A stretch of DNA of 64,000 nucleotides from an uncultured Mycoplasmatota bacterium (GTDB taxonomy: Bacteria > Bacillota_I > Bacilli_A > RF39 > UBA660), in assembly GCA_937944975.1 (NCBI GenBank), contig CALEBF010000012.1:103418-167417 (forward strand). The letters are read 5' to 3'. A program made the translations under genes and the position numbers. Positions 1 through 64,000 of the stretch are shown piece after piece. Within the stretch, counting starts at the first letter, position 1. Each line of letters opens with the position of its first letter. The notes beneath the pieces were generated by a model. That model was not told where the DNA came from. It saw only the letters and a list, made by a program, of their open reading frames with translations, and did no database searches.

Positions 1-19379: not shown

Positions 19380-21452
19380 CTAAAAAACGATAGAAAAATT
19401 CCCGTCCGTATCAGTTCGAATCACTTTACTACCATAGTGACGATATCTTTCGATTACTTCAGTTGCAGGATGGCCATAATGATTGTTACGTCCGACAGAA
19501 ATAAGTGCATATTTGGGTCGTATATTACGAACAAATTCATTTGTAGAACTCGTCTTTGACCCATGATGTCCTACTTTTAATATATCCACATTAGGAAGAT
19601 TATATTCCCTTAACAACCATTTTTCACCCATTGCATCTACATCTCCCATCCATAGAATATGTTTTTTTCTGATTTTCGTGTAGACAATTAAACTATTTCT
19701 GTTTTCTTCCATATCATATCTGGAAAATATATAAAATTTGTGACAGTTTAATGTGATTTTATGATTTGTACACGAAACGATAGGAATACTTTTTTCATTT
19801 GCTCTTATTTTAATTTCCTTTTCTATTTCGCTATCAGAGGCATGGTTCATTAAAATAGTTCCTACAGGTATTTTTTCTAACAGTGACAACACATTCCCAG
19901 CATGATCATAGTCTCCATGCGTTAAAATTAACGTATGAATGCGCGTCACTCCAACTGCTTTAAAATAAGGAACGAGTACTGATTGGGCCATGTCGTAATC
20001 TTCTCTTCTCTTTTGCCAAGACTCTGTTTTATACGATAACTTTCCTCCGGTATCAATCATCACAGCTTCTTTCGAATGAGGTAAAATCAGAAAAGATGCA
20101 TCTCCTTGTCCAACATCTATCATATGAAATTGAGCAAATGGCGAGAACCACAATTTCATATAGTGATAGCCCAATAAAAGAGGCAATAAAACAATGCCAT
20201 AGTATCGCTGCGTACGAATAAGATGTATATGGTAAAAAAACATAACATAATAAATGACAATATAACATATTGTTGGTTTTGCAAACCAAACGATCCCGAT
20301 ATCTACTTCCGCACACATCAATAATAGTGATTGAAATATCGTTTGTAGAATTTGAAAAATATGCATCATCGGAGAAAATACGATTGTAATAAGTGCACAC
20401 GGAAATAAAATCATTGTTACAATAGGTACGAAAATAATATTAAAAATTGGAGACAAGAAGTTAAGCTCATAAAAGTGAAACATACTAATAGGAGTGCTTA
20501 CGAAAAAAATAAAAATAGGTAGTTTCCACCACATTCCCTTTTGAAATTGCAAAAATCCCCCATAATAAATGAGAAAAAAACTAATTCCAAAGCTGAATTG
20601 AAATCCGATATGATAAATAATCCAAGGGTTTATAAAAAGAACAATGGCAAGTGTCATACAAAATAAATCAAGTGTACTACACTCCATTTGAAAATAATCT
20701 TTGATCGACTGTAACAGAAAAAAAATAAAAACACGAAGAACTGAGGGTGTAAAACCGACAACTATAGAGTATCCTGAAACAATAAATAGAATAACTGCAT
20801 TTTGAACATTTTTATTTTTGCATGTAATCAAATATCGTATCCCGGCAATCAACACGTGAAAATGCAATCCAGAGACGGAAAAAAGATGTTGAATTCCGAT
20901 TTTCTGAATAGCATCTTTCTCCTTTTCTTCTACTCCGTCTAGATTTCCGAACAAAAAAGCTTGTAGATATGGTGTGTTAGACTTATACAAATTGTCATAT
21001 ATTTTCTCTTTTACCTTATAAAAGAATGAAGGTGGATTCGGATGAATTTTGTAACTTGTCCCCTCAATTTGATAAAAGATTCCTATCGAACGCAAATAAT
21101 CACGATATTGGAACAACATTTTATTTCCATTTTTAGAAGGTATATTACGTATTCCTGAAACCGTTACTTTCATTCCTAGGCACACGTTCTCTTTCAAATC
21201 ATTCTTTTCTTCTTTTGATGAAATTGTAATATAAAATTGATATTTCTTCTCCTTTGTTTTTAAGGTGCCCTTCCATAAATTCCCATCGATTTCATACGAC
21301 ATCAGAATTCCTGTTTCCTCTATTTTCTGATCACGATCTATTAAATGTGTTTCATGGCGTACTAAAATACCATATACAATAGAAATCAATAAGATACACC
21401 ATATATATTTACTATATCGTGATATATGGTGCGATTTTTTGGTAAGAGGCAT
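19380..21452 (-). CDS. comEC: DNA internalization-related competence protein ComEC/Rec2
   Basis: 690 aa; N-terminal polytopic competence domain, C-terminal metallo-beta-lactamase fold (HxHxDH-like LTHGDYDHAG, GHHGSKTS); overlaps comEA end. Confidence 0.85.
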   Translation of the reverse strand: MPLTKKSHHISRYSKYIWCILLISIVYGILVRHETHLIDRDQKIEETGILMSYEIDGNLWKGTLKTKEKKYQFYITISSKEEKNDLKENVCLGMKVTVSGIRNIPSKNGNKMLFQYRDYLRSIGIFYQIEGTSYKIHPNPPSFFYKVKEKIYDNLYKSNTPYLQAFLFGNLDGVEEKEKDAIQKIGIQHLFSVSGLHFHVLIAGIRYLITCKNKNVQNAVILFIVSGYSIVVGFTPSVLRVFIFFLLQSIKDYFQMECSTLDLFCMTLAIVLFINPWIIYHIGFQFSFGISFFLIYYGGFLQFQKGMWWKLPIFIFFVSTPISMFHFYELNFLSPIFNIIFVPIVTMILFPCALITIVFSPMMHIFQILQTIFQSLLLMCAEVDIGIVWFAKPTICYIVIYYVMFFYHIHLIRTQRYYGIVLLPLLLGYHYMKLWFSPFAQFHMIDVGQGDASFLILPHSKEAVMIDTGGKLSYKTESWQKRREDYDMAQSVLVPYFKAVGVTRIHTLILTHGDYDHAGNVLSLLEKIPVGTILMNHASDSEIEKEIKIRANEKSIPIVSCTNHKITLNCHKFYIFSRYDMEENRNSLIVYTKIRKKHILWMGDVDAMGEKWLLREYNLPNVDILKVGHHGSKTSSTNEFVRNIRPKYALISVGRNNHYGHPATEVIERYRHYGSKVIRTDTDGNFSIVF

Positions 21453-22077
21453 CTCCTATTCCTTTCACTTCTTTTAGTTCCTCTATATTCTGAAATCCAT
21501 TGTGACTTTCTCGGTACGAGATAATATCCTGCGCTTTCTTCTCCCCAATTCCTGGAAGTTCCATCAACTCTTCTAAAGTTGCCTGGTTGAGAGAAATCGG
21601 AAAGGTTACTTGTTTTTCTTCTTGTTTGTTTTCATTCGACTCTTTTTCATTTGTGATCGTATTTTCTTTTTCGATGCAAACATCATTTTCTAATTTAGGA
21701 CAAACACAAGTTTGATCAATCACTTTAACACTGGTGTCACCTTCTTTTTGTTCTGCAATTTCTGCCTGCGTATAGATAATGACAACCATCTCATCTTTCA
21801 ATTTTTTACTCAAGTTAATATATTCTGTCGAAGCATCTGTTCTAAGTCCTCCTGCTTTTTCTATCAGTTTCATGACAGTCATATTCTCTTCACATTCATA
21901 TACACCTGGATTTATCACTGCACCTTTTAGATCAACATAGATCTTTTTCTTTTCTTCTTCTTTTTTTTCGATTGGTTCTAAAACGACATCATCTTCTGTT
22001 TCCGCGTTCACAGTGAAATATACACATGAAAATATAGAGATCAATAAAACTACCGCAATAATTATTTTCTTCTTCAT
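21412..22077 (-). CDS. comEA: competence protein ComEA (helix-hairpin-helix DNA receptor)
   Basis: Start ATG 22077 (MKKKIIIAVVLLISIF signal anchor) with GGTGG RBS preferred over track start 22200; C-terminal tandem HhH: ISLNQATLEELMELPGIGEKKAQDIISYRE...GIG. Confidence 0.8.
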   Translation of the reverse strand: MKKKIIIAVVLLISIFSCVYFTVNAETEDDVVLEPIEKKEEEKKKIYVDLKGAVINPGVYECEENMTVMKLIEKAGGLRTDASTEYINLSKKLKDEMVVIIYTQAEIAEQKEGDTSVKVIDQTCVCPKLENDVCIEKENTITNEKESNENKQEEKQVTFPISLNQATLEELMELPGIGEKKAQDIISYRESHNGFQNIEELKEVKGIGDASYQKIAPYITI

Positions 22078-22150
22078 ACTACCACCTATCAATATTGTTC
22101 TATACGATCGCTTTTTTTCCTTCCACGAAAAAAAGATTCCGAAGAATCTT

Positions 22151-23320
22151 TTAAACTTTAATCTTTTGTCGTTTTGTTTCAATATGGATTCGTTGCACAA
22201 GTGCTAAAGATATAATGAGTGATATCGTAAAGGATCCTCCATAACTTAAGAATGGATTTGGTACTCCAGTTAATGGCATAATTCCAAATAGTCCACCTAA
22301 ATTGACAAAAATATGCATGAAAATATAGGTAGCAACCCCAAGGCATATATAACGTCCTCTAAGTGTATTAGCTCTCGAAGATAACGATAGAATACGCTTT
22401 AATATAATAATGTATCCAAGGAAAATAATCAAAGACTTGAAAAATCCTTGTTCTTCTACGATAATCGCAAAAACACTATCAGTATGTGGTTCTGGAATAT
22501 AAGAATACTTTTGCTTACTTTTCCCGCCCCCTAAACCGAATGCGCCTCCATCATTGATTGCTATAAATCCGTTACAAGTTTGATATCCTCCTTCTTCGTA
22601 ATTGCTACAAGGGTTAAAGAAATTAAACCGGTCCATCTGTTCAGGAGACAAGATATATCCTTTTGTACTTAATAATACAAGGCCAGCAAATATAGCTAGT
22701 ACAAAAAGAAATATAAACGTTTTAATTTTGTCAATTCTCAAGATTGGACTTCCCAGAAACATGACAAAGAAAATCATAAAAAGAATGAACATAGTACCGA
22801 AGTCCTTTTGCAAAAAAACGATTGCAGGATAAGAAAGACCAACGAATAAAATAATTCCAATCATGTCATAATGGTTAATTTTCTTGTTTCGAAGTCTCGC
22901 ATAAAATCGTTCAAATAAAAGAGCTAGACAGACAATCATCACTGGTTTTGCAAATTCACTCGGCTGTACTCTACCGATAATCGGAAGAGCAATCCAGTTA
23001 CGGCTCCCACGATGGTCTGTTCCATACATACTCAAATACAATAACAATCCTAAAATGGCAATAAATCCGAGAAGTGCGAGTGGCTTGTATTTTTTTGTAT
23101 CATAACAAAAAATAATAATACTAACGACAAGCCCTGCCATCAACATTTTCAATTGTTGGTAAAAATAGTAATATAATGGTGCTTCTGAGGTAACTGCTTC
23201 GCTACTAGAAGCTGTAACGATATTGAGTAAACCGAATACGAATAAGGCAATACTAATAAATAGTAAGGGTTTATCCATATCCTGCACAATATGTTTTATG
23301 TTCCTAACTACCTTCCTCAT
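22151..23320 (-). CDS. SEDS-family peptidoglycan glycosyltransferase (FtsW/RodA/SpoVE)
   Basis: 10-TM profile, conserved GGxxKxxxxxPEPHTDSVFA and SYGGSxxI motifs. Confidence 0.8.
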   Translation of the reverse strand: MRKVVRNIKHIVQDMDKPLLFISIALFVFGLLNIVTASSSEAVTSEAPLYYYFYQQLKMLMAGLVVSIIIFCYDTKKYKPLALLGFIAILGLLLYLSMYGTDHRGSRNWIALPIIGRVQPSEFAKPVMIVCLALLFERFYARLRNKKINHYDMIGIILFVGLSYPAIVFLQKDFGTMFILFMIFFVMFLGSPILRIDKIKTFIFLFVLAIFAGLVLLSTKGYILSPEQMDRFNFFNPCSNYEEGGYQTCNGFIAINDGGAFGLGGGKSKQKYSYIPEPHTDSVFAIIVEEQGFFKSLIIFLGYIIILKRILSLSSRANTLRGRYICLGVATYIFMHIFVNLGGLFGIMPLTGVPNPFLSYGGSFTISLIISLALVQRIHIETKRQKIKV

Positions 23321-23429
23321 ATGATCACCTATTATTCATCATACCATAGTTTATTCTTTTTGAAAATAGGTCAATTTTACTAGTCATTCTGCACAGATAT
23401 ACATACAATATGGTAAAGGAGGTTGGATT

Positions 23430-23600
23430 ATGTATTACTACGGAGGTTACCAAGGATACGGATGTGGTCAACCACAACCTTGCTGTGGCGGTTACCCTTA
23501 CGGTGGTGGAACTGGATATGGTGCTGCAATCATTTTAGTTTTATTTATACTTCTTGTGATTGTTATCGGTTCTCGCGCATTCGGACCTGGACCTAGATAA
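23430..23600 (+). CDS. YjcZ-family tiny Gly/Tyr/Cys-rich sporulation protein (56 aa)
   Basis: MYYYGGYQGYGCGQPQPCCGGYPYGGGTGYGAAIILVLFILLVIVIGSRAFGPGPR; AAAGGAGG RBS 6 nt upstream; not in ORF track (short); followed by terminator. Confidence 0.7.
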   Translation: MYYYGGYQGYGCGQPQPCCGGYPYGGGTGYGAAIILVLFILLVIVIGSRAFGPGPR

Positions 23601-23612
23601 ATTACAGTAAAG

Positions 23613-23637
23613 CAGTATGGTGAACATACTGTTTTTT
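23613..23637 (+). terminator. intrinsic terminator after yjcZ-like gene
   Basis: CAGTATG-gtgaa-CATACTG then TTTTTT. Confidence 0.75.
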
Positions 23638-23709
23638 CGTATATAACTTATTCGCTTTTCCTATTCAATCATGTCTTTTTATGTTACAATATTATACGGA
23701 GTTGATAAC

Positions 23710-24258
23710 ATGTTTAAAAAATTAGATATATTGGATGAAAAAGATCCGCATCTTCGTAAAAAGAGTATGGAAGTTACATTTCCCCTCTCTAAAGAAGATA
23801 AAAAATTAATTCAAAGAGCAATCGATCATTTAACGTATAGTCAAATCGAAGAATACGAAAAAAAATATGACCTGCGTCCAGGAATGGGACTTGCCTTTCC
23901 ACAACTAGGCCTCAACAAAAGAATTATTGTAATCGTACACGAAGTCGATGATGAAACATTTGATAACTATGTTGTAATCAATCCTAAAATCATAAGTGAA
24001 TCGGAAGAAATCATCGCTGCAGAAGTTGGAGAAGGATGTTTAAGTGTCAATCGTGAAGTAGAAGGCCATGTACCAAGACATGCACGTGTCACCATCGAAG
24101 GATACGATGAAGAAGGAAATAAAATTCGCATTCGTGCACGTGAGGAACTTTCAATCGCATTTCAGCATGAAATCGATCATTTAAATGGAATTTTATTCTA
24201 CGATCGAATCAATCAAAAAAAACCATTTTACAGAGAAGACGAGATTCGTCTTATATAG
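23710..24258 (+). CDS. def: peptide deformylase
   Basis: Motifs GLAFPQLG, EGCLSV, QHEIDHLNG; ATG 23710 (MFKKLDIL...) preferred over 23671. Confidence 0.85.
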   Translation: MFKKLDILDEKDPHLRKKSMEVTFPLSKEDKKLIQRAIDHLTYSQIEEYEKKYDLRPGMGLAFPQLGLNKRIIVIVHEVDDETFDNYVVINPKIISESEEIIAAEVGEGCLSVNREVEGHVPRHARVTIEGYDEEGNKIRIRAREELSIAFQHEIDHLNGILFYDRINQKKPFYREDEIRLI

Positions 24259-24267
24259 GAGGAATTT

Positions 24268-26196
24268 ATGAAAACACAATATAAAATGATTGTTTTAGTT
24301 GCACTCGCTTGCATTTGCTCTATTTTAATTTACTATAAAGTAGATAAAGCAAAGCCTGCAAAATTTCAAGAAGATTTAATAGCAAAACAAGAAAAGTTAG
24401 AAAACAAATTTTTAGAAAAAACAAATTATACGATGGAACATCCTAATATTATTTTGGATCCATACGATATTTCTCCACTTACCGCACTTGTCATATTTGA
24501 AACAAGTGACCTTACGGCGCCTGAAGTGACTATCAAAGGTAAAGATGAAAACACGACATTTACAAAGACTTTTACACCGTCGAAAAAGCACATCTTACCT
24601 ATCTACGGATTATATCCAGACACAAATAACGAAGTGACAATCGAATGTAATGGTCAAAAGAATGTCTTCTATATTAAGACTGACCCACTCCCAGAAGATT
24701 TCGCAATTCCTACAAAAGTGGAAAGCAATAAAGAAGAACTTGGAAACGACCTATATTTTGTTACACCATCTTCCAATGGATATGTCGCTGCATACGATGT
24801 CAATGGAGACGTCCGTTGGTATCTTACCGAATCTTTTACTTGGGATATTCAGAGACTTAATAATGGAAATATTTTATTAAGTAGTAATCGCCTCATCAAT
24901 CCACCTTATTACATGACAGGCCTTATGGAAATGGATTTACTTGGAAAAGTTTACTATGAATATACTCTACCTGGCGGATATCATCACGATGTATTCGAAC
25001 TGGAAAATGGAAACTTAATCATTGCAAGTGACAACTTTGAAAACGGTACGGTCGAAGATTATATCGTCGAGATGGATCGCAAAACAGGCGAAATTGTCAA
25101 GACAATTGATCTTACAAAAATTCTACCACAGGATGAAGGTCGCAATGTAAATGCTACTGATTACGATTGGTTCCATAACAACTCAGTCTGGTATGATGCA
25201 GCAACAAATTCACTTACCCTATCTGGTCGTCATCAAGACGCCGTTGTCAATTTAGATTATTCGACAAATGAAATCAACTGGATTGTCGGATCGAAAGAAG
25301 GATGGAGCAAAAAAATGCAAAAATACTTCTTTGAACCAGATGAGAATACTGAGTTTCAATGGTCACAACACGCTGCAATGATTTTACCAAACGGCAACTT
25401 ATTCTTATTCGATAATGGAAATAATCGTTCTAAAACTGAAGAAAATGCAGTAAGTGCCGAAAACAATTACAGTCGCGGTGTAATCTATCAATTAGATAAA
25501 GAAAATAAAACGATTCATCAAGTATGGCAATACGGAAAAGAACGTGGTAGTGAATTCTATTCTCCATACATTTCCGACGTTGATTACTTTGATGAAGAGC
25601 ACTATTTGATTCATTCTGGAGGTATTTCAAAAACAGAAGATGGAAAGCCAAACAACGAGCCTGCCGGATTGCAAAAATCTAGTTCTATGAATTCAATTAC
25701 AACAGAAAGGAAAGATGGCCAAGTTATCTTTGAAATGCAATTGCCTGGAAACTTCTATCGTGCTGAAAAAATGAGTCTATATGCGAATAATGTATTTAAA
25801 ACAGGAAAAGGAACTACACTTGGTAGCATGAGAGAAACAAAGGCAAGTGGAAAACAAACCTTGTGTCTCATCAATAAATCGATCAATGATACTTATAAAT
25901 CACACGATATCAAAATTATAAAAGAAAAAGATCGTCTCGCAGTAACAGGAACATTTAAAAAATCAGATAAAGTAGAAATTATTCTGGATAATACATTCAA
26001 TAAAAAAGTATATGATATGATTATCTCTAAAAAACCTTATACTGCAATGTGCGTTGACATATTCAATGAAGAAGAAAAAGAAAATGGTATTTCTGTTACA
26101 AAGTACATCAACGATGAAGGATTAAAAGGAAAATTCTACATTTATCTTAAAATTAATGGAACTGTTTACGATACAGATCTATACGTAACTTACTAG
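24268..26196 (+). CDS. arylsulfate sulfotransferase (ASST) family protein, membrane-anchored/secreted
   Basis: N-terminal signal anchor; long beta-propeller-like body with ASST-type repeats (WYLTESF...NGN, HHD, WFHNNSV...). Confidence 0.55.
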   Translation: MKTQYKMIVLVALACICSILIYYKVDKAKPAKFQEDLIAKQEKLENKFLEKTNYTMEHPNIILDPYDISPLTALVIFETSDLTAPEVTIKGKDENTTFTKTFTPSKKHILPIYGLYPDTNNEVTIECNGQKNVFYIKTDPLPEDFAIPTKVESNKEELGNDLYFVTPSSNGYVAAYDVNGDVRWYLTESFTWDIQRLNNGNILLSSNRLINPPYYMTGLMEMDLLGKVYYEYTLPGGYHHDVFELENGNLIIASDNFENGTVEDYIVEMDRKTGEIVKTIDLTKILPQDEGRNVNATDYDWFHNNSVWYDAATNSLTLSGRHQDAVVNLDYSTNEINWIVGSKEGWSKKMQKYFFEPDENTEFQWSQHAAMILPNGNLFLFDNGNNRSKTEENAVSAENNYSRGVIYQLDKENKTIHQVWQYGKERGSEFYSPYISDVDYFDEEHYLIHSGGISKTEDGKPNNEPAGLQKSSSMNSITTERKDGQVIFEMQLPGNFYRAEKMSLYANNVFKTGKGTTLGSMRETKASGKQTLCLINKSINDTYKSHDIKIIKEKDRLAVTGTFKKSDKVEIILDNTFNKKVYDMIISKKPYTAMCVDIFNEEEKENGISVTKYINDEGLKGKFYIYLKINGTVYDTDLYVTY

Positions 26197-26270
26197 AGAA
26201 CACTTGTTCTCTTTTCTTTTGACACAAATTATGATATATGCTAGAATACATTTAGAAAGAAGGAGCATTT

Positions 26271-27059
26271 ATGAAAATTAATAATGTGGCATGGAAAAAA
26301 CTTGCAACTATCAGTTTTGTTTTCATAGCAGGTGTTTATTCTGGAAGAATTATCGAAAGAATCCATCAAGCACCACAATCGACACAGCTTATAACCAATA
26401 CTGACAAAAGTCAAGCGGAAGCAGAAGAAACTACATATTATTTTACCACGCAAGAAAGAGCAATTTTAAAATTTGATGAAAATGGAGAACCTATATATTC
26501 TGATTGGTCGCCTATAAACGATTTTAAAAAAGTAACTAATAACACAATGGCATATGCAAATGACACAACAAAAGTTTATATAAAAAGCAACAACAGTAAC
26601 GAACTAGCATCAGAATTAGCAACTGGCCACTCCATTAGAAATGGAATTTTATATCAAGGTGAAACAGCAATACAAAGTTTAGCTGAACCGAATGACTTCG
26701 ACAAATTAAAAATTGCAATCGATCGACAACTTGTACAATATCAAGAAAGAACATGGGACACTTCTAAAAACGATTGGTCAGAATGGTCTGAGCGTAAATT
26801 TATTACACAAACGACATACTTAAAGAATACAGATAAAAAACAATATCGTATTGTTTTTTATACAAATCAAAAGGATAATCAAGTCAATTGGTTTGATTTA
26901 TCTCAGTTTGAAAACAGTTCTTTTAAAAATTGTTCACTGTATGAAGGAGAAACCCCTGTTCCAATGGATATGAGTAATTATAATCCAGATAACTCAAGCC
27001 ATGTATCATTTGATGATGTTATCTATGATGATGCTAAAACATATTCAGTCCATCATTAA
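26271..27059 (+). CDS. signal-anchored extracytoplasmic protein of unknown function
   Basis: N-terminal TM (LATISFVFIAGVYSG), Trp/Asn-rich body; AGGAG RBS. Confidence 0.5.
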   Translation: MKINNVAWKKLATISFVFIAGVYSGRIIERIHQAPQSTQLITNTDKSQAEAEETTYYFTTQERAILKFDENGEPIYSDWSPINDFKKVTNNTMAYANDTTKVYIKSNNSNELASELATGHSIRNGILYQGETAIQSLAEPNDFDKLKIAIDRQLVQYQERTWDTSKNDWSEWSERKFITQTTYLKNTDKKQYRIVFYTNQKDNQVNWFDLSQFENSSFKNCSLYEGETPVPMDMSNYNPDNSSHVSFDDVIYDDAKTYSVHH

Positions 27060-27060
27060 T

Positions 27061-27099
27061 CAATAAAAAAACGATTTGTTAAAATCGCTTTTTTTTATT
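27061..27099. terminator. bidirectional terminator between convergent genes
   Basis: A7-CGATTT-gtta-AAATCG-T9. Confidence 0.5.
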
Positions 27100-27805
27100 G
27101 ATATTTTGCAATTTCTAAAATATACTTACCTTTTTTGCTTTTACCTACAATTGATTGGAGTTGATATTTTCCATATTTTCGAATGGAAAATATGGCACCT
27201 TCTTCCATTTCTAATGTTCCCCTATTTGCTTCTTGATACTGGTATATAATATACCGTTGTTCAAATAGTTCTAATACTTTTTTTCTAGAAAGTCCTGTAA
27301 TCGTAGCAACGACAGCATCCAATCTAAGGCTCGATGTAAGATATGTTTCTTTTATTTTCTTCGGCTCATAGTCTACAATCACATCTACTGGTTTTTGCTC
27401 AATTTCAACTGGTATCTTCCCTATATGTGTAAAATATTGTTCAAAATATCTAAGGCAAGATTGTACAATCCATAAATAGACGACATTATTTATTACAACG
27501 ATATCTCCATACATCTCAGGTTCTGTTTGATGAGAAAATAATGTGCCCAATACTTGAGAATGCGTTACTTTCTCTTTTGCAGTCACTTTGATACAACTCA
27601 CCATAGGATCATTGGTATATAATACCGTCTTCTCTGCTTCTGTAAATGGTTGAAAAAGATAACAAGGTATATTTCTTTTCTTACACATCTGCAAAAGGAT
27701 CATCACCTTTCTCGGATCCAGAAAATTAGTTGCACTTCCTCTTTCTAAACGTTCGATACAAGATGCAAAAAACATTTTCTCTTGTCTATTTATTATCTTT
27801 TTCAT
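27095..27805 (-). CDS. YlmH-like RNA-binding protein with C-terminal S4 domain
   Basis: C-terminal SLRLDAVVATITGLSRKKVLELFEQRYI S4-like motif; overlaps 3' end of ABC-F gene. Confidence 0.5.
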   Translation of the reverse strand: MKKIINRQEKMFFASCIERLERGSATNFLDPRKVMILLQMCKKRNIPCYLFQPFTEAEKTVLYTNDPMVSCIKVTAKEKVTHSQVLGTLFSHQTEPEMYGDIVVINNVVYLWIVQSCLRYFEQYFTHIGKIPVEIEQKPVDVIVDYEPKKIKETYLTSSLRLDAVVATITGLSRKKVLELFEQRYIIYQYQEANRGTLEMEEGAIFSIRKYGKYQLQSIVGKSKKGKYILEIAKYQ

Positions 27806-29387
27806 TTTGAAACTCTAAATATTCCTCGTATGTCATCTGTTTATCGATATATCCACCATCTTCTGTAATTTCAATAATACGATTTGCAACTGTTTCAATC
27901 AGTTCCAAGTCGAAACTTGAAAATAGAATAGCACCTGTAAATTTTTTCATTCCGAGATTGAGTGAATGAATCGATTCAATATCTAAATGATTGGTTGGTT
28001 CATCCAATAATAATAAGTTTCCTTGTTCTAACATCATTTTAGCGAGCATGCTACGTACTTTTTCTCCTCCGGATAAGACAGATACTTTCTTTAAACTTTC
28101 CTCTCCTGAAAATAACATACGGCCTAAAAATCCACGAATGAAACTCTCTTCTTGATTTTTAGAATATTGTCGTAACCATTCAACTAAGTTAAAATCACAT
28201 TCGAAATATTTGCTGTGATCTTTCGCAAAATATGATAACTTCACTGTAGTCCCAAACTTGATTGTTCCGCTGTCTGGCTTTTCTTCACCCGCTATTATTT
28301 TAAACAACATCGTCTTTGCCTGTTCGTTCATTCCAACAAATGCAATTTTATCATCTCGACGCACAGTTAAAGAAAAATCTTTTAACAGTACCTTCCCATC
28401 TACAGTTTTGTTTATTTTTTCAAGAGTCAATACTTCCTTTCCAAGTGGTCGCTCTATTTCAAAACTGATAAATGGATACTTCCGGCTAGAAGGAATAATT
28501 TCATCTAATTTTATTTTTTCAAGTGCCTTTTTACGTGATGTCGCCTGTTTTGACTTCGATGCATTTGCAGAAAATCGCTCAATAAATGACTTTAACTCTG
28601 CAATTTTTTCTTCTTTTTTCTTATTAGAATCCCTCATTTGTTTTTGAATCAATTCACTTGATTCAAACCAAAAGTCATAGTTTCCAACAAACATTGTTAA
28701 TTTTTGATAATCGATATCTACCATATGAGTACATACTTTATTTAAGAAATGGCGATCATGACTTACAACAATAACTGTATTTTTAAAATTGATTAAAAAT
28801 TCTTCTAACCACATCTTACTTGCAATATCAAGTCCGTTGGTTGGCTCATCTAAAAGTAAAATATCAGGGTTGCCAAATAACGCACGAGCCAATAATACTT
28901 TTACTTTATCAGTATCTTTTAAATCTCCCATCATTGCTGAATGTAACTCTACAGGCAGTCCCAATCCTGAAAGCAAAATTGCTGCATCGCTTTCTGCCTG
29001 CCACCCATTCTTCGCTTCAAATCTCTCCTCTAACTCACCAGCACGAATTCCATCTGCTTCACTAAAATCTGGTTTTGTATAAATTGCTTCTTTTTCCTTC
29101 ATGATGTCATATAGTTCACTATCCCCCATAATTACCGTTTCCAATACAGGATAAGTATCAAATTCGTTGTGATTTTGCTTTAAAATAGAGATACGCTCTC
29201 CATTTGGGACACTTACTGTTCCTGTTGTTGTTTCAATCTCTCCACTCAATATTTTTAAAAAAGTAGATTTCCCAGCACCATTTGCTCCAATTAATCCATA
29301 ACAATTATCTCCTACAAACTCCATATTGACATTTTCAAATAAAGTTTTCTTTCCGAATCTTAAACTCACATTTTGAACTTTTAACAC
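27786..29387 (-). CDS. ABC-F family ATPase (tandem NBDs, no TMD; translation/ribosome-associated)
   Basis: NBD1 Walker A GANGAGKST, signatures LSGGEK x2, Walker B LLLDEPTN x2, inter-domain linker; NBD2 Walker A degenerate (GMNEQAKT). Confidence 0.8.
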   Translation of the reverse strand: MLKVQNVSLRFGKKTLFENVNMEFVGDNCYGLIGANGAGKSTFLKILSGEIETTTGTVSVPNGERISILKQNHNEFDTYPVLETVIMGDSELYDIMKEKEAIYTKPDFSEADGIRAGELEERFEAKNGWQAESDAAILLSGLGLPVELHSAMMGDLKDTDKVKVLLARALFGNPDILLLDEPTNGLDIASKMWLEEFLINFKNTVIVVSHDRHFLNKVCTHMVDIDYQKLTMFVGNYDFWFESSELIQKQMRDSNKKKEEKIAELKSFIERFSANASKSKQATSRKKALEKIKLDEIIPSSRKYPFISFEIERPLGKEVLTLEKINKTVDGKVLLKDFSLTVRRDDKIAFVGMNEQAKTMLFKIIAGEEKPDSGTIKFGTTVKLSYFAKDHSKYFECDFNLVEWLRQYSKNQEESFIRGFLGRMLFSGEESLKKVSVLSGGEKVRSMLAKMMLEQGNLLLLDEPTNHLDIESIHSLNLGMKKFTGAILFSSFDLELIETVANRIIEITEDGGYIDKQMTYEEYLEFQNEKDNK

Positions 29388-29456
29388 TTTCTCACCTCTT
29401 TTGTTATAGCGATATCATCATATCACACTTCTTGTAAATTGCAAATAAAAAAGGCA

Positions 29457-30044
29457 TTATTTTCTACCTTTTACTTTTTTAGGATGTTCAGCTCCTAAGT
29501 TGCAATCTATTTCGCGTAGTATAATATCCCTAGTCGTGATTAATTTATCCCTTTTCTTTTTTAAACTCCCTATTTTTTTCTGTTGTCTTCGAATTGTAAG
29601 CACACTCTCACATAGACATTTTGTTGATATCAATACTAACGAACTAGAAATAATAGATGCTCCTCGATAAATCGCACATATGCTACAGATAGGAGGTAAG
29701 AGATAAGATAAGTTAATATAAGTTAAATGGATTTGATTAACAACAGAATTTTCTTTTCGGCCATCTTTATAAACTTCTTTTTTTCTTTCACTCATGGCAT
29801 AGCTTGTCGTAAGCGCTATCACGCTTAAACCTTTTAAAGCAACTGCAGTTGAAGGAATCGTGTTGAAATCTTGTAAAACGCAATAGCCAGTTGCAAGGAC
29901 AGTTGCTGTTAAAACACTATAGTATGTCAATTGAAGTTTACGTTCTTCTTTTAACAATTCCTTATATAATTCAATATTTTTTTCATATTTTTTTATATTA
30001 CGATCTAAAATAAGATTTTCTTCCTTTGATTTGTTTTGATCCAT
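29457..30044 (-). CDS. small coiled-coil membrane protein, tandem paralog 1 of 3 (unknown family)
   Basis: ATG 30044 (MDQNKSKEE) with GAGGTGA RBS; shares ATGYxVLxDFN, LKGL, HLTYINL, YRGASIISS-LVLIST motifs with the two upstream paralogs. Confidence 0.6.
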   Translation of the reverse strand: MDQNKSKEENLILDRNIKKYEKNIELYKELLKEERKLQLTYYSVLTATVLATGYCVLQDFNTIPSTAVALKGLSVIALTTSYAMSERKKEVYKDGRKENSVVNQIHLTYINLSYLLPPICSICAIYRGASIISSSLVLISTKCLCESVLTIRRQQKKIGSLKKKRDKLITTRDIILREIDCNLGAEHPKKVKGRK

Positions 30045-30167
30045 ATTTTTCACCTCGACTGGTGTATATTATACCATGTATTCTTTTCACTTACAATTGT
30101 ATCCTATTATAGGATAACATATAAATAAAGAAGATGTAGATACAAAAAAATTAATTCATCACTTGAA

Positions 30168-30734
30168 TCAATTTTTAATTTTTTGTTTCTCCTGATCGAT
30201 TCCCAAACTTTCTAAAATTCTTTTCTTATCTTCTTTCTTTCTGTTAATGATTTCCTGTTTCTCTTTTTCAAGTTCATTTATATTTCTTATAGTAAGTGCG
30301 TTTAAACACATATTATTTGTACTTATCAGTACTAATAAGCTACTCATAATAGATGCCCCACGATTAATTGCATATAAACTGCAAACAGGAGCTAAAAGTA
30401 ATGGCAAATTAATGTAAGTTAAATGTATTTTACTTCTTACTGTTTTTTCCTTCCAAAGTTTCTTGGCTTTACCATTTGTGTTCAACGCATACCATGTTAT
30501 AATTGAAACTGCACCTAATCCCTTTATGGAAATTGAAACTGGAGAACTAATATTAAAATCACTTAACACAAAATAACCAGTTGCTAATAAATTACTAGCA
30601 AAAAAACTGCAGACAATTATCTTCCTTTTTTTACTCTGATCTAATACACCTTCAAACGCTCTAATTTCTTCTTCCGTTTTTTTTAATTCGCAATATAATC
30701 TTTCTTGCTCTTCCCTAGTATTATCTTGTCTCAC
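30168..30734 (-). CDS. small coiled-coil membrane protein, tandem paralog 2 of 3
   Basis: GTG start 30734 with GAGGTGA RBS; motifs ATGYFVLSDFN, IKGLGAVSI, HLTYINL, NRGASIMSSLLVLIST. Confidence 0.6.
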   Translation of the reverse strand: MRQDNTREEQERLYCELKKTEEEIRAFEGVLDQSKKRKIIVCSFFASNLLATGYFVLSDFNISSPVSISIKGLGAVSIITWYALNTNGKAKKLWKEKTVRSKIHLTYINLPLLLAPVCSLYAINRGASIMSSLLVLISTNNMCLNALTIRNINELEKEKQEIINRKKEDKKRILESLGIDQEKQKIKN

Positions 30735-31119
30735 AGTTTCACCTCAATTGATGTTTACTATATCATATGTGTTTTTTCATGTCAATCCAAATCTATCTTG
30801 TCCCTTTGATCTGTATTAACTATTACGCCTTCTTATGGATTCAAGCTTTTATAACTTTCTTTAATTAAAATTATATCATTACTTTTTTCAGTGTTGAAGT
30901 AATCTTTGAGATCTTATAAATCATCGCTACAATTAATATAGCTTACATCAGAGGATAATTTTTGATTGGATTTATCTGATTCCTTATTCCAGCTACTTAC
31001 TATTTCCATTCCAGACATATCATATTTGTTGTTTAAATATGATATAGTTTCTTTTATGTTTACCCATGAAAAAACACCTCTAAAGTTCTTTCTAAATAAA
31101 TTTTATCATATTTCTATAA

Positions 31120-31764
31120 TTATTTAGTGAGAACTTTAAAGGTATTATAATCTTTTCTACTTTTTTTCTGACATACGGGTTCAATATTTAATGATTCCTC
31201 ACTGTCCTGTTCTAATTCTGAACATAATAATCTTTCCCTTAATTCAATACAATTCTTAATTTTTTCATTTGACCTCTTAATAGTCTTGTATTGTTTTTTT
31301 ATTTCTACAATTGTATTACACAAAAAATTTGATGCCCACAGTACTAAACCACTACTTAAAATTGATGCACCATTATATATTGCCCCTGCAACACATAATG
31401 ATTCTAAGAAAAAAGAAGTATTGATATATGTAAAACGAAACTTATGTGATGATGTTTGTTCTATTGTTGATTTTTTTTGAGCCTCTATTTTTTTGACTTT
31501 CAAAACATAACGCGTACCTACTGCAATAGCACTTAATCCCTTCAAAGTGATAGTTGTTGGAGTTACTAATTTGAAATCATTGCATATGCAATAGCCGAGT
31601 GACAACGAAGCAAAAGCTAAAATAGTATACGTTATTTGTTGTTCCCTACGATCCTTTTCAAGCTCTATTTGATCTGAAATGATCATTTTTTCTAAATTTT
31701 TCAACACCATCTTTCGATGGTTTTGTTGCTGTGACCTATATTCATTACTATTACTTTGATTCAT
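31120..31764 (-). CDS. small coiled-coil membrane protein, tandem paralog 3 of 3
   Basis: ATG 31764 (MNQSNSNE) with GAGGTGA RBS; motifs LGYCICNDFK, LKGLSAIAV, FTYINT, YNGASILSSGLVLWAS; shares 21-nt 5' leader AGTAAACATCAATTGAGGTGA with paralog 2. Confidence 0.6.
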   Translation of the reverse strand: MNQSNSNEYRSQQQNHRKMVLKNLEKMIISDQIELEKDRREQQITYTILAFASLSLGYCICNDFKLVTPTTITLKGLSAIAVGTRYVLKVKKIEAQKKSTIEQTSSHKFRFTYINTSFFLESLCVAGAIYNGASILSSGLVLWASNFLCNTIVEIKKQYKTIKRSNEKIKNCIELRERLLCSELEQDSEESLNIEPVCQKKSRKDYNTFKVLTK

Positions 31765-31818
31765 AATAATCACCTCAATTGATGTTTACTTTAACATCAA
31801 TACATTTCTTTGTCAAAT

Positions 31819-33528
31819 TTAATTCACTAATATTAATTGACCATCTTTTTTTACTTGGTATATTTTACTTTTCTGGACTTTCCCTTCTAATGAATCTGGA
31901 ACCTGTCTAAAGTATATATACTCATATCTATCTATTTTGGTTTGATCAAATATTTCTTCAAATGTTATGTGATTTAAATTTTCTTTAGACGTTATATTGA
32001 GATAATATCTAACTTGTCCCTGTTCAGTTTCAAGCAGCAAAGGATCAAAAATCATCACATCGTATTTTTTAGCAAGTTCACCAACTTGATACCACTCTTC
32101 TTCTAATTTATTTTCTCTCTGATCGATCCAATTTAAAACTTGATTATATGGCACAAACAAGCAAAAAATACAAATAAAAATAATATGCTCTCTTGTTGTT
32201 TTTAATTGTGTGAATATTAAAATCATAAAAGCAATAAATACACCATTCATAAAAATTACAATATAGCGTTCATAAGAAGATAGCCGTATCGCTTCATATG
32301 TATCAAATTGAAATAAATACATTAATAACAAGCCAATCGGATATGCAATTGCTCCGCTAATCATGAGAATATTAAAATATTTTAACTTTTTACTATATTT
32401 TAACTTCTGCTTTTGATAAATTCCATAAGCTACTAATATTAGAAGAATGATGATACTGATATAATCTAAAAAAACAGGACTAGTAACAATTTTTAATTGA
32501 AAAAAACTTGTAAAAAACTTAGAGATAATGCCTATTTGCGTTTCAGTCCATTGAAGTGTTATCAAATTTAAGATTTGCTCAAAAGAAATGGCATTTTGAT
32601 GTTGCAAAGGAGTGTGAAACAAAGATAGACAAATACTCCAGCTTAATCGTGATAAAACAACAGCACTCGCCAACATAAAAAATGTTTCCCATTTTCCTAT
32701 TTTTTTTACTTTGATGCAAATCGCCCAATATGCTAAGGCAATCAACGAGAAAAATAGTCCAATATCTTTTAGTAACGTAAGTGTAATAAGTGCTAATACT
32801 AAATTAGCTAGATCAAACCGACTCATACCTTTCTTTATTCTTTGCATCATCCACACCATAATATAGGCAAATAAAACACCGAGCAAGCCATCAACATAAA
32901 TACAATTATAATAACTAATAAATAGCACGGTTGGTACAGCGAGTACAAAAAACAAAGACAGGAAAAAGTTTTTTTTCGTCAATTTTAAAAATGGCAATAT
33001 GAGAGATGCTCCAAACAAATAAAAAGTTATATATAAAATACTCTCGCTAAAAGTTCCACAAATTGACATAAACGTGTATTGCAACAGTGATATAGCAGGT
33101 GGATAAGATGGGTACATAATATAATCCATATGAAACGATAATTGGTGAGAATTCCACATTGCTTTTACAACACTACCCCAATGCTTATATTCATCAATAT
33201 AAGCAATGTGCTTGTTAAAATTAAAAAGTACGATTACTAAAAAAATACAAAAATAAAGCCATAACGTTGGATCATTTATATATTGTTTTAATACTGTCTT
33301 AAAGTTGTGACGAATTTTATAAATTGCATAACATAAAAAACAGAGAAAACATACAAGAAGTGAAAAAAACGCAACTTGTAGGTTATACATCCCCCACACA
33401 TACATCCATAACATAATAAAAAAGAAAGAAAAAGGAATAGTATCTTTCCATTCCTTTCCAAAAGTCACACCAAATGAAAAGGAAAATAAAATTAGAAAGA
33501 AAAATATGAGTAAAAAACAACCTATCAT
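31819..33528 (-). CDS. large polytopic membrane protein, putative GT-C fold glycosyltransferase (YfhO/ArnT/PMT-like)
   Basis: 569 aa, >10 TM, acidic DEY motif in first predicted loop (IAYIDEYKHWG), C-terminal ~100-aa soluble domain; follows a GT2 gene. Confidence 0.45.
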   Translation of the reverse strand: MIGCFLLIFFFLILFSFSFGVTFGKEWKDTIPFSFFFIMLWMYVWGMYNLQVAFFSLLVCFLCFLCYAIYKIRHNFKTVLKQYINDPTLWLYFCIFLVIVLFNFNKHIAYIDEYKHWGSVVKAMWNSHQLSFHMDYIMYPSYPPAISLLQYTFMSICGTFSESILYITFYLFGASLILPFLKLTKKNFFLSLFFVLAVPTVLFISYYNCIYVDGLLGVLFAYIMVWMMQRIKKGMSRFDLANLVLALITLTLLKDIGLFFSLIALAYWAICIKVKKIGKWETFFMLASAVVLSRLSWSICLSLFHTPLQHQNAISFEQILNLITLQWTETQIGIISKFFTSFFQLKIVTSPVFLDYISIIILLILVAYGIYQKQKLKYSKKLKYFNILMISGAIAYPIGLLLMYLFQFDTYEAIRLSSYERYIVIFMNGVFIAFMILIFTQLKTTREHIIFICIFCLFVPYNQVLNWIDQRENKLEEEWYQVGELAKKYDVMIFDPLLLETEQGQVRYYLNITSKENLNHITFEEIFDQTKIDRYEYIYFRQVPDSLEGKVQKSKIYQVKKDGQLILVN

Positions 33529-33532
33529 ATCA

Positions 33533-34225
33533 TCATCTCTTTCCGTTCCACATAATTTTTAAAATTCTCATAGAATCTCGCACAGGTCTAAATGTTGACG
33601 CTTTTTTTTCTTTATAGTAAATTGTTTGGATTGTACACTCTCTTATTTCAATTTTCTTAGTTACCAATTCAATCAAAACCATTAGTGCATATTCAAAACG
33701 TTCCCCTTTTATTTTGCATAACTCCGGAAGCAATTTTATCGGAAACACACGAAGACCAGATTGTGTATCATGAATTTTTTTAGAATAAAGAAAAGAAAAA
33801 ATAGCATTTGTCAATCCATTTGCAAATTTTCTTGTCATTGGTACTTGTTTTGCATTAAAATCCCGAACACCTAAAACAGGAGTTGTCGGAGATTCTAAAA
33901 ATAACTGAGAAACTTTTATCACATCGTCAATTGCATGCTGCCAATCTGCATCCACTGTAATAACTCCTATACACGGAAATTTTTGTTTTAGAATAAACGA
34001 GTACGCTTTTTTTAAGCTAAAACCTTGCCCTCGATTTACTGAATGATGTAATAATATTACATCATCTTTATTTTTTAATTTCGTAAACATAGGCTCACTG
34101 TCCATATGACTCCCATCATTTACAATGATTATTTTTAGAAAGCCTAACTTTTCTAATTCTTCCACGTAAGGGATAAACCTTTTTGGGGGATTATAGGCGG
34201 GAATTATAACAATAAGATCTTTCAT
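33533..34225 (-). CDS. family 2 glycosyltransferase, polyprenyl-phosphate sugar synthase-like (GtrB/DPM1-type, soluble)
   Basis: IIPAYNP...VNDGS...D-A-D (VDADWQH) GT-A fold motifs; 230 aa with no C-terminal TM. Confidence 0.75.
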   Translation of the reverse strand: MKDLIVIIPAYNPPKRFIPYVEELEKLGFLKIIIVNDGSHMDSEPMFTKLKNKDDVILLHHSVNRGQGFSLKKAYSFILKQKFPCIGVITVDADWQHAIDDVIKVSQLFLESPTTPVLGVRDFNAKQVPMTRKFANGLTNAIFSFLYSKKIHDTQSGLRVFPIKLLPELCKIKGERFEYALMVLIELVTKKIEIRECTIQTIYYKEKKASTFRPVRDSMRILKIMWNGKR

Positions 34226-34226
34226 T

Positions 34227-34922
34227 TTAAAGTTTTCTTACACTTTCTATATCGATTGTAAGATATGGACGAATATCCATCCCATAAGAATTAGCACCTA
34301 TAGTGACTATTCCGAAAAATCCTTTTTTTGTCGTATGATTAAAGAAGAAATTCCAACTAAACGCTCCATTAGATTCAAGCGATCTTGTATAAAATCCTCT
34401 AGTATAATAAGGGGAACCAGAATATGTAAACTTATAATCATAATCTGCAATCCAATCCCACCCAATATAATCACCTGTTGGAGGAAAAGTTGCACCCGGA
34501 TTTTTCATTAAAATTAGATTAGTTAGTTCTTCTTTACTGATTAATGTAATATTATAATAATTGGCATATCCTCCTGCTCTTTCAATACTTGATTTCCAAT
34601 TGCTGGTTAACGCTACTAAATTATAATAGACCATAGTATTTTCAAATACTGTTGATGGTGTAGTATTATATGTTGTCCCAACCGCACTATCCGAAAGCAA
34701 TTTTAAATAATCATCATGCACTTCCACTACATGGAATGTAGGCGATAATCCAACAACTTCAACTTGATCACCAATTTCATAAGTTACTGTTTTATGCGCC
34801 GTAATATTAAAGTTTAAAGACGTAGTCAGAACTGAATATCCTATCGTTAAAAAGAGAAGCGCAGAAAAAACAATTCCATATATCAGCTTTTGATTTGTTT
34901 TTCTTTTCCTTATTTTTCTCAT
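34227..34922 (-). CDS. secreted Tyr/Asn-rich protein with N-terminal IGY-anchor motif (paralog family with 13404..14381)
   Basis: Basic N-terminus (KIRKRKTNQK) then ...FLTIGYSVLTTSLNFNIT...; first gene of operon with GT2 and GT-C genes (2-nt gap to GT2). Confidence 0.55.
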   Translation of the reverse strand: MRKIRKRKTNQKLIYGIVFSALLFLTIGYSVLTTSLNFNITAHKTVTYEIGDQVEVVGLSPTFHVVEVHDDYLKLLSDSAVGTTYNTTPSTVFENTMVYYNLVALTSNWKSSIERAGGYANYYNITLISKEELTNLILMKNPGATFPPTGDYIGWDWIADYDYKFTYSGSPYYTRGFYTRSLESNGAFSWNFFFNHTTKKGFFGIVTIGANSYGMDIRPYLTIDIESVRKL

Positions 34923-35016
34923 TGTTTTGCTCTCCTTTGATATCTTTACATCCTCATTATAATTTCATTTTAATTGAAATTGATTTACTTGTCAATTCTT
35001 TGCAACAGCCTATCAA

Positions 35017-37971
35017 TTAATTTGATTCTTTTAAATCTTCAAGCTTTACACTAACTAACTTACTGACCCCAGATTCTTGCATTGTAATTCCATAGAGAAC
35101 ATCCGCGTACTCCATTGTCTTTTTCTTGTGTGTAATCAAAATAAATTGAGTTTTTTCCTTTAACGATTCAATGTACTTACCAAAACTATCTACATTCGCT
35201 TCATCTAGTGCTGCTTCAACTTCATCCAGAATACAGAAAGGAACTGGACGAGATTTTAAAATTGCAAATAACAAACTAATTGCCGTAAACGTCTTCTCTC
35301 CTCCAGAAAGAAGTGAGATGCTCGTAAGTTTCTTTCCTGGTGGACTAGCGACGATCTCGACACCTGTTTCTAAAATATGATCTTCATCAGTAAGACGTAA
35401 ATCCGCATTCCCTCCACGGAATAACTCCTTAAATGTCTCTGTAAAGTTTTTACGAACCGTTTCAAACGTCGCTACAAATTCTTTTTCCATTACTTGATCC
35501 ATCTCTTCGATAATCTCGAGTAAAGTATCTTCCGCCTTTTGTAGATCCTCTTTTTGATTCAATAGGAAATCGTAACGTACACTTACTCGTTCATACTCTT
35601 CGATCGCACCTAAATTGACCTCGCCTAGTTCTTTTAGTTTCGCTTTCAAACGACTTACTTTCATGCGGGCACTTTCGACATCGCTATCCAATTCGTAAAG
35701 TGTAATCGCTTTTTCATAGGTCATACCGTAATTTTCAGAAAGTGATGCGAGTAACGTATCCAACTTGACATCCGCACGATTCAACCCAATTTCTAAGTTT
35801 TTCAGTTCTTTACTCTTTTGTGTTAGAATGCTGTTTTCTTGCTTATAAGAGAATTCTATCTCCCCCAGTTGCTCTGTTACGTCAGCTTTTTCTTTCTTTA
35901 CTTGCTCTAAAGTTCTCTCGAGATCGTTCTTTTCTTGCTCTACTTGATAGTATCTCTTTAAAATCTGATCCTCTTCTTCACTGAGCAATTGATTTAAAAT
36001 GTTTCCGGTTCCTGTCTTCTCTGATTGTACTTGTTCTAATTTGACTTGTACTTCTTTTTGTTGAATTTGCTTTTGACGATAACCTTCTTCTTTTGTGACA
36101 ACCTCTTTTTGAATCAAATATAACTTGTCCTCTGCCGACTTCAAGGCATGATCGATCTCGTTCATCTTATTTTCTAATGTTTCGATCTCTTTTGTTAATG
36201 CTTCTTCTTCTTTTAACGCTTTTTCTAATTCGTATTTTTCACTAACGATGTTACTTGTCTTCTTTGCTTTTCCACCAGTGACAGATCCTCCTACATGGAT
36301 CAGTTCGCCATCTAGTGTCACTATTTTATAACGTCCCATCAACTTGCGAGATATTTCGTTTGCATGATCTAAATCGGTTGCAACGATCACGTTACCAAGT
36401 AAGTTTTTCATGATTCCATCGTACATCGGATGATACTTTATCAACGTTGATGCGATAGCGACAAACCCTGGCATTTGAGAGACACCGTTGAGAGCATTGG
36501 ACTCCATTTCTTTCGGCTTTATCACGTTGATTGGGAAAAAGGTTGCTCTTCCGAGTGTATTTTGCTTTAGATAGTTAATACACGTTTTAGCAACATTCTC
36601 ATTATCTACAACCAAATAATGACTTGCTCCTCCAAGGGAAGTCGAAATTGCTGTCGCATACTTTTCTTCTACTTCAAATAATTTACCGATAACATGGTGA
36701 ATTCCGGTTAATTTTGGATGATCTAAAATACTCTTAACTGCATATGGCAGTGAACTATTGTGTTCGATCGATGTGCGCAATTGATCAATCTGATGTGCTT
36801 TCATCGTCTGGCGTTTGAAAAGGTCGGAGAGTTGTGCCTGTAGTGTCTGTTTACGACTACGAATTTGTTCTAACTGACGTTCCGCGTTTTCTCTTTCATT
36901 TTGAAATTGTTCTAACTCTTTTTGCGATAACTCAATCTCACCAACTAGCGCATGTAAATCTGTTTGAAGCTTTAGTTCCTGTTCTTTTAATTGGACAATC
37001 GCATCGTGTAATTTTTGATCTTCCACTTCATACTTTTTACGCTCTAATAAAATTTGCTTTTGTCCATTGATTCTCTCTAACTCTGTCGTTTTTTCAATCC
37101 ACTCTTTTTGTACTTGATTCCATTTTTGTTCTAGTGCATCTAAGGATACTTTAAACTTTGTAATCTTCGCTTCACTCGTTCGACTATTAGAACCCATATT
37201 TAAGATTTCTTCATTAAGGGCATCTACTTTTGCTTTATTTAATTGATACGATGTATTCAAAGTGGTGATATCATGAGTCATTAATGCGATCTCTGTATTT
37301 TCTAACTTCCCTTTGACTTCTTTATAGAGAAGCGCTTTTTCACGCTGCTCTTTTAAAGGTTCTACTTGCTCTTTCAATTCTTCGATAATATCGTCGACAC
37401 GATTCATATTATCGTGTGTACGTTCTAGCTTGCGAAGAGCCTCTTCTTTTCTCTTTTTGTATTTGAGTACCCCTGCAGCTTCTTCAAAAATAATGCGTCG
37501 TTCACTTGGCTTATTGCTGATAATTTCTTCGATCTTTCCCTGCGAAATAATATTAAAGCTCTCTTTGGCGATTCCCGTATCTAATAAGATATCCGTGATA
37601 TCTTTCAATCTACAACGTTCTCCGTTGAGTAGATACTCGTTTGTTCCATCTTTATAAACTCGTCTTTGAATAGAAACTTCGGTATAATCGACATTTAAAT
37701 ATCGATCACTATTATCGAAGACGAGTGTAACGCTTGCAACGTTTTGTGCATTTCTCGATTTGCTACCGGAAAAAATAACGTCGCTCATGTTCCCATCTCC
37801 ACGCAGGGACTTGACAGACTGTTCTCCAAGTACCCATCGAACAGCATCTACGACATTGCTCTTTCCACTTCCATTCGGACCGACGATTCCAGAGATTCCT
37901 GTTCCTAGTTCGATATTTATCTTATCCGCAAACGACTTAAATCCATGTGCCTTAATTTCCTTTAAATACAT
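35017..37971 (-). CDS. smc: chromosome segregation protein SMC (compact 984-aa form)
   Basis: N-terminal Walker A GPNGSGKSNVVDA, long coiled coils with central hinge, C-terminal LSGGEKTFTAISLLFAI signature and Walker B LDEVEAALD. Confidence 0.9.
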   Translation of the reverse strand: MYLKEIKAHGFKSFADKINIELGTGISGIVGPNGSGKSNVVDAVRWVLGEQSVKSLRGDGNMSDVIFSGSKSRNAQNVASVTLVFDNSDRYLNVDYTEVSIQRRVYKDGTNEYLLNGERCRLKDITDILLDTGIAKESFNIISQGKIEEIISNKPSERRIIFEEAAGVLKYKKRKEEALRKLERTHDNMNRVDDIIEELKEQVEPLKEQREKALLYKEVKGKLENTEIALMTHDITTLNTSYQLNKAKVDALNEEILNMGSNSRTSEAKITKFKVSLDALEQKWNQVQKEWIEKTTELERINGQKQILLERKKYEVEDQKLHDAIVQLKEQELKLQTDLHALVGEIELSQKELEQFQNERENAERQLEQIRSRKQTLQAQLSDLFKRQTMKAHQIDQLRTSIEHNSSLPYAVKSILDHPKLTGIHHVIGKLFEVEEKYATAISTSLGGASHYLVVDNENVAKTCINYLKQNTLGRATFFPINVIKPKEMESNALNGVSQMPGFVAIASTLIKYHPMYDGIMKNLLGNVIVATDLDHANEISRKLMGRYKIVTLDGELIHVGGSVTGGKAKKTSNIVSEKYELEKALKEEEALTKEIETLENKMNEIDHALKSAEDKLYLIQKEVVTKEEGYRQKQIQQKEVQVKLEQVQSEKTGTGNILNQLLSEEEDQILKRYYQVEQEKNDLERTLEQVKKEKADVTEQLGEIEFSYKQENSILTQKSKELKNLEIGLNRADVKLDTLLASLSENYGMTYEKAITLYELDSDVESARMKVSRLKAKLKELGEVNLGAIEEYERVSVRYDFLLNQKEDLQKAEDTLLEIIEEMDQVMEKEFVATFETVRKNFTETFKELFRGGNADLRLTDEDHILETGVEIVASPPGKKLTSISLLSGGEKTFTAISLLFAILKSRPVPFCILDEVEAALDEANVDSFGKYIESLKEKTQFILITHKKKTMEYADVLYGITMQESGVSKLVSVKLEDLKESN

Positions 37972-38032
37972 CCTATCACCTATTTCAACTCTTTTATTAT
38001 ACTATAAATCGACAAAAAAAGGAATCAATCCT

Positions 38033-38566
38033 TTAATGTACAAGATAATCACTTAAATAATCGATCCCATTCATCACTGTGTCTTTGATGTAATATCCGA
38101 TTTCTTTAATACGATGATTTTTAGCATCTTTTACTTCTACGATATAAAGATAAGCTTGACCGTATTTTTCTTGTTTTGTACTAACTTGATATCGTTTGTA
38201 TTTTTCTTGAATGTTTTCTAATATATCTAGATCATCCCCGTAAAAATAGATCGTCCCTTTCGTAATATAGATGCTATCTTTTACAAACGTTTTTGCATAA
38301 AGCGCTATTTCTTCAGTCGCACATATAATCGTGTCAATTCTCTTCTTTTTAAATTTTTTACGAAGTTTTCGAATGTTTAATTTCTTTATGCCTCTTCCCT
38401 TTTCTTTGTTCAGTTCCCCAGTTTGATCGTTTAAAAGGGTGCATTCTGTAATTCTATTATTTTCTTCTATTTTATCTAAAAGCTTAGGTTCAGAAAGACC
38501 GATTCCAATCAAGTTTCCCTCTAGTTTTTTCATGATATTACATAGTTCTCGCTCTACTTTTTTCAT
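38033..38566 (-). CDS. hypothetical protein
   Basis: 177-aa ORF, 4-nt overlap with upstream tcdA; no recognisable motifs. Confidence 0.4.
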   Translation of the reverse strand: MKKVERELCNIMKKLEGNLIGIGLSEPKLLDKIEENNRITECTLLNDQTGELNKEKGRGIKKLNIRKLRKKFKKKRIDTIICATEEIALYAKTFVKDSIYITKGTIYFYGDDLDILENIQEKYKRYQVSTKQEKYGQAYLYIVEVKDAKNHRIKEIGYYIKDTVMNGIDYLSDYLVH

Positions 38567-39258
38567 ATATTCTCCTCACAACTTAATCGATCGTTCACAA
38601 CGTAACTTGCACAGTATAGCCCTGCGACACTCGGTACAAATGCAGTTGATCCAATCACTTTCGTCTCATTGGGACGTGGAAGTTCTTTGCTGCAAACGAC
38701 GACGACATCATCGCTTAATCCGCGCTCTCTGATCTTTTTCCTCATCACGCGAGCGAGAGGATCGTTCTGTGTCCGCTTTAACTCCATAATTTCTACTTTG
38801 GTCGCATTTAATTTATTTCCTGTTCCCATACACGAGATTAACTTAATATGATGCGTTTGCGCATACTCGATTAAAGCAAGTTTGGCATCTACGGTATCAC
38901 AGGCATCTACGATATAGTCAATTCCATATGGAAAAAGTAAGTCTTCCACTGTCTCAGACGTTAAAAATTCTTGCATTCCAACGACTTCACATTCTGGATT
39001 GATGTCTTTGATTCTCTCTTTCCATACCTCGACTTTTGCTCTCCCTATATTGGAATGAAGCGCCATCAATTGACGATTCAGATTCGTGATGTCGATCGTG
39101 TCATGATCGATTAAAATCAGTCTTCCAACGCCACTTCGACACAATGCTTCTGTCGCATAGCTACCTACTCCACCTAGCCCAACGACGAGAACTGTCAAGT
39201 TTTTAATCTTGTCTATTTTTTCACCGATCAACAATTCAAATCGACTGAATTGATTCAT
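38563..39258 (-). CDS. tcdA: tRNA threonylcarbamoyladenosine dehydratase TcdA (ThiF/MoeB E1-like)
   Basis: Rossmann VVGLGGVGSYATEALCRSGVG..LIDHDTIDITNLNRQ. Confidence 0.8.
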   Translation of the reverse strand: MNQFSRFELLIGEKIDKIKNLTVLVVGLGGVGSYATEALCRSGVGRLILIDHDTIDITNLNRQLMALHSNIGRAKVEVWKERIKDINPECEVVGMQEFLTSETVEDLLFPYGIDYIVDACDTVDAKLALIEYAQTHHIKLISCMGTGNKLNATKVEIMELKRTQNDPLARVMRKKIRERGLSDDVVVVCSKELPRPNETKVIGSTAFVPSVAGLYCASYVVNDRLSCEENI

Positions 39259-39285
39259 TTTCTCACCTCATTCACACATTCCTTT

Positions 39286-39693
39286 TTACATGACAAAAGG
39301 AATACTAGATACATAGTAATATTTTTTCTTTTGAAATAATTGAATCAAGTCTAGTAAAATACCGATTCCAAAAAATCCAAAAGTAAAGGCATATAAAATT
39401 CCCATAAAATATTTACCTTCGTAAAATTTATGACCTCCAAGCCATCCTAGTAATAAACAAAGAGGAATGCTAATCCATTTACAATATGGACCACGAATGA
39501 TTCCGTAATTGACAAATGGACGCTTTTCGTCGCTGTCGAGAGGTCTATTTTGCTCGAATGTCTCTTCCTCTTGATACCTCTCTTCGTATGGTCTCACTGA
39601 CTCTTTTTGTTCTAACGTATATCCACAATGCTTACAAATCGTACTACCAGGTCGAATCGTTCCTGCACAGTTAGGACAAATATTTTTCTTCAA
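39286..39693 (-). CDS. TM2 domain protein with N-terminal zinc ribbon
   Basis: CPNCAG...CKHCG zinc ribbon; C-terminal WLGGHKFYEGKYFMGILYAFTFGFFGIGILLD TM2 signature. Confidence 0.65.
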   Translation of the reverse strand: MKKNICPNCAGTIRPGSTICKHCGYTLEQKESVRPYEERYQEEETFEQNRPLDSDEKRPFVNYGIIRGPYCKWISIPLCLLLGWLGGHKFYEGKYFMGILYAFTFGFFGIGILLDLIQLFQKKKYYYVSSIPFVM

Positions 39694-39809
39694 ACTGATT
39701 CCTCCTTATCATTCTTATTTGTATGCCTTTTATTATACCATGTTTTACGACAAAAGGAAAGACACGTACGTGTCTTTCCAACTTGATTTTCATGCCTTTT
39801 TCAAAAAAG

Positions 39810-40973
39810 TTAAAGCGTTTTTAACGCTTCCTTGATCGCGTCCACTTTGTCAGTTTGTTCCCATGGTAACGAACTTGCATTCCATCCAAAGTGTCCATAA
39901 TTAGATAGTGTTTGGAATTCTACTTTGTCTAAAGAAAGTGCTTCTATCATCTGTGACGGTCTAAAATCAAACACGGTTTCAATGACGTGAAGAAGCGTCT
40001 CTTCTGGATATCGTGCAGTATCGAACGTGTCGATCGAAATCGAGATTGGATTTGCCACTCCAATCGCATAACTTACGGAAACTTCACATTTACGACAACA
40101 ATTTGCAGCAACTAAATTCTTTGCAACATATCTCGTATAATAAGTGGCTGTACGGTCTACCTTGGTCGCATCTTTTCCACTAAAAGCACCTCCACCGTGA
40201 TGGCCAATTCCACCATAAGTATCAGCGATAATCTTTCTTCCCGTTAAACCACTATCCGCAGCAGGTCCACCTAGGACAAAGCGTCCTGTCGGATTGACTA
40301 AAATCTGAATTGAAGCACTGTCCCATCTTGCTTCTAATACTGGATCGATGACGTGTGTTAGTAAGTCTTTACGCAGTTGTGCTAGTTCAATATTCGGCTC
40401 ATGCTGTGTCGATATCAATATCGTTTGAATGCGTACAGGCTCCTCTCCATCGTATTCCATCGTTACCTGTGTTTTTCCATCTGGTCTTAAATATGGAATC
40501 AATTGTTCCTTTCGTACTACTTCTAAACGGTGCGCTAGTTTCGTTGCAAGTTCGTATGGATATGGCATTTTATTTTCCGTATCGGAACAAGCGTATCCAT
40601 ACATCATTCCTTGATCACCAGCACCCAATTGTCCAACGACATCTCGTGCTTGGTCGACTCCCATCGAAATATCCTCAGACTGCGTACGAATGTCTATATC
40701 GATTGGAATCGTATTTCCATTAAATTCTAAAGTATCATGATCATAGCCGATTTCACAGATCGTTTTTCTGATGAGTGGTTCTATTTCTATTTTTGCCTTA
40801 GAACGAACTTCTCCCATGACAAATACGCGACGATAACTCATCGATACCTCGATTGCCACATGACTCTCTGGATCTTCTTTCTTATATGCATCTAAAATGG
40901 CATCTGCAACTTGATCACACACTTTATCAGGATGCCCACAAGTGACAGACTCACATGTTACTAATCTCTTCAT
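39810..40973 (-). CDS. metK: S-adenosylmethionine synthetase
   Basis: GHPDKVCDQVADAILDA, GAGDQGMMYGYA, GGGAFSGKDATKVDRT motifs; GGAGGA RBS. Confidence 0.95.
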   Translation of the reverse strand: MKRLVTCESVTCGHPDKVCDQVADAILDAYKKEDPESHVAIEVSMSYRRVFVMGEVRSKAKIEIEPLIRKTICEIGYDHDTLEFNGNTIPIDIDIRTQSEDISMGVDQARDVVGQLGAGDQGMMYGYACSDTENKMPYPYELATKLAHRLEVVRKEQLIPYLRPDGKTQVTMEYDGEEPVRIQTILISTQHEPNIELAQLRKDLLTHVIDPVLEARWDSASIQILVNPTGRFVLGGPAADSGLTGRKIIADTYGGIGHHGGGAFSGKDATKVDRTATYYTRYVAKNLVAANCCRKCEVSVSYAIGVANPISISIDTFDTARYPEETLLHVIETVFDFRPSQMIEALSLDKVEFQTLSNYGHFGWNASSLPWEQTDKVDAIKEALKTL

Positions 40974-40985
40974 TTTTATCCTCCA

Positions 40986-41113
40986 CTAAAAAACTCCCTA
41001 GAAAGACTAAGGAGCACTCCTCATCTTTCGGTTTCCCGTAGGTTAGCACCACACACTATGGTAGGTTGCTGGGTTTCACAGGGCCTATCCCTCCACCACT
41101 CTTGATAAGGTTA
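40986..41113 (-). ncRNA. SAM-I (S-box) riboswitch with intrinsic terminator expression platform, in metK leader
   Basis: Minus-strand RNA AACCUUAUCAAGAGUGGUGGAGGGAUAGGCCCUGUGAAACCCAGCAACC...GGUGCUAACCUACGGGAAACCGAAAGAUGAGGA matches SAM-I consensus (CUUAUCAAGAG...GAAAGAUGAG, GGUGCUAA); then CUCCUUAG-ucuuu-CUAGGGAG + UUUUUU terminator 12 nt before metK RBS. Confidence 0.85.
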
Positions 41114-41348
41114 CATACAATATAAATGCTAGAAGGACAGTTAACGATAAAACCCAGTCTCCCAGGTGGGCATCACATGAAACACATTAGGATCCTTGCT
41201 CACAAGGGCAAGTTTTCAACACCGTATTTCAATTAGATTCCCAATCGTTATATTTTAGAGTTTTTTCTTAATCTTTATCCCTCTAGCATTTTCATTATAT
41301 CACAATTATATGTGAAAAGATAGTGGTTATGTAGTTTTTTTGCCTAAA

Positions 41349-42203
41349 TTATTTTTCTTGTTTTTCTTTCTCATAGTATTCTAAAAAACTATGTTTTTCT
41401 CCATTCCAACGATACCCTAAGATCGTATTTATGTTTACGTTTTCACTCGATTTAAAAATATGGATATCCGCATCCTCGTATAAGTCTACCAATTCTCTTA
41501 CAAGTCTTTTCATTTCTTCTCTTTTCCCACTACCTTTTTTCGTAACAGAACATGCGCAATCGATAAACGAAAGTTCATTATAACGAACCCATGCTTCTAT
41601 ATCTTTTTCCTTGATGTAGTAAAGAGGACGAATGAGTTCCATTCCTTCAAAGTTGTCGCTATGAAGTTTCGGCAACATAGAAGAATATTGACCAGTATAG
41701 ATCATGTTTAAAAGAATCGTTTCGATCACATCGTTAAAATGATGTCCTAAAGCAATTTTGTTACAACCTAATTCTTTTGCTTTCGCATACAAATTTCCTC
41801 TTCTCATGCGGGCACATAAATAACACGGTGTATTATTGTAACCAACGCTTGTCTTTTCTGCGACCTTAAAAATATCAGCACGAAAAATCTCAGCATCGAT
41901 ATGAAGTTTCTTCAAGTTTTCTTCTACTTTCTTTCGATTCTCCTCCTGATACCCTGGATCCATCACGATATAACTCACATCAAAGTCGAATTGTCCATGA
42001 CGTTTTAACTCCTCCATACATTTCGCAAGTAACATAGAATCTTTCCCACCACTAATGCATACAGCAATGTGATCATTCGGCTGTATCAAATCATAATCTT
42101 TAATGCCTCTCACAAACTTACTCCATAACTTACGACGATATTTTTTTATAATACTTTTTTCTATTTTGCGATATTCTTCCATAACGACCTCCTCATTTAT
42201 CAT
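41349..42203 (-). CDS. ttcA: tRNA 2-thiocytidine biosynthesis protein TtcA (PP-loop ATPase)
   Basis: SGGKDS PP-loop, CxxC pairs (CYLCARM, CACS) typical of TtcA Fe-S ligands. Confidence 0.75.
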   Translation of the reverse strand: MINEEVVMEEYRKIEKSIIKKYRRKLWSKFVRGIKDYDLIQPNDHIAVCISGGKDSMLLAKCMEELKRHGQFDFDVSYIVMDPGYQEENRKKVEENLKKLHIDAEIFRADIFKVAEKTSVGYNNTPCYLCARMRRGNLYAKAKELGCNKIALGHHFNDVIETILLNMIYTGQYSSMLPKLHSDNFEGMELIRPLYYIKEKDIEAWVRYNELSFIDCACSVTKKGSGKREEMKRLVRELVDLYEDADIHIFKSSENVNINTILGYRWNGEKHSFLEYYEKEKQEK

Positions 42204-42231
42204 ATCATAAAAAAAGAGATTATCTCAATCT

Positions 42232-43056
42232 CTATAATACGAATAACGTCCATAAAATAACGATAATTCCCATAGCAACACGATACCACATAAAAATTTT
42301 GAAATCGTGTTTTTTAATATATTTCATTAAAAATTCGATACATAAAAGTCCCGTAATAAATGCTACTAAGATACCAATTGCAAAAATTCCTACATTAGAT
42401 GCAATCAGCGTCACTGTGTTATCTTTGAGCAGGGTTAAGAAAGAGGCGCCAAAGATAACTGGAGCGGATAGATAGAATGAAAATTTTGCTGCATCCTCAC
42501 GATTCAACTTCATTGCGCGTGCTGCAGAAATCGTCGTTCCACTTCTCGAGAAACCTGGAATTAAAGCAAATACTTGAGCACATCCGATTACGAGAGCATC
42601 CGTCCATTTCATGTCCTCAAATGATTTTTTCTGCTTAAAATAGACATCTGCTAGATAGATGATAATTCCCATAAAAATAAGAGCACAAGCGATCAAAATA
42701 AAGTTTCCTCGAAGCAGTTCTTCAATCGTCTCTTCAAATAAAACACCAAAAATAGCCGCTGGAATCGTCGCGATTAAGATAAACCACATCAATTTCCCAT
42801 CTGTCGATTTTGGCTTTGTAAACCCACTGATTAAAATCTTCCAGAAATCTTTAAAAAAATAAATCAAAATGGCAAGTAACGTTCCTAAATGTAATGCGAT
42901 ATCAAACGTCATTGAAATATTACTTCCAATTTCACTTCCAATTCCAAAAACATCTCTAAAAATAATAAGATGAGCCGAAGAAGAAATCGGTAAAAATTCT
43001 GCGATCCCTTGTACGATTCCTAAAATAATCACTTCTATCCAAAGCATGTTATTCAT
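42232..43056 (-). CDS. uppP: undecaprenyl-diphosphate phosphatase UppP/BacA
   Basis: Conserved SSSAHL and PGFSRSGTTISAARA motifs, 8-TM profile. Confidence 0.85.
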   Translation of the reverse strand: MNNMLWIEVIILGIVQGIAEFLPISSSAHLIIFRDVFGIGSEIGSNISMTFDIALHLGTLLAILIYFFKDFWKILISGFTKPKSTDGKLMWFILIATIPAAIFGVLFEETIEELLRGNFILIACALIFMGIIIYLADVYFKQKKSFEDMKWTDALVIGCAQVFALIPGFSRSGTTISAARAMKLNREDAAKFSFYLSAPVIFGASFLTLLKDNTVTLIASNVGIFAIGILVAFITGLLCIEFLMKYIKKHDFKIFMWYRVAMGIIVILWTLFVL

Positions 43057-43924
43057 CTCCTAACTTATAGGCAATGACTCCACCAATTGCCATAAAAATA
43101 ATTCCTATTAAAACTTGTGGTATAGAAAATACTAAAGTTTCTACCTCATTATAAGTAGAAATTGGAATAGCGAGGATACTTGCAAAAATGAATCCTAATA
43201 CTCCATAATATGTCTTTGATTCAAACTTTTTCAGTAAAAATTCGATGATTTTAGAAATGAGCACAATTCCTACTAACACACCGACACCAAAGACGCCTGC
43301 AATCACAATATTTTCTCCTAAATTTTCAAACTTGGTAAGAGCCTTCACAATCTTTAGAATTGGATAGTAATATCCGAGTAACATCAATACTAAAGAACCA
43401 CTTACTCCTGGGATTACCATCGTTGCAGCAGCAATCACTCCGACGCAAAATAGAATCAGGTATCCCCAAAGATCTAGTCCATTCAAATTCACTTTTGCGG
43501 TTGTTCCAAATAATTGGTCTGCAAATGCCATCACGATAACGAGCGAAAAAGTCATGAGAAGAATGATCCAACTAGAGATTTCTTTTCCCTCCTTCTTCCC
43601 TTTGACTTTGCGATATAACATCGGAATACCTCCAATTACGAGCCCCACGAAAAATAGTGTCGTCGGAATTGGAAAATGCTCGTACGAGTAATCGATCACG
43701 CGACTCATCGATAAAATAGCAAGGCAAAGTCCAATCGCGATTGGTAATAAGAACTTAATATTTTCTTTTAAGTTAGAGAAAAAGTGACTGATTGCTCCAA
43801 TAAAACGTTCGTAAATTCCGAGTGTTAAAGCAAGTGTACCACCACTGACTCCTGGAATAATGTTAGCGATTCCCATGATAAAACCTTTTACTCCAAGAAT
43901 GATATTTTCCTTTATTTTCTTCAT
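43049..43924 (-). CDS. DUF368-like membrane protein (candidate undecaprenyl-phosphate translocase family)
   Basis: Internal duplication with IPGVSGGT / IPGVSGS motifs, ~8 TM; 8-nt overlap with uppP start. Confidence 0.5.
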   Translation of the reverse strand: MKKIKENIILGVKGFIMGIANIIPGVSGGTLALTLGIYERFIGAISHFFSNLKENIKFLLPIAIGLCLAILSMSRVIDYSYEHFPIPTTLFFVGLVIGGIPMLYRKVKGKKEGKEISSWIILLMTFSLVIVMAFADQLFGTTAKVNLNGLDLWGYLILFCVGVIAAATMVIPGVSGSLVLMLLGYYYPILKIVKALTKFENLGENIVIAGVFGVGVLVGIVLISKIIEFLLKKFESKTYYGVLGFIFASILAIPISTYNEVETLVFSIPQVLIGIIFMAIGGVIAYKLGDE

Positions 43925-43980
43925 GTACTCACTCCTTTTATTTTGACTTATCCATTATACCATATTTTACTTCTTTTGTT

Positions 43981-46900
43981 CTATTTTATTTCACGATAAA
44001 TTCCATCTATAATAGAATACAAATAACATTTGATCTCTTTGTTCGTAATCTTTTTTAAATACGCCCTGTACCCATTCAATTGGTCATCGTAACTTTTAGA
44101 ATCGATCTTCTTTAATTTATAATCGACGATCAAGAATGTGTGTTCCGTTTCGATCATTAAATCGATCATACCATGCCTGTCCTCATCAGTAAATTCATAT
44201 TCTCGGTAAATCTCAATTGGTTGAATATCTTTTAAGAACGCCACTTGAAAAAATTGCTCTATTAATTTTGTGATCGATGAATCAATGTGATGTTCTTGAT
44301 AAAGTGATTCTCTATTATCCCAATCGATCAATTCTAACAGTCTATGAAATTCCGTTCCTTTTTCCATCATTTCTCTTTCTTTTAAATCCGGTAACGTACT
44401 TTTCTTGGAATATCTTCCTCTTTGGCGTTCTTCTTTTTTTCCTTCGTAGTGAAAGTATGTAAACGGACTTGTAACTTCGCCTTCTCTTTCTATCGTTGGT
44501 ATCTTATCATAATCGTGAGTACAAGCGGTATCATCTAAGCTTACACTGCGACAATAAGGTTTCAATGCATTCTTAATCGATATCAACATATCGAGAAAGC
44601 TTCGATATCGAAGTTTGTTCGTATCTGTCGTATCATCAATTTCTTGCTCGTAATCTTGTAGAGGTGCTACCATGATCATCTTTTCTTTGGCACGTGTCGT
44701 CGCAACATAAAATAGACGAATCTTTTCAGAGATATTTTTCTCATAATATTCTTCTTTTACGAGTGTTTTTAAAATCGTATCTTTGAGTCCTTCCTTCCAT
44801 ACAGGTAGGACAAATCCGTACGTCTGATTTAACGAGTAACGATCTTTAAAGTCTTCCTTAGAAAATGTCTTATATAGACCACTATAATAGCAAAGTGGAA
44901 ACTCCAGTCCTTTCGACTTATGAATCGTCATCAATTGCACTGCATTCTGCGTTTCTTTTCCCATTTGAAACTGAACGTCGATTTTCTCCTCGTATGCGGT
45001 TTTAAAGTAATCTGTAAACTGTGGCAAATCGTATCCAAGTTTCTCTAAAGACTGTGCGAGATTCAGACAATATTCCATCTTCGCATGAGTTAGAGCAACA
45101 TCTGTCTTCGTCATTAACTTTTCATAAAAGTGAAATGTCTCCAAAATTTTTCTTAAGATTTGTTCTAAAGAAAGTGTCGGTAACAACTGATATACTTCTC
45201 GTATGTTAGATAAAGCTTCCACCAATGATTCTCTTTCTTTCCATGCTTGATAGAAAGAGATATTCTTTTCTTTTGCATCTAAAAACAATGAAAAGATTTC
45301 TTCATCTTGGTAGGAAAAGAGAAAACTACGAAGTAATCCCATCACGTGATGACGGAACGTCGTACTGTTGTAATCTTTTTTTTGCATACAAGTTAAAATC
45401 GTAAGGATACTATGCAAGACAAAGATCTCATCAGAAATCACAAATCCATCTTCTTTATGAATATTCATTGGTATTTGTAAATATGTAAATATCTTTTTAT
45501 ATAGTTCGAAATTCGTCTTACGGTCCATTAATATCGTAATATCACGATATTCTAAATCTCTAATTTTTCCCTCTTTCATATCGAACACTGGATAGTGCTC
45601 TTTTATTTTTTTTGCAATGTCAGAAGCGATTAAAAACGCTTCGATCTCTTCTTTTCGATAACTGCGATCGAGATAAGCATAGTCTAAAACTTCCAACTGA
45701 TGATCAACTTCACACGCACCTTTTTCTTCGTATGAAGTGTTTCCGAAGATCATCTCGTGCCCTTCTGTATAGTTGACTCCTCCCAATCTCTCATTCATCC
45801 ACCGTTCGAACAAGAAGTTGATCGAAGATAAGACTTCTCTTCTCGAACGAAAGTTTTTCATAAGATCGATCTTACAACCAACATTAGGATCTTGATAAGA
45901 TTTATACTTTTCCATAAAAAGCGATGGATTGGCATTACGGAAACTATAGATCGATTGTTTCACATCTCCTACCATATAGACATTATTGTTGGCGATGAGA
46001 GAAATAAAGTAATCTCCAATATCGTTCGTATCTTGATATTCGTCGATCATAATTTCCTTGATCTTCGACTGATACTGTTTTCGAATATCCGGATACTTTT
46101 CGAAGAGTATCACTCCAAAACGAGTAATATCGCTAAATTCAAATACTTGATATTTTTTCTTTAGTGCCATGAGTTTTTCTTCAAATCGTTTTAAAATCTT
46201 GATTACAGCTTTCGCACTCTCTTTCGTGCTTCTATATTCATCGATCATAGACTGTGCGCTTTCGTAATCACATAACTCTTTTATCGCTTGATAATATTTC
46301 TTGAGAGGATCGTAATACTTTTTAACTTCTTCCTTTTCTTCATCCTCTACTTTCTTACTCGTCGTCATGCTCGGTAACGACTTTGGTAATAATGCTACGA
46401 TCTCATCGTAAGTATTCACATGTTCTAGAGGTTCTAAAATCGTATACAACTTTTCATACCAGTCTCTTAAAACTTCGTTATGTATGACATCTTCCATCTG
46501 CTCTAAGATTCTAAGCATAGAATCTTTCTCTCTTAGAATTACCTTTGTATAATCATGAATTAGTTTCTCTTCGAAAGAAGGATTATAATGTGTCGACTCA
46601 TAAGTATCTAAAAAGTCATCTTTCTTTTGAATCGTCTCTAATTTACGATACATTGATAGCATCGCCGTCTGCATCTTTTGATCACTTTTCAAAGTAAAAG
46701 TATCCATGAATGCTAGAAAGCATGGATCTTCTTCCTCGAACAATTCTCTAAACACGTCATCCATCAATTCTTTTTTCTTACTTTCGATCATGACGCTATC
46801 GCAAATATTTACATCTTTTTCAAGTCCTAATAGATAGTGATACTTTTTGACGAGGGCTAAACTATAGCTATCAAATGTACAAATATCTGCTGTATCTAGT

Positions 46901-47160
46901 AGATCCAACTGAGAAGCGAGCGCGACATTCCCTGCCTCTACTTCTTTCACGAGTTTTTTTCGTACACGTTCTTTCATCTCGAAAGCTGCTGCATTGGTGA
47001 AGGTTAAAACGACGAGTTCGGAAAGAGAGATTCCCGATTTTAACTTTTCGATAATTCTCTCTGTTAATACAGCAGTTTTACCACTTCCTGCTCCAGCACT
47101 GACGATAATATTATGCCCAGTTTCATAAATTGCCTGTTGTTGTTCTTCTGTAAAGTGCAT
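43981..47160 (-). CDS. addA: ATP-dependent helicase/nuclease subunit A (AddA/RexA), compact form
   Basis: N-terminal UvrD-type helicase (AGAGSGKTAVLTERI, motif II DEYQDTN), C-terminal PD-(D/E)xK nuclease (IDLMIETEHTFLIVDYKLKK). Confidence 0.8.
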   Translation of the reverse strand: MHFTEEQQQAIYETGHNIIVSAGAGSGKTAVLTERIIEKLKSGISLSELVVLTFTNAAAFEMKERVRKKLVKEVEAGNVALASQLDLLDTADICTFDSYSLALVKKYHYLLGLEKDVNICDSVMIESKKKELMDDVFRELFEEEDPCFLAFMDTFTLKSDQKMQTAMLSMYRKLETIQKKDDFLDTYESTHYNPSFEEKLIHDYTKVILREKDSMLRILEQMEDVIHNEVLRDWYEKLYTILEPLEHVNTYDEIVALLPKSLPSMTTSKKVEDEEKEEVKKYYDPLKKYYQAIKELCDYESAQSMIDEYRSTKESAKAVIKILKRFEEKLMALKKKYQVFEFSDITRFGVILFEKYPDIRKQYQSKIKEIMIDEYQDTNDIGDYFISLIANNNVYMVGDVKQSIYSFRNANPSLFMEKYKSYQDPNVGCKIDLMKNFRSRREVLSSINFLFERWMNERLGGVNYTEGHEMIFGNTSYEEKGACEVDHQLEVLDYAYLDRSYRKEEIEAFLIASDIAKKIKEHYPVFDMKEGKIRDLEYRDITILMDRKTNFELYKKIFTYLQIPMNIHKEDGFVISDEIFVLHSILTILTCMQKKDYNSTTFRHHVMGLLRSFLFSYQDEEIFSLFLDAKEKNISFYQAWKERESLVEALSNIREVYQLLPTLSLEQILRKILETFHFYEKLMTKTDVALTHAKMEYCLNLAQSLEKLGYDLPQFTDYFKTAYEEKIDVQFQMGKETQNAVQLMTIHKSKGLEFPLCYYSGLYKTFSKEDFKDRYSLNQTYGFVLPVWKEGLKDTILKTLVKEEYYEKNISEKIRLFYVATTRAKEKMIMVAPLQDYEQEIDDTTDTNKLRYRSFLDMLISIKNALKPYCRSVSLDDTACTHDYDKIPTIEREGEVTSPFTYFHYEGKKEERQRGRYSKKSTLPDLKEREMMEKGTEFHRLLELIDWDNRESLYQEHHIDSSITKLIEQFFQVAFLKDIQPIEIYREYEFTDEDRHGMIDLMIETEHTFLIVDYKLKKIDSKSYDDQLNGYRAYLKKITNKEIKCYLYSIIDGIYREIK

Positions 47161-47161
47161 C

Positions 47162-49552
47162 TTATAAATCGCCTTCTTCCTTCATAAATTCTAAGTTCTT
47201 ATACTCTTTTCGTGCTACAACATCTTCTCTTTGCATGAAACAAATGTTACGATACGGACAAAATCTACAACCCGTAATATCTTGCTCGATTCCAATCTTC
47301 TTCGGATTGATCTTAAAATCAGCTTTCAAAATATGATCGATCGCTTCTTTGATATGACCTTCAACGATCGCAAGTAATCTTTCTAATTCTTGATCATCTA
47401 ATGCTTTGACATAGTGATAATAACTTCCATCTTTTTTTACTTTCATCGATTGAATAAAAGAATTTTCTAAATTCGTATCGATTCTATCTAAAATCTCACG
47501 ATCCTTCGTCGTATATCCATTCCAACGATAAGCACTTTCTTTTCTCTCTTGATAAGTTTTTCCTTTTTCGTAAGGAAGTAAATCTTTCATAATATTCTGC
47601 CAATACATTCCAGCAAACCGAGTATTCGAATTGGTCTTTAAAAGTAAGTAATAATAAATCAATAGTTGCATATTTAATCCGTAAATCACCGGATTGAAAT
47701 TCGTTTCGATCGTACCTGTTTTATAATCGATGATAAGTACGTATTCATAATCTCCGATTGTAAGTGTCATTACTTTATCAATAAATCCCTTTAGCATCAC
47801 CGGGATTTTGTGATCGAAAGCAATTGAAAATTTCTCTTCATAATAAGTTCCTTCAAACTTTGTATTTGCAAGTTGTTTTTTTATGATATCGATCAATGAG
47901 ATGATCTCTTCTTTATATTTTTTCTGATAGAATCGATCTCTTTTTTCAAGTTCTAGCGTCTCATAGTATTCTTTCATGACATCGTCGATCACTTCGTCAT
48001 AAGTTTCTATTTTTTCCTTTAACACTCTACACAAAATGGCGTGTACGATATTTCCAAGTAACGTACTTGTCGTCTCTTCTTTTTTGTCGTAGAGTTTTAA
48101 AACATGATTTAAATAATAACGAAATTGACACTGATAAAACGTTTGAATCGAAGAATAAGATAAAGTTAGTTCCTGTAAATAGCGATGAAGCTTTTCCTCA
48201 CTGATTCCTTGAAATTCATGGTGATACGTTTGATATACGTTCGGAACATGAGAGGAAAGATCCTGAAACTCTTTTGTCTTTTCTTGATATTTTACATATT
48301 GATCCCAAGCACATGCGAGTAAATACTGATTATATAACTCTTTATCATACGTATATGTAATATTCTTTTCTGAAAGAACGTTACGCTCTTTTAAAAGATC
48401 GATCAAAGGACTTTCCGCATACTCTCCACTACGACTCTTTCTAGCATAGGAAAGATATAAATGCTTCGTATGTAAGATTTGTTCTAACAGCACTTCTTTT
48501 TCCCTTTTGTTTTTCTCTTGAGATGTTTCGATTTCGATCATTTCTTTTTCGATATCGGACAAATAATCGTCATCTCTAGCAATACGAGGGGTACACCCTA
48601 AACTCATTCCAAGGGCAAATACGATATCTCCCTCTTTCGCCTCTTCTAAGGAAGATATTTCACTGACACAATTTTGATATCGTGGCTTAGCATAATACTT
48701 CGTATGACATAAATATAAAATAGCATCATAACGATCTTGAGGATCCAACGATAACGTTTCTTTTTCAATTTGCACAAGTTGTTCAAAAAGTTCATCTTCA
48801 ATTGCCGATGTTACAGATAACTCGTCTAAAGCATGATCGTTTGTATGTCTCAGTTCCAAATATTTTTGCACGATCGGATAAGTGTCCAATGGTTTTCGTT
48901 CGATGAAATCAAGAGGAATTTGAAAGAGGGAAAACAACCGGTGAACGGTCGCGTGATAATCAGAATTTGGCAGCCATAGTTTGATTCGGTTGATATCAGT
49001 TTGTTGTTTTAATAAGTCTAAAATTTGTTCTAACGTAGCAACGACTTCTTCTTCCACAGTATCGTAGCTTCCATAAGAATACGTTCTATTCTCCTCTTCT
49101 ATATCAGGATATATAATTTCGTTATCCTGCTCCAAATCCGCAAAAATTTTCTTTTCTTTTTTTGTTAAATTTGTCTTTAGTACGACGATTTTTTTACGAT
49201 GAAGATATGATGAAAGAAATTGGTCTTGCTCCCATAATCCTGATTCGTGCAATTCCTTTTTCATTTCGACTAACTCATTCAAGGTGGAACTTTCATAATT
49301 TTTATCTTCGATCCATGGTAAGTTGCGTGCGATCAATAAAGCATTAGAAAGAGAAACTTCTTTCTTTTTTTGTATCGCAACTAATGTCTCTATACGATAA
49401 GTTCCATACCATGCGAGGAGGAGTTCTCGCATCGTCAAAAATTTACAACGATATAGTTTTTTCTGCCGTTCTAACGTTTCTAAAATCTTTTGTTTTTGCT
49501 TTCCATCTAAAACGATAATACAAGGTTCCATCCAGTATGCTTCTAACTTCAT
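47162..49552 (-). CDS. addB: ATP-dependent helicase/nuclease subunit B (AddB/RexB), compact form
   Basis: Degenerate helicase-like N-domain, C-terminal RecB-like nuclease with Fe-S cysteines (IIDYKTG...CRFCPYRNIC); immediately upstream of addA. Confidence 0.7.
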   Translation of the reverse strand: MKLEAYWMEPCIIVLDGKQKQKILETLERQKKLYRCKFLTMRELLLAWYGTYRIETLVAIQKKKEVSLSNALLIARNLPWIEDKNYESSTLNELVEMKKELHESGLWEQDQFLSSYLHRKKIVVLKTNLTKKEKKIFADLEQDNEIIYPDIEEENRTYSYGSYDTVEEEVVATLEQILDLLKQQTDINRIKLWLPNSDYHATVHRLFSLFQIPLDFIERKPLDTYPIVQKYLELRHTNDHALDELSVTSAIEDELFEQLVQIEKETLSLDPQDRYDAILYLCHTKYYAKPRYQNCVSEISSLEEAKEGDIVFALGMSLGCTPRIARDDDYLSDIEKEMIEIETSQEKNKREKEVLLEQILHTKHLYLSYARKSRSGEYAESPLIDLLKERNVLSEKNITYTYDKELYNQYLLACAWDQYVKYQEKTKEFQDLSSHVPNVYQTYHHEFQGISEEKLHRYLQELTLSYSSIQTFYQCQFRYYLNHVLKLYDKKEETTSTLLGNIVHAILCRVLKEKIETYDEVIDDVMKEYYETLELEKRDRFYQKKYKEEIISLIDIIKKQLANTKFEGTYYEEKFSIAFDHKIPVMLKGFIDKVMTLTIGDYEYVLIIDYKTGTIETNFNPVIYGLNMQLLIYYYLLLKTNSNTRFAGMYWQNIMKDLLPYEKGKTYQERKESAYRWNGYTTKDREILDRIDTNLENSFIQSMKVKKDGSYYHYVKALDDQELERLLAIVEGHIKEAIDHILKADFKINPKKIGIEQDITGCRFCPYRNICFMQREDVVARKEYKNLEFMKEEGDL

Positions 49553-49601
49553 CTTACCACCTCACTCATTATATCATAAAGAAAAAAAGCTATCTAGCTT
49601 T

Positions 49602-51188
49602 TTAACGTTCATAGATAACTTCTCCATCTTTGATCGTCTTCATTACGACGATATCTTTTAATTTCATTGGATCGATCGCAAGTGGATCTTGATCCAAAAG
49701 CGCGAAGTCCGCTTTCTTTCCTACTTTTAAACTTCCCTTTTCATTCTCTTCGAAATATTCATATGCGGATCCAATCGTCACCGCCTTGAGAGCATCTAAT
49801 ACAGAAATTCTTTCCTCTTCCGCAAGAACTTTACCACTTCTTGAAATACGATTGACTGCACACCAAACAGAATGCATCATATTAAGTTTTGTAACAGGAG
49901 TATCCTGATGGAAATTGATTGGCAATCCTAACTTCAATGCAGAACCTGCTGGGCTGATATGGGTTCCTCTATCAAGTCCGAAGTTCTTAACGTGAACATC
50001 TCCCCAAAAATACGTATGTCCAACGAATATAGATGGAATCATGCCAATTTCTTTCATCAATTCTAACTGATCTTTTCGAACTGTTTGACAGTGAATCATA
50101 ACAGGTCTCAGTGTACGATCATCTTTCTTTTCTAACGCTTTCTGATAACAACGTAAGTACTGATCGGATGCGGCATCTCCATTACAATGTGCGAGCACTT
50201 GACGTTTATTTTTGAGAGCGCTTTCGATACACGCAAGAACATCATCATCCTTCATCCAAGGATATCCTTTATAATCCCCACTATTTTCATAAGGTTGTGT
50301 CATCCATGCTGATTTCCCTTGTGGAGAACCATCTAAAATGAGTTTATATCCCCCTAGCTTTAGATGATGGTGATAAAACTTTGTATAGTCTGTGTTCTCC
50401 CTCATGATGTTTTCTGCTCCAGCACTATAAAGTGGATAAGCGACAACATCGAGATATAAAATGCCACGTTTTCCAGCTTCTTTTAATAATTCAACTGTCT
50501 CTTTGGAGCTGGCTCCATCTTGCACAGTCGTAATTCCATAGCTTGCGTATAACTTTTCTGCTTCCTTTAATAAGCTTAACGTATCTACTTGCATGCGACT
50601 ACCAAACACTTGATAAAGCTGCATCATTGCACCTTCTTCAAAATATCCATTCGGTTCCATCGTACCATCGACTCTACCGAACTTACCTCCTTCAGGGTCT
50701 TTCGTATCTTTGGTAATGTGAGCAAGTTCCAACACTTTGCTAGAGCCACACCCCATATGTCCAGAGACATGAGTGATAAAAATCGGCACTTCTTTGGAAA
50801 CTTGATCTAGAACGTCCTTCGTTGGATGCTTTTCTTCTTTTAATACGTTGTGGTCATAGCCAAATCCAATTAAAATATCATCTTTTCCTAAATGTTTATT
50901 CTCTAAATCTTTTTTTAACGTCGTTACGATATCTTCGAAAGATAGACACTCAGTTAAATCCGTTGCAATCATCATGTTAGCCGTCATCGTAATATGACTG
51001 TGTGGATCGATGAATGCTGGCATCAACGTAAGTCCATCTAAATCTACACATTTCGCTTCCGGATACTCCGCTTTCAACTCTTCGAAAGTTCCGAGCGCAA
51101 CAATACGATCTTCGTCTGTGACGATTGCTTCTACTGTCATCGGTTCTTCCATCGTAATAATATTTCCACCATGATAAAGCTTTTTCAT
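49602..51188 (-). CDS. amidohydrolase-family metal-dependent hydrolase (YtcJ-like)
   Basis: MPAFIDPHSHI metal-binding HxH at barrel start, later HCNGD; ~530 aa. Confidence 0.65.
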   Translation of the reverse strand: MKKLYHGGNIITMEEPMTVEAIVTDEDRIVALGTFEELKAEYPEAKCVDLDGLTLMPAFIDPHSHITMTANMMIATDLTECLSFEDIVTTLKKDLENKHLGKDDILIGFGYDHNVLKEEKHPTKDVLDQVSKEVPIFITHVSGHMGCGSSKVLELAHITKDTKDPEGGKFGRVDGTMEPNGYFEEGAMMQLYQVFGSRMQVDTLSLLKEAEKLYASYGITTVQDGASSKETVELLKEAGKRGILYLDVVAYPLYSAGAENIMRENTDYTKFYHHHLKLGGYKLILDGSPQGKSAWMTQPYENSGDYKGYPWMKDDDVLACIESALKNKRQVLAHCNGDAASDQYLRCYQKALEKKDDRTLRPVMIHCQTVRKDQLELMKEIGMIPSIFVGHTYFWGDVHVKNFGLDRGTHISPAGSALKLGLPINFHQDTPVTKLNMMHSVWCAVNRISRSGKVLAEEERISVLDALKAVTIGSAYEYFEENEKGSLKVGKKADFALLDQDPLAIDPMKLKDIVVMKTIKDGEVIYER

Positions 51189-52564
51189 TCTACTTCCTTC
51201 TTTCTATCGAACCAATGGTAAGTTGGTTTTCCCCAACAACGGAATAACTTCATACAAACGATGTAGACAATTGTAAGGACGAATAACCCTGCAAGTGTCA
51301 ATGGAAATGACACAGTTTTAGACGCACAAGCTAAGATCAAAAGATAGACTGGTGCCGATAGCATCATCGTAATATTCATCATTCCAAGTTCGATTGCCGT
51401 CGTACCAGTAAGTTTTGGATTTACCATACGTACAAGAGCAATTCCAGATGGTACTGTCCCTGTACTTGTCCCATAAAGTCCGAGGGTTCTTTCAAAGTCA
51501 TTTTTACCACCGATACGACTTCCGAAATAAAGACAAATCGCAACTGTTGCAACCGTACCAACAGCAGAGACGACAAGAATTGGTACGATGACTGAACCGA
51601 TCACTCCGATACGTACAGCCATAAAAGAACATGCGACGACAAAGTCCGTTAAAAATCCTGTAATCTTACTTTGCAGTGTATTATCGATCATTCCATCTAA
51701 TTTTAGTTTCTTCATAACTGCCTTTACCAAATAAGCTGCAAGCATTCCGTTCATAAACATCATACCGCTCATACTGCTTCCTAAAAAGCTTGGTAAATAA
51801 GAGAATAATTTAGATATTCCGATCGCTATTAAATAACAAAGTCCCATGATTGCAAAATGAAATGCGAGTGTTTCGATATTTCCACTATGCGTTGTTTCAT
51901 ATCCAATCACTTCATTTTCATTTGGCTCTTTATAATATCCTCGTTCTACAGTAACATCGCTTTTTTGACTCTTGATAATACCACGTTTCATTGCAAGTTT
52001 GACCAAAATAACACCTACGAAGAAAGCCATCAAAAATCCGATCACTGCAAACGATAGTCCGACCATCGCAGCATTTTCAAATCCATACTCTTCAAATAAT
52101 CCTCCGAACGTTGCCGCCTGTCCAGGCCCTTGTGCAAAACCAAATGGAATTAATAAACCGTATATTGGATTCATACCAAAGAAAGATCCGATCAACACGA
52201 CAACGAGAGCTCCGAGAAGCGGTTGTAACGCATACAAAATACACCAGATCGTTCCCATTCCGAGAGAACCTTTCGCAATCTCCTTCGCAGTTTTCCCTTT
52301 TTTCTCCGATTTTTTGCCGACACTCGTAAGTCCGATTGAAATAAACGATAACGTAAATAATTCGTTGACAATCGTCGTAAATGTAGCAGACGACAATCCA
52401 TCAAAAATTTTCAAATTCAAGTTTAATAAGATGAATCCGACGATCCCGGCAAGAACACTTGTTGGAACTAACATCTTTCTAAACAGTGGAACATTGGCAC
52501 GCAACCACATTCCTAGTAATAACATGACACTTGTAAAAGCAAGCGCAATCATCATAGTATTCAT
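51185..52564 (-). CDS. gltS: sodium/glutamate symporter GltS-family transporter
   Basis: Polytopic; conserved segments resemble GltS (GGLFEEYGFENAAMVGLSFAVIGFL vs E. coli SKLFIERYGFTNATEVAMACATFGL). Confidence 0.6.
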   Translation of the reverse strand: MNTMMIALAFTSVMLLLGMWLRANVPLFRKMLVPTSVLAGIVGFILLNLNLKIFDGLSSATFTTIVNELFTLSFISIGLTSVGKKSEKKGKTAKEIAKGSLGMGTIWCILYALQPLLGALVVVLIGSFFGMNPIYGLLIPFGFAQGPGQAATFGGLFEEYGFENAAMVGLSFAVIGFLMAFFVGVILVKLAMKRGIIKSQKSDVTVERGYYKEPNENEVIGYETTHSGNIETLAFHFAIMGLCYLIAIGISKLFSYLPSFLGSSMSGMMFMNGMLAAYLVKAVMKKLKLDGMIDNTLQSKITGFLTDFVVACSFMAVRIGVIGSVIVPILVVSAVGTVATVAICLYFGSRIGGKNDFERTLGLYGTSTGTVPSGIALVRMVNPKLTGTTAIELGMMNITMMLSAPVYLLILACASKTVSFPLTLAGLFVLTIVYIVCMKLFRCWGKPTYHWFDRKKEVE

Positions 52565-52565
52565 T

Positions 52566-53303
52566 TTACTCCTCCTCTATCTTTAGCTTTGAAAAGTAAC
52601 GATCGATATAGTGATCATGTGCTTTCAAATTCAAGTCTAAATCAAATGGTTGAAATACGACATCCGGATACTTCGTATGGATCATCTCCATCGCGAGGTA
52701 TTGTAGTAGTTCTGGGTTTCGTACTAATACAGGTCCAATTAAATAAGTTCCATAAAAATGATTCTTGTGTACCCCTTCTCTTTTACTGTTCGGATACATT
52801 CCAATTCCTCGCTTTACAGAAAATATCGTAGCGTCATTATTTCTCATCACAGTACACTGATTTTGAAATCCGATGACTGGGGTCTTTAAAAAGTCACACG
52901 TGAAATAACATTCATCGATCATGCGCATCGGTTCTTCTTTGATTTCGTAATCAAACGCACCAAGGCACGCTAACTCCGTATCATCTTTTTGAATCCACTT
53001 CTTGCCAAAAAAATTAAGGGCGCTTCCCGTAATCAAGAAAAACGTACCATTTTCGATTGCCGATAAGATATCATCTTTATATTTCATCAAATGAGTTAAG
53101 ACAAACTTTTCATTTTCTTCCGTTCCTGCTCCAATATAGATAAGATCAAACTTGGAAACATCGATCTCATCATCGACGGAAAGAAAATGAATAACGGGGT
53201 CGATCCCTTGTGTTTCTAATTGTCTTTTTAATGCATTTACATTCCCATGTTCACCATACAAATTTAAAATATCATAATATAGATGTGCGATATGAAATTC
53301 CAT
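52566..53303 (-). CDS. gatD: lipid II isoglutaminyl synthase glutaminase subunit GatD (CobB/CobQ-like GATase)
   Basis: Type-1 glutamine amidotransferase fold directly downstream of murT, 1-nt junction. Confidence 0.75.
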   Translation of the reverse strand: MEFHIAHLYYDILNLYGEHGNVNALKRQLETQGIDPVIHFLSVDDEIDVSKFDLIYIGAGTEENEKFVLTHLMKYKDDILSAIENGTFFLITGSALNFFGKKWIQKDDTELACLGAFDYEIKEEPMRMIDECYFTCDFLKTPVIGFQNQCTVMRNNDATIFSVKRGIGMYPNSKREGVHKNHFYGTYLIGPVLVRNPELLQYLAMEMIHTKYPDVVFQPFDLDLNLKAHDHYIDRYFSKLKIEEE

Positions 53304-54637
53304 TATTTCACCTTCTCTTTCATTAGGGCTTGAAACTGATGTTCCATATCAAATGGGAAAACAAGATAAGCATGCCCTATTGTATTTTCTTCGATGATCG
53401 AAAGCATCGGCGTTGAATCTTCAAAATACGATACTTTCTCCATATCGATATTCGCATACTTTAAACGAACTCCAATATCGTAGGCAAAGCTTCCCATGCA
53501 TACGATCTTTTCGATACTCTCATCTTGCAATAGTTCAAAGTTCACATCATACATCCAAGATATATCTTTGATGTTATACATGATGCTGATGGTATTGAAT
53601 CCTAGAAACACAGTCTTCTTTCCTTTTTGATTACATATATAATCGATCGATTGGTTGTAAGAAATCGGCGTATCGTTTTTACTTAACAATAAAGTTGCCT
53701 CCACTTTTCCAATTTGAAATGTATCGAGCCGTTTTGTCTTTAATTTAAGATGATTTAATGCATAGGCAATCTTTTCTCTATCTACCGCTCCTGATACAAG
53801 TGCGGTTACATATCCTGCAGATAAATTGTAAATCTGATATAGCGCATTATTCTCCGTCTGAATGACTTGCCCATCGATCGTAAAAGAACCGTCATCGTTT
53901 AATACGCTCTCATAAACGACATTAGGGCGAGCAAAATCGTGATTTGGGCAACGATACCCTCCGATATTTCCATAGTGAAAATAATCGAAAATTAATTTAT
54001 GATGACAAACAGGACAATAGCTCAAGTCGAGTGCTCCACTCGCTTTATCCTTAGAATACTTCGTTCGTCTGAGTCCGTAATAGGAAACCTTTCCCTGATG
54101 ATCTAAAGCCATACGATAGATGAGTGGGTCGTCGGCATTCAAGATCAAGTGAATAGAATCTGTAATATTTTCGTGAATGTCATTCCATACGATATCAAAA
54201 TGTCCATTTCTCGCCATTTGATCTCGTGAAATATTGTTTACGATAAAATAATCAGGCTGCATATGCTTAAACACTCTCTTCACGTAGCGTTCATCGATTT
54301 CGATAACTAACACGTCTGTCTTCACTTTTCCTGTAACTGTAGCATTTTCCAAAAGTAAGCTAATGACGCCATCTTCCAGATTCGATCCTTTCGAATTGTT
54401 TCCAACTGTATATCCTGCCTGTTCATAGATTTGACAGAGAATGCCAGAAATCGATGTTTTTCCTGTCGTTCCTGTCACACAGATCGTAATATTAGGAAGT
54501 TTAAATTTACTTAAAATGTTGGGACTTAATTTACGAGCAACCGTCCCTGGTAGAGAACTTCCCCTTCCGAATAATTTTAATATTTTTTGCAATATTTTAG
54601 TAAACATAATTACAAGTACTTTCATTCCATCACCCAT
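53303..54637 (-). CDS. murT: lipid II isoglutaminyl synthase MurT (Mur ligase family with C4 zinc ribbon)
   Basis: Mur-ligase P-loop (ITICVTGTTGKTSISG), CPVCHHKL...CPNHDF zinc ribbon, C-terminal DUF1727-like region. Confidence 0.8.
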   Translation of the reverse strand: MGDGMKVLVIMFTKILQKILKLFGRGSSLPGTVARKLSPNILSKFKLPNITICVTGTTGKTSISGILCQIYEQAGYTVGNNSKGSNLEDGVISLLLENATVTGKVKTDVLVIEIDERYVKRVFKHMQPDYFIVNNISRDQMARNGHFDIVWNDIHENITDSIHLILNADDPLIYRMALDHQGKVSYYGLRRTKYSKDKASGALDLSYCPVCHHKLIFDYFHYGNIGGYRCPNHDFARPNVVYESVLNDDGSFTIDGQVIQTENNALYQIYNLSAGYVTALVSGAVDREKIAYALNHLKLKTKRLDTFQIGKVEATLLLSKNDTPISYNQSIDYICNQKGKKTVFLGFNTISIMYNIKDISWMYDVNFELLQDESIEKIVCMGSFAYDIGVRLKYANIDMEKVSYFEDSTPMLSIIEENTIGHAYLVFPFDMEHQFQALMKEKVK

Positions 54638-54685
54638 TTCATACTAACTATAAAATATTATAAAACGAAATCGACTTATTTTTCA

Positions 54686-54716
54686 AATAAAAACGGAGTA
54701 TGAATCTTCATATTCC
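54686..54716 (-). terminator. intrinsic terminator of ABC exporter operon
   Basis: Minus-strand GGAAUAUGAA-ga-UUCAUACUCC hairpin followed by GUUUUUAUUUG. Confidence 0.55.
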
Positions 54717-54901
54717 TTTGATCGTTTTTATCCACAATGCGATGTGCAGATTGTTAGGAAGGCGTATAAACTATTATATTCCTTGATATTTTAAGTACTT
54801 TTACTCTCGACAAGCATCGTTTTTTTCTTCTCTTTACTTTACCATATAAAGTCAATTGCACAACGTCAAGTAAATGTCTATTTAAACAAAAAGAAGTGGG
54901 A

Positions 54902-56719
54902 TTATTCTTCCACTTCTTCGAATTGTGAATTATACAACTTCGCATAGAATCCGTCTTTCGCAAGCAATTCTTCGTGGTTTCCAGTCTCGACGATATCTCC
55001 TTCGTTCATAACGATAATGAGATCTGCATTTTTAATCGTCGATAGACGGTGTGCGATGATGAAACTGGTTCTACCTTCCATCAATTTATCCATCGCATCT
55101 TGGATCAACAACTCTGTTCTCGTATCAACACTACTTGTCGCTTCGTCCAAAATCAATACTTTTGGATCTGCTAGAATCACACGAGCGATCGTAAGTAATT
55201 GTTTCTGACCACCAGAGATGTTGTCTGCTTCTTCATTGATAATCATATCGTATCCATCTGGTAATGTACGGATAAAGTGATCGACACTTGCTGTTTTACA
55301 AGCTTCTCTTACTTCATCTAAAGATGCATCTAATTTTCCGTAGCGAATATTATCCGCAATCGTCCCACTAAATAGCCAAGTGTCTTGCAATACCATTCCA
55401 AAGATAGAACGAAGATCTTGACGTTTGAAATCACGTACATCGTGTCCATCTACTAAAATTGCACCACTATTGACATCGTAAAAACGCATTAAAAGCTTAA
55501 TCATCGTAGACTTACCAGCTCCAGTAGGTCCAACGATTGCGACTTTCGCACCTTGTTTTACCTTCGCACTAAAGTCTTTGATGATGATACGATCTTCGTT
55601 ATAACCGAATTGAACATGCTTAAACTCGATGTTTCCTTTGATCTTATCTACAGGAAGTGGTTTCGTTGCTGTTTCAACTTCCTCTTTTTCGTCTAAGAAC
55701 TCAAATACTCTCTCACTTGCTGCAAGAGCTTGTTGTACCATGTTCATAATTTGTGACAACTGACTAATCTGTTGCATGAATGTTCTCGCATACTGCGTAA
55801 AAGATAGAATATCTCCTACTGCGATCTTATCTTTGATGACCATATATCCACCTAAGATCGATACGACGACATAACTTAAGTTTCCGATAAATTGCATAAT
55901 TGGATGCATCATCGTAGATAAGAATTGACTCTTCCATGCTGAATCGTATAGATCATGATTGATTTCGTTAAAGTGAACACTTGCTTTATCTTCTCCATTA
56001 AATGCTTTTACGATATCGTGTCCACCGTAGATTTCCTCTACGTGACCATTCATATCACCTAAGAATTTTTGCTGATTCAAGAAGTGAATCTGACTCTTCT
56101 TCATAACGATACCTAAAACGATCATGCAGAATGGTACGATTAACAAGACGACGATTGCCATTGGAATATTGATCGATACCATCATGATGAAGATTCCGAT
56201 CAAAGTTGCAATACTTGTAATAATCGATGTGATACTTTGATTCAAACTTTGCGTCAACATATCGACGTCATTTGTAATACGAGAAAGTACCTCTCCATGT
56301 GTTTTCGTATCGAAAAATTTCATCGGTAAATGATTGATTTTTTCTATTAAATCTTTACGTAAATTATAAGAGATCTTAGCAGAGACATTGCTCATGATAA
56401 ACCCTTGAATAAACGAGAAGAACAAACTTACGATATAAAGAGCAACCAATACGAGAATAATTTGATTGATTTTATCAAAGTCGATTCCACCGGTTCCACT
56501 GATCTTTAACATAAGGCCATTAAATATTTCAGTCGTAATATTTCCTAATATCTTCGGTCCTATGATCGTAAATACAGTCGAACCAATGGCAAATAAAATG
56601 ACGAACAATAATGAAATTTTATACTGTTTTAAAAGCCCCCACAATTTTAAAGAGGTCCCCTTTATGTCCTTTACTTTGACAGGGGCGTTGTTTTTAGGAC
56701 CTGGTCCATGATTATTCAT
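54902..56719 (-). CDS. ABC transporter permease/ATP-binding protein (exporter half-transporter, subunit 2)
   Basis: 6-TM domain + NBD: Walker A GPTGAGKST, signature LSGGQKQ, Walker B ILILDEATS. Confidence 0.85.
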   Translation of the reverse strand: MNNHGPGPKNNAPVKVKDIKGTSLKLWGLLKQYKISLLFVILFAIGSTVFTIIGPKILGNITTEIFNGLMLKISGTGGIDFDKINQIILVLVALYIVSLFFSFIQGFIMSNVSAKISYNLRKDLIEKINHLPMKFFDTKTHGEVLSRITNDVDMLTQSLNQSITSIITSIATLIGIFIMMVSINIPMAIVVLLIVPFCMIVLGIVMKKSQIHFLNQQKFLGDMNGHVEEIYGGHDIVKAFNGEDKASVHFNEINHDLYDSAWKSQFLSTMMHPIMQFIGNLSYVVVSILGGYMVIKDKIAVGDILSFTQYARTFMQQISQLSQIMNMVQQALAASERVFEFLDEKEEVETATKPLPVDKIKGNIEFKHVQFGYNEDRIIIKDFSAKVKQGAKVAIVGPTGAGKSTMIKLLMRFYDVNSGAILVDGHDVRDFKRQDLRSIFGMVLQDTWLFSGTIADNIRYGKLDASLDEVREACKTASVDHFIRTLPDGYDMIINEEADNISGGQKQLLTIARVILADPKVLILDEATSSVDTRTELLIQDAMDKLMEGRTSFIIAHRLSTIKNADLIIVMNEGDIVETGNHEELLAKDGFYAKLYNSQFEEVEE

Positions 56720-58871
56720 AATCTAACTCCTCCTTACTTAATTGTGATAATGCAATTTCGCGGTAAACGTCACACGTCTTCATAAGTTCTTGGTGTGTAC
56801 CTTTTCCTGCAACTTCACCTTCATTTAATACGATGATCTCATCTGCATTCATGATCGTACTAATACGTTGAGCAACGATTAAAACAGTCTTTTTCTTCGT
56901 AATTTTAGCAAGTTCCGCACGCAATTTAGCATCCGTCTTAAAATCAAGCGCTGAGAAACTGTCGTCGAAGACAAAGATATCTGGATCTTTGGCAAGTGCA
57001 CGAGCGATGGCAAGACGTTGTTTTTGACCACCACTGACGTTTGTTCCACCTTGGCTAATTGGTGCTTGATATCCTTTTTCCTGTGCTTCGATAAATTCTG
57101 TCGCCTGCGCAACGCGGGCACTTTCCTTCATCATCTTGTCAGTAATATGATCGTTGCCATATTTGATATTCGATTCGATCGTCCCACTGAATAAAACCCC
57201 TTTTTGTGGAACAAATCCAATTTTATCGCGTAACTCGTGAACACCAACTTCGCGGATATCAACTCCATCGATTAAAATACTTCCTTTTGAAACATCGAAG
57301 AATCTTGGAATTAAATTGACAACTGTTGATTTTCCACTTCCGGTACTTCCGATAAACGCTGTCGTTTTACCAGGTTCTGCAACAAAGTTGATATCGGTTA
57401 ACACATCATAGTCTGCATCCGGATAACGGAAACATACATTTTTAAATTCTACCGTTCCACGTTTCTTTGGATCGAACGCTTTCTTTACTTTTGGATCCTT
57501 AATTGCAATATCATGTTCTAACACTTCGTTAATACGTTTCGCACTAACACTTGCTCTCGGCAACATAATACTCATCATAGAGATCATTAAGAATGCCATG
57601 ATAATTTGCATTGTATACTGAATGTAAGCCATGATGTCTCCTACTTGCATTGTACCTGTATCGACACCATTTGCTCCCTTCCATACGATAAGTAAACAAA
57701 TCATATTCATGATAAACATCATCGCTGGCATCATAAATGACATCGTACGTCCGACAAAACGTGTAAGTCTCGTTAAACGATCGTTAACTCCATCGAAGCG
57801 TTCTTCCTCGTGTTTCTCGTTTGCAAAAGCACGTACGACCGGAAGACCCGTTAAAATTTCTCTCGTTACTTGATTCAAGCGGTCTACCATCTTTTGCATT
57901 TTCTTCATCTTTGGCATTGCAATTCCAAACATCACGATAACGAGAATAGAAATAGATAGAACTGCAATTCCGATAATATACGTCATGCTTGCGTTGGTAT
58001 TCATCGCTTTGATCAGTCCTCCGACAGCGATGATCGGCGCATAGAATACAACACGAAGTAAGAATACAATTACCATCTGAACCTGTTGAATATCGTTTGT
58101 CGTTCTCGTAATCAAACTAGACGCACTTAACTCTTTCATCTCTGTTTTTGAAAAATCTAGTACTTTATGGAATACCTTTTCACGGAGTGTCTTAGAAAGA
58201 CGAGCTGCCATACGTGAACCAATAAAGACGATTAAAATTCCATCCAACATGATGATAAGTGCAAGTCCTAACATCTTTGCACCTGTAATAAAGATATAGT
58301 TTGTTTGCATTTGATCTGTATCGACACCGATACGAATAAGTTCTGTCTTACTATACGCAACAGCAGCTTGATCGACAATCGTCTCTGGAATTTCTTCCAT
58401 CTTCTTGTCGATTTCTTTCATCATTTCTTTCTTTTGTGCTTCTGGCATAACAGAAAGCATTTGAAATAAATCTACCCCTTCTGGTAGTTGTAACATCTTA
58501 CTTGCTTCAGGATCAGATGCGTAAGAAATCAACATCATCGGTTCTGCAAGAATGTCACCTAATTTCTCTTGATCTACTCCATCTTTTCGCTTGTAAATAG
58601 TCTCGTCTTTGTAAGAACCATCTTTTTCGTAAGACTTTGCTACGTATTTTTGATCCTTTTCATCTAGGAAAAGCATTATTTTTTGATAAGTACTTTCTCC
58701 CATCTCTGTAATTGCAGCATTCTCGATCCCGCTTTGCTGTACTCCGACATTGACGATCTTCGAAGTATATTCAGGTAAAGTTAAATCGCACCAAGCTTGC
58801 AAAAATAAAAGTAAGATGATCGCTAAGATAGAAAGGATCGAACTTTTCAAATATCTAAATACTTTTAGCAT
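56712..58871 (-). CDS. ABC transporter permease/ATP-binding protein (exporter half-transporter, subunit 1, with extended extracytoplasmic loop)
   Basis: Walker A GSTGSGKST, signature VSGGQKQR, Walker B FVFDDSFSALD; ~150-aa insertion between TM1 and TM2; 8-nt overlap with next gene. Confidence 0.85.
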   Translation of the reverse strand: MLKVFRYLKSSILSILAIILLLFLQAWCDLTLPEYTSKIVNVGVQQSGIENAAITEMGESTYQKIMLFLDEKDQKYVAKSYEKDGSYKDETIYKRKDGVDQEKLGDILAEPMMLISYASDPEASKMLQLPEGVDLFQMLSVMPEAQKKEMMKEIDKKMEEIPETIVDQAAVAYSKTELIRIGVDTDQMQTNYIFITGAKMLGLALIIMLDGILIVFIGSRMAARLSKTLREKVFHKVLDFSKTEMKELSASSLITRTTNDIQQVQMVIVFLLRVVFYAPIIAVGGLIKAMNTNASMTYIIGIAVLSISILVIVMFGIAMPKMKKMQKMVDRLNQVTREILTGLPVVRAFANEKHEEERFDGVNDRLTRLTRFVGRTMSFMMPAMMFIMNMICLLIVWKGANGVDTGTMQVGDIMAYIQYTMQIIMAFLMISMMSIMLPRASVSAKRINEVLEHDIAIKDPKVKKAFDPKKRGTVEFKNVCFRYPDADYDVLTDINFVAEPGKTTAFIGSTGSGKSTVVNLIPRFFDVSKGSILIDGVDIREVGVHELRDKIGFVPQKGVLFSGTIESNIKYGNDHITDKMMKESARVAQATEFIEAQEKGYQAPISQGGTNVSGGQKQRLAIARALAKDPDIFVFDDSFSALDFKTDAKLRAELAKITKKKTVLIVAQRISTIMNADEIIVLNEGEVAGKGTHQELMKTCDVYREIALSQLSKEELDYE

Positions 58872-59488
58872 ATTTCTCCTCCCTTTGATTGATAGAAACC
58901 ATTTTTCAAAAAATTCAATTGTCTTTTAAACTTTTCCAGTGCTTCTTCCTTTGTAAGCCCAAACTTTAAAATTGCTACTAAATTATGAATGAACATCATG
59001 TGGATCAAATCGACAATCTCAGATAGGTCTTCCTTTGACTTCAACTTTAACTTTGTAAAATCGACATGCTCGAACATCTGCGATAAGACCGCATTTTTTA
59101 ACTCGTGCTTTTTGAAAAAAGAATCGTTCTTGAAATCTGTATTCATGATCATGCGATGGAAAAAATCTCGATTTTTATCCGTTCTTATCTTATGGATCAC
59201 GGCTTCAAATAATGCAAGATACGTATCGATTAAATCACCATCATGTTCTTGTAATATCTTCGTAAATCCTTCCTCTAACTTCTTTTCATGTGTCTTTAAA
59301 AGATAGCTATATAAATCTTCCTTATCTTTAAAGTACATATAAAAACTACCGCGAGGAATTCCTGCATTCATAATAATTTGATTGATGGAAGATTCATGAA
59401 AAGGAACACGGCTAAACTCTTTCATTGCTGAAGCTAAAATGCAATCTTGTTTTTCTTTTGGCAATCTAAAAAAAGTCTCTGTCGGCAT
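58865..59488 (-). CDS. TetR/AcrR-family transcriptional regulator
   Basis: N-terminal HTH SINQIIMNAGIPRGSFYMYFKDKEDLY; first gene of regulator-ABC-ABC operon. Confidence 0.8.
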   Translation of the reverse strand: MPTETFFRLPKEKQDCILASAMKEFSRVPFHESSINQIIMNAGIPRGSFYMYFKDKEDLYSYLLKTHEKKLEEGFTKILQEHDGDLIDTYLALFEAVIHKIRTDKNRDFFHRMIMNTDFKNDSFFKKHELKNAVLSQMFEHVDFTKLKLKSKEDLSEIVDLIHMMFIHNLVAILKFGLTKEEALEKFKRQLNFLKNGFYQSKGGEIC

Positions 59489-59531
59489 CTGGCACCTACT
59501 TTCTGAAAAATAGTCACATGTTACATTATAT

Positions 59532-59546
59532 ATGACAGGGTGTCAT
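59532..59546. promoter_or_regulatory. perfect 6-3-6 palindrome ATGACAgggTGTCAT, candidate TetR operator
   Basis: Located 44 bp upstream of tetR-family gene start in the divergent intergenic region. Confidence 0.4.
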
Positions 59547-59578
59547 GTGTCAACCAAAATAATTATATTTACCACAAT

Positions 59579-59607
59579 TTTACATATTCCTCTTCTTGTG
59601 CTATAAT
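59579..59607 (+). promoter_or_regulatory. sigma-A-type promoter with extended -10 (TTTACA-17-TGcTATAAT)
   Basis: TTTACA 59579-59584, 17-nt spacer, TGCTATAAT ending 59607; AAAGGAGGG RBS then GTG start at 59633. Confidence 0.45.
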
Positions 59608-59632
59608 ACACAGCCAAAAGGAGGGGGTTACT

Positions 59633-60166
59633 GTGGATACATATCTATTTTTAAAAAAATTCTTACAAGAGATGGATGAAGCATTTTCCTATGGTTGGTG
59701 GGATGAAAATAATATTTGTCACAAAGAGACGATGGAAAATTTCCACGAATTATATCGTACTTCTTCGTTAGAACAAGCAGCTAAAAATCATGTGGGAAGT
59801 TGTGTCGAACAATCTTTATATCAAAGAGAGTACTTTACTTATCATAATCTTCCAACGAAACTTTATACTCTCGTTTCTAAAAAAACAGGTGGAACAGGCG
59901 CTGACTTTCGTATACATTGTTTTACTTTAGTATTTAAAGATAACCTCGTCTACCACTTCGAACATGCAAACACTCTCAACCAAAATGTATCTATCTATCC
60001 AAATAAAGAAAGAGCATTTACTAAAATTAAAAAGCTATATAGTATCGGTGATACCGCAGAAACCGAAATATATGAAACGGACAATATACCTGTAGGTTTA
60101 TCTTTACAAGAATTGAAACAAACGGTAGAAAAAAAGAAACCGCAAAAACAATTTTATATCGTATAA
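59633..60166 (+). CDS. hypothetical cytoplasmic protein
   Basis: GTG 59633 (VDTYLFLKKFLQEM...) with strong RBS; the track's longer ATG 59540 start lies upstream of the promoter/RBS signals. Confidence 0.5.
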   Translation: MDTYLFLKKFLQEMDEAFSYGWWDENNICHKETMENFHELYRTSSLEQAAKNHVGSCVEQSLYQREYFTYHNLPTKLYTLVSKKTGGTGADFRIHCFTLVFKDNLVYHFEHANTLNQNVSIYPNKERAFTKIKKLYSIGDTAETEIYETDNIPVGLSLQELKQTVEKKKPQKQFYIV

Positions 60167-60197
60167 CAAAAGCAACCTAATGGTTGCTTTCTTTTTT
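60167..60197. terminator. bidirectional terminator between convergent hypothetical gene and fhs
   Basis: AAGCAACC-taat-GGTTGCTT perfect 8-bp stem flanked by A-run/T-run. Confidence 0.7.
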
Positions 60198-61839
60198 AAA
60201 ATAACCCGACGATTGTCCCGTCTTTTTTGATATCGATTTTCTCGTAATTTGGGTGTTTTGGTAACCCTGGCATCGTCATAATGTTTCCCATCAAAACAAC
60301 GATAAAACCTGCTCCACTATTCAAATTCACATCGCGCACCGTCATCGTATGCCCTTCTGGGAGCCCTAATTTTTTTGCATCATCCGAAAGAGAATATTGC
60401 GTCTTAGCGATGCATACAGGTAGACTCCCGTACCCCATTGCTTCATATTGTTTTAATTTTTCTAAAACACCTTGTTCATACTGAATGTCGGAAGCCCTAT
60501 AAATTTCATGACTCACCTTTTCAATTTTTTCCATAAGAGATACTTCGTCCTGATATAACAATTGAAATTTACTATCTTCTTTGCATGTGTCTAAAACAAG
60601 TTGCGCAAGTTCCAATGAACCAGCACTTCCTTTTGTATGTGCACTAGAATAAGCACACGGTACTCCAAGAGATTCACAATACATTTTTACATACTTTAAT
60701 TCTTCTTCTGTATCACACTCAAATTGATTGATACATACGACAACATGATTTAAATATTTCTGCATGTTTTCAATATGCGCTTTTAGATTGACAATTCCAT
60801 TTTTCAAAGAATCTAGATCTTCTATATCTAACGTTTCTTTCGTCGATCCTCCATTATATTTTAAACTACGAATCGTCGTATTCAAAACAATCACAGATGG
60901 TTTTAAATTTCCATATCTACATTTGATATCCAAAAACTTTTCCGCACCGAGATCCGATCCAAATCCTGCTTCTGTCACTACGTAATCTGCCAAAGACAGT
61001 CCCATCTTTGTCGCAATCAGTGAATTACATCCGTGTGCGATATTGGCAAATGGTCCTCCATGTAAAATGGCAGGATTCCCTTCTAGAGTCTGTACTAAAT
61101 TAGGTTTGATCGCATCTTTTAAAAGTAACGTCATCGCCCCTTCGACGTGTAAATCTCTCACGTAAAGTGGCTTCCCTTCTAAATTATAGCCAATACAAAT
61201 ACGTGCGATTCGTGCTTTTAAATCCTCTAAGTTTTCTGCTAGACACAGAATAGCCATCAATTCACTTGCAACTGTAATTACAAAGGAATCCTCTCTTTTG
61301 TCTTCCTTCGGTCCTACCGTAATATTTCTCAATGCACGATCGTTCATATCCATTGCTCTCGATACCATGATCCTATTTTTATCGATCTTAAGTCCGTTTC
61401 CTTGAAATATGTGATTATCGATTGCAGCACACAAAAGATTATTAGCGGATGTTAGTGCATGCATATCTCCAGTAAAATGCAGGTTGATATCTTCCATCGG
61501 AACTACTTGAGCGTATCCCCCACCGGTTGCACCTCCTTTGATTCCGAAAACAGGTCCTAAAGATGGTTCTCTTAATACTGGTAGAGAACGACATCCCGAT
61601 TTACAAAGCGCATCGGAAAGTCCGATTGCCATCGTCGTCTTTCCCTCGCCATATGGAGTTGGATTGGTACTTGTCACAAGAATAAGTTTCCCCTGGTGAT
61701 TTTCTCTCGGTGTCCCTGTAATCTTTGCCTTGTACTTTCCATAACATTCTAACATATTTTCTTCGAGTCCTAACTTTTTACCAATTTCTACAATAGGTAA
61801 CATTGTATGTCCCTGTGCGATTTCCAAATCTGTTTTCAT
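60196..61839 (-). CDS. fhs: formate--tetrahydrofolate ligase
   Basis: MKTDLEIAQ..., PTPYGEGKTTMAIGL P-loop, full-length 547 aa. Confidence 0.9.
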   Translation of the reverse strand: MKTDLEIAQGHTMLPIVEIGKKLGLEENMLECYGKYKAKITGTPRENHQGKLILVTSTNPTPYGEGKTTMAIGLSDALCKSGCRSLPVLREPSLGPVFGIKGGATGGGYAQVVPMEDINLHFTGDMHALTSANNLLCAAIDNHIFQGNGLKIDKNRIMVSRAMDMNDRALRNITVGPKEDKREDSFVITVASELMAILCLAENLEDLKARIARICIGYNLEGKPLYVRDLHVEGAMTLLLKDAIKPNLVQTLEGNPAILHGGPFANIAHGCNSLIATKMGLSLADYVVTEAGFGSDLGAEKFLDIKCRYGNLKPSVIVLNTTIRSLKYNGGSTKETLDIEDLDSLKNGIVNLKAHIENMQKYLNHVVVCINQFECDTEEELKYVKMYCESLGVPCAYSSAHTKGSAGSLELAQLVLDTCKEDSKFQLLYQDEVSLMEKIEKVSHEIYRASDIQYEQGVLEKLKQYEAMGYGSLPVCIAKTQYSLSDDAKKLGLPEGHTMTVRDVNLNSGAGFIVVLMGNIMTMPGLPKHPNYEKIDIKKDGTIVGLF

Positions 61840-61875
61840 CGTATCACCTCTAATTCATTATATCATACCCCTATA

Positions 61876-61898
61876 GAAAAAGAACATCGTAATGTTCT
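61876..61898 (-). terminator. intrinsic terminator after multi-HTH repeat gene
   Basis: Minus strand AGAACAU-uacg-AUGUUCU then UUUUUCUAU. Confidence 0.6.
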
Positions 61899-61903
61899 TC
61901 TAT

Positions 61904-64000
61904 CTACTTATTAAAAATACTAGATAATTGCTTTACAACTTTTTTTCCTTCAAATTTCGTTTCAAAATCTTCTTTTGATATATAATTTAAAACATACCTT
62001 ATCGTTTCAATTAAATAGGTACGCGCATCTTGTTCTGTACATCCACACAATTCAGCAATTTCTCGAGAACTCTTAATCGGTTTATTTGGAAATCCAAAGA
62101 AAAGATTTAAGATTTTCTCTTGTACAAAATTCAATTTCATTTCATCTGTTGTCAGTGCTTGCTGTACCATTAAACGTAATGCACGGAAATCTTTATCTTG
62201 CAATTGTAATATGTTGTCCTCATTCACATTAGAAATTTTTTCGACAGATGCTAGGATTGCAGGATTCTTAGCTACTTTAGATTGTTTTAATATTAACTTA
62301 GCGCTCTGGATAAACTTTTCTACTTTCCACTCTTTGAAATGGACCTTTTCTGCTATCTCAGAAATTGTCATAGGGGCGACTGTAAAACCATAATAATAAT
62401 TCACACATATTGCTTCTAGTTTTCCTAATTCAAAACTAGCAAATGTAAATTTTGGAAGCAACGTTTGTCTTTCCCTTACCCACATCTTATCTTCTTTAAG
62501 AGACTCAGATGCCTTTTTTTGAATAGAAATAACAGTTTGCTTTAATTCATTTTTAATAGACACGATAGATAACTCAGGATATTTTTCATGTATTTGTTCA
62601 ACAGAATGACGCGTGGTATCAATACCATAAAATTCGTACAATCTTTGATATTTAGGAAGATTTGGTATCGATTGCAACTGTGAAAGTAAAACCATAATTT
62701 CTTCTCTTGAAATCGAATGTAAAAAATCCATCGTCGTATCTTTTTTAGGCATACTTGCCTTTTTATGCAATTCTACTACTCTTGAAAAGTTTGGCAGTCC
62801 TTTTTTACTTTCTACTGCACGATCACAACGGAGTACATAATCTATCACAATACGGCACATTTCTGGCACGGATTCTGTCTTATTCTCCAACCACATTTCA
62901 TACGCTTTTTGATATTCTAATGGAATATATGGTTGATAGATATAATATAAATTTTCATACTCTACTTTCGTTTTTACTGACTCAAAATCTTCCATATCTT
63001 TTTGAATGTCTCGCTTACTACGAAATTGTCTTCTTTTCACCCATGCATCATAGTCATTCATACACCCTTTTAAATCTTTTAAAAGGCGACCTTTCATTCC
63101 GTAAATACTCTGTTGCGCAATATGCATTCGTTCTACCGTTTTGGTTATCAACTCTTCATACGTGTTTGAAGCAAAATAGATCTCTGCAAATTCACGTTCT
63201 CTTGGTGATAACAACATTTTGATCTTCTCATAAACAGGTCTTAGTTGTTCGCGCGTCTGAAAAAAGGATTCGGAATTGCGAGATTTCAGAGGTGCTTTTA
63301 TCTTCTGCTTCTCCTTATTTTTCTTTTCCACCCACTCTTCATAATTATCACTACATTCTCTTAGTTCTTTTAACAGTTTACTTTTCATGACACGAGCACT
63401 CTGTGGAGCGATATTTAATTGTTGTTCTACATTGTTTAAAAATTCTTCCATAGATGTCGATGCAAAATAGATTTCTGCAAACTTTTGCCTTTTTATAGAA
63501 AACATAGACTTTATCTTTTCGTAAGTTGGCCGCACCTCTTCCTTCACAGAAAGAAAATTTTCGAAAGCAAGAGATTTTTTCGCTTTCTGTTTATTACTTT
63601 GTTTTTTTACCCATGCTTGATAATCGGTTTGAAATTGATGCATTCCTACTCGGAAGTTCGTTTTCATATCCAAAATTTGTGATGGTGCTACATGATACTT
63701 GTCAACACACTTCTGTACAAACTCGTCATTTGTATCAGATGACAGGATTAAATCAATGAGTTCTAATTCTCGATCAGTTAAATACGGACGTCCCTTTTCA
63801 TAAAATTCCCCTGTCCTTTTTTGAAATTTTTTCCATGGATTCGTTGCACTTCTCTTTTCTACCCAAGCCACATAATTTTCTTTACATTCTCTAACTTCTT
63901 TCAAAATTTTATACTTCATACGATAAGCACTTTGTAAACTAAGATTCATTTGCTCATGAACCTTTTTCATCAATTCTTCATTTGATGCAGACACCAAATA
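61904..64000 (-). CDS. large protein built of repeated sigma-70 region-4-like helix-turn-helix modules (5' end probably beyond window)
   Basis: >=4 tandem ~100-aa repeats containing (R/K)E(R/Q)xFAEIYFAS(N/T)xxEE(L/F)...IAxQSxxxMK(S/G)(K/R)LLK(E/D)L(R/K)xCx(D/E)NYxxWV(E/K)K plus a C-terminal module SSREIAELCGCTEQDARTYLIETIRYVL; frame open to window end (first in-window Met at 63997). Confidence 0.55.
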   Translation of the reverse strand, partial: YLVSASNEELMKKVHEQMNLSLQSAYRMKYKILKEVRECKENYVAWVEKRSATNPWKKFQKRTGEFYEKGRPYLTDRELELIDLILSSDTNDEFVQKCVDKYHVAPSQILDMKTNFRVGMHQFQTDYQAWVKKQSNKQKAKKSLAFENFLSVKEEVRPTYEKIKSMFSIKRQKFAEIYFASTSMEEFLNNVEQQLNIAPQSARVMKSKLLKELRECSDNYEEWVEKKNKEKQKIKAPLKSRNSESFFQTREQLRPVYEKIKMLLSPREREFAEIYFASNTYEELITKTVERMHIAQQSIYGMKGRLLKDLKGCMNDYDAWVKRRQFRSKRDIQKDMEDFESVKTKVEYENLYYIYQPYIPLEYQKAYEMWLENKTESVPEMCRIVIDYVLRCDRAVESKKGLPNFSRVVELHKKASMPKKDTTMDFLHSISREEIMVLLSQLQSIPNLPKYQRLYEFYGIDTTRHSVEQIHEKYPELSIVSIKNELKQTVISIQKKASESLKEDKMWVRERQTLLPKFTFASFELGKLEAICVNYYYGFTVAPMTISEIAEKVHFKEWKVEKFIQSAKLILKQSKVAKNPAILASVEKISNVNEDNILQLQDKDFRALRLMVQQALTTDEMKLNFVQEKILNLFFGFPNKPIKSSREIAELCGCTEQDARTYLIETIRYVLNYISKEDFETKFEGKKVVKQLSSIFNK

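Follow-up and report, generated by a model that had tools for sequence, protein, structure and literature searches.

The closest described systems are small membrane proteins that accompany GT2 glycosyltransferases. The GtrA family (GtrA_DPMS_TM, PF04138) consists of small proteins with four transmembrane (TM) helices, or of fused domains of this kind, in three-component glycosylation systems, such as GtrA, GtcA, Rv3789 and the type-III DPMS; the GtrA-like domain of DPMS has been proposed to act as a translocator (PMC12992685). GacJ and Rv3632 (DUF2304) are also small membrane proteins clustered with a GT2 and a GT-C enzyme: GacJ has 113 aa and three TM helices, and its gene lies directly after that of its GT2, to which it is sometimes fused. 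Regarding their function, GacJ and Rv3632 stimulate GacI and PpgS; GacJ is found in a complex with its GT2, whose Km for undecaprenyl phosphate it lowers (bioRxiv 10.1101/180810). As for the eukaryotic DPM1/2/3 system, the soluble DPM1 is anchored by DPM2 and by the coiled coil of DPM3 (PMC9633384), and DPM2/DPM3 together have four TM helices, with a cytoplasmic coiled coil to which the GT2 binds (PMC9633384; PMC12992685).

The locus studied here lies in a window of 64,000 nucleotides (the whole stretch of DNA that was analysed, from an uncultured Mycoplasmatota bacterium) and holds three minus-strand genes, listed as the ORFs 29457-30053, 30168-30734 and 31120-31773. Inspection of the sequence points to ATG 30044, GTG 30734 and ATG 31764 as the likely starts, and two listed GTG starts fall inside the ribosome-binding site (RBS); the coding sequences are then 29457-30044 for paralog 1 (195 aa), 30168-30734 for paralog 2 (188 aa) and 31120-31764 for paralog 3 (214 aa). 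They are 32-40% identical overall (34-40% in a MAFFT alignment), and BLASTP of each paralog against the others returned E values of 1.8e-37, 2.5e-31 and 2.2e-20, so that the paralogy is far beyond chance. The earlier note on this DNA had described a tandem triplication of a small membrane-protein family without an assignment, and both statements were borne out: profile searches of all members against Pfam, NCBIfam, PADLOC and PHROGs, of the type that the note had proposed, gave no significant match.

The family is a lineage-restricted orphan, found in a few related uncultured gut bacteria. An exhaustive HMM search of 1.84 billion representatives recovered a single ortholog cluster besides the three paralogs and nothing else, and together with a word-indexed search of 5.8 billion clusters it gave the paralogs, P0004 and P0008 as the only members; P0005-P0007 were discarded as homologs, being low-complexity artefacts. 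Scanning GTDB-representative genomes, viral contigs and JGI metagenome contigs gave no further loci, and weak matches upstream of the ABC-F gene in L019 and L023 turned out to be unrelated zinc-ribbon ORFs. Phage, plasmid and viral collections contained no relative of the family, and the locus is chromosomal and syntenic, in agreement with the earlier statement that the array is not in a phage. Three sister lineages have a single-copy ortholog at the same locus, directly after the GT2 and GT-C genes, and the triplication is specific to one species (sister lineages n=3, one copy each), in which the three ORFs are undisrupted in every long strain contig. Had related genomes shown no conservation, the earlier note would have regarded the ORFs as non-functional, but this was not what was found. 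In the window, paralog 3 holds the ancestral position, about 54 nt past the GT-C gene, since the single-copy orthologs sit likewise relative to that gene; the top BLAST scores against the sister-lineage orthologs belong to paralog 1.

Each of the three starts is preceded by a GAGGTGA RBS, and paralogs 2 and 3 have the same 21-nt leader, AGTAAACATCAATTGAGGTGA, two features of the earlier description that inspection and exact matching confirmed. The leader occurs in exactly two copies in the window, both on the minus strand, at 30739-30759 (paralog 2) and 31770-31790 (paralog 3), with 0 expected by chance (100 shuffles, up to three mismatches allowed); the copy of paralog 3 overlaps the -10 element and holds the TCAATTGA palindrome along with the RBS. 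Promoter-like sites, all on the minus strand with a 17-nt gap and a TG upstream of the -10, were found at 31788-31816 for paralog 3 (TTGACA and TAAAGT, 10/12 matches), at 30757-30785 for paralog 2 (TTGACA and TATAGT, 11/12 matches, the top-scoring match of the region) and at 30068-30096 for paralog 1 (TTGTAA and TATAAT, 10/12 matches). Each copy is predicted to be its own transcription unit with a strong sigma-70-like promoter; the promoter and RBS layout of paralog 3 is kept upstream of the orthologs, and in locus L101 a terminator lies downstream of the family gene. The spacer between paralogs 3 and 2 (30735-31119, minus strand, 385 nt) is AT-rich, with a GC of 0.26. A 34-codon ORF within it is called in metagenome assemblies, and a frame of about 120 codons is interrupted by two stops; neither a family remnant nor a remnant of a HopA1-like gene was detectable in it, and an Rfam search of the spacers returned no family. 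A gene of this latter type, coding for a HopA1-family protein of 255-298 aa, follows the single-copy ortholog in the sister lineages and is absent from the window; that it could be a diverged paralog, or the source of a remnant in the spacer, was rejected by comparison and by the spacer search.

Orthologs have a dN/dS of ~0.22, indicating purifying selection, and this value, together with the conserved promoter and RBS layout, argues that the gene is functional; strain copies are >99% identical, so that strain-level dN/dS has no power. The term "diversifying tandem array" of the earlier note does not fit this picture, with an array limited to one species, single-copy sister lineages and orthologs under purifying selection. 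The family evolves much faster than the adjacent enzymes, as the identity to the sister-lineage orthologs is 25-27% for its members versus 60-63% for the GT-C protein. Homopolymer frameshifts were seen in the P0008 lineage and, for paralog 3, in strain contig L006. The A7 tract of paralog 3 at 31161-31167 (minus strand), close to the 3' end of the gene, has one more A (A8) in four other strain contigs, so that the protein ends in a different C-terminal tail (202 instead of 214 aa); in a widespread P0008 sublineage, an A7-to-A6 slip splits the gene into products of 88 aa and 97 aa while GT2 and GT-C are intact, so that the two products must remain active or the protein can be spared. A phase-variable GT-C gene (531/535 versus 572 aa) was considered as well but dismissed, since the lengths differ through gene calling on identical DNA.

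As for the architecture of the proteins, hydropathy defines two hydrophobic hairpins, that is four TM segments, and the charged N-terminus, the basic central loop (18-26 residues) and the charged C-terminus are all rich in K/R, so that the predicted topology is N-in/C-in. In the AlphaFold model (pLDDT 69.6) a long N-terminal helix continues into TM1, and TM4 continues into a long C-terminal helix. The members are therefore best modelled as small inner-membrane proteins whose N-terminal helix, basic central loop and C-terminal helix would all be cytoplasmic; in this predicted topology the soluble mass is mostly cytoplasmic and helical, and almost nothing is exposed externally. Of the terminal coiled coils described earlier, what stands are charged helical extensions; a strict coiled coil is not supported, as a crude test of heptad periodicity was significant in 1/10 terminal segments. 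The motifs quoted earlier are present too, with deviations in paralog 3 (SLGYCICNDFK, RFTYINT and YNGASILSSGLVLWAS). The TM helices have many small or polar residues (G, A, S, T, C, N); a Cys is invariant in both TM3 and TM4 and the GAS turn is conserved in paralogs and orthologs, which have invariant motifs in common despite an identity of 25-40%. Fold searches with the paralog models matched generic helical hairpins only, and a sequence-profile search of the PDB gave no match.

The surroundings of the array agree with the earlier description, with an ABC-F gene on one side and genes for a GT2 and a polytopic membrane protein (31819-34225) on the other; the latter two form a glycosylation module directly beside the paralogs. 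The polytopic protein (31819-33528, minus strand, 569 aa) had no match in Pfam or NCBIfam. Its AlphaFold model (pLDDT 81, pTM 0.84) was compared with the PDB by Foldseek, and the top 12 matches were all GT-C enzymes, including PglB, STT3, AftA, EmbC, DPY19 and AglB, with probabilities of 0.63-1.00, a best E value of 2e-3 and TM-scores of at most 0.40; ArnT and PMT were among ranks 14-18. In an alignment of 11 homologs, D112-E113 and W117 are invariant in an IDEYxHWG motif that follows the early TM helices. The E values are modest, and the protein likely has a GT-C fold, with the acidic motif in the first extracytoplasmic loop. The GT2 (33533-34225, minus strand, 230 aa) matches PF00535 and is of the polyprenyl-phosphate glycosyltransferase type; its top NCBIfam matches are AglJ and, second-best, PpgS, both below cutoff, and it has no TM segment, the maximum 19-residue hydropathy being 1.15. 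The conserved block opens with a gene (34227-34922, minus strand) for a protein of 231 aa that is anchored by one N-terminal TM segment and has an extracytoplasmic domain; this protein is possibly the acceptor, and in BLASTP it had no similarity to the secreted neighbours of the distant GT-C homologs. On the other side, the housekeeping ABC-F ATPase (27786-29387, minus strand) is the downstream border of an SMC-to-ABC-F interval that holds differing accessory genes in related MAGs. The GC3 of the block is 0.20-0.25 and that of the ABC-F and YlmH genes is similar, so that composition gives no clear signal of horizontal transfer.

All members of the family recovered by the two large database searches are located directly after GT-C in a block of the order 231/237 aa protein, GT2, GT-C and small protein, and across four lineages the family was found only where the GT2/GT-C module exists; more distant relatives do not have the whole block between SMC and ABC-F. 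The small protein may be coupled, physically or functionally, to the GT2/GT-C pair. The proteins may be a trans-acting membrane partner of the module (anchor, activator or flippase), analogous but not homologous to GtrA, GacJ and DPM2/3, a reading that is possible rather than probable. In such a scheme, a lipid-linked sugar would be made by the soluble 230-aa GT2 on the cytoplasmic side of the membrane, and the GT-C enzyme would transfer this sugar outside the cell, the module depending on undecaprenyl phosphate. The small protein would replace the fused GtrA/DPMS-type domain with four TM helices, or a small partner subunit; its cytoplasmic helices could tether or activate the GT2, and/or the protein could help the lipid-linked sugar to cross the membrane, with the triplication providing three alternative or cooperating partner subunits.

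Several observations speak for a partner of this kind, besides the restriction of the family to the module and the evidence that the gene is functional. In L103, the 365-aa GT2 encoded before a distant GT-C homolog carries, as a fusion, a GtrA_DPMS_TM domain with four TM helices; the GT2 of the window has 43% identity with this fusion over its residues 4-225 (E 1e-58), covers the catalytic part end to end and stops where the TM domain of the fusion begins, and hence lacks the domain that its homolog carries. The block encodes no other candidate for a flippase or partner (GtrA, Wzx or DUF2304), small membrane partners of such GT2s have precedents, and the predicted topology (four TM helices in two hairpins, both termini cytoplasmic, from hydropathy, K/R distribution and AlphaFold) equals that of GtrA-type domains, whose genes likewise neighbour those of a polyprenyl-phosphate GT2 and a GT-C enzyme. 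The types predicted for the two neighbouring enzymes fit as well, and the organism has an undecaprenyl-phosphate pathway, with BacA and a DUF368 translocase-like gene nearby.

Other observations weigh against it. There is no similarity in sequence or fold to the known partners: PF04138 gave no match at E<=10 for the three paralogs or at E<=1 for P0004 and P0008, alignment of a 5-member family profile with the L103 GT2-GtrA fusion by hhalign had a probability of 0.2%, and no member matched DUF2304 (PF10066, Pfam) or DPM2/DPM3 (PF07297, PF08285). Unlike GtrA, the paralogs add a charged cytoplasmic helix at each end (~35 residues N-terminal, 40-60 C-terminal) and are monocistronic, fast-evolving and triplicated; unlike GacJ, the small gene of the window follows the GT-C gene and has its own promoter; with respect to DPM2/DPM3, homology is lacking, the domain of life is another and the partner is a predicted one, although the split P0008 allele mimics their layout of two subunits with two TM helices each. 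Own promoters and the L101 terminator imply that the family is not co-transcribed with GT2 and GT-C, and in L098 and L099 a TM-less GT2 is paired with a GT-C enzyme without a small protein of this kind beside them. The faster evolution of the family and the split gene beside intact enzymes in a widespread sublineage count in the same direction. As the four lineages are closely related, synteny that is conserved among them says little about function by itself. The link to the module, which the earlier note had not considered, is the best lead, though still a weak one.

The small and polar residues of the TM helices, the invariant Cys of TM3 and TM4 and the conserved GAS turn would also suit an autonomous oligomerising pore or channel, or a membrane remodeller (a holin-like protein, a SLATT-like effector or an ion channel), that lies beside glycosylation genes by chance, and so would the long cytoplasmic extensions of TM1 and TM4, a strong promoter for each gene and the variability of the SMC-to-ABC-F interval. 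The members resemble holins and CidA/LrgA-type proteins in being small and polytopic with charged termini, and SLATT/DUF4231 proteins in having a TM hairpin flanked by helices, but SLATT proteins have two TM helices and this family has four. The only trace of such a relationship is a sub-threshold match of NCBIfam SLATT_2 to the ortholog P0008 (E 0.046, 13.3 bits versus a cutoff of 40), which spans TM3-TM4 and the C-terminal helix; SLATT_2 did not match the three paralogs or P0004, Pfam SLATT/DUF4231 and PADLOC models matched no member, PHROG matches were all at E>=0.015 and none was a holin, and Pfam holin models gave none. No SMODS, SLOG, TIR or other sensor or effector domain is fused or adjacent, the neighbours being GT2, GT-C, ABC-F and the HopA1-like gene, and nucleotide-signalling or lysis partners, endolysins and a phage, plasmid or viral context are likewise missing; in addition, apparently constitutive strong promoters are ill-suited to a lethal pore-former. 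An autonomous pore is thus rather unlikely, and the holin, SLATT-like and immunity suggestions of the earlier note found no positive support.

The mostly cytoplasmic, helical soluble mass, the monocistronic genes and the housekeeping neighbours on both sides would fit a membrane anchor or regulator of some other cytoplasmic process, apart from glycosylation, such as one that involves the ribosome or translation (ABC-F, YlmH) or division and the chromosome (SMC). This is unlikely: in relatives without the family, the flanking housekeeping genes abut or have unrelated genes between them, so that the family is an insertion and not part of housekeeping operons, and nothing specific ties it to ABC-F, YlmH or SMC processes.

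Fast divergence, a species-specific tandem expansion with independent promoters and a small polytopic protein with almost no external exposure are traits that could be expected of proteins that confer immunity to, or protect from, a membrane-acting toxin or bacteriocin, possibly an orphan-immunity expansion tied to the HopA1-like gene, which would have been lost from the window, where the copy number rises. The HopA1-like protein, however, has no visible secretion signal, and in L101 its gene lies beyond a terminator-like hairpin; the window locus has no bacteriocin, toxin, secretion or LXG/WXG-type gene, the members have no similarity to known immunity families in Pfam, NCBIfam, PADLOC or PHROGs, and selection on the orthologs is purifying and not diversifying, which makes a protective role distinctly unlikely. 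That the genes are decaying duplicates without a biological role, as the homopolymer frameshifts and the very narrow distribution might suggest, is hardly credible given three intact ORFs in every long strain contig, conserved RBS and promoter, the ortholog dN/dS and motifs that stay invariant at such low identity.

Returning to the partner of the glycosylation module, its boldest form would make the family a new class of bacterial small subunits, a counterpart of DPM2/DPM3 that replaces in trans the GtrA/DPMS TM domain for a soluble undecaprenyl-phosphate GT2. Surface glycosylation would then be tuned or switched by the number of separately promoted copies (one or three) and by poly-A slippage between an intact and a split gene; this is a doubtful proposal at present. 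If the link to the module were false, the family would be one more lineage-restricted orphan membrane protein, a sort of which metagenome-assembled genomes have many and whose general interest is limited. If it were true, it would represent a third, non-homologous way to bring a soluble polyprenyl-phosphate glycosyltransferase, along with the lipid that it makes, to and across the membrane, besides the fused or free GtrA-type domain and the DUF2304 partner; it would parallel the eukaryotic DPM1/2/3, bear on the question of who flips lipid-monophosphate sugars, and add to the scant knowledge of surface glycosylation in uncultured RF39-like or "Tenericutes-like" gut Bacilli.

Three consecutive genes on the minus strand, paralogs 1 to 3, encode small membrane proteins that share 34-40% pairwise identity in a multiple alignment; BLASTP among them gave E-values of 1.8e-37, 2.5e-31 and 2.2e-20, so the tandem triplication of diverged paralogs proposed in an earlier note is real, and the note described it correctly. 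The ORFs lie at 29457-30053 (paralog 1, probable start ATG 30044, 195 aa), 30168-30734 (paralog 2, probable start GTG 30734, 188 aa) and 31120-31773 (paralog 3, probable start ATG 31764, 214 aa); for two of the three, paralogs 1 and 3, the GTG listed as start is itself part of the ribosome-binding site (RBS). The gene calls P0001 and P0003 in public assemblies correspond to the same 195-aa and 188-aa products. No fourth copy was found across the window. The species' long contigs, which come from several samples, all carry the complete array at >99% identity, and the window sequence is identical to contig CABUPC010000003.1 of GCA_902493485.1.

Regarding transcription, a minus-strand promoter-like site with an extended -10 TG stands immediately ahead of each paralog, and these three sites score best in the 2.7-kb region: TTGACA-17-TAAAGT for paralog 3 (31816-31788), TTGACA-17-TATAGT for paralog 2 (30785-30757) and TTGTAA-17-TATAAT for paralog 1 (30096-30068). 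Each start is preceded by GAGGTGA, as had been noted, and the primary sigma factor is encoded in the window. The tandem triplication, promoters included, occurs in one species. Single-copy orthologs in sister lineages have the same layout, TTGACA-17-TATACT and then an RBS-containing leader about 20 nt long, and a terminator-like hairpin lies 3' of the small gene on contig L101; the gene is thus ancestrally monocistronic, and its promoter was duplicated along with it. The 21-nt leader AGTAAACATCAATTGAGGTGA, described earlier as common to paralogs 2 and 3, is indeed identical upstream of both (30739-30759 and 31770-31790, minus strand) and has exactly two copies in the window, none being expected by chance even with 3 mismatches. 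Since coding divergence is saturated (dS above 1.3) yet the leader is exact, its identity implies constraint or gene conversion. Within the leader, the 8-nt palindrome TCAATTGA separates the RBS from the -10 element. Paralog 1 and the orthologs lack this leader sequence, which could serve as an operator or have arisen by gene conversion. As for the spacer between paralogs 3 and 2 (30735-31119, minus), its 385 nt are AT-rich (GC 0.26), one frame of ~120 codons has only two stops, metagenome annotations call a 34-aa ORF at 31018-30914, and Rfam gave no match; it looks like the relic of some gene.

Hydropathy of the family proteins reveals two hydrophobic hairpins, TM1-TM2 and TM3-TM4, with very short external turns and, in paralogs 1 and 2 and the ortholog P0004, a basic loop of 18-26 residues between the hairpins. 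K and R abound in the first 35-42 residues, in the central loop and in the last 39-59 residues, and an N-in/C-in topology is therefore predicted. An AlphaFold model built from a four-sequence alignment (pLDDT 69.6, pTM 0.51) has a disordered central loop and two long helices, 2-60 (N-terminal extension and TM1) and 131-182 (TM4 and C-terminal extension), with block-mean pLDDT of 87-93 in the terminal extensions (about residues 11-40 and 151-180). The terminal coiled coils claimed earlier stand as charged helical extensions but not as proven coiled coils, because just one of ten terminal segments reached significance in a crude heptad test. Positions invariant across paralogs and orthologs include the D ending TM1, GL in TM2 and a YIN that precedes TM3; TM3 itself keeps C and A, the TM3-TM4 turn keeps G, and TM4 keeps S, L and C.

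At the sequence level this is a new family. The earlier note could not assign it, and Pfam, NCBIfam, PADLOC and PHROGs gave no significant match for its members. Profile searching against 5.8 billion protein clusters recovered paralogs 1-3 only; when 1.84 billion representatives were searched exhaustively with an HMM, one relative was gained, P0004 (E 1.3e-18). A further search yielded P0008, 58-59% identical to P0004; for P0004 against P0008/L101, dN/dS is about 0.22 with dS about 1.2, which indicates that the orthologs are under purifying selection. No relatives were found in viral contigs, JGI metagenome contigs, GenBank phages or plasmids, nor in GTDB-representative genomes, where a family pattern scan also found nothing; this last collection is without the window's species, and its best match to the neighbouring ABC-F protein is 77% identical. 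By that protein, the nearest relatives (66-77% identity) are MAGs of uncultured 'Bacilli', 'Tenericutes' and 'Mollicutes'. Residues 108-169 of P0008, which run through TM3-TM4 into the beginning of the C-terminal helix, have a sub-threshold match to NCBIfam SLATT_2 (E 0.046; 13.3 bits vs a cutoff of 40), and no other family member matches it.

Three sister lineages (P0004 on L091-L096; L101; L102/L097 and L105-L110) have the same gene order as the window species: SAM synthetase, TM2 protein, ThiF, a 177-aa protein, SMC, a 231-239-aa protein, a GT2, a membrane protein of about 570 aa, the small protein, ABC-F (27786-29387 in the window) and YlmH. In each sister lineage the small gene is single-copy, and between it and ABC-F is encoded a soluble 255-298-aa protein (L091 10635-11402; L101 9432-10325; L102 9429-10325) that is above the Pfam HopA1 threshold (PF17914, 23.8 bits vs 22.7, E 4.7e-5); no remnant of its gene was detected in the window. 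Membership of this protein in the small family was rejected on comparison. In more distant relatives, the SMC-ABC-F interval is without any block genes and holds various unrelated genes instead; this marks the interval as a variable accessory region and the block as specific to the clade. Upstream of the ABC-F match in L011-L025 are thioredoxin-like, zinc-ribbon, PHP-like and several unassigned ORFs, or SMC abuts ABC-F.

The two genes upstream of paralog 3 encode a 230-aa GT2 (33533-34225) and a 569-aa protein (31819-33528), which together are a predicted lipid-carrier glycosylation pair. The GT2 matches PF00535, has no hydrophobic segment by hydropathy, and shows a below-cutoff resemblance to two polyprenyl-phosphate enzymes, AglJ and PpgS. 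The 569-aa protein has only 11 homologs and no Pfam or NCBIfam match; when its model (11-sequence alignment, pLDDT 81, pTM 0.84) was compared with the PDB, the top 12 structures were all GT-C enzymes (PglB, STT3/OST, AftA, EmbC, DPY19, AglB), with ArnT, PMT and ALG3 at ranks 14-26, a best E of 2e-3 and probability up to 1.0. Its D112-E113 pair is invariant inside an IDEYxHWG motif, which we take to correspond to the acidic motif that GT-C enzymes have in their first loop. The block's first gene (34227-34922, minus; L101 5589-6302; L102 5583-6302) encodes an extracytoplasmic protein with an N-terminal anchor; neither it nor its L101/L102 orthologs match any family, and it could serve as acceptor for the GT-C enzyme. 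Just past the anchor, residue 39 carries an N-I-T sequon that is kept in 3 of 3 orthologs compared. Adjacent genes for BacA/UppP (undecaprenyl-pyrophosphate phosphatase) and a DUF368/VCA0040-like, undecaprenyl-phosphate-translocase-like protein (42232-43924, minus) lie ~10 kb from the block.

Distant GT-C homologs sit in varied contexts. P0013 (L098) and P0014 (L099) have a TM-less GT2 directly upstream, with a pilin-like protein and a 434-aa secreted protein downstream, respectively; P0019 (L104) has no GT2 directly upstream, where an acetyltransferase-domain gene is found; P0018 (L103) is preceded by a 365-aa GT2-GtrA_DPMS_TM fusion with 4 TMs (gene at 390-1487) and followed by an epimerase/dehydratase-family gene. 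In its architecture, the L103 fusion is a bacterial equivalent of archaeal type-III DPMS; residues 4-225 of the window GT2 align to its residues 5-229 (43% identity, E 1e-58), and the window GT2 stops at the start of the fused TM domain. This domain and the small family are both 4-TM, two-hairpin and N-in/C-in (predicted for the family), without detectable homology between them (hhalign probability 0.2%). Small membrane partners for GT2s of this kind have precedent in the literature: DPM2 and the DPM3 coiled coil anchor soluble DPM1 (PMC9633384), and type-III DPMS does not need its GtrA-like TM domain for catalysis, a role in translocating the product having been proposed for that domain (PMC12992685).

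As for its evolution, the window paralogs share no more than 25-27% identity with P0004 and P0008, whereas the adjacent GT-C proteins share 60-63% and the 231-aa proteins 52-56% with the sister lineages; where it is triplicated, the small family has thus evolved far more rapidly. At 32-39% identity, the paralogs are nearer each other than to the orthologs, consistent with duplication after the lineage split. Homopolymers vary: the A7 tract of paralog 3 (31161-31167, minus) is A8 in four strain contigs (L001, L002, L006, L010), altering the last residues only (202 vs 214 aa), and in L006 an extra T in the T-run at about 31418 frameshifts and breaks the gene. The small gene of the P0008 lineage is split by an A7-to-A6 change among its central-loop lysine codons (L105-L110, around 4245-4270; intact gene at L101 8769-9335) into ORFs of 88 aa (N-terminal helix, TM1, TM2) and 97 aa (TM3, TM4, C-terminal helix), the second ATG lying 2 nt past the stop codon. 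Found in 66 blocks of the collection (examples from SPAdes assemblies at 5-25x coverage), the split allele leaves GT2 and GT-C intact, and its 88-aa product turns up more often than any other member of its cluster (34 contigs). Phase variation, a tolerated or functional two-subunit form and loss of function are all conceivable readings of this allele. Length differences among GT-C genes were rejected as gene-calling artefacts.

Tentatively, the small 4-TM protein may partner the GT2/GT-C module in trans, where it would serve as anchor/activator or flippase. Against such a partnership, the small genes are monocistronic, the family evolves fast, the split allele is common, TM-less GT2/GT-C pairs exist without the family, and synteny among close relatives is weak evidence. 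The earlier note's suggestions of a holin- or SLATT-like effector or an immunity protein found no backing beyond general architecture: an autonomous pore or channel of SLATT- or holin-like type is rather unlikely on that footing, a cytoplasmic-anchor role apart from the module draws on the same architecture and is unlikely, and an immunity-type protein, with nothing further in its favour, is quite improbable. Non-functional ORFs, which share this want of positive evidence, are the most improbable by far. The probability left after these readings belongs to 'something else'.

In conclusion, although narrow distribution and an only inferred mechanism limit the weight of the finding, these are lineage-restricted, selected, expressed-looking 4-TM proteins at a fixed position beside a TM-less GT2, which has a homolog with a fused 4-TM domain, and a GT-C enzyme, of which they might possibly be the non-homologous, trans-acting membrane partner.

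Follow-up and report, generated by a model that had tools for sequence, protein, structure and literature searches.

A possible operon for lipid-carrier-dependent glycosylation outside the cytoplasm, encoded together with its candidate surface-protein target

We analyzed a window of 64 kb (the whole stretch of DNA presented here) in which three consecutive ORFs on the minus strand, designated A, B, and C, may constitute one operon for lipid-carrier-dependent glycosylation outside the cytoplasm, including the probable target of that glycosylation. B probably charges a membrane lipid with a sugar, as judged from its sequence relatives, and C probably hands the lipid-linked sugar on to an extracellular target. 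We put the probability that A-B-C is a protein glycosylation cassette resembling Pgf and TfpW at roughly 0.45.

Results

Gene layout

Gene A (34227..34922, minus strand, 231 aa) encodes a small surface protein that we propose as the acceptor of the two enzymes or as their partner; gene B (33533..34225, minus strand, 230 aa) encodes a soluble or peripheral GT2, predicted to be an undecaprenyl-phosphate sugar synthase; and gene C (31819..33528, minus strand, 569 aa) encodes a predicted membrane glycosyltransferase with a GT-C fold and ~14 TM helices, from a family that lacks annotation. The same three ORFs in the same order had been listed in the original prediction, and we confirmed them at these coordinates, all on the minus strand. 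Intergenic gaps of 2–5 nt had also been claimed; the spacing is indeed tight, but the values read directly from the sequence are 1 nt between A and B and 4 nt between B and C. A promoter-like site (TTGACA-17 nt-TAAAAT, 34967..34995, minus strand; a consensus match only, with 11 of 12 positions matching, and the best in the region) lies ~45 nt upstream of the A start, with the ribosome-binding site AAAGGAGAG between the two. No terminator-like site was seen between A, B, and C. Because the gaps are so short, the promoter-like site is strong and single, and no internal terminator is present, we read the three genes as a single operon.

GT2 genes accompany the C family, and surface-protein genes accompany one subclade

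The C family has 5351 representatives and is unannotated. Among 80 genome loci of the family, in which ORFs were called by a simple procedure and B homologs sought by phmmer with a single GT2 query, a B homolog was the immediate neighbor of the C homolog in 39 and was found within 5 kb in 48; therefore the B-type GT2 and C are likely to work as a pair. This family-wide coupling supports the earlier proposal of a two-step GT2 plus GT-C system. The usual setting of a C-family gene is beside a GT2-GtrA fusion in a polysaccharide locus: the flanks of the wider family contain 123 polysaccharide-synthesis genes, its neighbors include epimerases, CapD-like proteins, GT1/GT2, Wzy_C, LCP, and DUF2304, and no pilin or sortase substrate is found among the 25 most frequent Pfam families in these flanks. 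Since the family outside the window's subclade sits in such cell-wall polysaccharide loci, its ancestral acceptor was probably a glycan.

In the window's subclade, a surface-protein gene is found beside the GT2/C pair in all five lineages (5/5). The order A-GT2-GT-C is repeated in a sister species, which occurs in more than 150 blocks of the assembly index, and four more lineages have a secreted-protein gene next to those of a short GT2 and a C homolog, so that the arrangement is more than chance. The adjoining surface protein is A-like in three of the five lineages, and wherever the context of an A-like protein is known, a short GT2 and a C homolog are encoded at a distance of 0–3 genes. A itself is displayed by an N-terminal TM anchor. 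The A-like proteins of L010, L011, and L089 combine a Sec signal with a VPSTG sortase signal, and their clusters include a sortase gene; in L009 the A-like domain is fused behind a type IV prepilin N-terminus (motif match 6e-7). The pair is followed directly by a plain type IV pilin in L006 (motif match 2e-7), and is accompanied in L007 by a different secreted protein, which ends in a sorting-like tail of the VPST type; the L007 contig showed no sortase gene. A scan of metagenome contigs for further lineages of the subclade returned three loci, all from known species. The clusters of L010, L011, and L089 also encode an extra polytopic protein of 534–544 aa, considered as a conceivable second GT-C (hhalign against the C family: 6% probability; no PDB match).

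These contexts bear on the alternative that survives best, namely that B and C add a single sugar to a wall glycopolymer (teichoic acid or wall polysaccharide), like CsbB/YfhO, GtlA/GtlB, CsdAB, and GacI/GacL, while A is merely a co-transcribed variable surface protein and the variable island described below changes because A and the sugar decoration are both targets of phage or host immunity. We regard this account as serious though on the whole unlikely. The polysaccharide setting of the wider C family fits it, as do the LCP-PASTA gene two genes downstream in L007, the mostly glycopolymer acceptors of characterized Firmicute GT-A/GT-C pairs (PMC8035078), and the fact that sugar decorations are typical strain-variable traits. 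The subclade, however, has no adjacent polysaccharide-synthesis gene and has a surface-protein gene in that place, the A-like family is never found apart from the pair, and a gap of a single nucleotide joins A to B.

Gene A lies in a variable island

The N-terminus of A is basic and leads into one TM helix (residues about 13–31), which forms the membrane anchor. It is followed by the juxtamembrane motif GYSVLTTSLNFNITAHK, invariant in alignments of A homologs, and by the A-like domain, a Thr/Tyr/Ser-rich ectodomain terminating in the invariant YGMDIRPYLTIDI. The composition of the ectodomain (Thr 10.8%, Tyr 9.1%, Ser 8.1%, and Asn just 6.5%) replaces the earlier label of a Tyr/Asn-rich protein with Thr/Tyr-rich, and the "IGY" that had been taken as its motif is merely the end of the TM helix. 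A has no match in Pfam or NCBIfam, and the A-like family is very small (12 clusters among 5.8 billion proteins). Short S/T-rich stretches are present, i.e., the invariant SVLTTSLNFNIT and TTYNTTPST; a long poly-Ser/Thr disordered tract, the type glycosylated by Pgf and PgtC2, is absent. The acceptor site may be the invariant Ser/Thr-rich SVLTTSLNFNIT just outside the membrane, or conserved Ser/Thr in the ectodomain, with SVLTTSLNFNITAHK and the conserved Ser96, Thr106, and Thr179 as candidate modified positions.

Type IV prepilin features are lacking in A (no PF07963 match and no prepilin motif, i.e., no G/FTLIE). The predicted structure is a poor model (pLDDT 59), and A has neither a match to PF19789 (DUF6273, a C-type-lectin-like domain) nor a confident fold match. 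A kinship of A-like proteins with DUF6273, suggested by the sequence pattern, found no Pfam match and no PDB profile match; it may serve as a lead but is not used here for classification. A weak DUF6273 match (E 0.016) was seen solely in an unrelated neighbor protein of L007.

By blastn, protein identity, and GC content, the 3′ two-thirds of A, all of B and C, and three downstream paralogs form a variable island (29452..34485). Against the sister species, blastn identity is 85–93% in the flanks and 68.5% in B-C, with no match over 29452–31810; protein identity is 96% for SMC and ThiF, 57–60% for A, 61–62% for B, and 62% for C. The SMC and ABC-F genes flanking the island are conserved, and GC content is 28–30% in the island vs. 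~35% elsewhere. The ectodomain of A is hypervariable between strains, its exposed half being 48% identical between strains with B and C 96–97% identical. The tandem paralogs D1 (31120..31773, alternative start 31764), D2 (30168..30734), and D3 (29457..30053), all on the minus strand, are membrane proteins of 188–217 aa with coiled-coil ends, and a separate promoter-like site precedes each of them; matches among the three have E-values of 1e-19 to 1e-33, and none has a Pfam match. The sister species has a single 187-aa D homolog at the same position, and none was found in the other lineages examined. Whether D1–D3 have a part in the glycosylation system is uncertain.

A dedicated substrate or glycosylation-linked surface component had been proposed for A. 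This idea is markedly strengthened by a linkage conserved across five lineages and three types of anchoring and by the co-variation of the island; a substrate role may be inferred. It could also be that A is not an acceptor and serves instead as a lectin-like or acceptor-recognition partner of a small GT-C, or as a module that binds the sugar placed by B and C. This is improbable, given that the exposed half of A diverges between strains far beyond B and C, unlike an obligate enzyme subunit, and that relatives have two to three A-like copies per pair, sortase-anchored to the wall or carried on a pilin, away from a membrane enzyme. The DUF6273 link, on which a lectin-like role would draw, fails by sequence and relies on the low-confidence structural model.

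B resembles polyprenyl-phosphate GT2s and C resembles GT-C enzymes

B matches PF00535 (E 6.6e-10) and carries a DDGS-like motif (VNDGS, residues 35–39), a DxD motif (D92-A-D94, both aspartates invariant), and DTQSGLR; its C-terminal helix is basic and amphipathic. It has no hydrophobic segment (top 19-residue Kyte-Doolittle mean 1.15). The best PDB profile matches (DPMS, 1.6e-16; ArnC, 9e-16; GtrB sll0501, 3e-13) cover profile positions 4–171 of 189. These results agree with the prediction of a GtrB/DPM1-like GT2 without a TM segment. The best NCBIfam matches are AglJ (56.7 bits vs. a cut-off of 325), PpgS (51.8 vs. 370), ArnC (21.6 vs. 529), and dolichyl-P hexose transferase, all under the curated cut-offs, so B falls outside these equivalogs. 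B shares 36–42% identity with the catalytic portion of GT2-GtrA fusions, and it stops exactly where the GtrA domain (PF04138) begins in fused relatives. It is a GT2 of the GtrB/DPM1/ArnC type, having the catalytic domain with DxD and lacking the C-terminal TM segment or GtrA/DPMS TM anchor; a polyprenyl-phosphate role is predicted because all of the characterized proteins closest to it are GT2s of the polyprenyl-phosphate class. Judged by sequence comparison, the GtrA domain is lost from the GT2 of the window's subclade and fused to the GT2 in most relatives.

The absence of a GtrA-like flippase gene, originally noted for the operon, extends to the window as a whole: with HMMs derived from the GtrA domains of 33 fusions and from three DUF2304 proteins, no GtrA-like or DUF2304-like ORF was found among all ORFs of the 64 kb at E ≤ 10. 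The extra N-terminal helices of C and D1–D3 were considered as a GtrA/DUF2304 partner and rejected, having no HMM match. The window therefore does not have the three-component GtrA/B/C arrangement in which a flippase or DUF2304 helper is encoded with the pair.

C has three TM helices ahead of the canonical TM1 and an extracytoplasmic C-terminal alpha/beta domain (about 469–569). Its invariant outer-face residues are D112, E113, W117, Y142–P144, D213, K254, and R421; D112 and E113 lie in the first large outer loop (104–161), and among 31 diverse family members E113 is invariant and D112 is at least 90% conserved. The positive-inside topology places every invariant charged residue and the C-terminal domain on the outer face. 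No match to C was found in Pfam or NCBIfam at E ≤ 0.1 or among PDB sequences, and neither C nor ten other members of its family matched families of the YfhO/PMT_2/ArnT type. The classes that had been suggested for it (YfhO, PMT_2, ArnT, and DUF6056) consequently do not apply to this family, which has no Pfam or NCBIfam model. Because these sequence searches were empty, fold comparison is the sole informative classification: C is polytopic with fold similarity to solved GT-C enzymes (Foldseek E 1.7e-3 to 0.2, TM-scores ~0.37) and has an acidic motif in its first extracytoplasmic loop, in line with the polytopic GT-C-like protein with a C-terminal domain originally described. That C is not a glycosyltransferase at all (e.g., a transporter or a polymerase/ligase-like membrane protein), its adjacency to a GT2 having no mechanistic meaning, would fit the lack of a sequence match to a curated family or solved structure and the modest Foldseek values, but is very improbable. 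An apparent phase variation of C (531-aa vs. 572-aa products) was traced to a start-codon call, the DNA of L093 and L094 being identical there.

Discussion

Proposed mechanism

If A-B-C glycosylates a protein, B would use a nucleotide sugar to load undecaprenyl phosphate with a single sugar at the cytoplasmic face, as its homologs suggest, with its basic amphipathic C-terminal helix presumably holding it at the membrane. The Und-P-sugar would then be flipped across the membrane and bound by C in an outer-face groove, a step predicted from fold, conserved residues, and topology, with D112/E113 as the putative catalytic or acceptor-activating pair and K254 and R421 as candidate phosphate ligands. 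C would pass the sugar to an extracytoplasmic acceptor, for which gene linkage points to the co-encoded surface protein A. The product of the cassette may be a glycosylated variable surface antigen or adhesin, since A is exposed and varies between strains.

Comparison with known systems

Pgf of Streptococcus mutans (the GT-A PgfS, PgfE, and the GT-C enzymes PgfM1/PgfM2) shares its cluster with the genes of the adhesins it glycosylates, Cnm/CnaB/CbpA; in S. pyogenes and S. pneumoniae, GtrB/PgtC2 performs protein O-glycosylation with a GT-A and a GT-C (PMC12041528). The window resembles both in combining, in a Firmicute, a predicted GT-A Und-P-sugar synthase with a GT-C that would act outside the membrane. 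As in Pgf clusters, a GT-A and a GT-C are encoded with exported or anchored proteins, in the window and in the gene order of the five lineages, and Pgf substrates are sortase-anchored, as are the A-like proteins of L010, L011, and L089. The window differs in that PgfM1, PgfM2, and PgtC2 have a YfhO domain whereas C matches no Pfam family; in that its GT2 lacks both a TM segment and a GtrA domain and no epimerase gene is present; and in that the acceptor in Pgf and PgtC2 is a long Ser/Thr-rich disordered tract, which is missing in A, a putative acceptor.

The GT-C enzyme TfpW glycosylates the pilin of Pseudomonas aeruginosa (bioRxiv 10.1101/2020.04.19.049825). C is likewise a GT-C with a genetic link to a single exposed surface subunit that varies between alleles, its neighbor is a true type IV pilin in L006 and a pilin fusion in L009, and A resembles pilin alleles in having a conserved N-terminus and a hypervariable exposed part. 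The gene tfpW, which encodes the arabinosyltransferase of the P. aeruginosa group IV pilin, adjoins pilA. The TfpW donor is supplied by a decaprenyl-P-arabinose route, whereas the window uses a GT2; in addition, A has no prepilin motif, the host is Gram-positive, and there is no sequence relationship.

The two-step GT2 plus GT-C logic is shared with the wall-polymer systems (CsbB/GtcA/YfhO, GtlA/GtlB, CsdAB/CD/EF with CflA, and GacI/J/K/L; PMC8035078), several of whose GT-C enzymes (GltB, YkoS, and CsdB) have no Pfam domain, like C. GacI and PpgS are short GT2s, as is B, and the wider C family is found in comparable polysaccharide loci. Unlike these systems, the window has no GtrA, Wzx, or DUF2304 partner and no adjacent glycopolymer genes, and its subclade is tied to surface-protein genes. 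B is also related to GtrB of the GtrA-GtrB-Gtr(type) O-antigen glucosylation systems of Shigella and Salmonella, with a GT-C partner in both and with GtrA fused to the GT2 in most relatives of B, but the window has no GtrA, the two TM helices at the C-terminus of GtrB are missing from B, and the acceptor is not O antigen.

Significance

A wider scenario, which we hold to be doubtful, is that C founds a large, still unannotated GT-C family of which one subclade was recruited from glycan decoration and now serves solely to glycosylate surface modules that are hypervariable, possibly lectin-like, and members of a small family. In gut Bacilli, such modules would be displayed in interchangeable forms: anchored in the membrane, attached to the wall by sortase, or built into modular type IV pilins. 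The pair and its target would move together as a swappable antigenic cassette working without a GtrA-type flippase.

GT-C protein glycosylation in Firmicutes has been established just recently by Pgf and GtrB/PgtC2, and has so far been limited to YfhO-type enzymes and Ser/Thr-rich tails. The locus suggests a second, unannotated GT-C family with thousands of members, and presents, in a human-gut bacterium, a compact three-gene cassette in which the two enzymes are inherited, and vary, together with their candidate target. It lends itself to a clean test of how a GT-C enzyme picks a protein over a glycan acceptor, and to a test of how gut commensals vary their surface, e.g., against phage or IgA. 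Whichever acceptor proves right, a model of the C family would improve the annotation of many Clostridia and Bacilli genomes.

Gene organization and context

The original prediction of a secreted-protein gene followed by two glycosyltransferase genes was confirmed at its place by ORF calls and by reading the junctions, with small corrections to strand and gap sizes. All three genes lie on the minus strand: A, the candidate surface protein (231 aa, 34922..34227), B, the GT2 (230 aa, 34225..33533), and C, the GT-C-like membrane protein (569 aa, 33528..31819), separated by 1 nt (A/B) and 4 nt (B/C). The region's best promoter-like site (TTGACA-17-TAAAAT, 34995..34967, minus strand) and a ribosome-binding site (AAAGGAGAG) both lie 5′ of A, a scan of the region found no terminator-like site between the genes, and the next downstream gene has its own promoter-like site (31816..31788, minus strand). 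An SMC gene lies upstream of the operon. Downstream, genes for three small membrane proteins that are paralogs of one another come first, and after them an ABC-F ATPase gene and a YlmH-like gene.

Other genes of the window, namely ComEC and ComEA-like competence genes (19380-22200, minus strand), an AddAB-like helicase-nuclease pair (43981-49552, minus strand), and MurT/GatD-like peptidoglycan amidation genes (52566-54637, minus strand), indicate that the host is a walled Firmicute and not a mollicute. The plus strand at 24268-27059 encodes a secreted arylsulfotransferase (ASST, 1e-101) and then a 262-aa protein for which there were no matches.

The GT2 and the membrane protein

B, whose GT2 type is established, matched PF00535 (6.6e-10, Pfam), and its best NCBIfam matches (AglJ, PpgS, ArnC, and dolichyl-phosphate hexose transferase) are all polyprenyl-phosphate sugar synthases, with scores far under the equivalog cut-offs; the one exception to that type is a weaker match, to PgaC/IcaA in its N-terminal portion. 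A profile of B and eleven relatives retrieved Pyrococcus DPMS (1.6e-16), ArnC (9e-16 to 1e-14), and GtrB/sll0501 (3e-13) from the PDB, and also chondroitin synthase (1.1e-15), but the latter with only the profile's N-terminal half aligned. Hydropathy of the whole protein revealed no hydrophobic segment. Because B stops exactly where relatives of 350–400 aa (36–42% identical to B in the aligned catalytic part) run on into a GtrA/DPMS transmembrane domain (PF04138), it is a truncated member of this GT2-GtrA fusion family.

C had no match in Pfam, NCBIfam, or PDB sequences, so that the classes once suggested for it (YfhO, PMT_2, ArnT) were not borne out; several characterized GT-C enzymes also lack a Pfam domain (PMC8035078). 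Only 11 word-indexed homologs were found. Searching 1.84 billion representatives with a profile then retrieved 5351 proteins with E-values no higher than 1e-3, of which 2402 had values no higher than 1e-30; the majority are 600–640 aa and aligned over their full length, and Pfam gave nothing significant for ten sampled members. In a Foldseek search with an AF2 model built from the 11 sequences (pLDDT 81, pTM 0.84), the first 17 matches were GT-C enzymes with probabilities of 0.94–1.0, except for a duplicate AglB entry (3waj, 0.82). Their E-values range from 1.7e-3 to 0.2 and their TM-scores are ~0.37; transporters ranked after them with probabilities < 0.1. Given these figures, the modeled likeness of C to GT-C enzymes is one of fold only.

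Topology, worked out by applying the positive-inside rule to the helices of the model, gives 14 TM helices, three of them before the equivalent of canonical GT-C TM1. Short K/R-rich loops face inside, and the outer face carries loop 104-161 with the D112-E113 motif, D213, K254, R421, loop 304-355, and a C-terminal alpha/beta domain (469-569). Across 31 diverse family members L50, E113, W117, Y142, P144, Y151, D213, L250, K254, R421, and Y422 are invariant, and D112, H116, and P143 are conserved in at least 90%. C thus has a GT-C fold and a conserved outer-face motif, which supports its earlier description as GT-C-like.

Pairing of B-type and C-type genes

Gene neighbors of C homologs were surveyed at 80 genome loci, the majority in Clostridia, Bacilli, and 'Tenericutes' MAGs and a few in others, by running phmmer with one GT2 sequence over simple ORF calls. 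A B homolog was the next gene upstream of the C homolog in 35 of the 80 loci and the next downstream in four, and lay elsewhere within 5 kb in nine; the majority of paired B homologs were 350- to 400-aa GT2-GtrA fusions. B-type GT2 and C-type protein are thus paired family-wide and form a functional unit. Because the commonest Pfam families among 123 flanking genes are of polysaccharide type (GT2, NAD-dependent epimerases, CapD-like Polysacc_synt_2, UDP-GlcNAc 2-epimerase, GT1, acyltransferase_3, Wzy_C, LCP, and DUF2304), the family overall seems to supply the GT-C component of systems that decorate glycans outside the cytoplasm (reviewed in PMC8035078). Some wider-family loci combine a short GT2 with a DUF2304 protein (1e-25; L013:12484-12822, L017:14029-14379, L043:63-416). 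DUF2304 is the family of GacJ, and these loci would be GacI/GacJ-type arrangements beside a C-family GT-C within polysaccharide clusters.

Linkage to exported proteins

The closest relatives of C (31–63% identical) are all paired with a short GT2 (called at ~220–234 aa, or at up to 259 aa when the longest ORF is taken), and in this subclade an exported-protein gene, not polysaccharide genes, adjoins the pair. Five lineages establish this linkage. The window and its sister species (human-gut metagenomes; loci L001-5 and L093-97) share the order SMC, A, GT2, C. In a mouse-gut Bacilli MAG (L009), the protein encoded directly upstream of GT2-C starts with a genuine type IV prepilin N-terminus (KKGFTLLELLAV; N_methyl 6e-7), to which an A-like domain is fused. 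In L010, L011, L089, and L092 a gene for a sortase, two to three A-like proteins (Sec signal, C-terminal VPSTG, TM, and Lys-rich tail), and, next to the pair, a 534- to 544-aa polytopic protein accompany GT2-C. In L006 a plain type IV pilin of 136 aa (N_methyl 2e-7) comes after the pair; in L007 it is a 434-aa secreted protein, with VPST, TM, and Lys tail as in the sortase-type loci, and then an LCP-PASTA protein.

The polytopic protein of the sortase-type clusters (L010:3508-5127, L011:3172-4776, L089/L090:2968-4600) has an N-terminal YDDA motif and no Pfam or PDB match, and hhalign against the C family gave a probability of only 6%; a second GT-C-like enzyme is one possible identity. In L089 there is, in addition, a second short GT2 (9794-10477).

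A-like proteins, 12 clusters among 5.8 billion proteins, were found by profile in the first three lineages only, with none in L006, L007, or 77 wider-family loci. The ectodomain of A, originally called Tyr/Asn-rich, proved to be Thr/Tyr/Ser-rich, and its structure model was poor. Residues 1-44 (34791-34922) are nearly invariant among orthologs otherwise ~55% identical (MRKIRKRKTN..LIYGIVFSA.LFLT.GYSVLTTSLNFNITAHK), and an unrelated L010 protein (L010:12770-13124) begins alike (..LCILTVGYAAFSTNLNLSARGNIG). This N-terminus resembles SipW/TasA-type signal peptides (GTWAAFND), for which no NCBIfam match was obtained; it may serve in export or anchoring as a signal particular to the lineage, or may be the glycosylation site.

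A variable island

Comparison with L003, L096, and L097 from the sister species reveals a variable island (29452-34485) between conserved SMC and ABC-F genes; it takes in the 3′ two-thirds of gene A, all of B and C, and the paralogs that follow. The flanking SMC and ThiF proteins are 96% identical and A, B, and C, which co-vary, 57–62%; flank DNA is 85–93% identical and B-C 68.5%, with GC dropping to 28–30% in the island, and over 29452-31810 nothing aligns. Within A, identity is lost past codon ~145 or ~81, depending on which allele is compared. Within the sister species, two alleles of A whose GT2 and GT-C are 97% and 96% identical differ strongly along their length, with identities of 100% over the first 45 residues, 66% over residues 46-130, and 48% from residue 131 to the end.

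The three tandem paralogs (188–217 aa, 29457-31773, minus strand), identified by ORF calls and mutual homology, have coiled-coil ends, about four weakly hydrophobic helices, one promoter-like site each, and no Pfam match. The sister species carries at this position a single 187-aa homolog, which in L001 and L005 is broken into pieces of 88 and 97 aa, and an unrelated 298-aa gene. Outside the island, ~8 kb upstream of the operon and kept in the sister species, BacA/UppP (undecaprenyl-diphosphate phosphatase, 1e-85) adjoins a PF04018/DUF368 'undecaprenyl phosphate translocase-like' gene (5e-47; 42232-43924, minus strand); both are lipid-carrier recycling genes.

Discussion

B would make an Und-P-monosaccharide, a flippase would move it, and C would transfer the sugar outside; that B and C constitute such a two-step lipid-linked pathway is quite probable. 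No GtrA or DUF2304 gene was found in the 64-kb window, extending the earlier statement that the operon lacks a GtrA-like flippase. The full proposal, in which A would also be the acceptor, is tentative, with a probability of about 0.45. The polysaccharide genes of the wider family are consistent with B and C decorating a wall polymer and A being a co-varying neighbor; with exported-protein genes adjoining the pair throughout the subclade, we consider this less likely than the full proposal but a serious rival. The constant N-terminus and hypervariable exposed part of A are as expected for an exposed antigen or adhesin and unlike expectation for an enzyme subunit; a lectin-like partner is an improbable role for A. 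That C, though unmatched in sequence, is not a glycosyltransferase is very improbable.

The nearest functional analog is the Pgf cluster of S. mutans, where sortase-anchored adhesins are glycosylated by the GT-A PgfS and the GT-C PgfM1/M2 of the same cluster, and both S. pyogenes and S. pneumoniae have a related pathway, GtrB/PgtC2 (PMC12041528). The Pgf/PgtC2 GT-C enzymes, however, have YfhO domains, and their targets are Ser/Thr-rich disordered tails; both features are absent at the window locus. The pilin-linked relatives resemble P. aeruginosa TfpW (10.1101/2020.04.19.049825), and the two-step logic and short GT2 resemble the GacI/GacL and Gtr systems (PMC8035078, PMC11127046). What distinguishes the window locus is an unannotated GT-C family, a GT2 without its GtrA domain, and a hypervariable new family of candidate targets.

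Follow-up and report, generated by a model that had tools for sequence, protein, structure and literature searches.

We identified, in a 64,000-nucleotide stretch of DNA (the window), most of a chromosomal gene from Candidatus Fimihabitans. The gene is intact, and its product is a soluble, basic protein of ~1,000 amino acids, helical throughout, that is composed almost entirely of homologous four-helix helix-turn-helix (HTH) modules, hereafter the poly-HTH protein. On the basis of its sequence, we propose with a probability of roughly one half that this protein engages in multivalent DNA binding, either as an architectural, nucleoid-associated protein or as a global regulator. The building-block domain is of a known kind and it is the architecture that is new: judged by database searches, the family and its layout are undescribed and extremely rare in current databases. 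A single chain that combines about ten HTHs and lacks a sensor, enzyme or core-binding domain is an architecture that has not been described before, and the family is at present unnamed, unannotated and not covered by a Pfam model.

Layout of the poly-HTH protein

The window contains the 3' two-thirds of the gene (61904..64000, minus strand), comprising 698 codons and a stop codon at 61904-61906. The reading frame is open to base 64000, and the window leaves out the ~320 codons of the N terminus. From the open frame, the initial annotation had predicted a protein of more than 700 amino acids; this was correct, because P0001, the closest homologue, has 1,018 amino acids and matches 100% of the window fragment at 98% identity. 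The GC content of the gene equals that of the surrounding sequence. The encoded protein is basic overall (pI 9.2) and carries no secretion or membrane signal (Kyte-Doolittle hydropathy, averaged over 19 residues, peaks at 0.93), and no signal peptide was found.

A repeat HMM seeded on the two clearest units and run on the window protein recovered four copies, at residues 1-51 (E 7.5e-17), 66-139 (E 9e-12), 141-232 (E 3e-52) and 237-330 (E 1.5e-56). The window therefore holds one truncated and three complete copies of ~90 amino acids, bearing out the earlier claim of at least four tandem repeats, and the consensus proposed at that time agrees with the two best units. The repeat period of 88-96 amino acids is far above chance. 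Amino-acid identity between copies is 27-40% and Tandem Repeats Finder detected no DNA-level repeats in the gene, indicating that the copies are old. The copy cut by the window end (63851..64000, minus strand; residues 1-50) corresponds to unit 3 of the six-unit P0001. It is followed by a unit of the unit 4 type (63584..63850, minus; residues 51-139), which is the most divergent copy, and by one of the unit 5 type that includes a basic K/E-rich linker (63293..63583, minus; residues 140-236). The last repeat unit (63011..63292, minus; residues 237-330), which we used for modelling, has five helices, of which unit residues 60-79 form the recognition helix. The linkers between repeats are basic and probably helical.

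Downstream of the repeats lies a central domain of four helices with the motif YYxYQPYIPxEYQ (62732..63010, minus; residues 331-423); a search for a known relative of this domain found none. Three further modules complete the protein: HTH-A (62462..62731, minus; residues 424-513; ...YQRLYEFYGIDTTRHSVEQI...), HTH-B (62192..62461, minus; residues 514-603; ...LEAICVNYYYGFTVAPMTISEIAEKV...) and HTH-C, which includes the C-terminal tail (61907..62191, minus; residues 604-698; RALRL...FFGFPNKPIKSSREIAELCGCTEQDARTYLIETIRYVLNY). In local hhalign comparisons, HTH-B aligned to HTH-C with a probability of 96% (E 2e-9), and HTH-A aligned to HTH-B (79%, E 1.6e-5) and to HTH-C (85%, E 6.2e-6). The repeats, represented by the profile A5 described below, aligned to HTH-B with a probability of 85% (E 6e-6). 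These links between modules indicate that the poly-HTH protein is one long array of homologous modules. When the repeat HMM was iterated across the family, the N-terminal ~70 residues emerged as a degenerate unit (E about 1e-10), and the profile also picked up the C-terminal HTH of a paralogue. As read from the sequences, the order of the full-length protein is a degenerate N-terminal unit, 3-7 repeats of ~90 amino acids, the central helical domain of ~90 amino acids, HTH-A, HTH-B and HTH-C, giving about ten HTH domains of the sigma region 4/LuxR kind per chain.

Kinship with sigma region 4 and LuxR-type domains

The initial annotation had assigned the repeats to the sigma-70 region 4/LuxR HTH group. 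Profile and fold matches support this assignment, although the window protein reaches no curated HMM threshold and its repeats have no match in curated libraries. Among the Pfam models suggested for a check (Sigma70_r4, Sigma70_r4_2 and GerE), none attained its gathering threshold, and the only match in the window protein was a sub-threshold one to Sigma70_r4_2 (PF08281; 15.6 bits versus a threshold of 25.7; residues 644-663; E 0.013). This match falls in HTH-C, and the C-terminal HTH reported earlier is real. The best score in the family came from one repeat of P0009 on Sigma70_r4 (PF04545), at 23.2 bits versus a cut-off of 24.1 (E 4.9e-5; profile positions 5-50). For GerE (PF00196), with a threshold of 23.5 bits, P0010 scored 16.7, P0011 12.3 and the paralogue at locus L013 21.0, while the window protein had no match.

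Comparison with proteins of known structure was more informative once remote family members were included. A profile built from close homologues only (A1) had no significant match among PDB sequences, and its top matches, to polybromo and ESX proteins, were spurious; the repeats of distant homologues were thus needed in the profile. The profile that includes them (A5) matched EvgA (E 0.007), GerE (E 0.024) and FixJ (E 0.28), as well as RpoH, RpoD and YlxM. The alignments to EvgA, GerE and FixJ stay in register for some 50 residues, interrupted by a single 4-residue gap, at marginal E-values of 0.007-0.28. With a C-terminal profile (A4), 19 of 21 matches were sigma region 4 chains, the best being region 4 of T. 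maritima RpoD (1tty_A, E 0.019). Both HTH-B and HTH-C align in register with region 4 of primary sigma factors, HTH-B with that of SigA/HrdB and HTH-C with that of SigA (profile positions 287-327). Sequence-level E-values are marginal overall (0.007-1), which we count against a reading as DNA-binding modules.

We modelled one repeat unit with AlphaFold2, using an alignment of 18 paralogous and orthologous units. The model has five helices, with a pLDDT of 84 and a pTM of 0.73; it is a prediction from a shallow, within-family alignment, a second point that weighs against DNA binding. Foldseek searches with this model pointed to YlxM and sigma region 4 at E-values that are weak, in keeping with a helical domain of ~70 residues, and a search of a viral structure library returned HTH and sigma proteins. 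The C-terminal 368 residues were modelled at a pLDDT of 52 with confidence solely in the central four-helix domain, and this model was kept out of the fold searches. The predicted unit fold is a four-helix bundle with an HTH that superposes on solved region 4 domains, which places it in the sigma-70 region 4 superfamily at the fold level. None of these independent lines is strong alone, but because they agree we assign the module to the sigma region 4/LuxR HTH superfamily, where it would be a divergent member.

The poly-HTH protein differs from each of the known proteins it resembles. Sigma factors have one copy of region 4, whereas the poly-HTH chain has about ten and lacks regions 2 and 3. 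We found no match to Sigma70_r2, r1 or r3 at E <= 1 in full-length P0001, P0009, P0010, P0011 and P0014, and none in the window protein; since region 2 is missing, the protein is not a sigma factor. Moreover, in our own alignment the arginines with which sigma region 4.2 reads the -35 element appear to have given way to Q, S and Y in the repeats, which speaks against DNA binding. LuxR/GerE-type (NarL/FixJ) effectors carry a receiver or ligand domain that is absent here, and their HTH domains dimerise, whereas the poly-HTH modules are covalently joined in tandem. Relative to GerE and EvgA, the unit has a four-residue insertion that lengthens the helix before the recognition helix by one turn, a further argument against DNA binding. 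YlxM (UPF0122, PF04297; PDB 1xsv and 1s7o) is a single-domain protein of ~110 amino acids whose gene adjoins ffh. The likeness to YlxM is confined to the fold: the match of the profile to 1xsv falls short of significance (E 0.32) and Pfam UPF0122 has no match in the window protein, its repeats or the full-length homologues. Unlike YlxM, the poly-HTH protein is multi-domain (550-1,100 amino acids), repeats its unit and has no linkage to ffh. To our knowledge, YlxM, the closest structural relative, has no settled DNA-binding role, and this too we count against the DNA-binding reading. The C-terminal HTH of WhiA (PDB 3hyi and 8dy9) is also among the closest known domains; the poly-HTH protein lacks the two LAGLIDADG-like domains that lie N-terminal to the HTH in WhiA, and WhiA families gave no sequence match. 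In eukaryotes, Myb R1R2R3 and Pipsqueak proteins also join multiple HTH units in a single chain, where they read neighboring stretches of DNA. These belong to unrelated HTH subfamilies with 2-4 units of ~50 amino acids, and we draw an analogy with them and claim no homology.

Distribution and variation of the family

Only nine clusters emerged from a word-indexed search of 5.8 billion proteins, with P0001 as the best match; the other homologues in these clusters have 740-1,098 amino acids and share their N and C termini. Cluster 1 alone holds 110 members of 812-1,018 amino acids from independent samples. When 1.84 billion representatives were scanned exhaustively by HMMER with a full-length profile, only eight proteins reached E <= 0.001, five of which (P0010-P0014) are distant relatives that show the layout in full or in part. 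Four more distant loci (L010-L013), at least one of them from human gut, came from a scan of other metagenome assemblies. The hosts are uncultured, low-GC gut bacteria. Among GTDB species representatives, the gene belongs to Candidatus Fimihabitans intestinipullorum and to an uncultured Bacilli MAG related to it. Fimihabitans, from chicken gut, belongs to GTDB order RF39, family CAG-822 (PMC8035907), and NCBI places it under Mycoplasmatota. The sources we searched held no name for any family member, and a search of the literature on tandem region 4 or LuxR arrays and on Fimihabitans found nothing relevant.

The layout varies in length and can be divided. Loci L014-L016 (9977-11635) encode a version of 544-552 amino acids with two repeats and no N-terminal unit, in an organism of 28% GC; its C-terminal half shares 70-86% nucleotide identity with the window gene. 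Two family genes lie head to tail at L013 (7974-9059 and 9064-10608) and at L005 (1180-2991 and 2993-3568). At L013, a 361-amino-acid protein with only the central domain and three HTHs is followed after 5 nt by one of 514 amino acids that carries five repeats and a single terminal HTH. The gene pairs at L013 and L005 indicate that the poly-HTH architecture can be split between two genes.

Between strains, the repeat number is 3 (P0008), 4 (L002), 5 (L001, P0004, P0005), 6 (P0001) or 7 (P0002, P0003), with junctions suggestive of unequal crossing-over at conserved motifs. Each position in the array has its own ortholog type across strains, with the exception of the L002/P0008 lineage, in which units 1-3 are mutually alike. 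The gene interior (window 61904-64000; L001 10100-12600; L002 and L003) has 63-91% nucleotide identity between strains, compared to 96-100% for the flanking genes. dS is high in the interior and in the N-terminal domain, and dN/dS is 0.05-0.6 in nearly all 50-codon blocks, with two short blocks above 1. The last ~90 codons are almost invariant in every strain pair compared. The gene is under purifying selection. Because dS is also high and dN/dS is low, the divergence hotspot points to old divergent alleles exchanged by recombination, and we rejected positive selection as its cause at the resolution of 50-codon blocks.

These data also bear on whether the reading frame is a decaying repeat region or a product of repeat misassembly. 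Assemblies do differ in repeat number, and one database variant, P0006, ends out of frame. Against this stand more than 110 full-length, near-identical members that come from independent samples, conserved synteny across three independent loci, purifying selection, the retention of each unit type at its own position and the existence of distant homologues with the same layout. We consider an artefact highly improbable, and it is in practice already refuted. The possibility of a pseudogene, raised in the initial annotation, is ruled out by the low dN/dS and by the layout kept in distant relatives. P0006 itself (805 amino acids) leaves the frame after the central domain and has an unrelated end, as would a frameshifted allele or a sequencing error.

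Selection is also relevant to a role as a mimic of sigma factors, in which the modules would bind the beta-flap tip of RNA polymerase, anti-sigma factors or phage proteins that target region 4, and so tether or sequester polymerase or act as a decoy. Such a role would represent a new mode of transcription control. The prevalence of dN/dS below 1 and the high dS argue against it, as they signify old alleles and not ongoing positive selection. Furthermore, no match of P0001 fell below E 0.07 in PADLOC or below E 0.002 in PHROGs, and we rejected its identification as a known defence or phage protein. In the same searches, distant relatives showed a partial CARF match (P0014, E 1e-4) and a match to a sigma-factor PHROG (P0012, E 0.001). 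A tblastn search against phage and plasmid collections found no match. We regard a mimic as unlikely.

Predicted DNA binding and genomic context

Indirect evidence for DNA binding comes from the basic recognition helix and linkers and from an invariant lysine. Positive charge is concentrated on the recognition helix (+2.8 per unit) and on the linkers, and the preceding helix is acidic. Lys67 of the recognition helix is invariant, and the aligned position is basic in EvgA and presumably also in FixJ and in the GerE consensus. In the model that we favor, each module would place its recognition helix in a major groove and the chain would cover or bridge a long or clustered set of sites. The number of units would then set the footprint, and the gain or loss of a unit would alter it. 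If this model is correct, the poorly known, genome-reduced RF39 lineage would have a bacterial chromatin protein or global regulator of a new type, and the family would provide an example of tandem HTH arrays that evolve by unit duplication, loss and allele exchange. Tandem Repeats Finder revealed no array of DNA repeats in the window that could serve as a candidate target, which tells against DNA binding. A long shot is that the array is a modular DNA reader, in which each position-specific unit would recognise its own short site and the chain a long composite sequence. Zinc-finger and TALE arrays likewise read composite sequence; the poly-HTH array is built from sigma region 4/LuxR domains instead. 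In that case, unit gain, loss or allelic replacement between strains would retarget the array. Such a reader would have no natural precedent among bacterial poly-HTH arrays and might serve as a scaffold for engineered DNA recognition.

The same charge pattern has to be weighed against a helical scaffold that does not bind DNA, in which the HTH modules would be re-used for protein or RNA binding, for example as a YlxM-like accessory, with the K/E-rich linkers as spacers. The net positive charge and invariant lysine of the recognition helix argue against a scaffold, as do the full-domain sequence matches, which are to proven DNA binders (EvgA, GerE and sigma region 4). Such a scaffold appears rather unlikely.

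We examined the gene neighborhood for functional links. In Fimihabitans, the order is Peptidase_M23, DUF188, the poly-HTH gene, FTHFS, a gene of unknown function, TetR, two ABC transporter genes and MurT/GatD, and this locus is syntenic in L001, L002 and L003, two of which derive from named MAGs. At L001, the DUF188 gene (YaiI/YqxD family; 9571-10008) overlaps the start of the poly-HTH gene (10001) by 8 nt, and a promoter-like TTGATT-17-TATAAT, read by eye, is present upstream of DUF188 only. The overlap and the position of this site suggest that DUF188 and the poly-HTH gene form a two-gene operon. In B. subtilis, yqxD heads the dnaG-sigA operon and, by analogy, a linkage of DUF188 to sigma-related genes may recur. 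A pattern scan of the 64-nt gap before the FTHFS gene found no terminator. By eye, a hairpin (AGAACAT-loop-ATGTTCT) followed by T's is located directly after the poly-HTH stop codon; the scan missed it because it is too AT-rich.

Other lineages have different neighbors. At L010 and L011, the order is MutL, Hydrolase_4, the poly-HTH gene, ProRS, RadC, MreC and MreD; at L013 the neighbors are KdgT and the paralogue. At L014, in the 28%-GC host, the surrounding genes are unrelated, with DUF1835/DUF3658 upstream and, downstream, 1.4 kb with no called genes followed by a GH25 lysozyme gene. Across the lineages compared, no neighboring gene is conserved, so the context points to no pathway; we count this against DNA binding. 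Similarly, no ffh or SRP gene adjoins the poly-HTH gene in any lineage examined, contrary to a YlxM-like scaffold, and no sigma, anti-sigma or defence gene does so, contrary to a mimic of sigma factors.

Several other features of the window were apparent. Between the TetR and FTHFS genes lies a 208-amino-acid ORF (59540-60166, plus strand); L003 has a called gene at the corresponding position, with no Pfam hit. The MurT/GatD pair (Mur_ligase_M with MurT_C, and GATase_3) was assigned to 52566-54637 (minus strand) by synteny with L003. Its presence implies amidated peptidoglycan and thus that the organism has a cell wall, despite its placement under Mycoplasmatota at NCBI. Finally, a 6S RNA gene (41122-41292, minus strand; 55 bits) is located immediately upstream of a SAM riboswitch (41018-41111, minus strand; 68 bits), which in turn precedes an ORF at 39810-40973.
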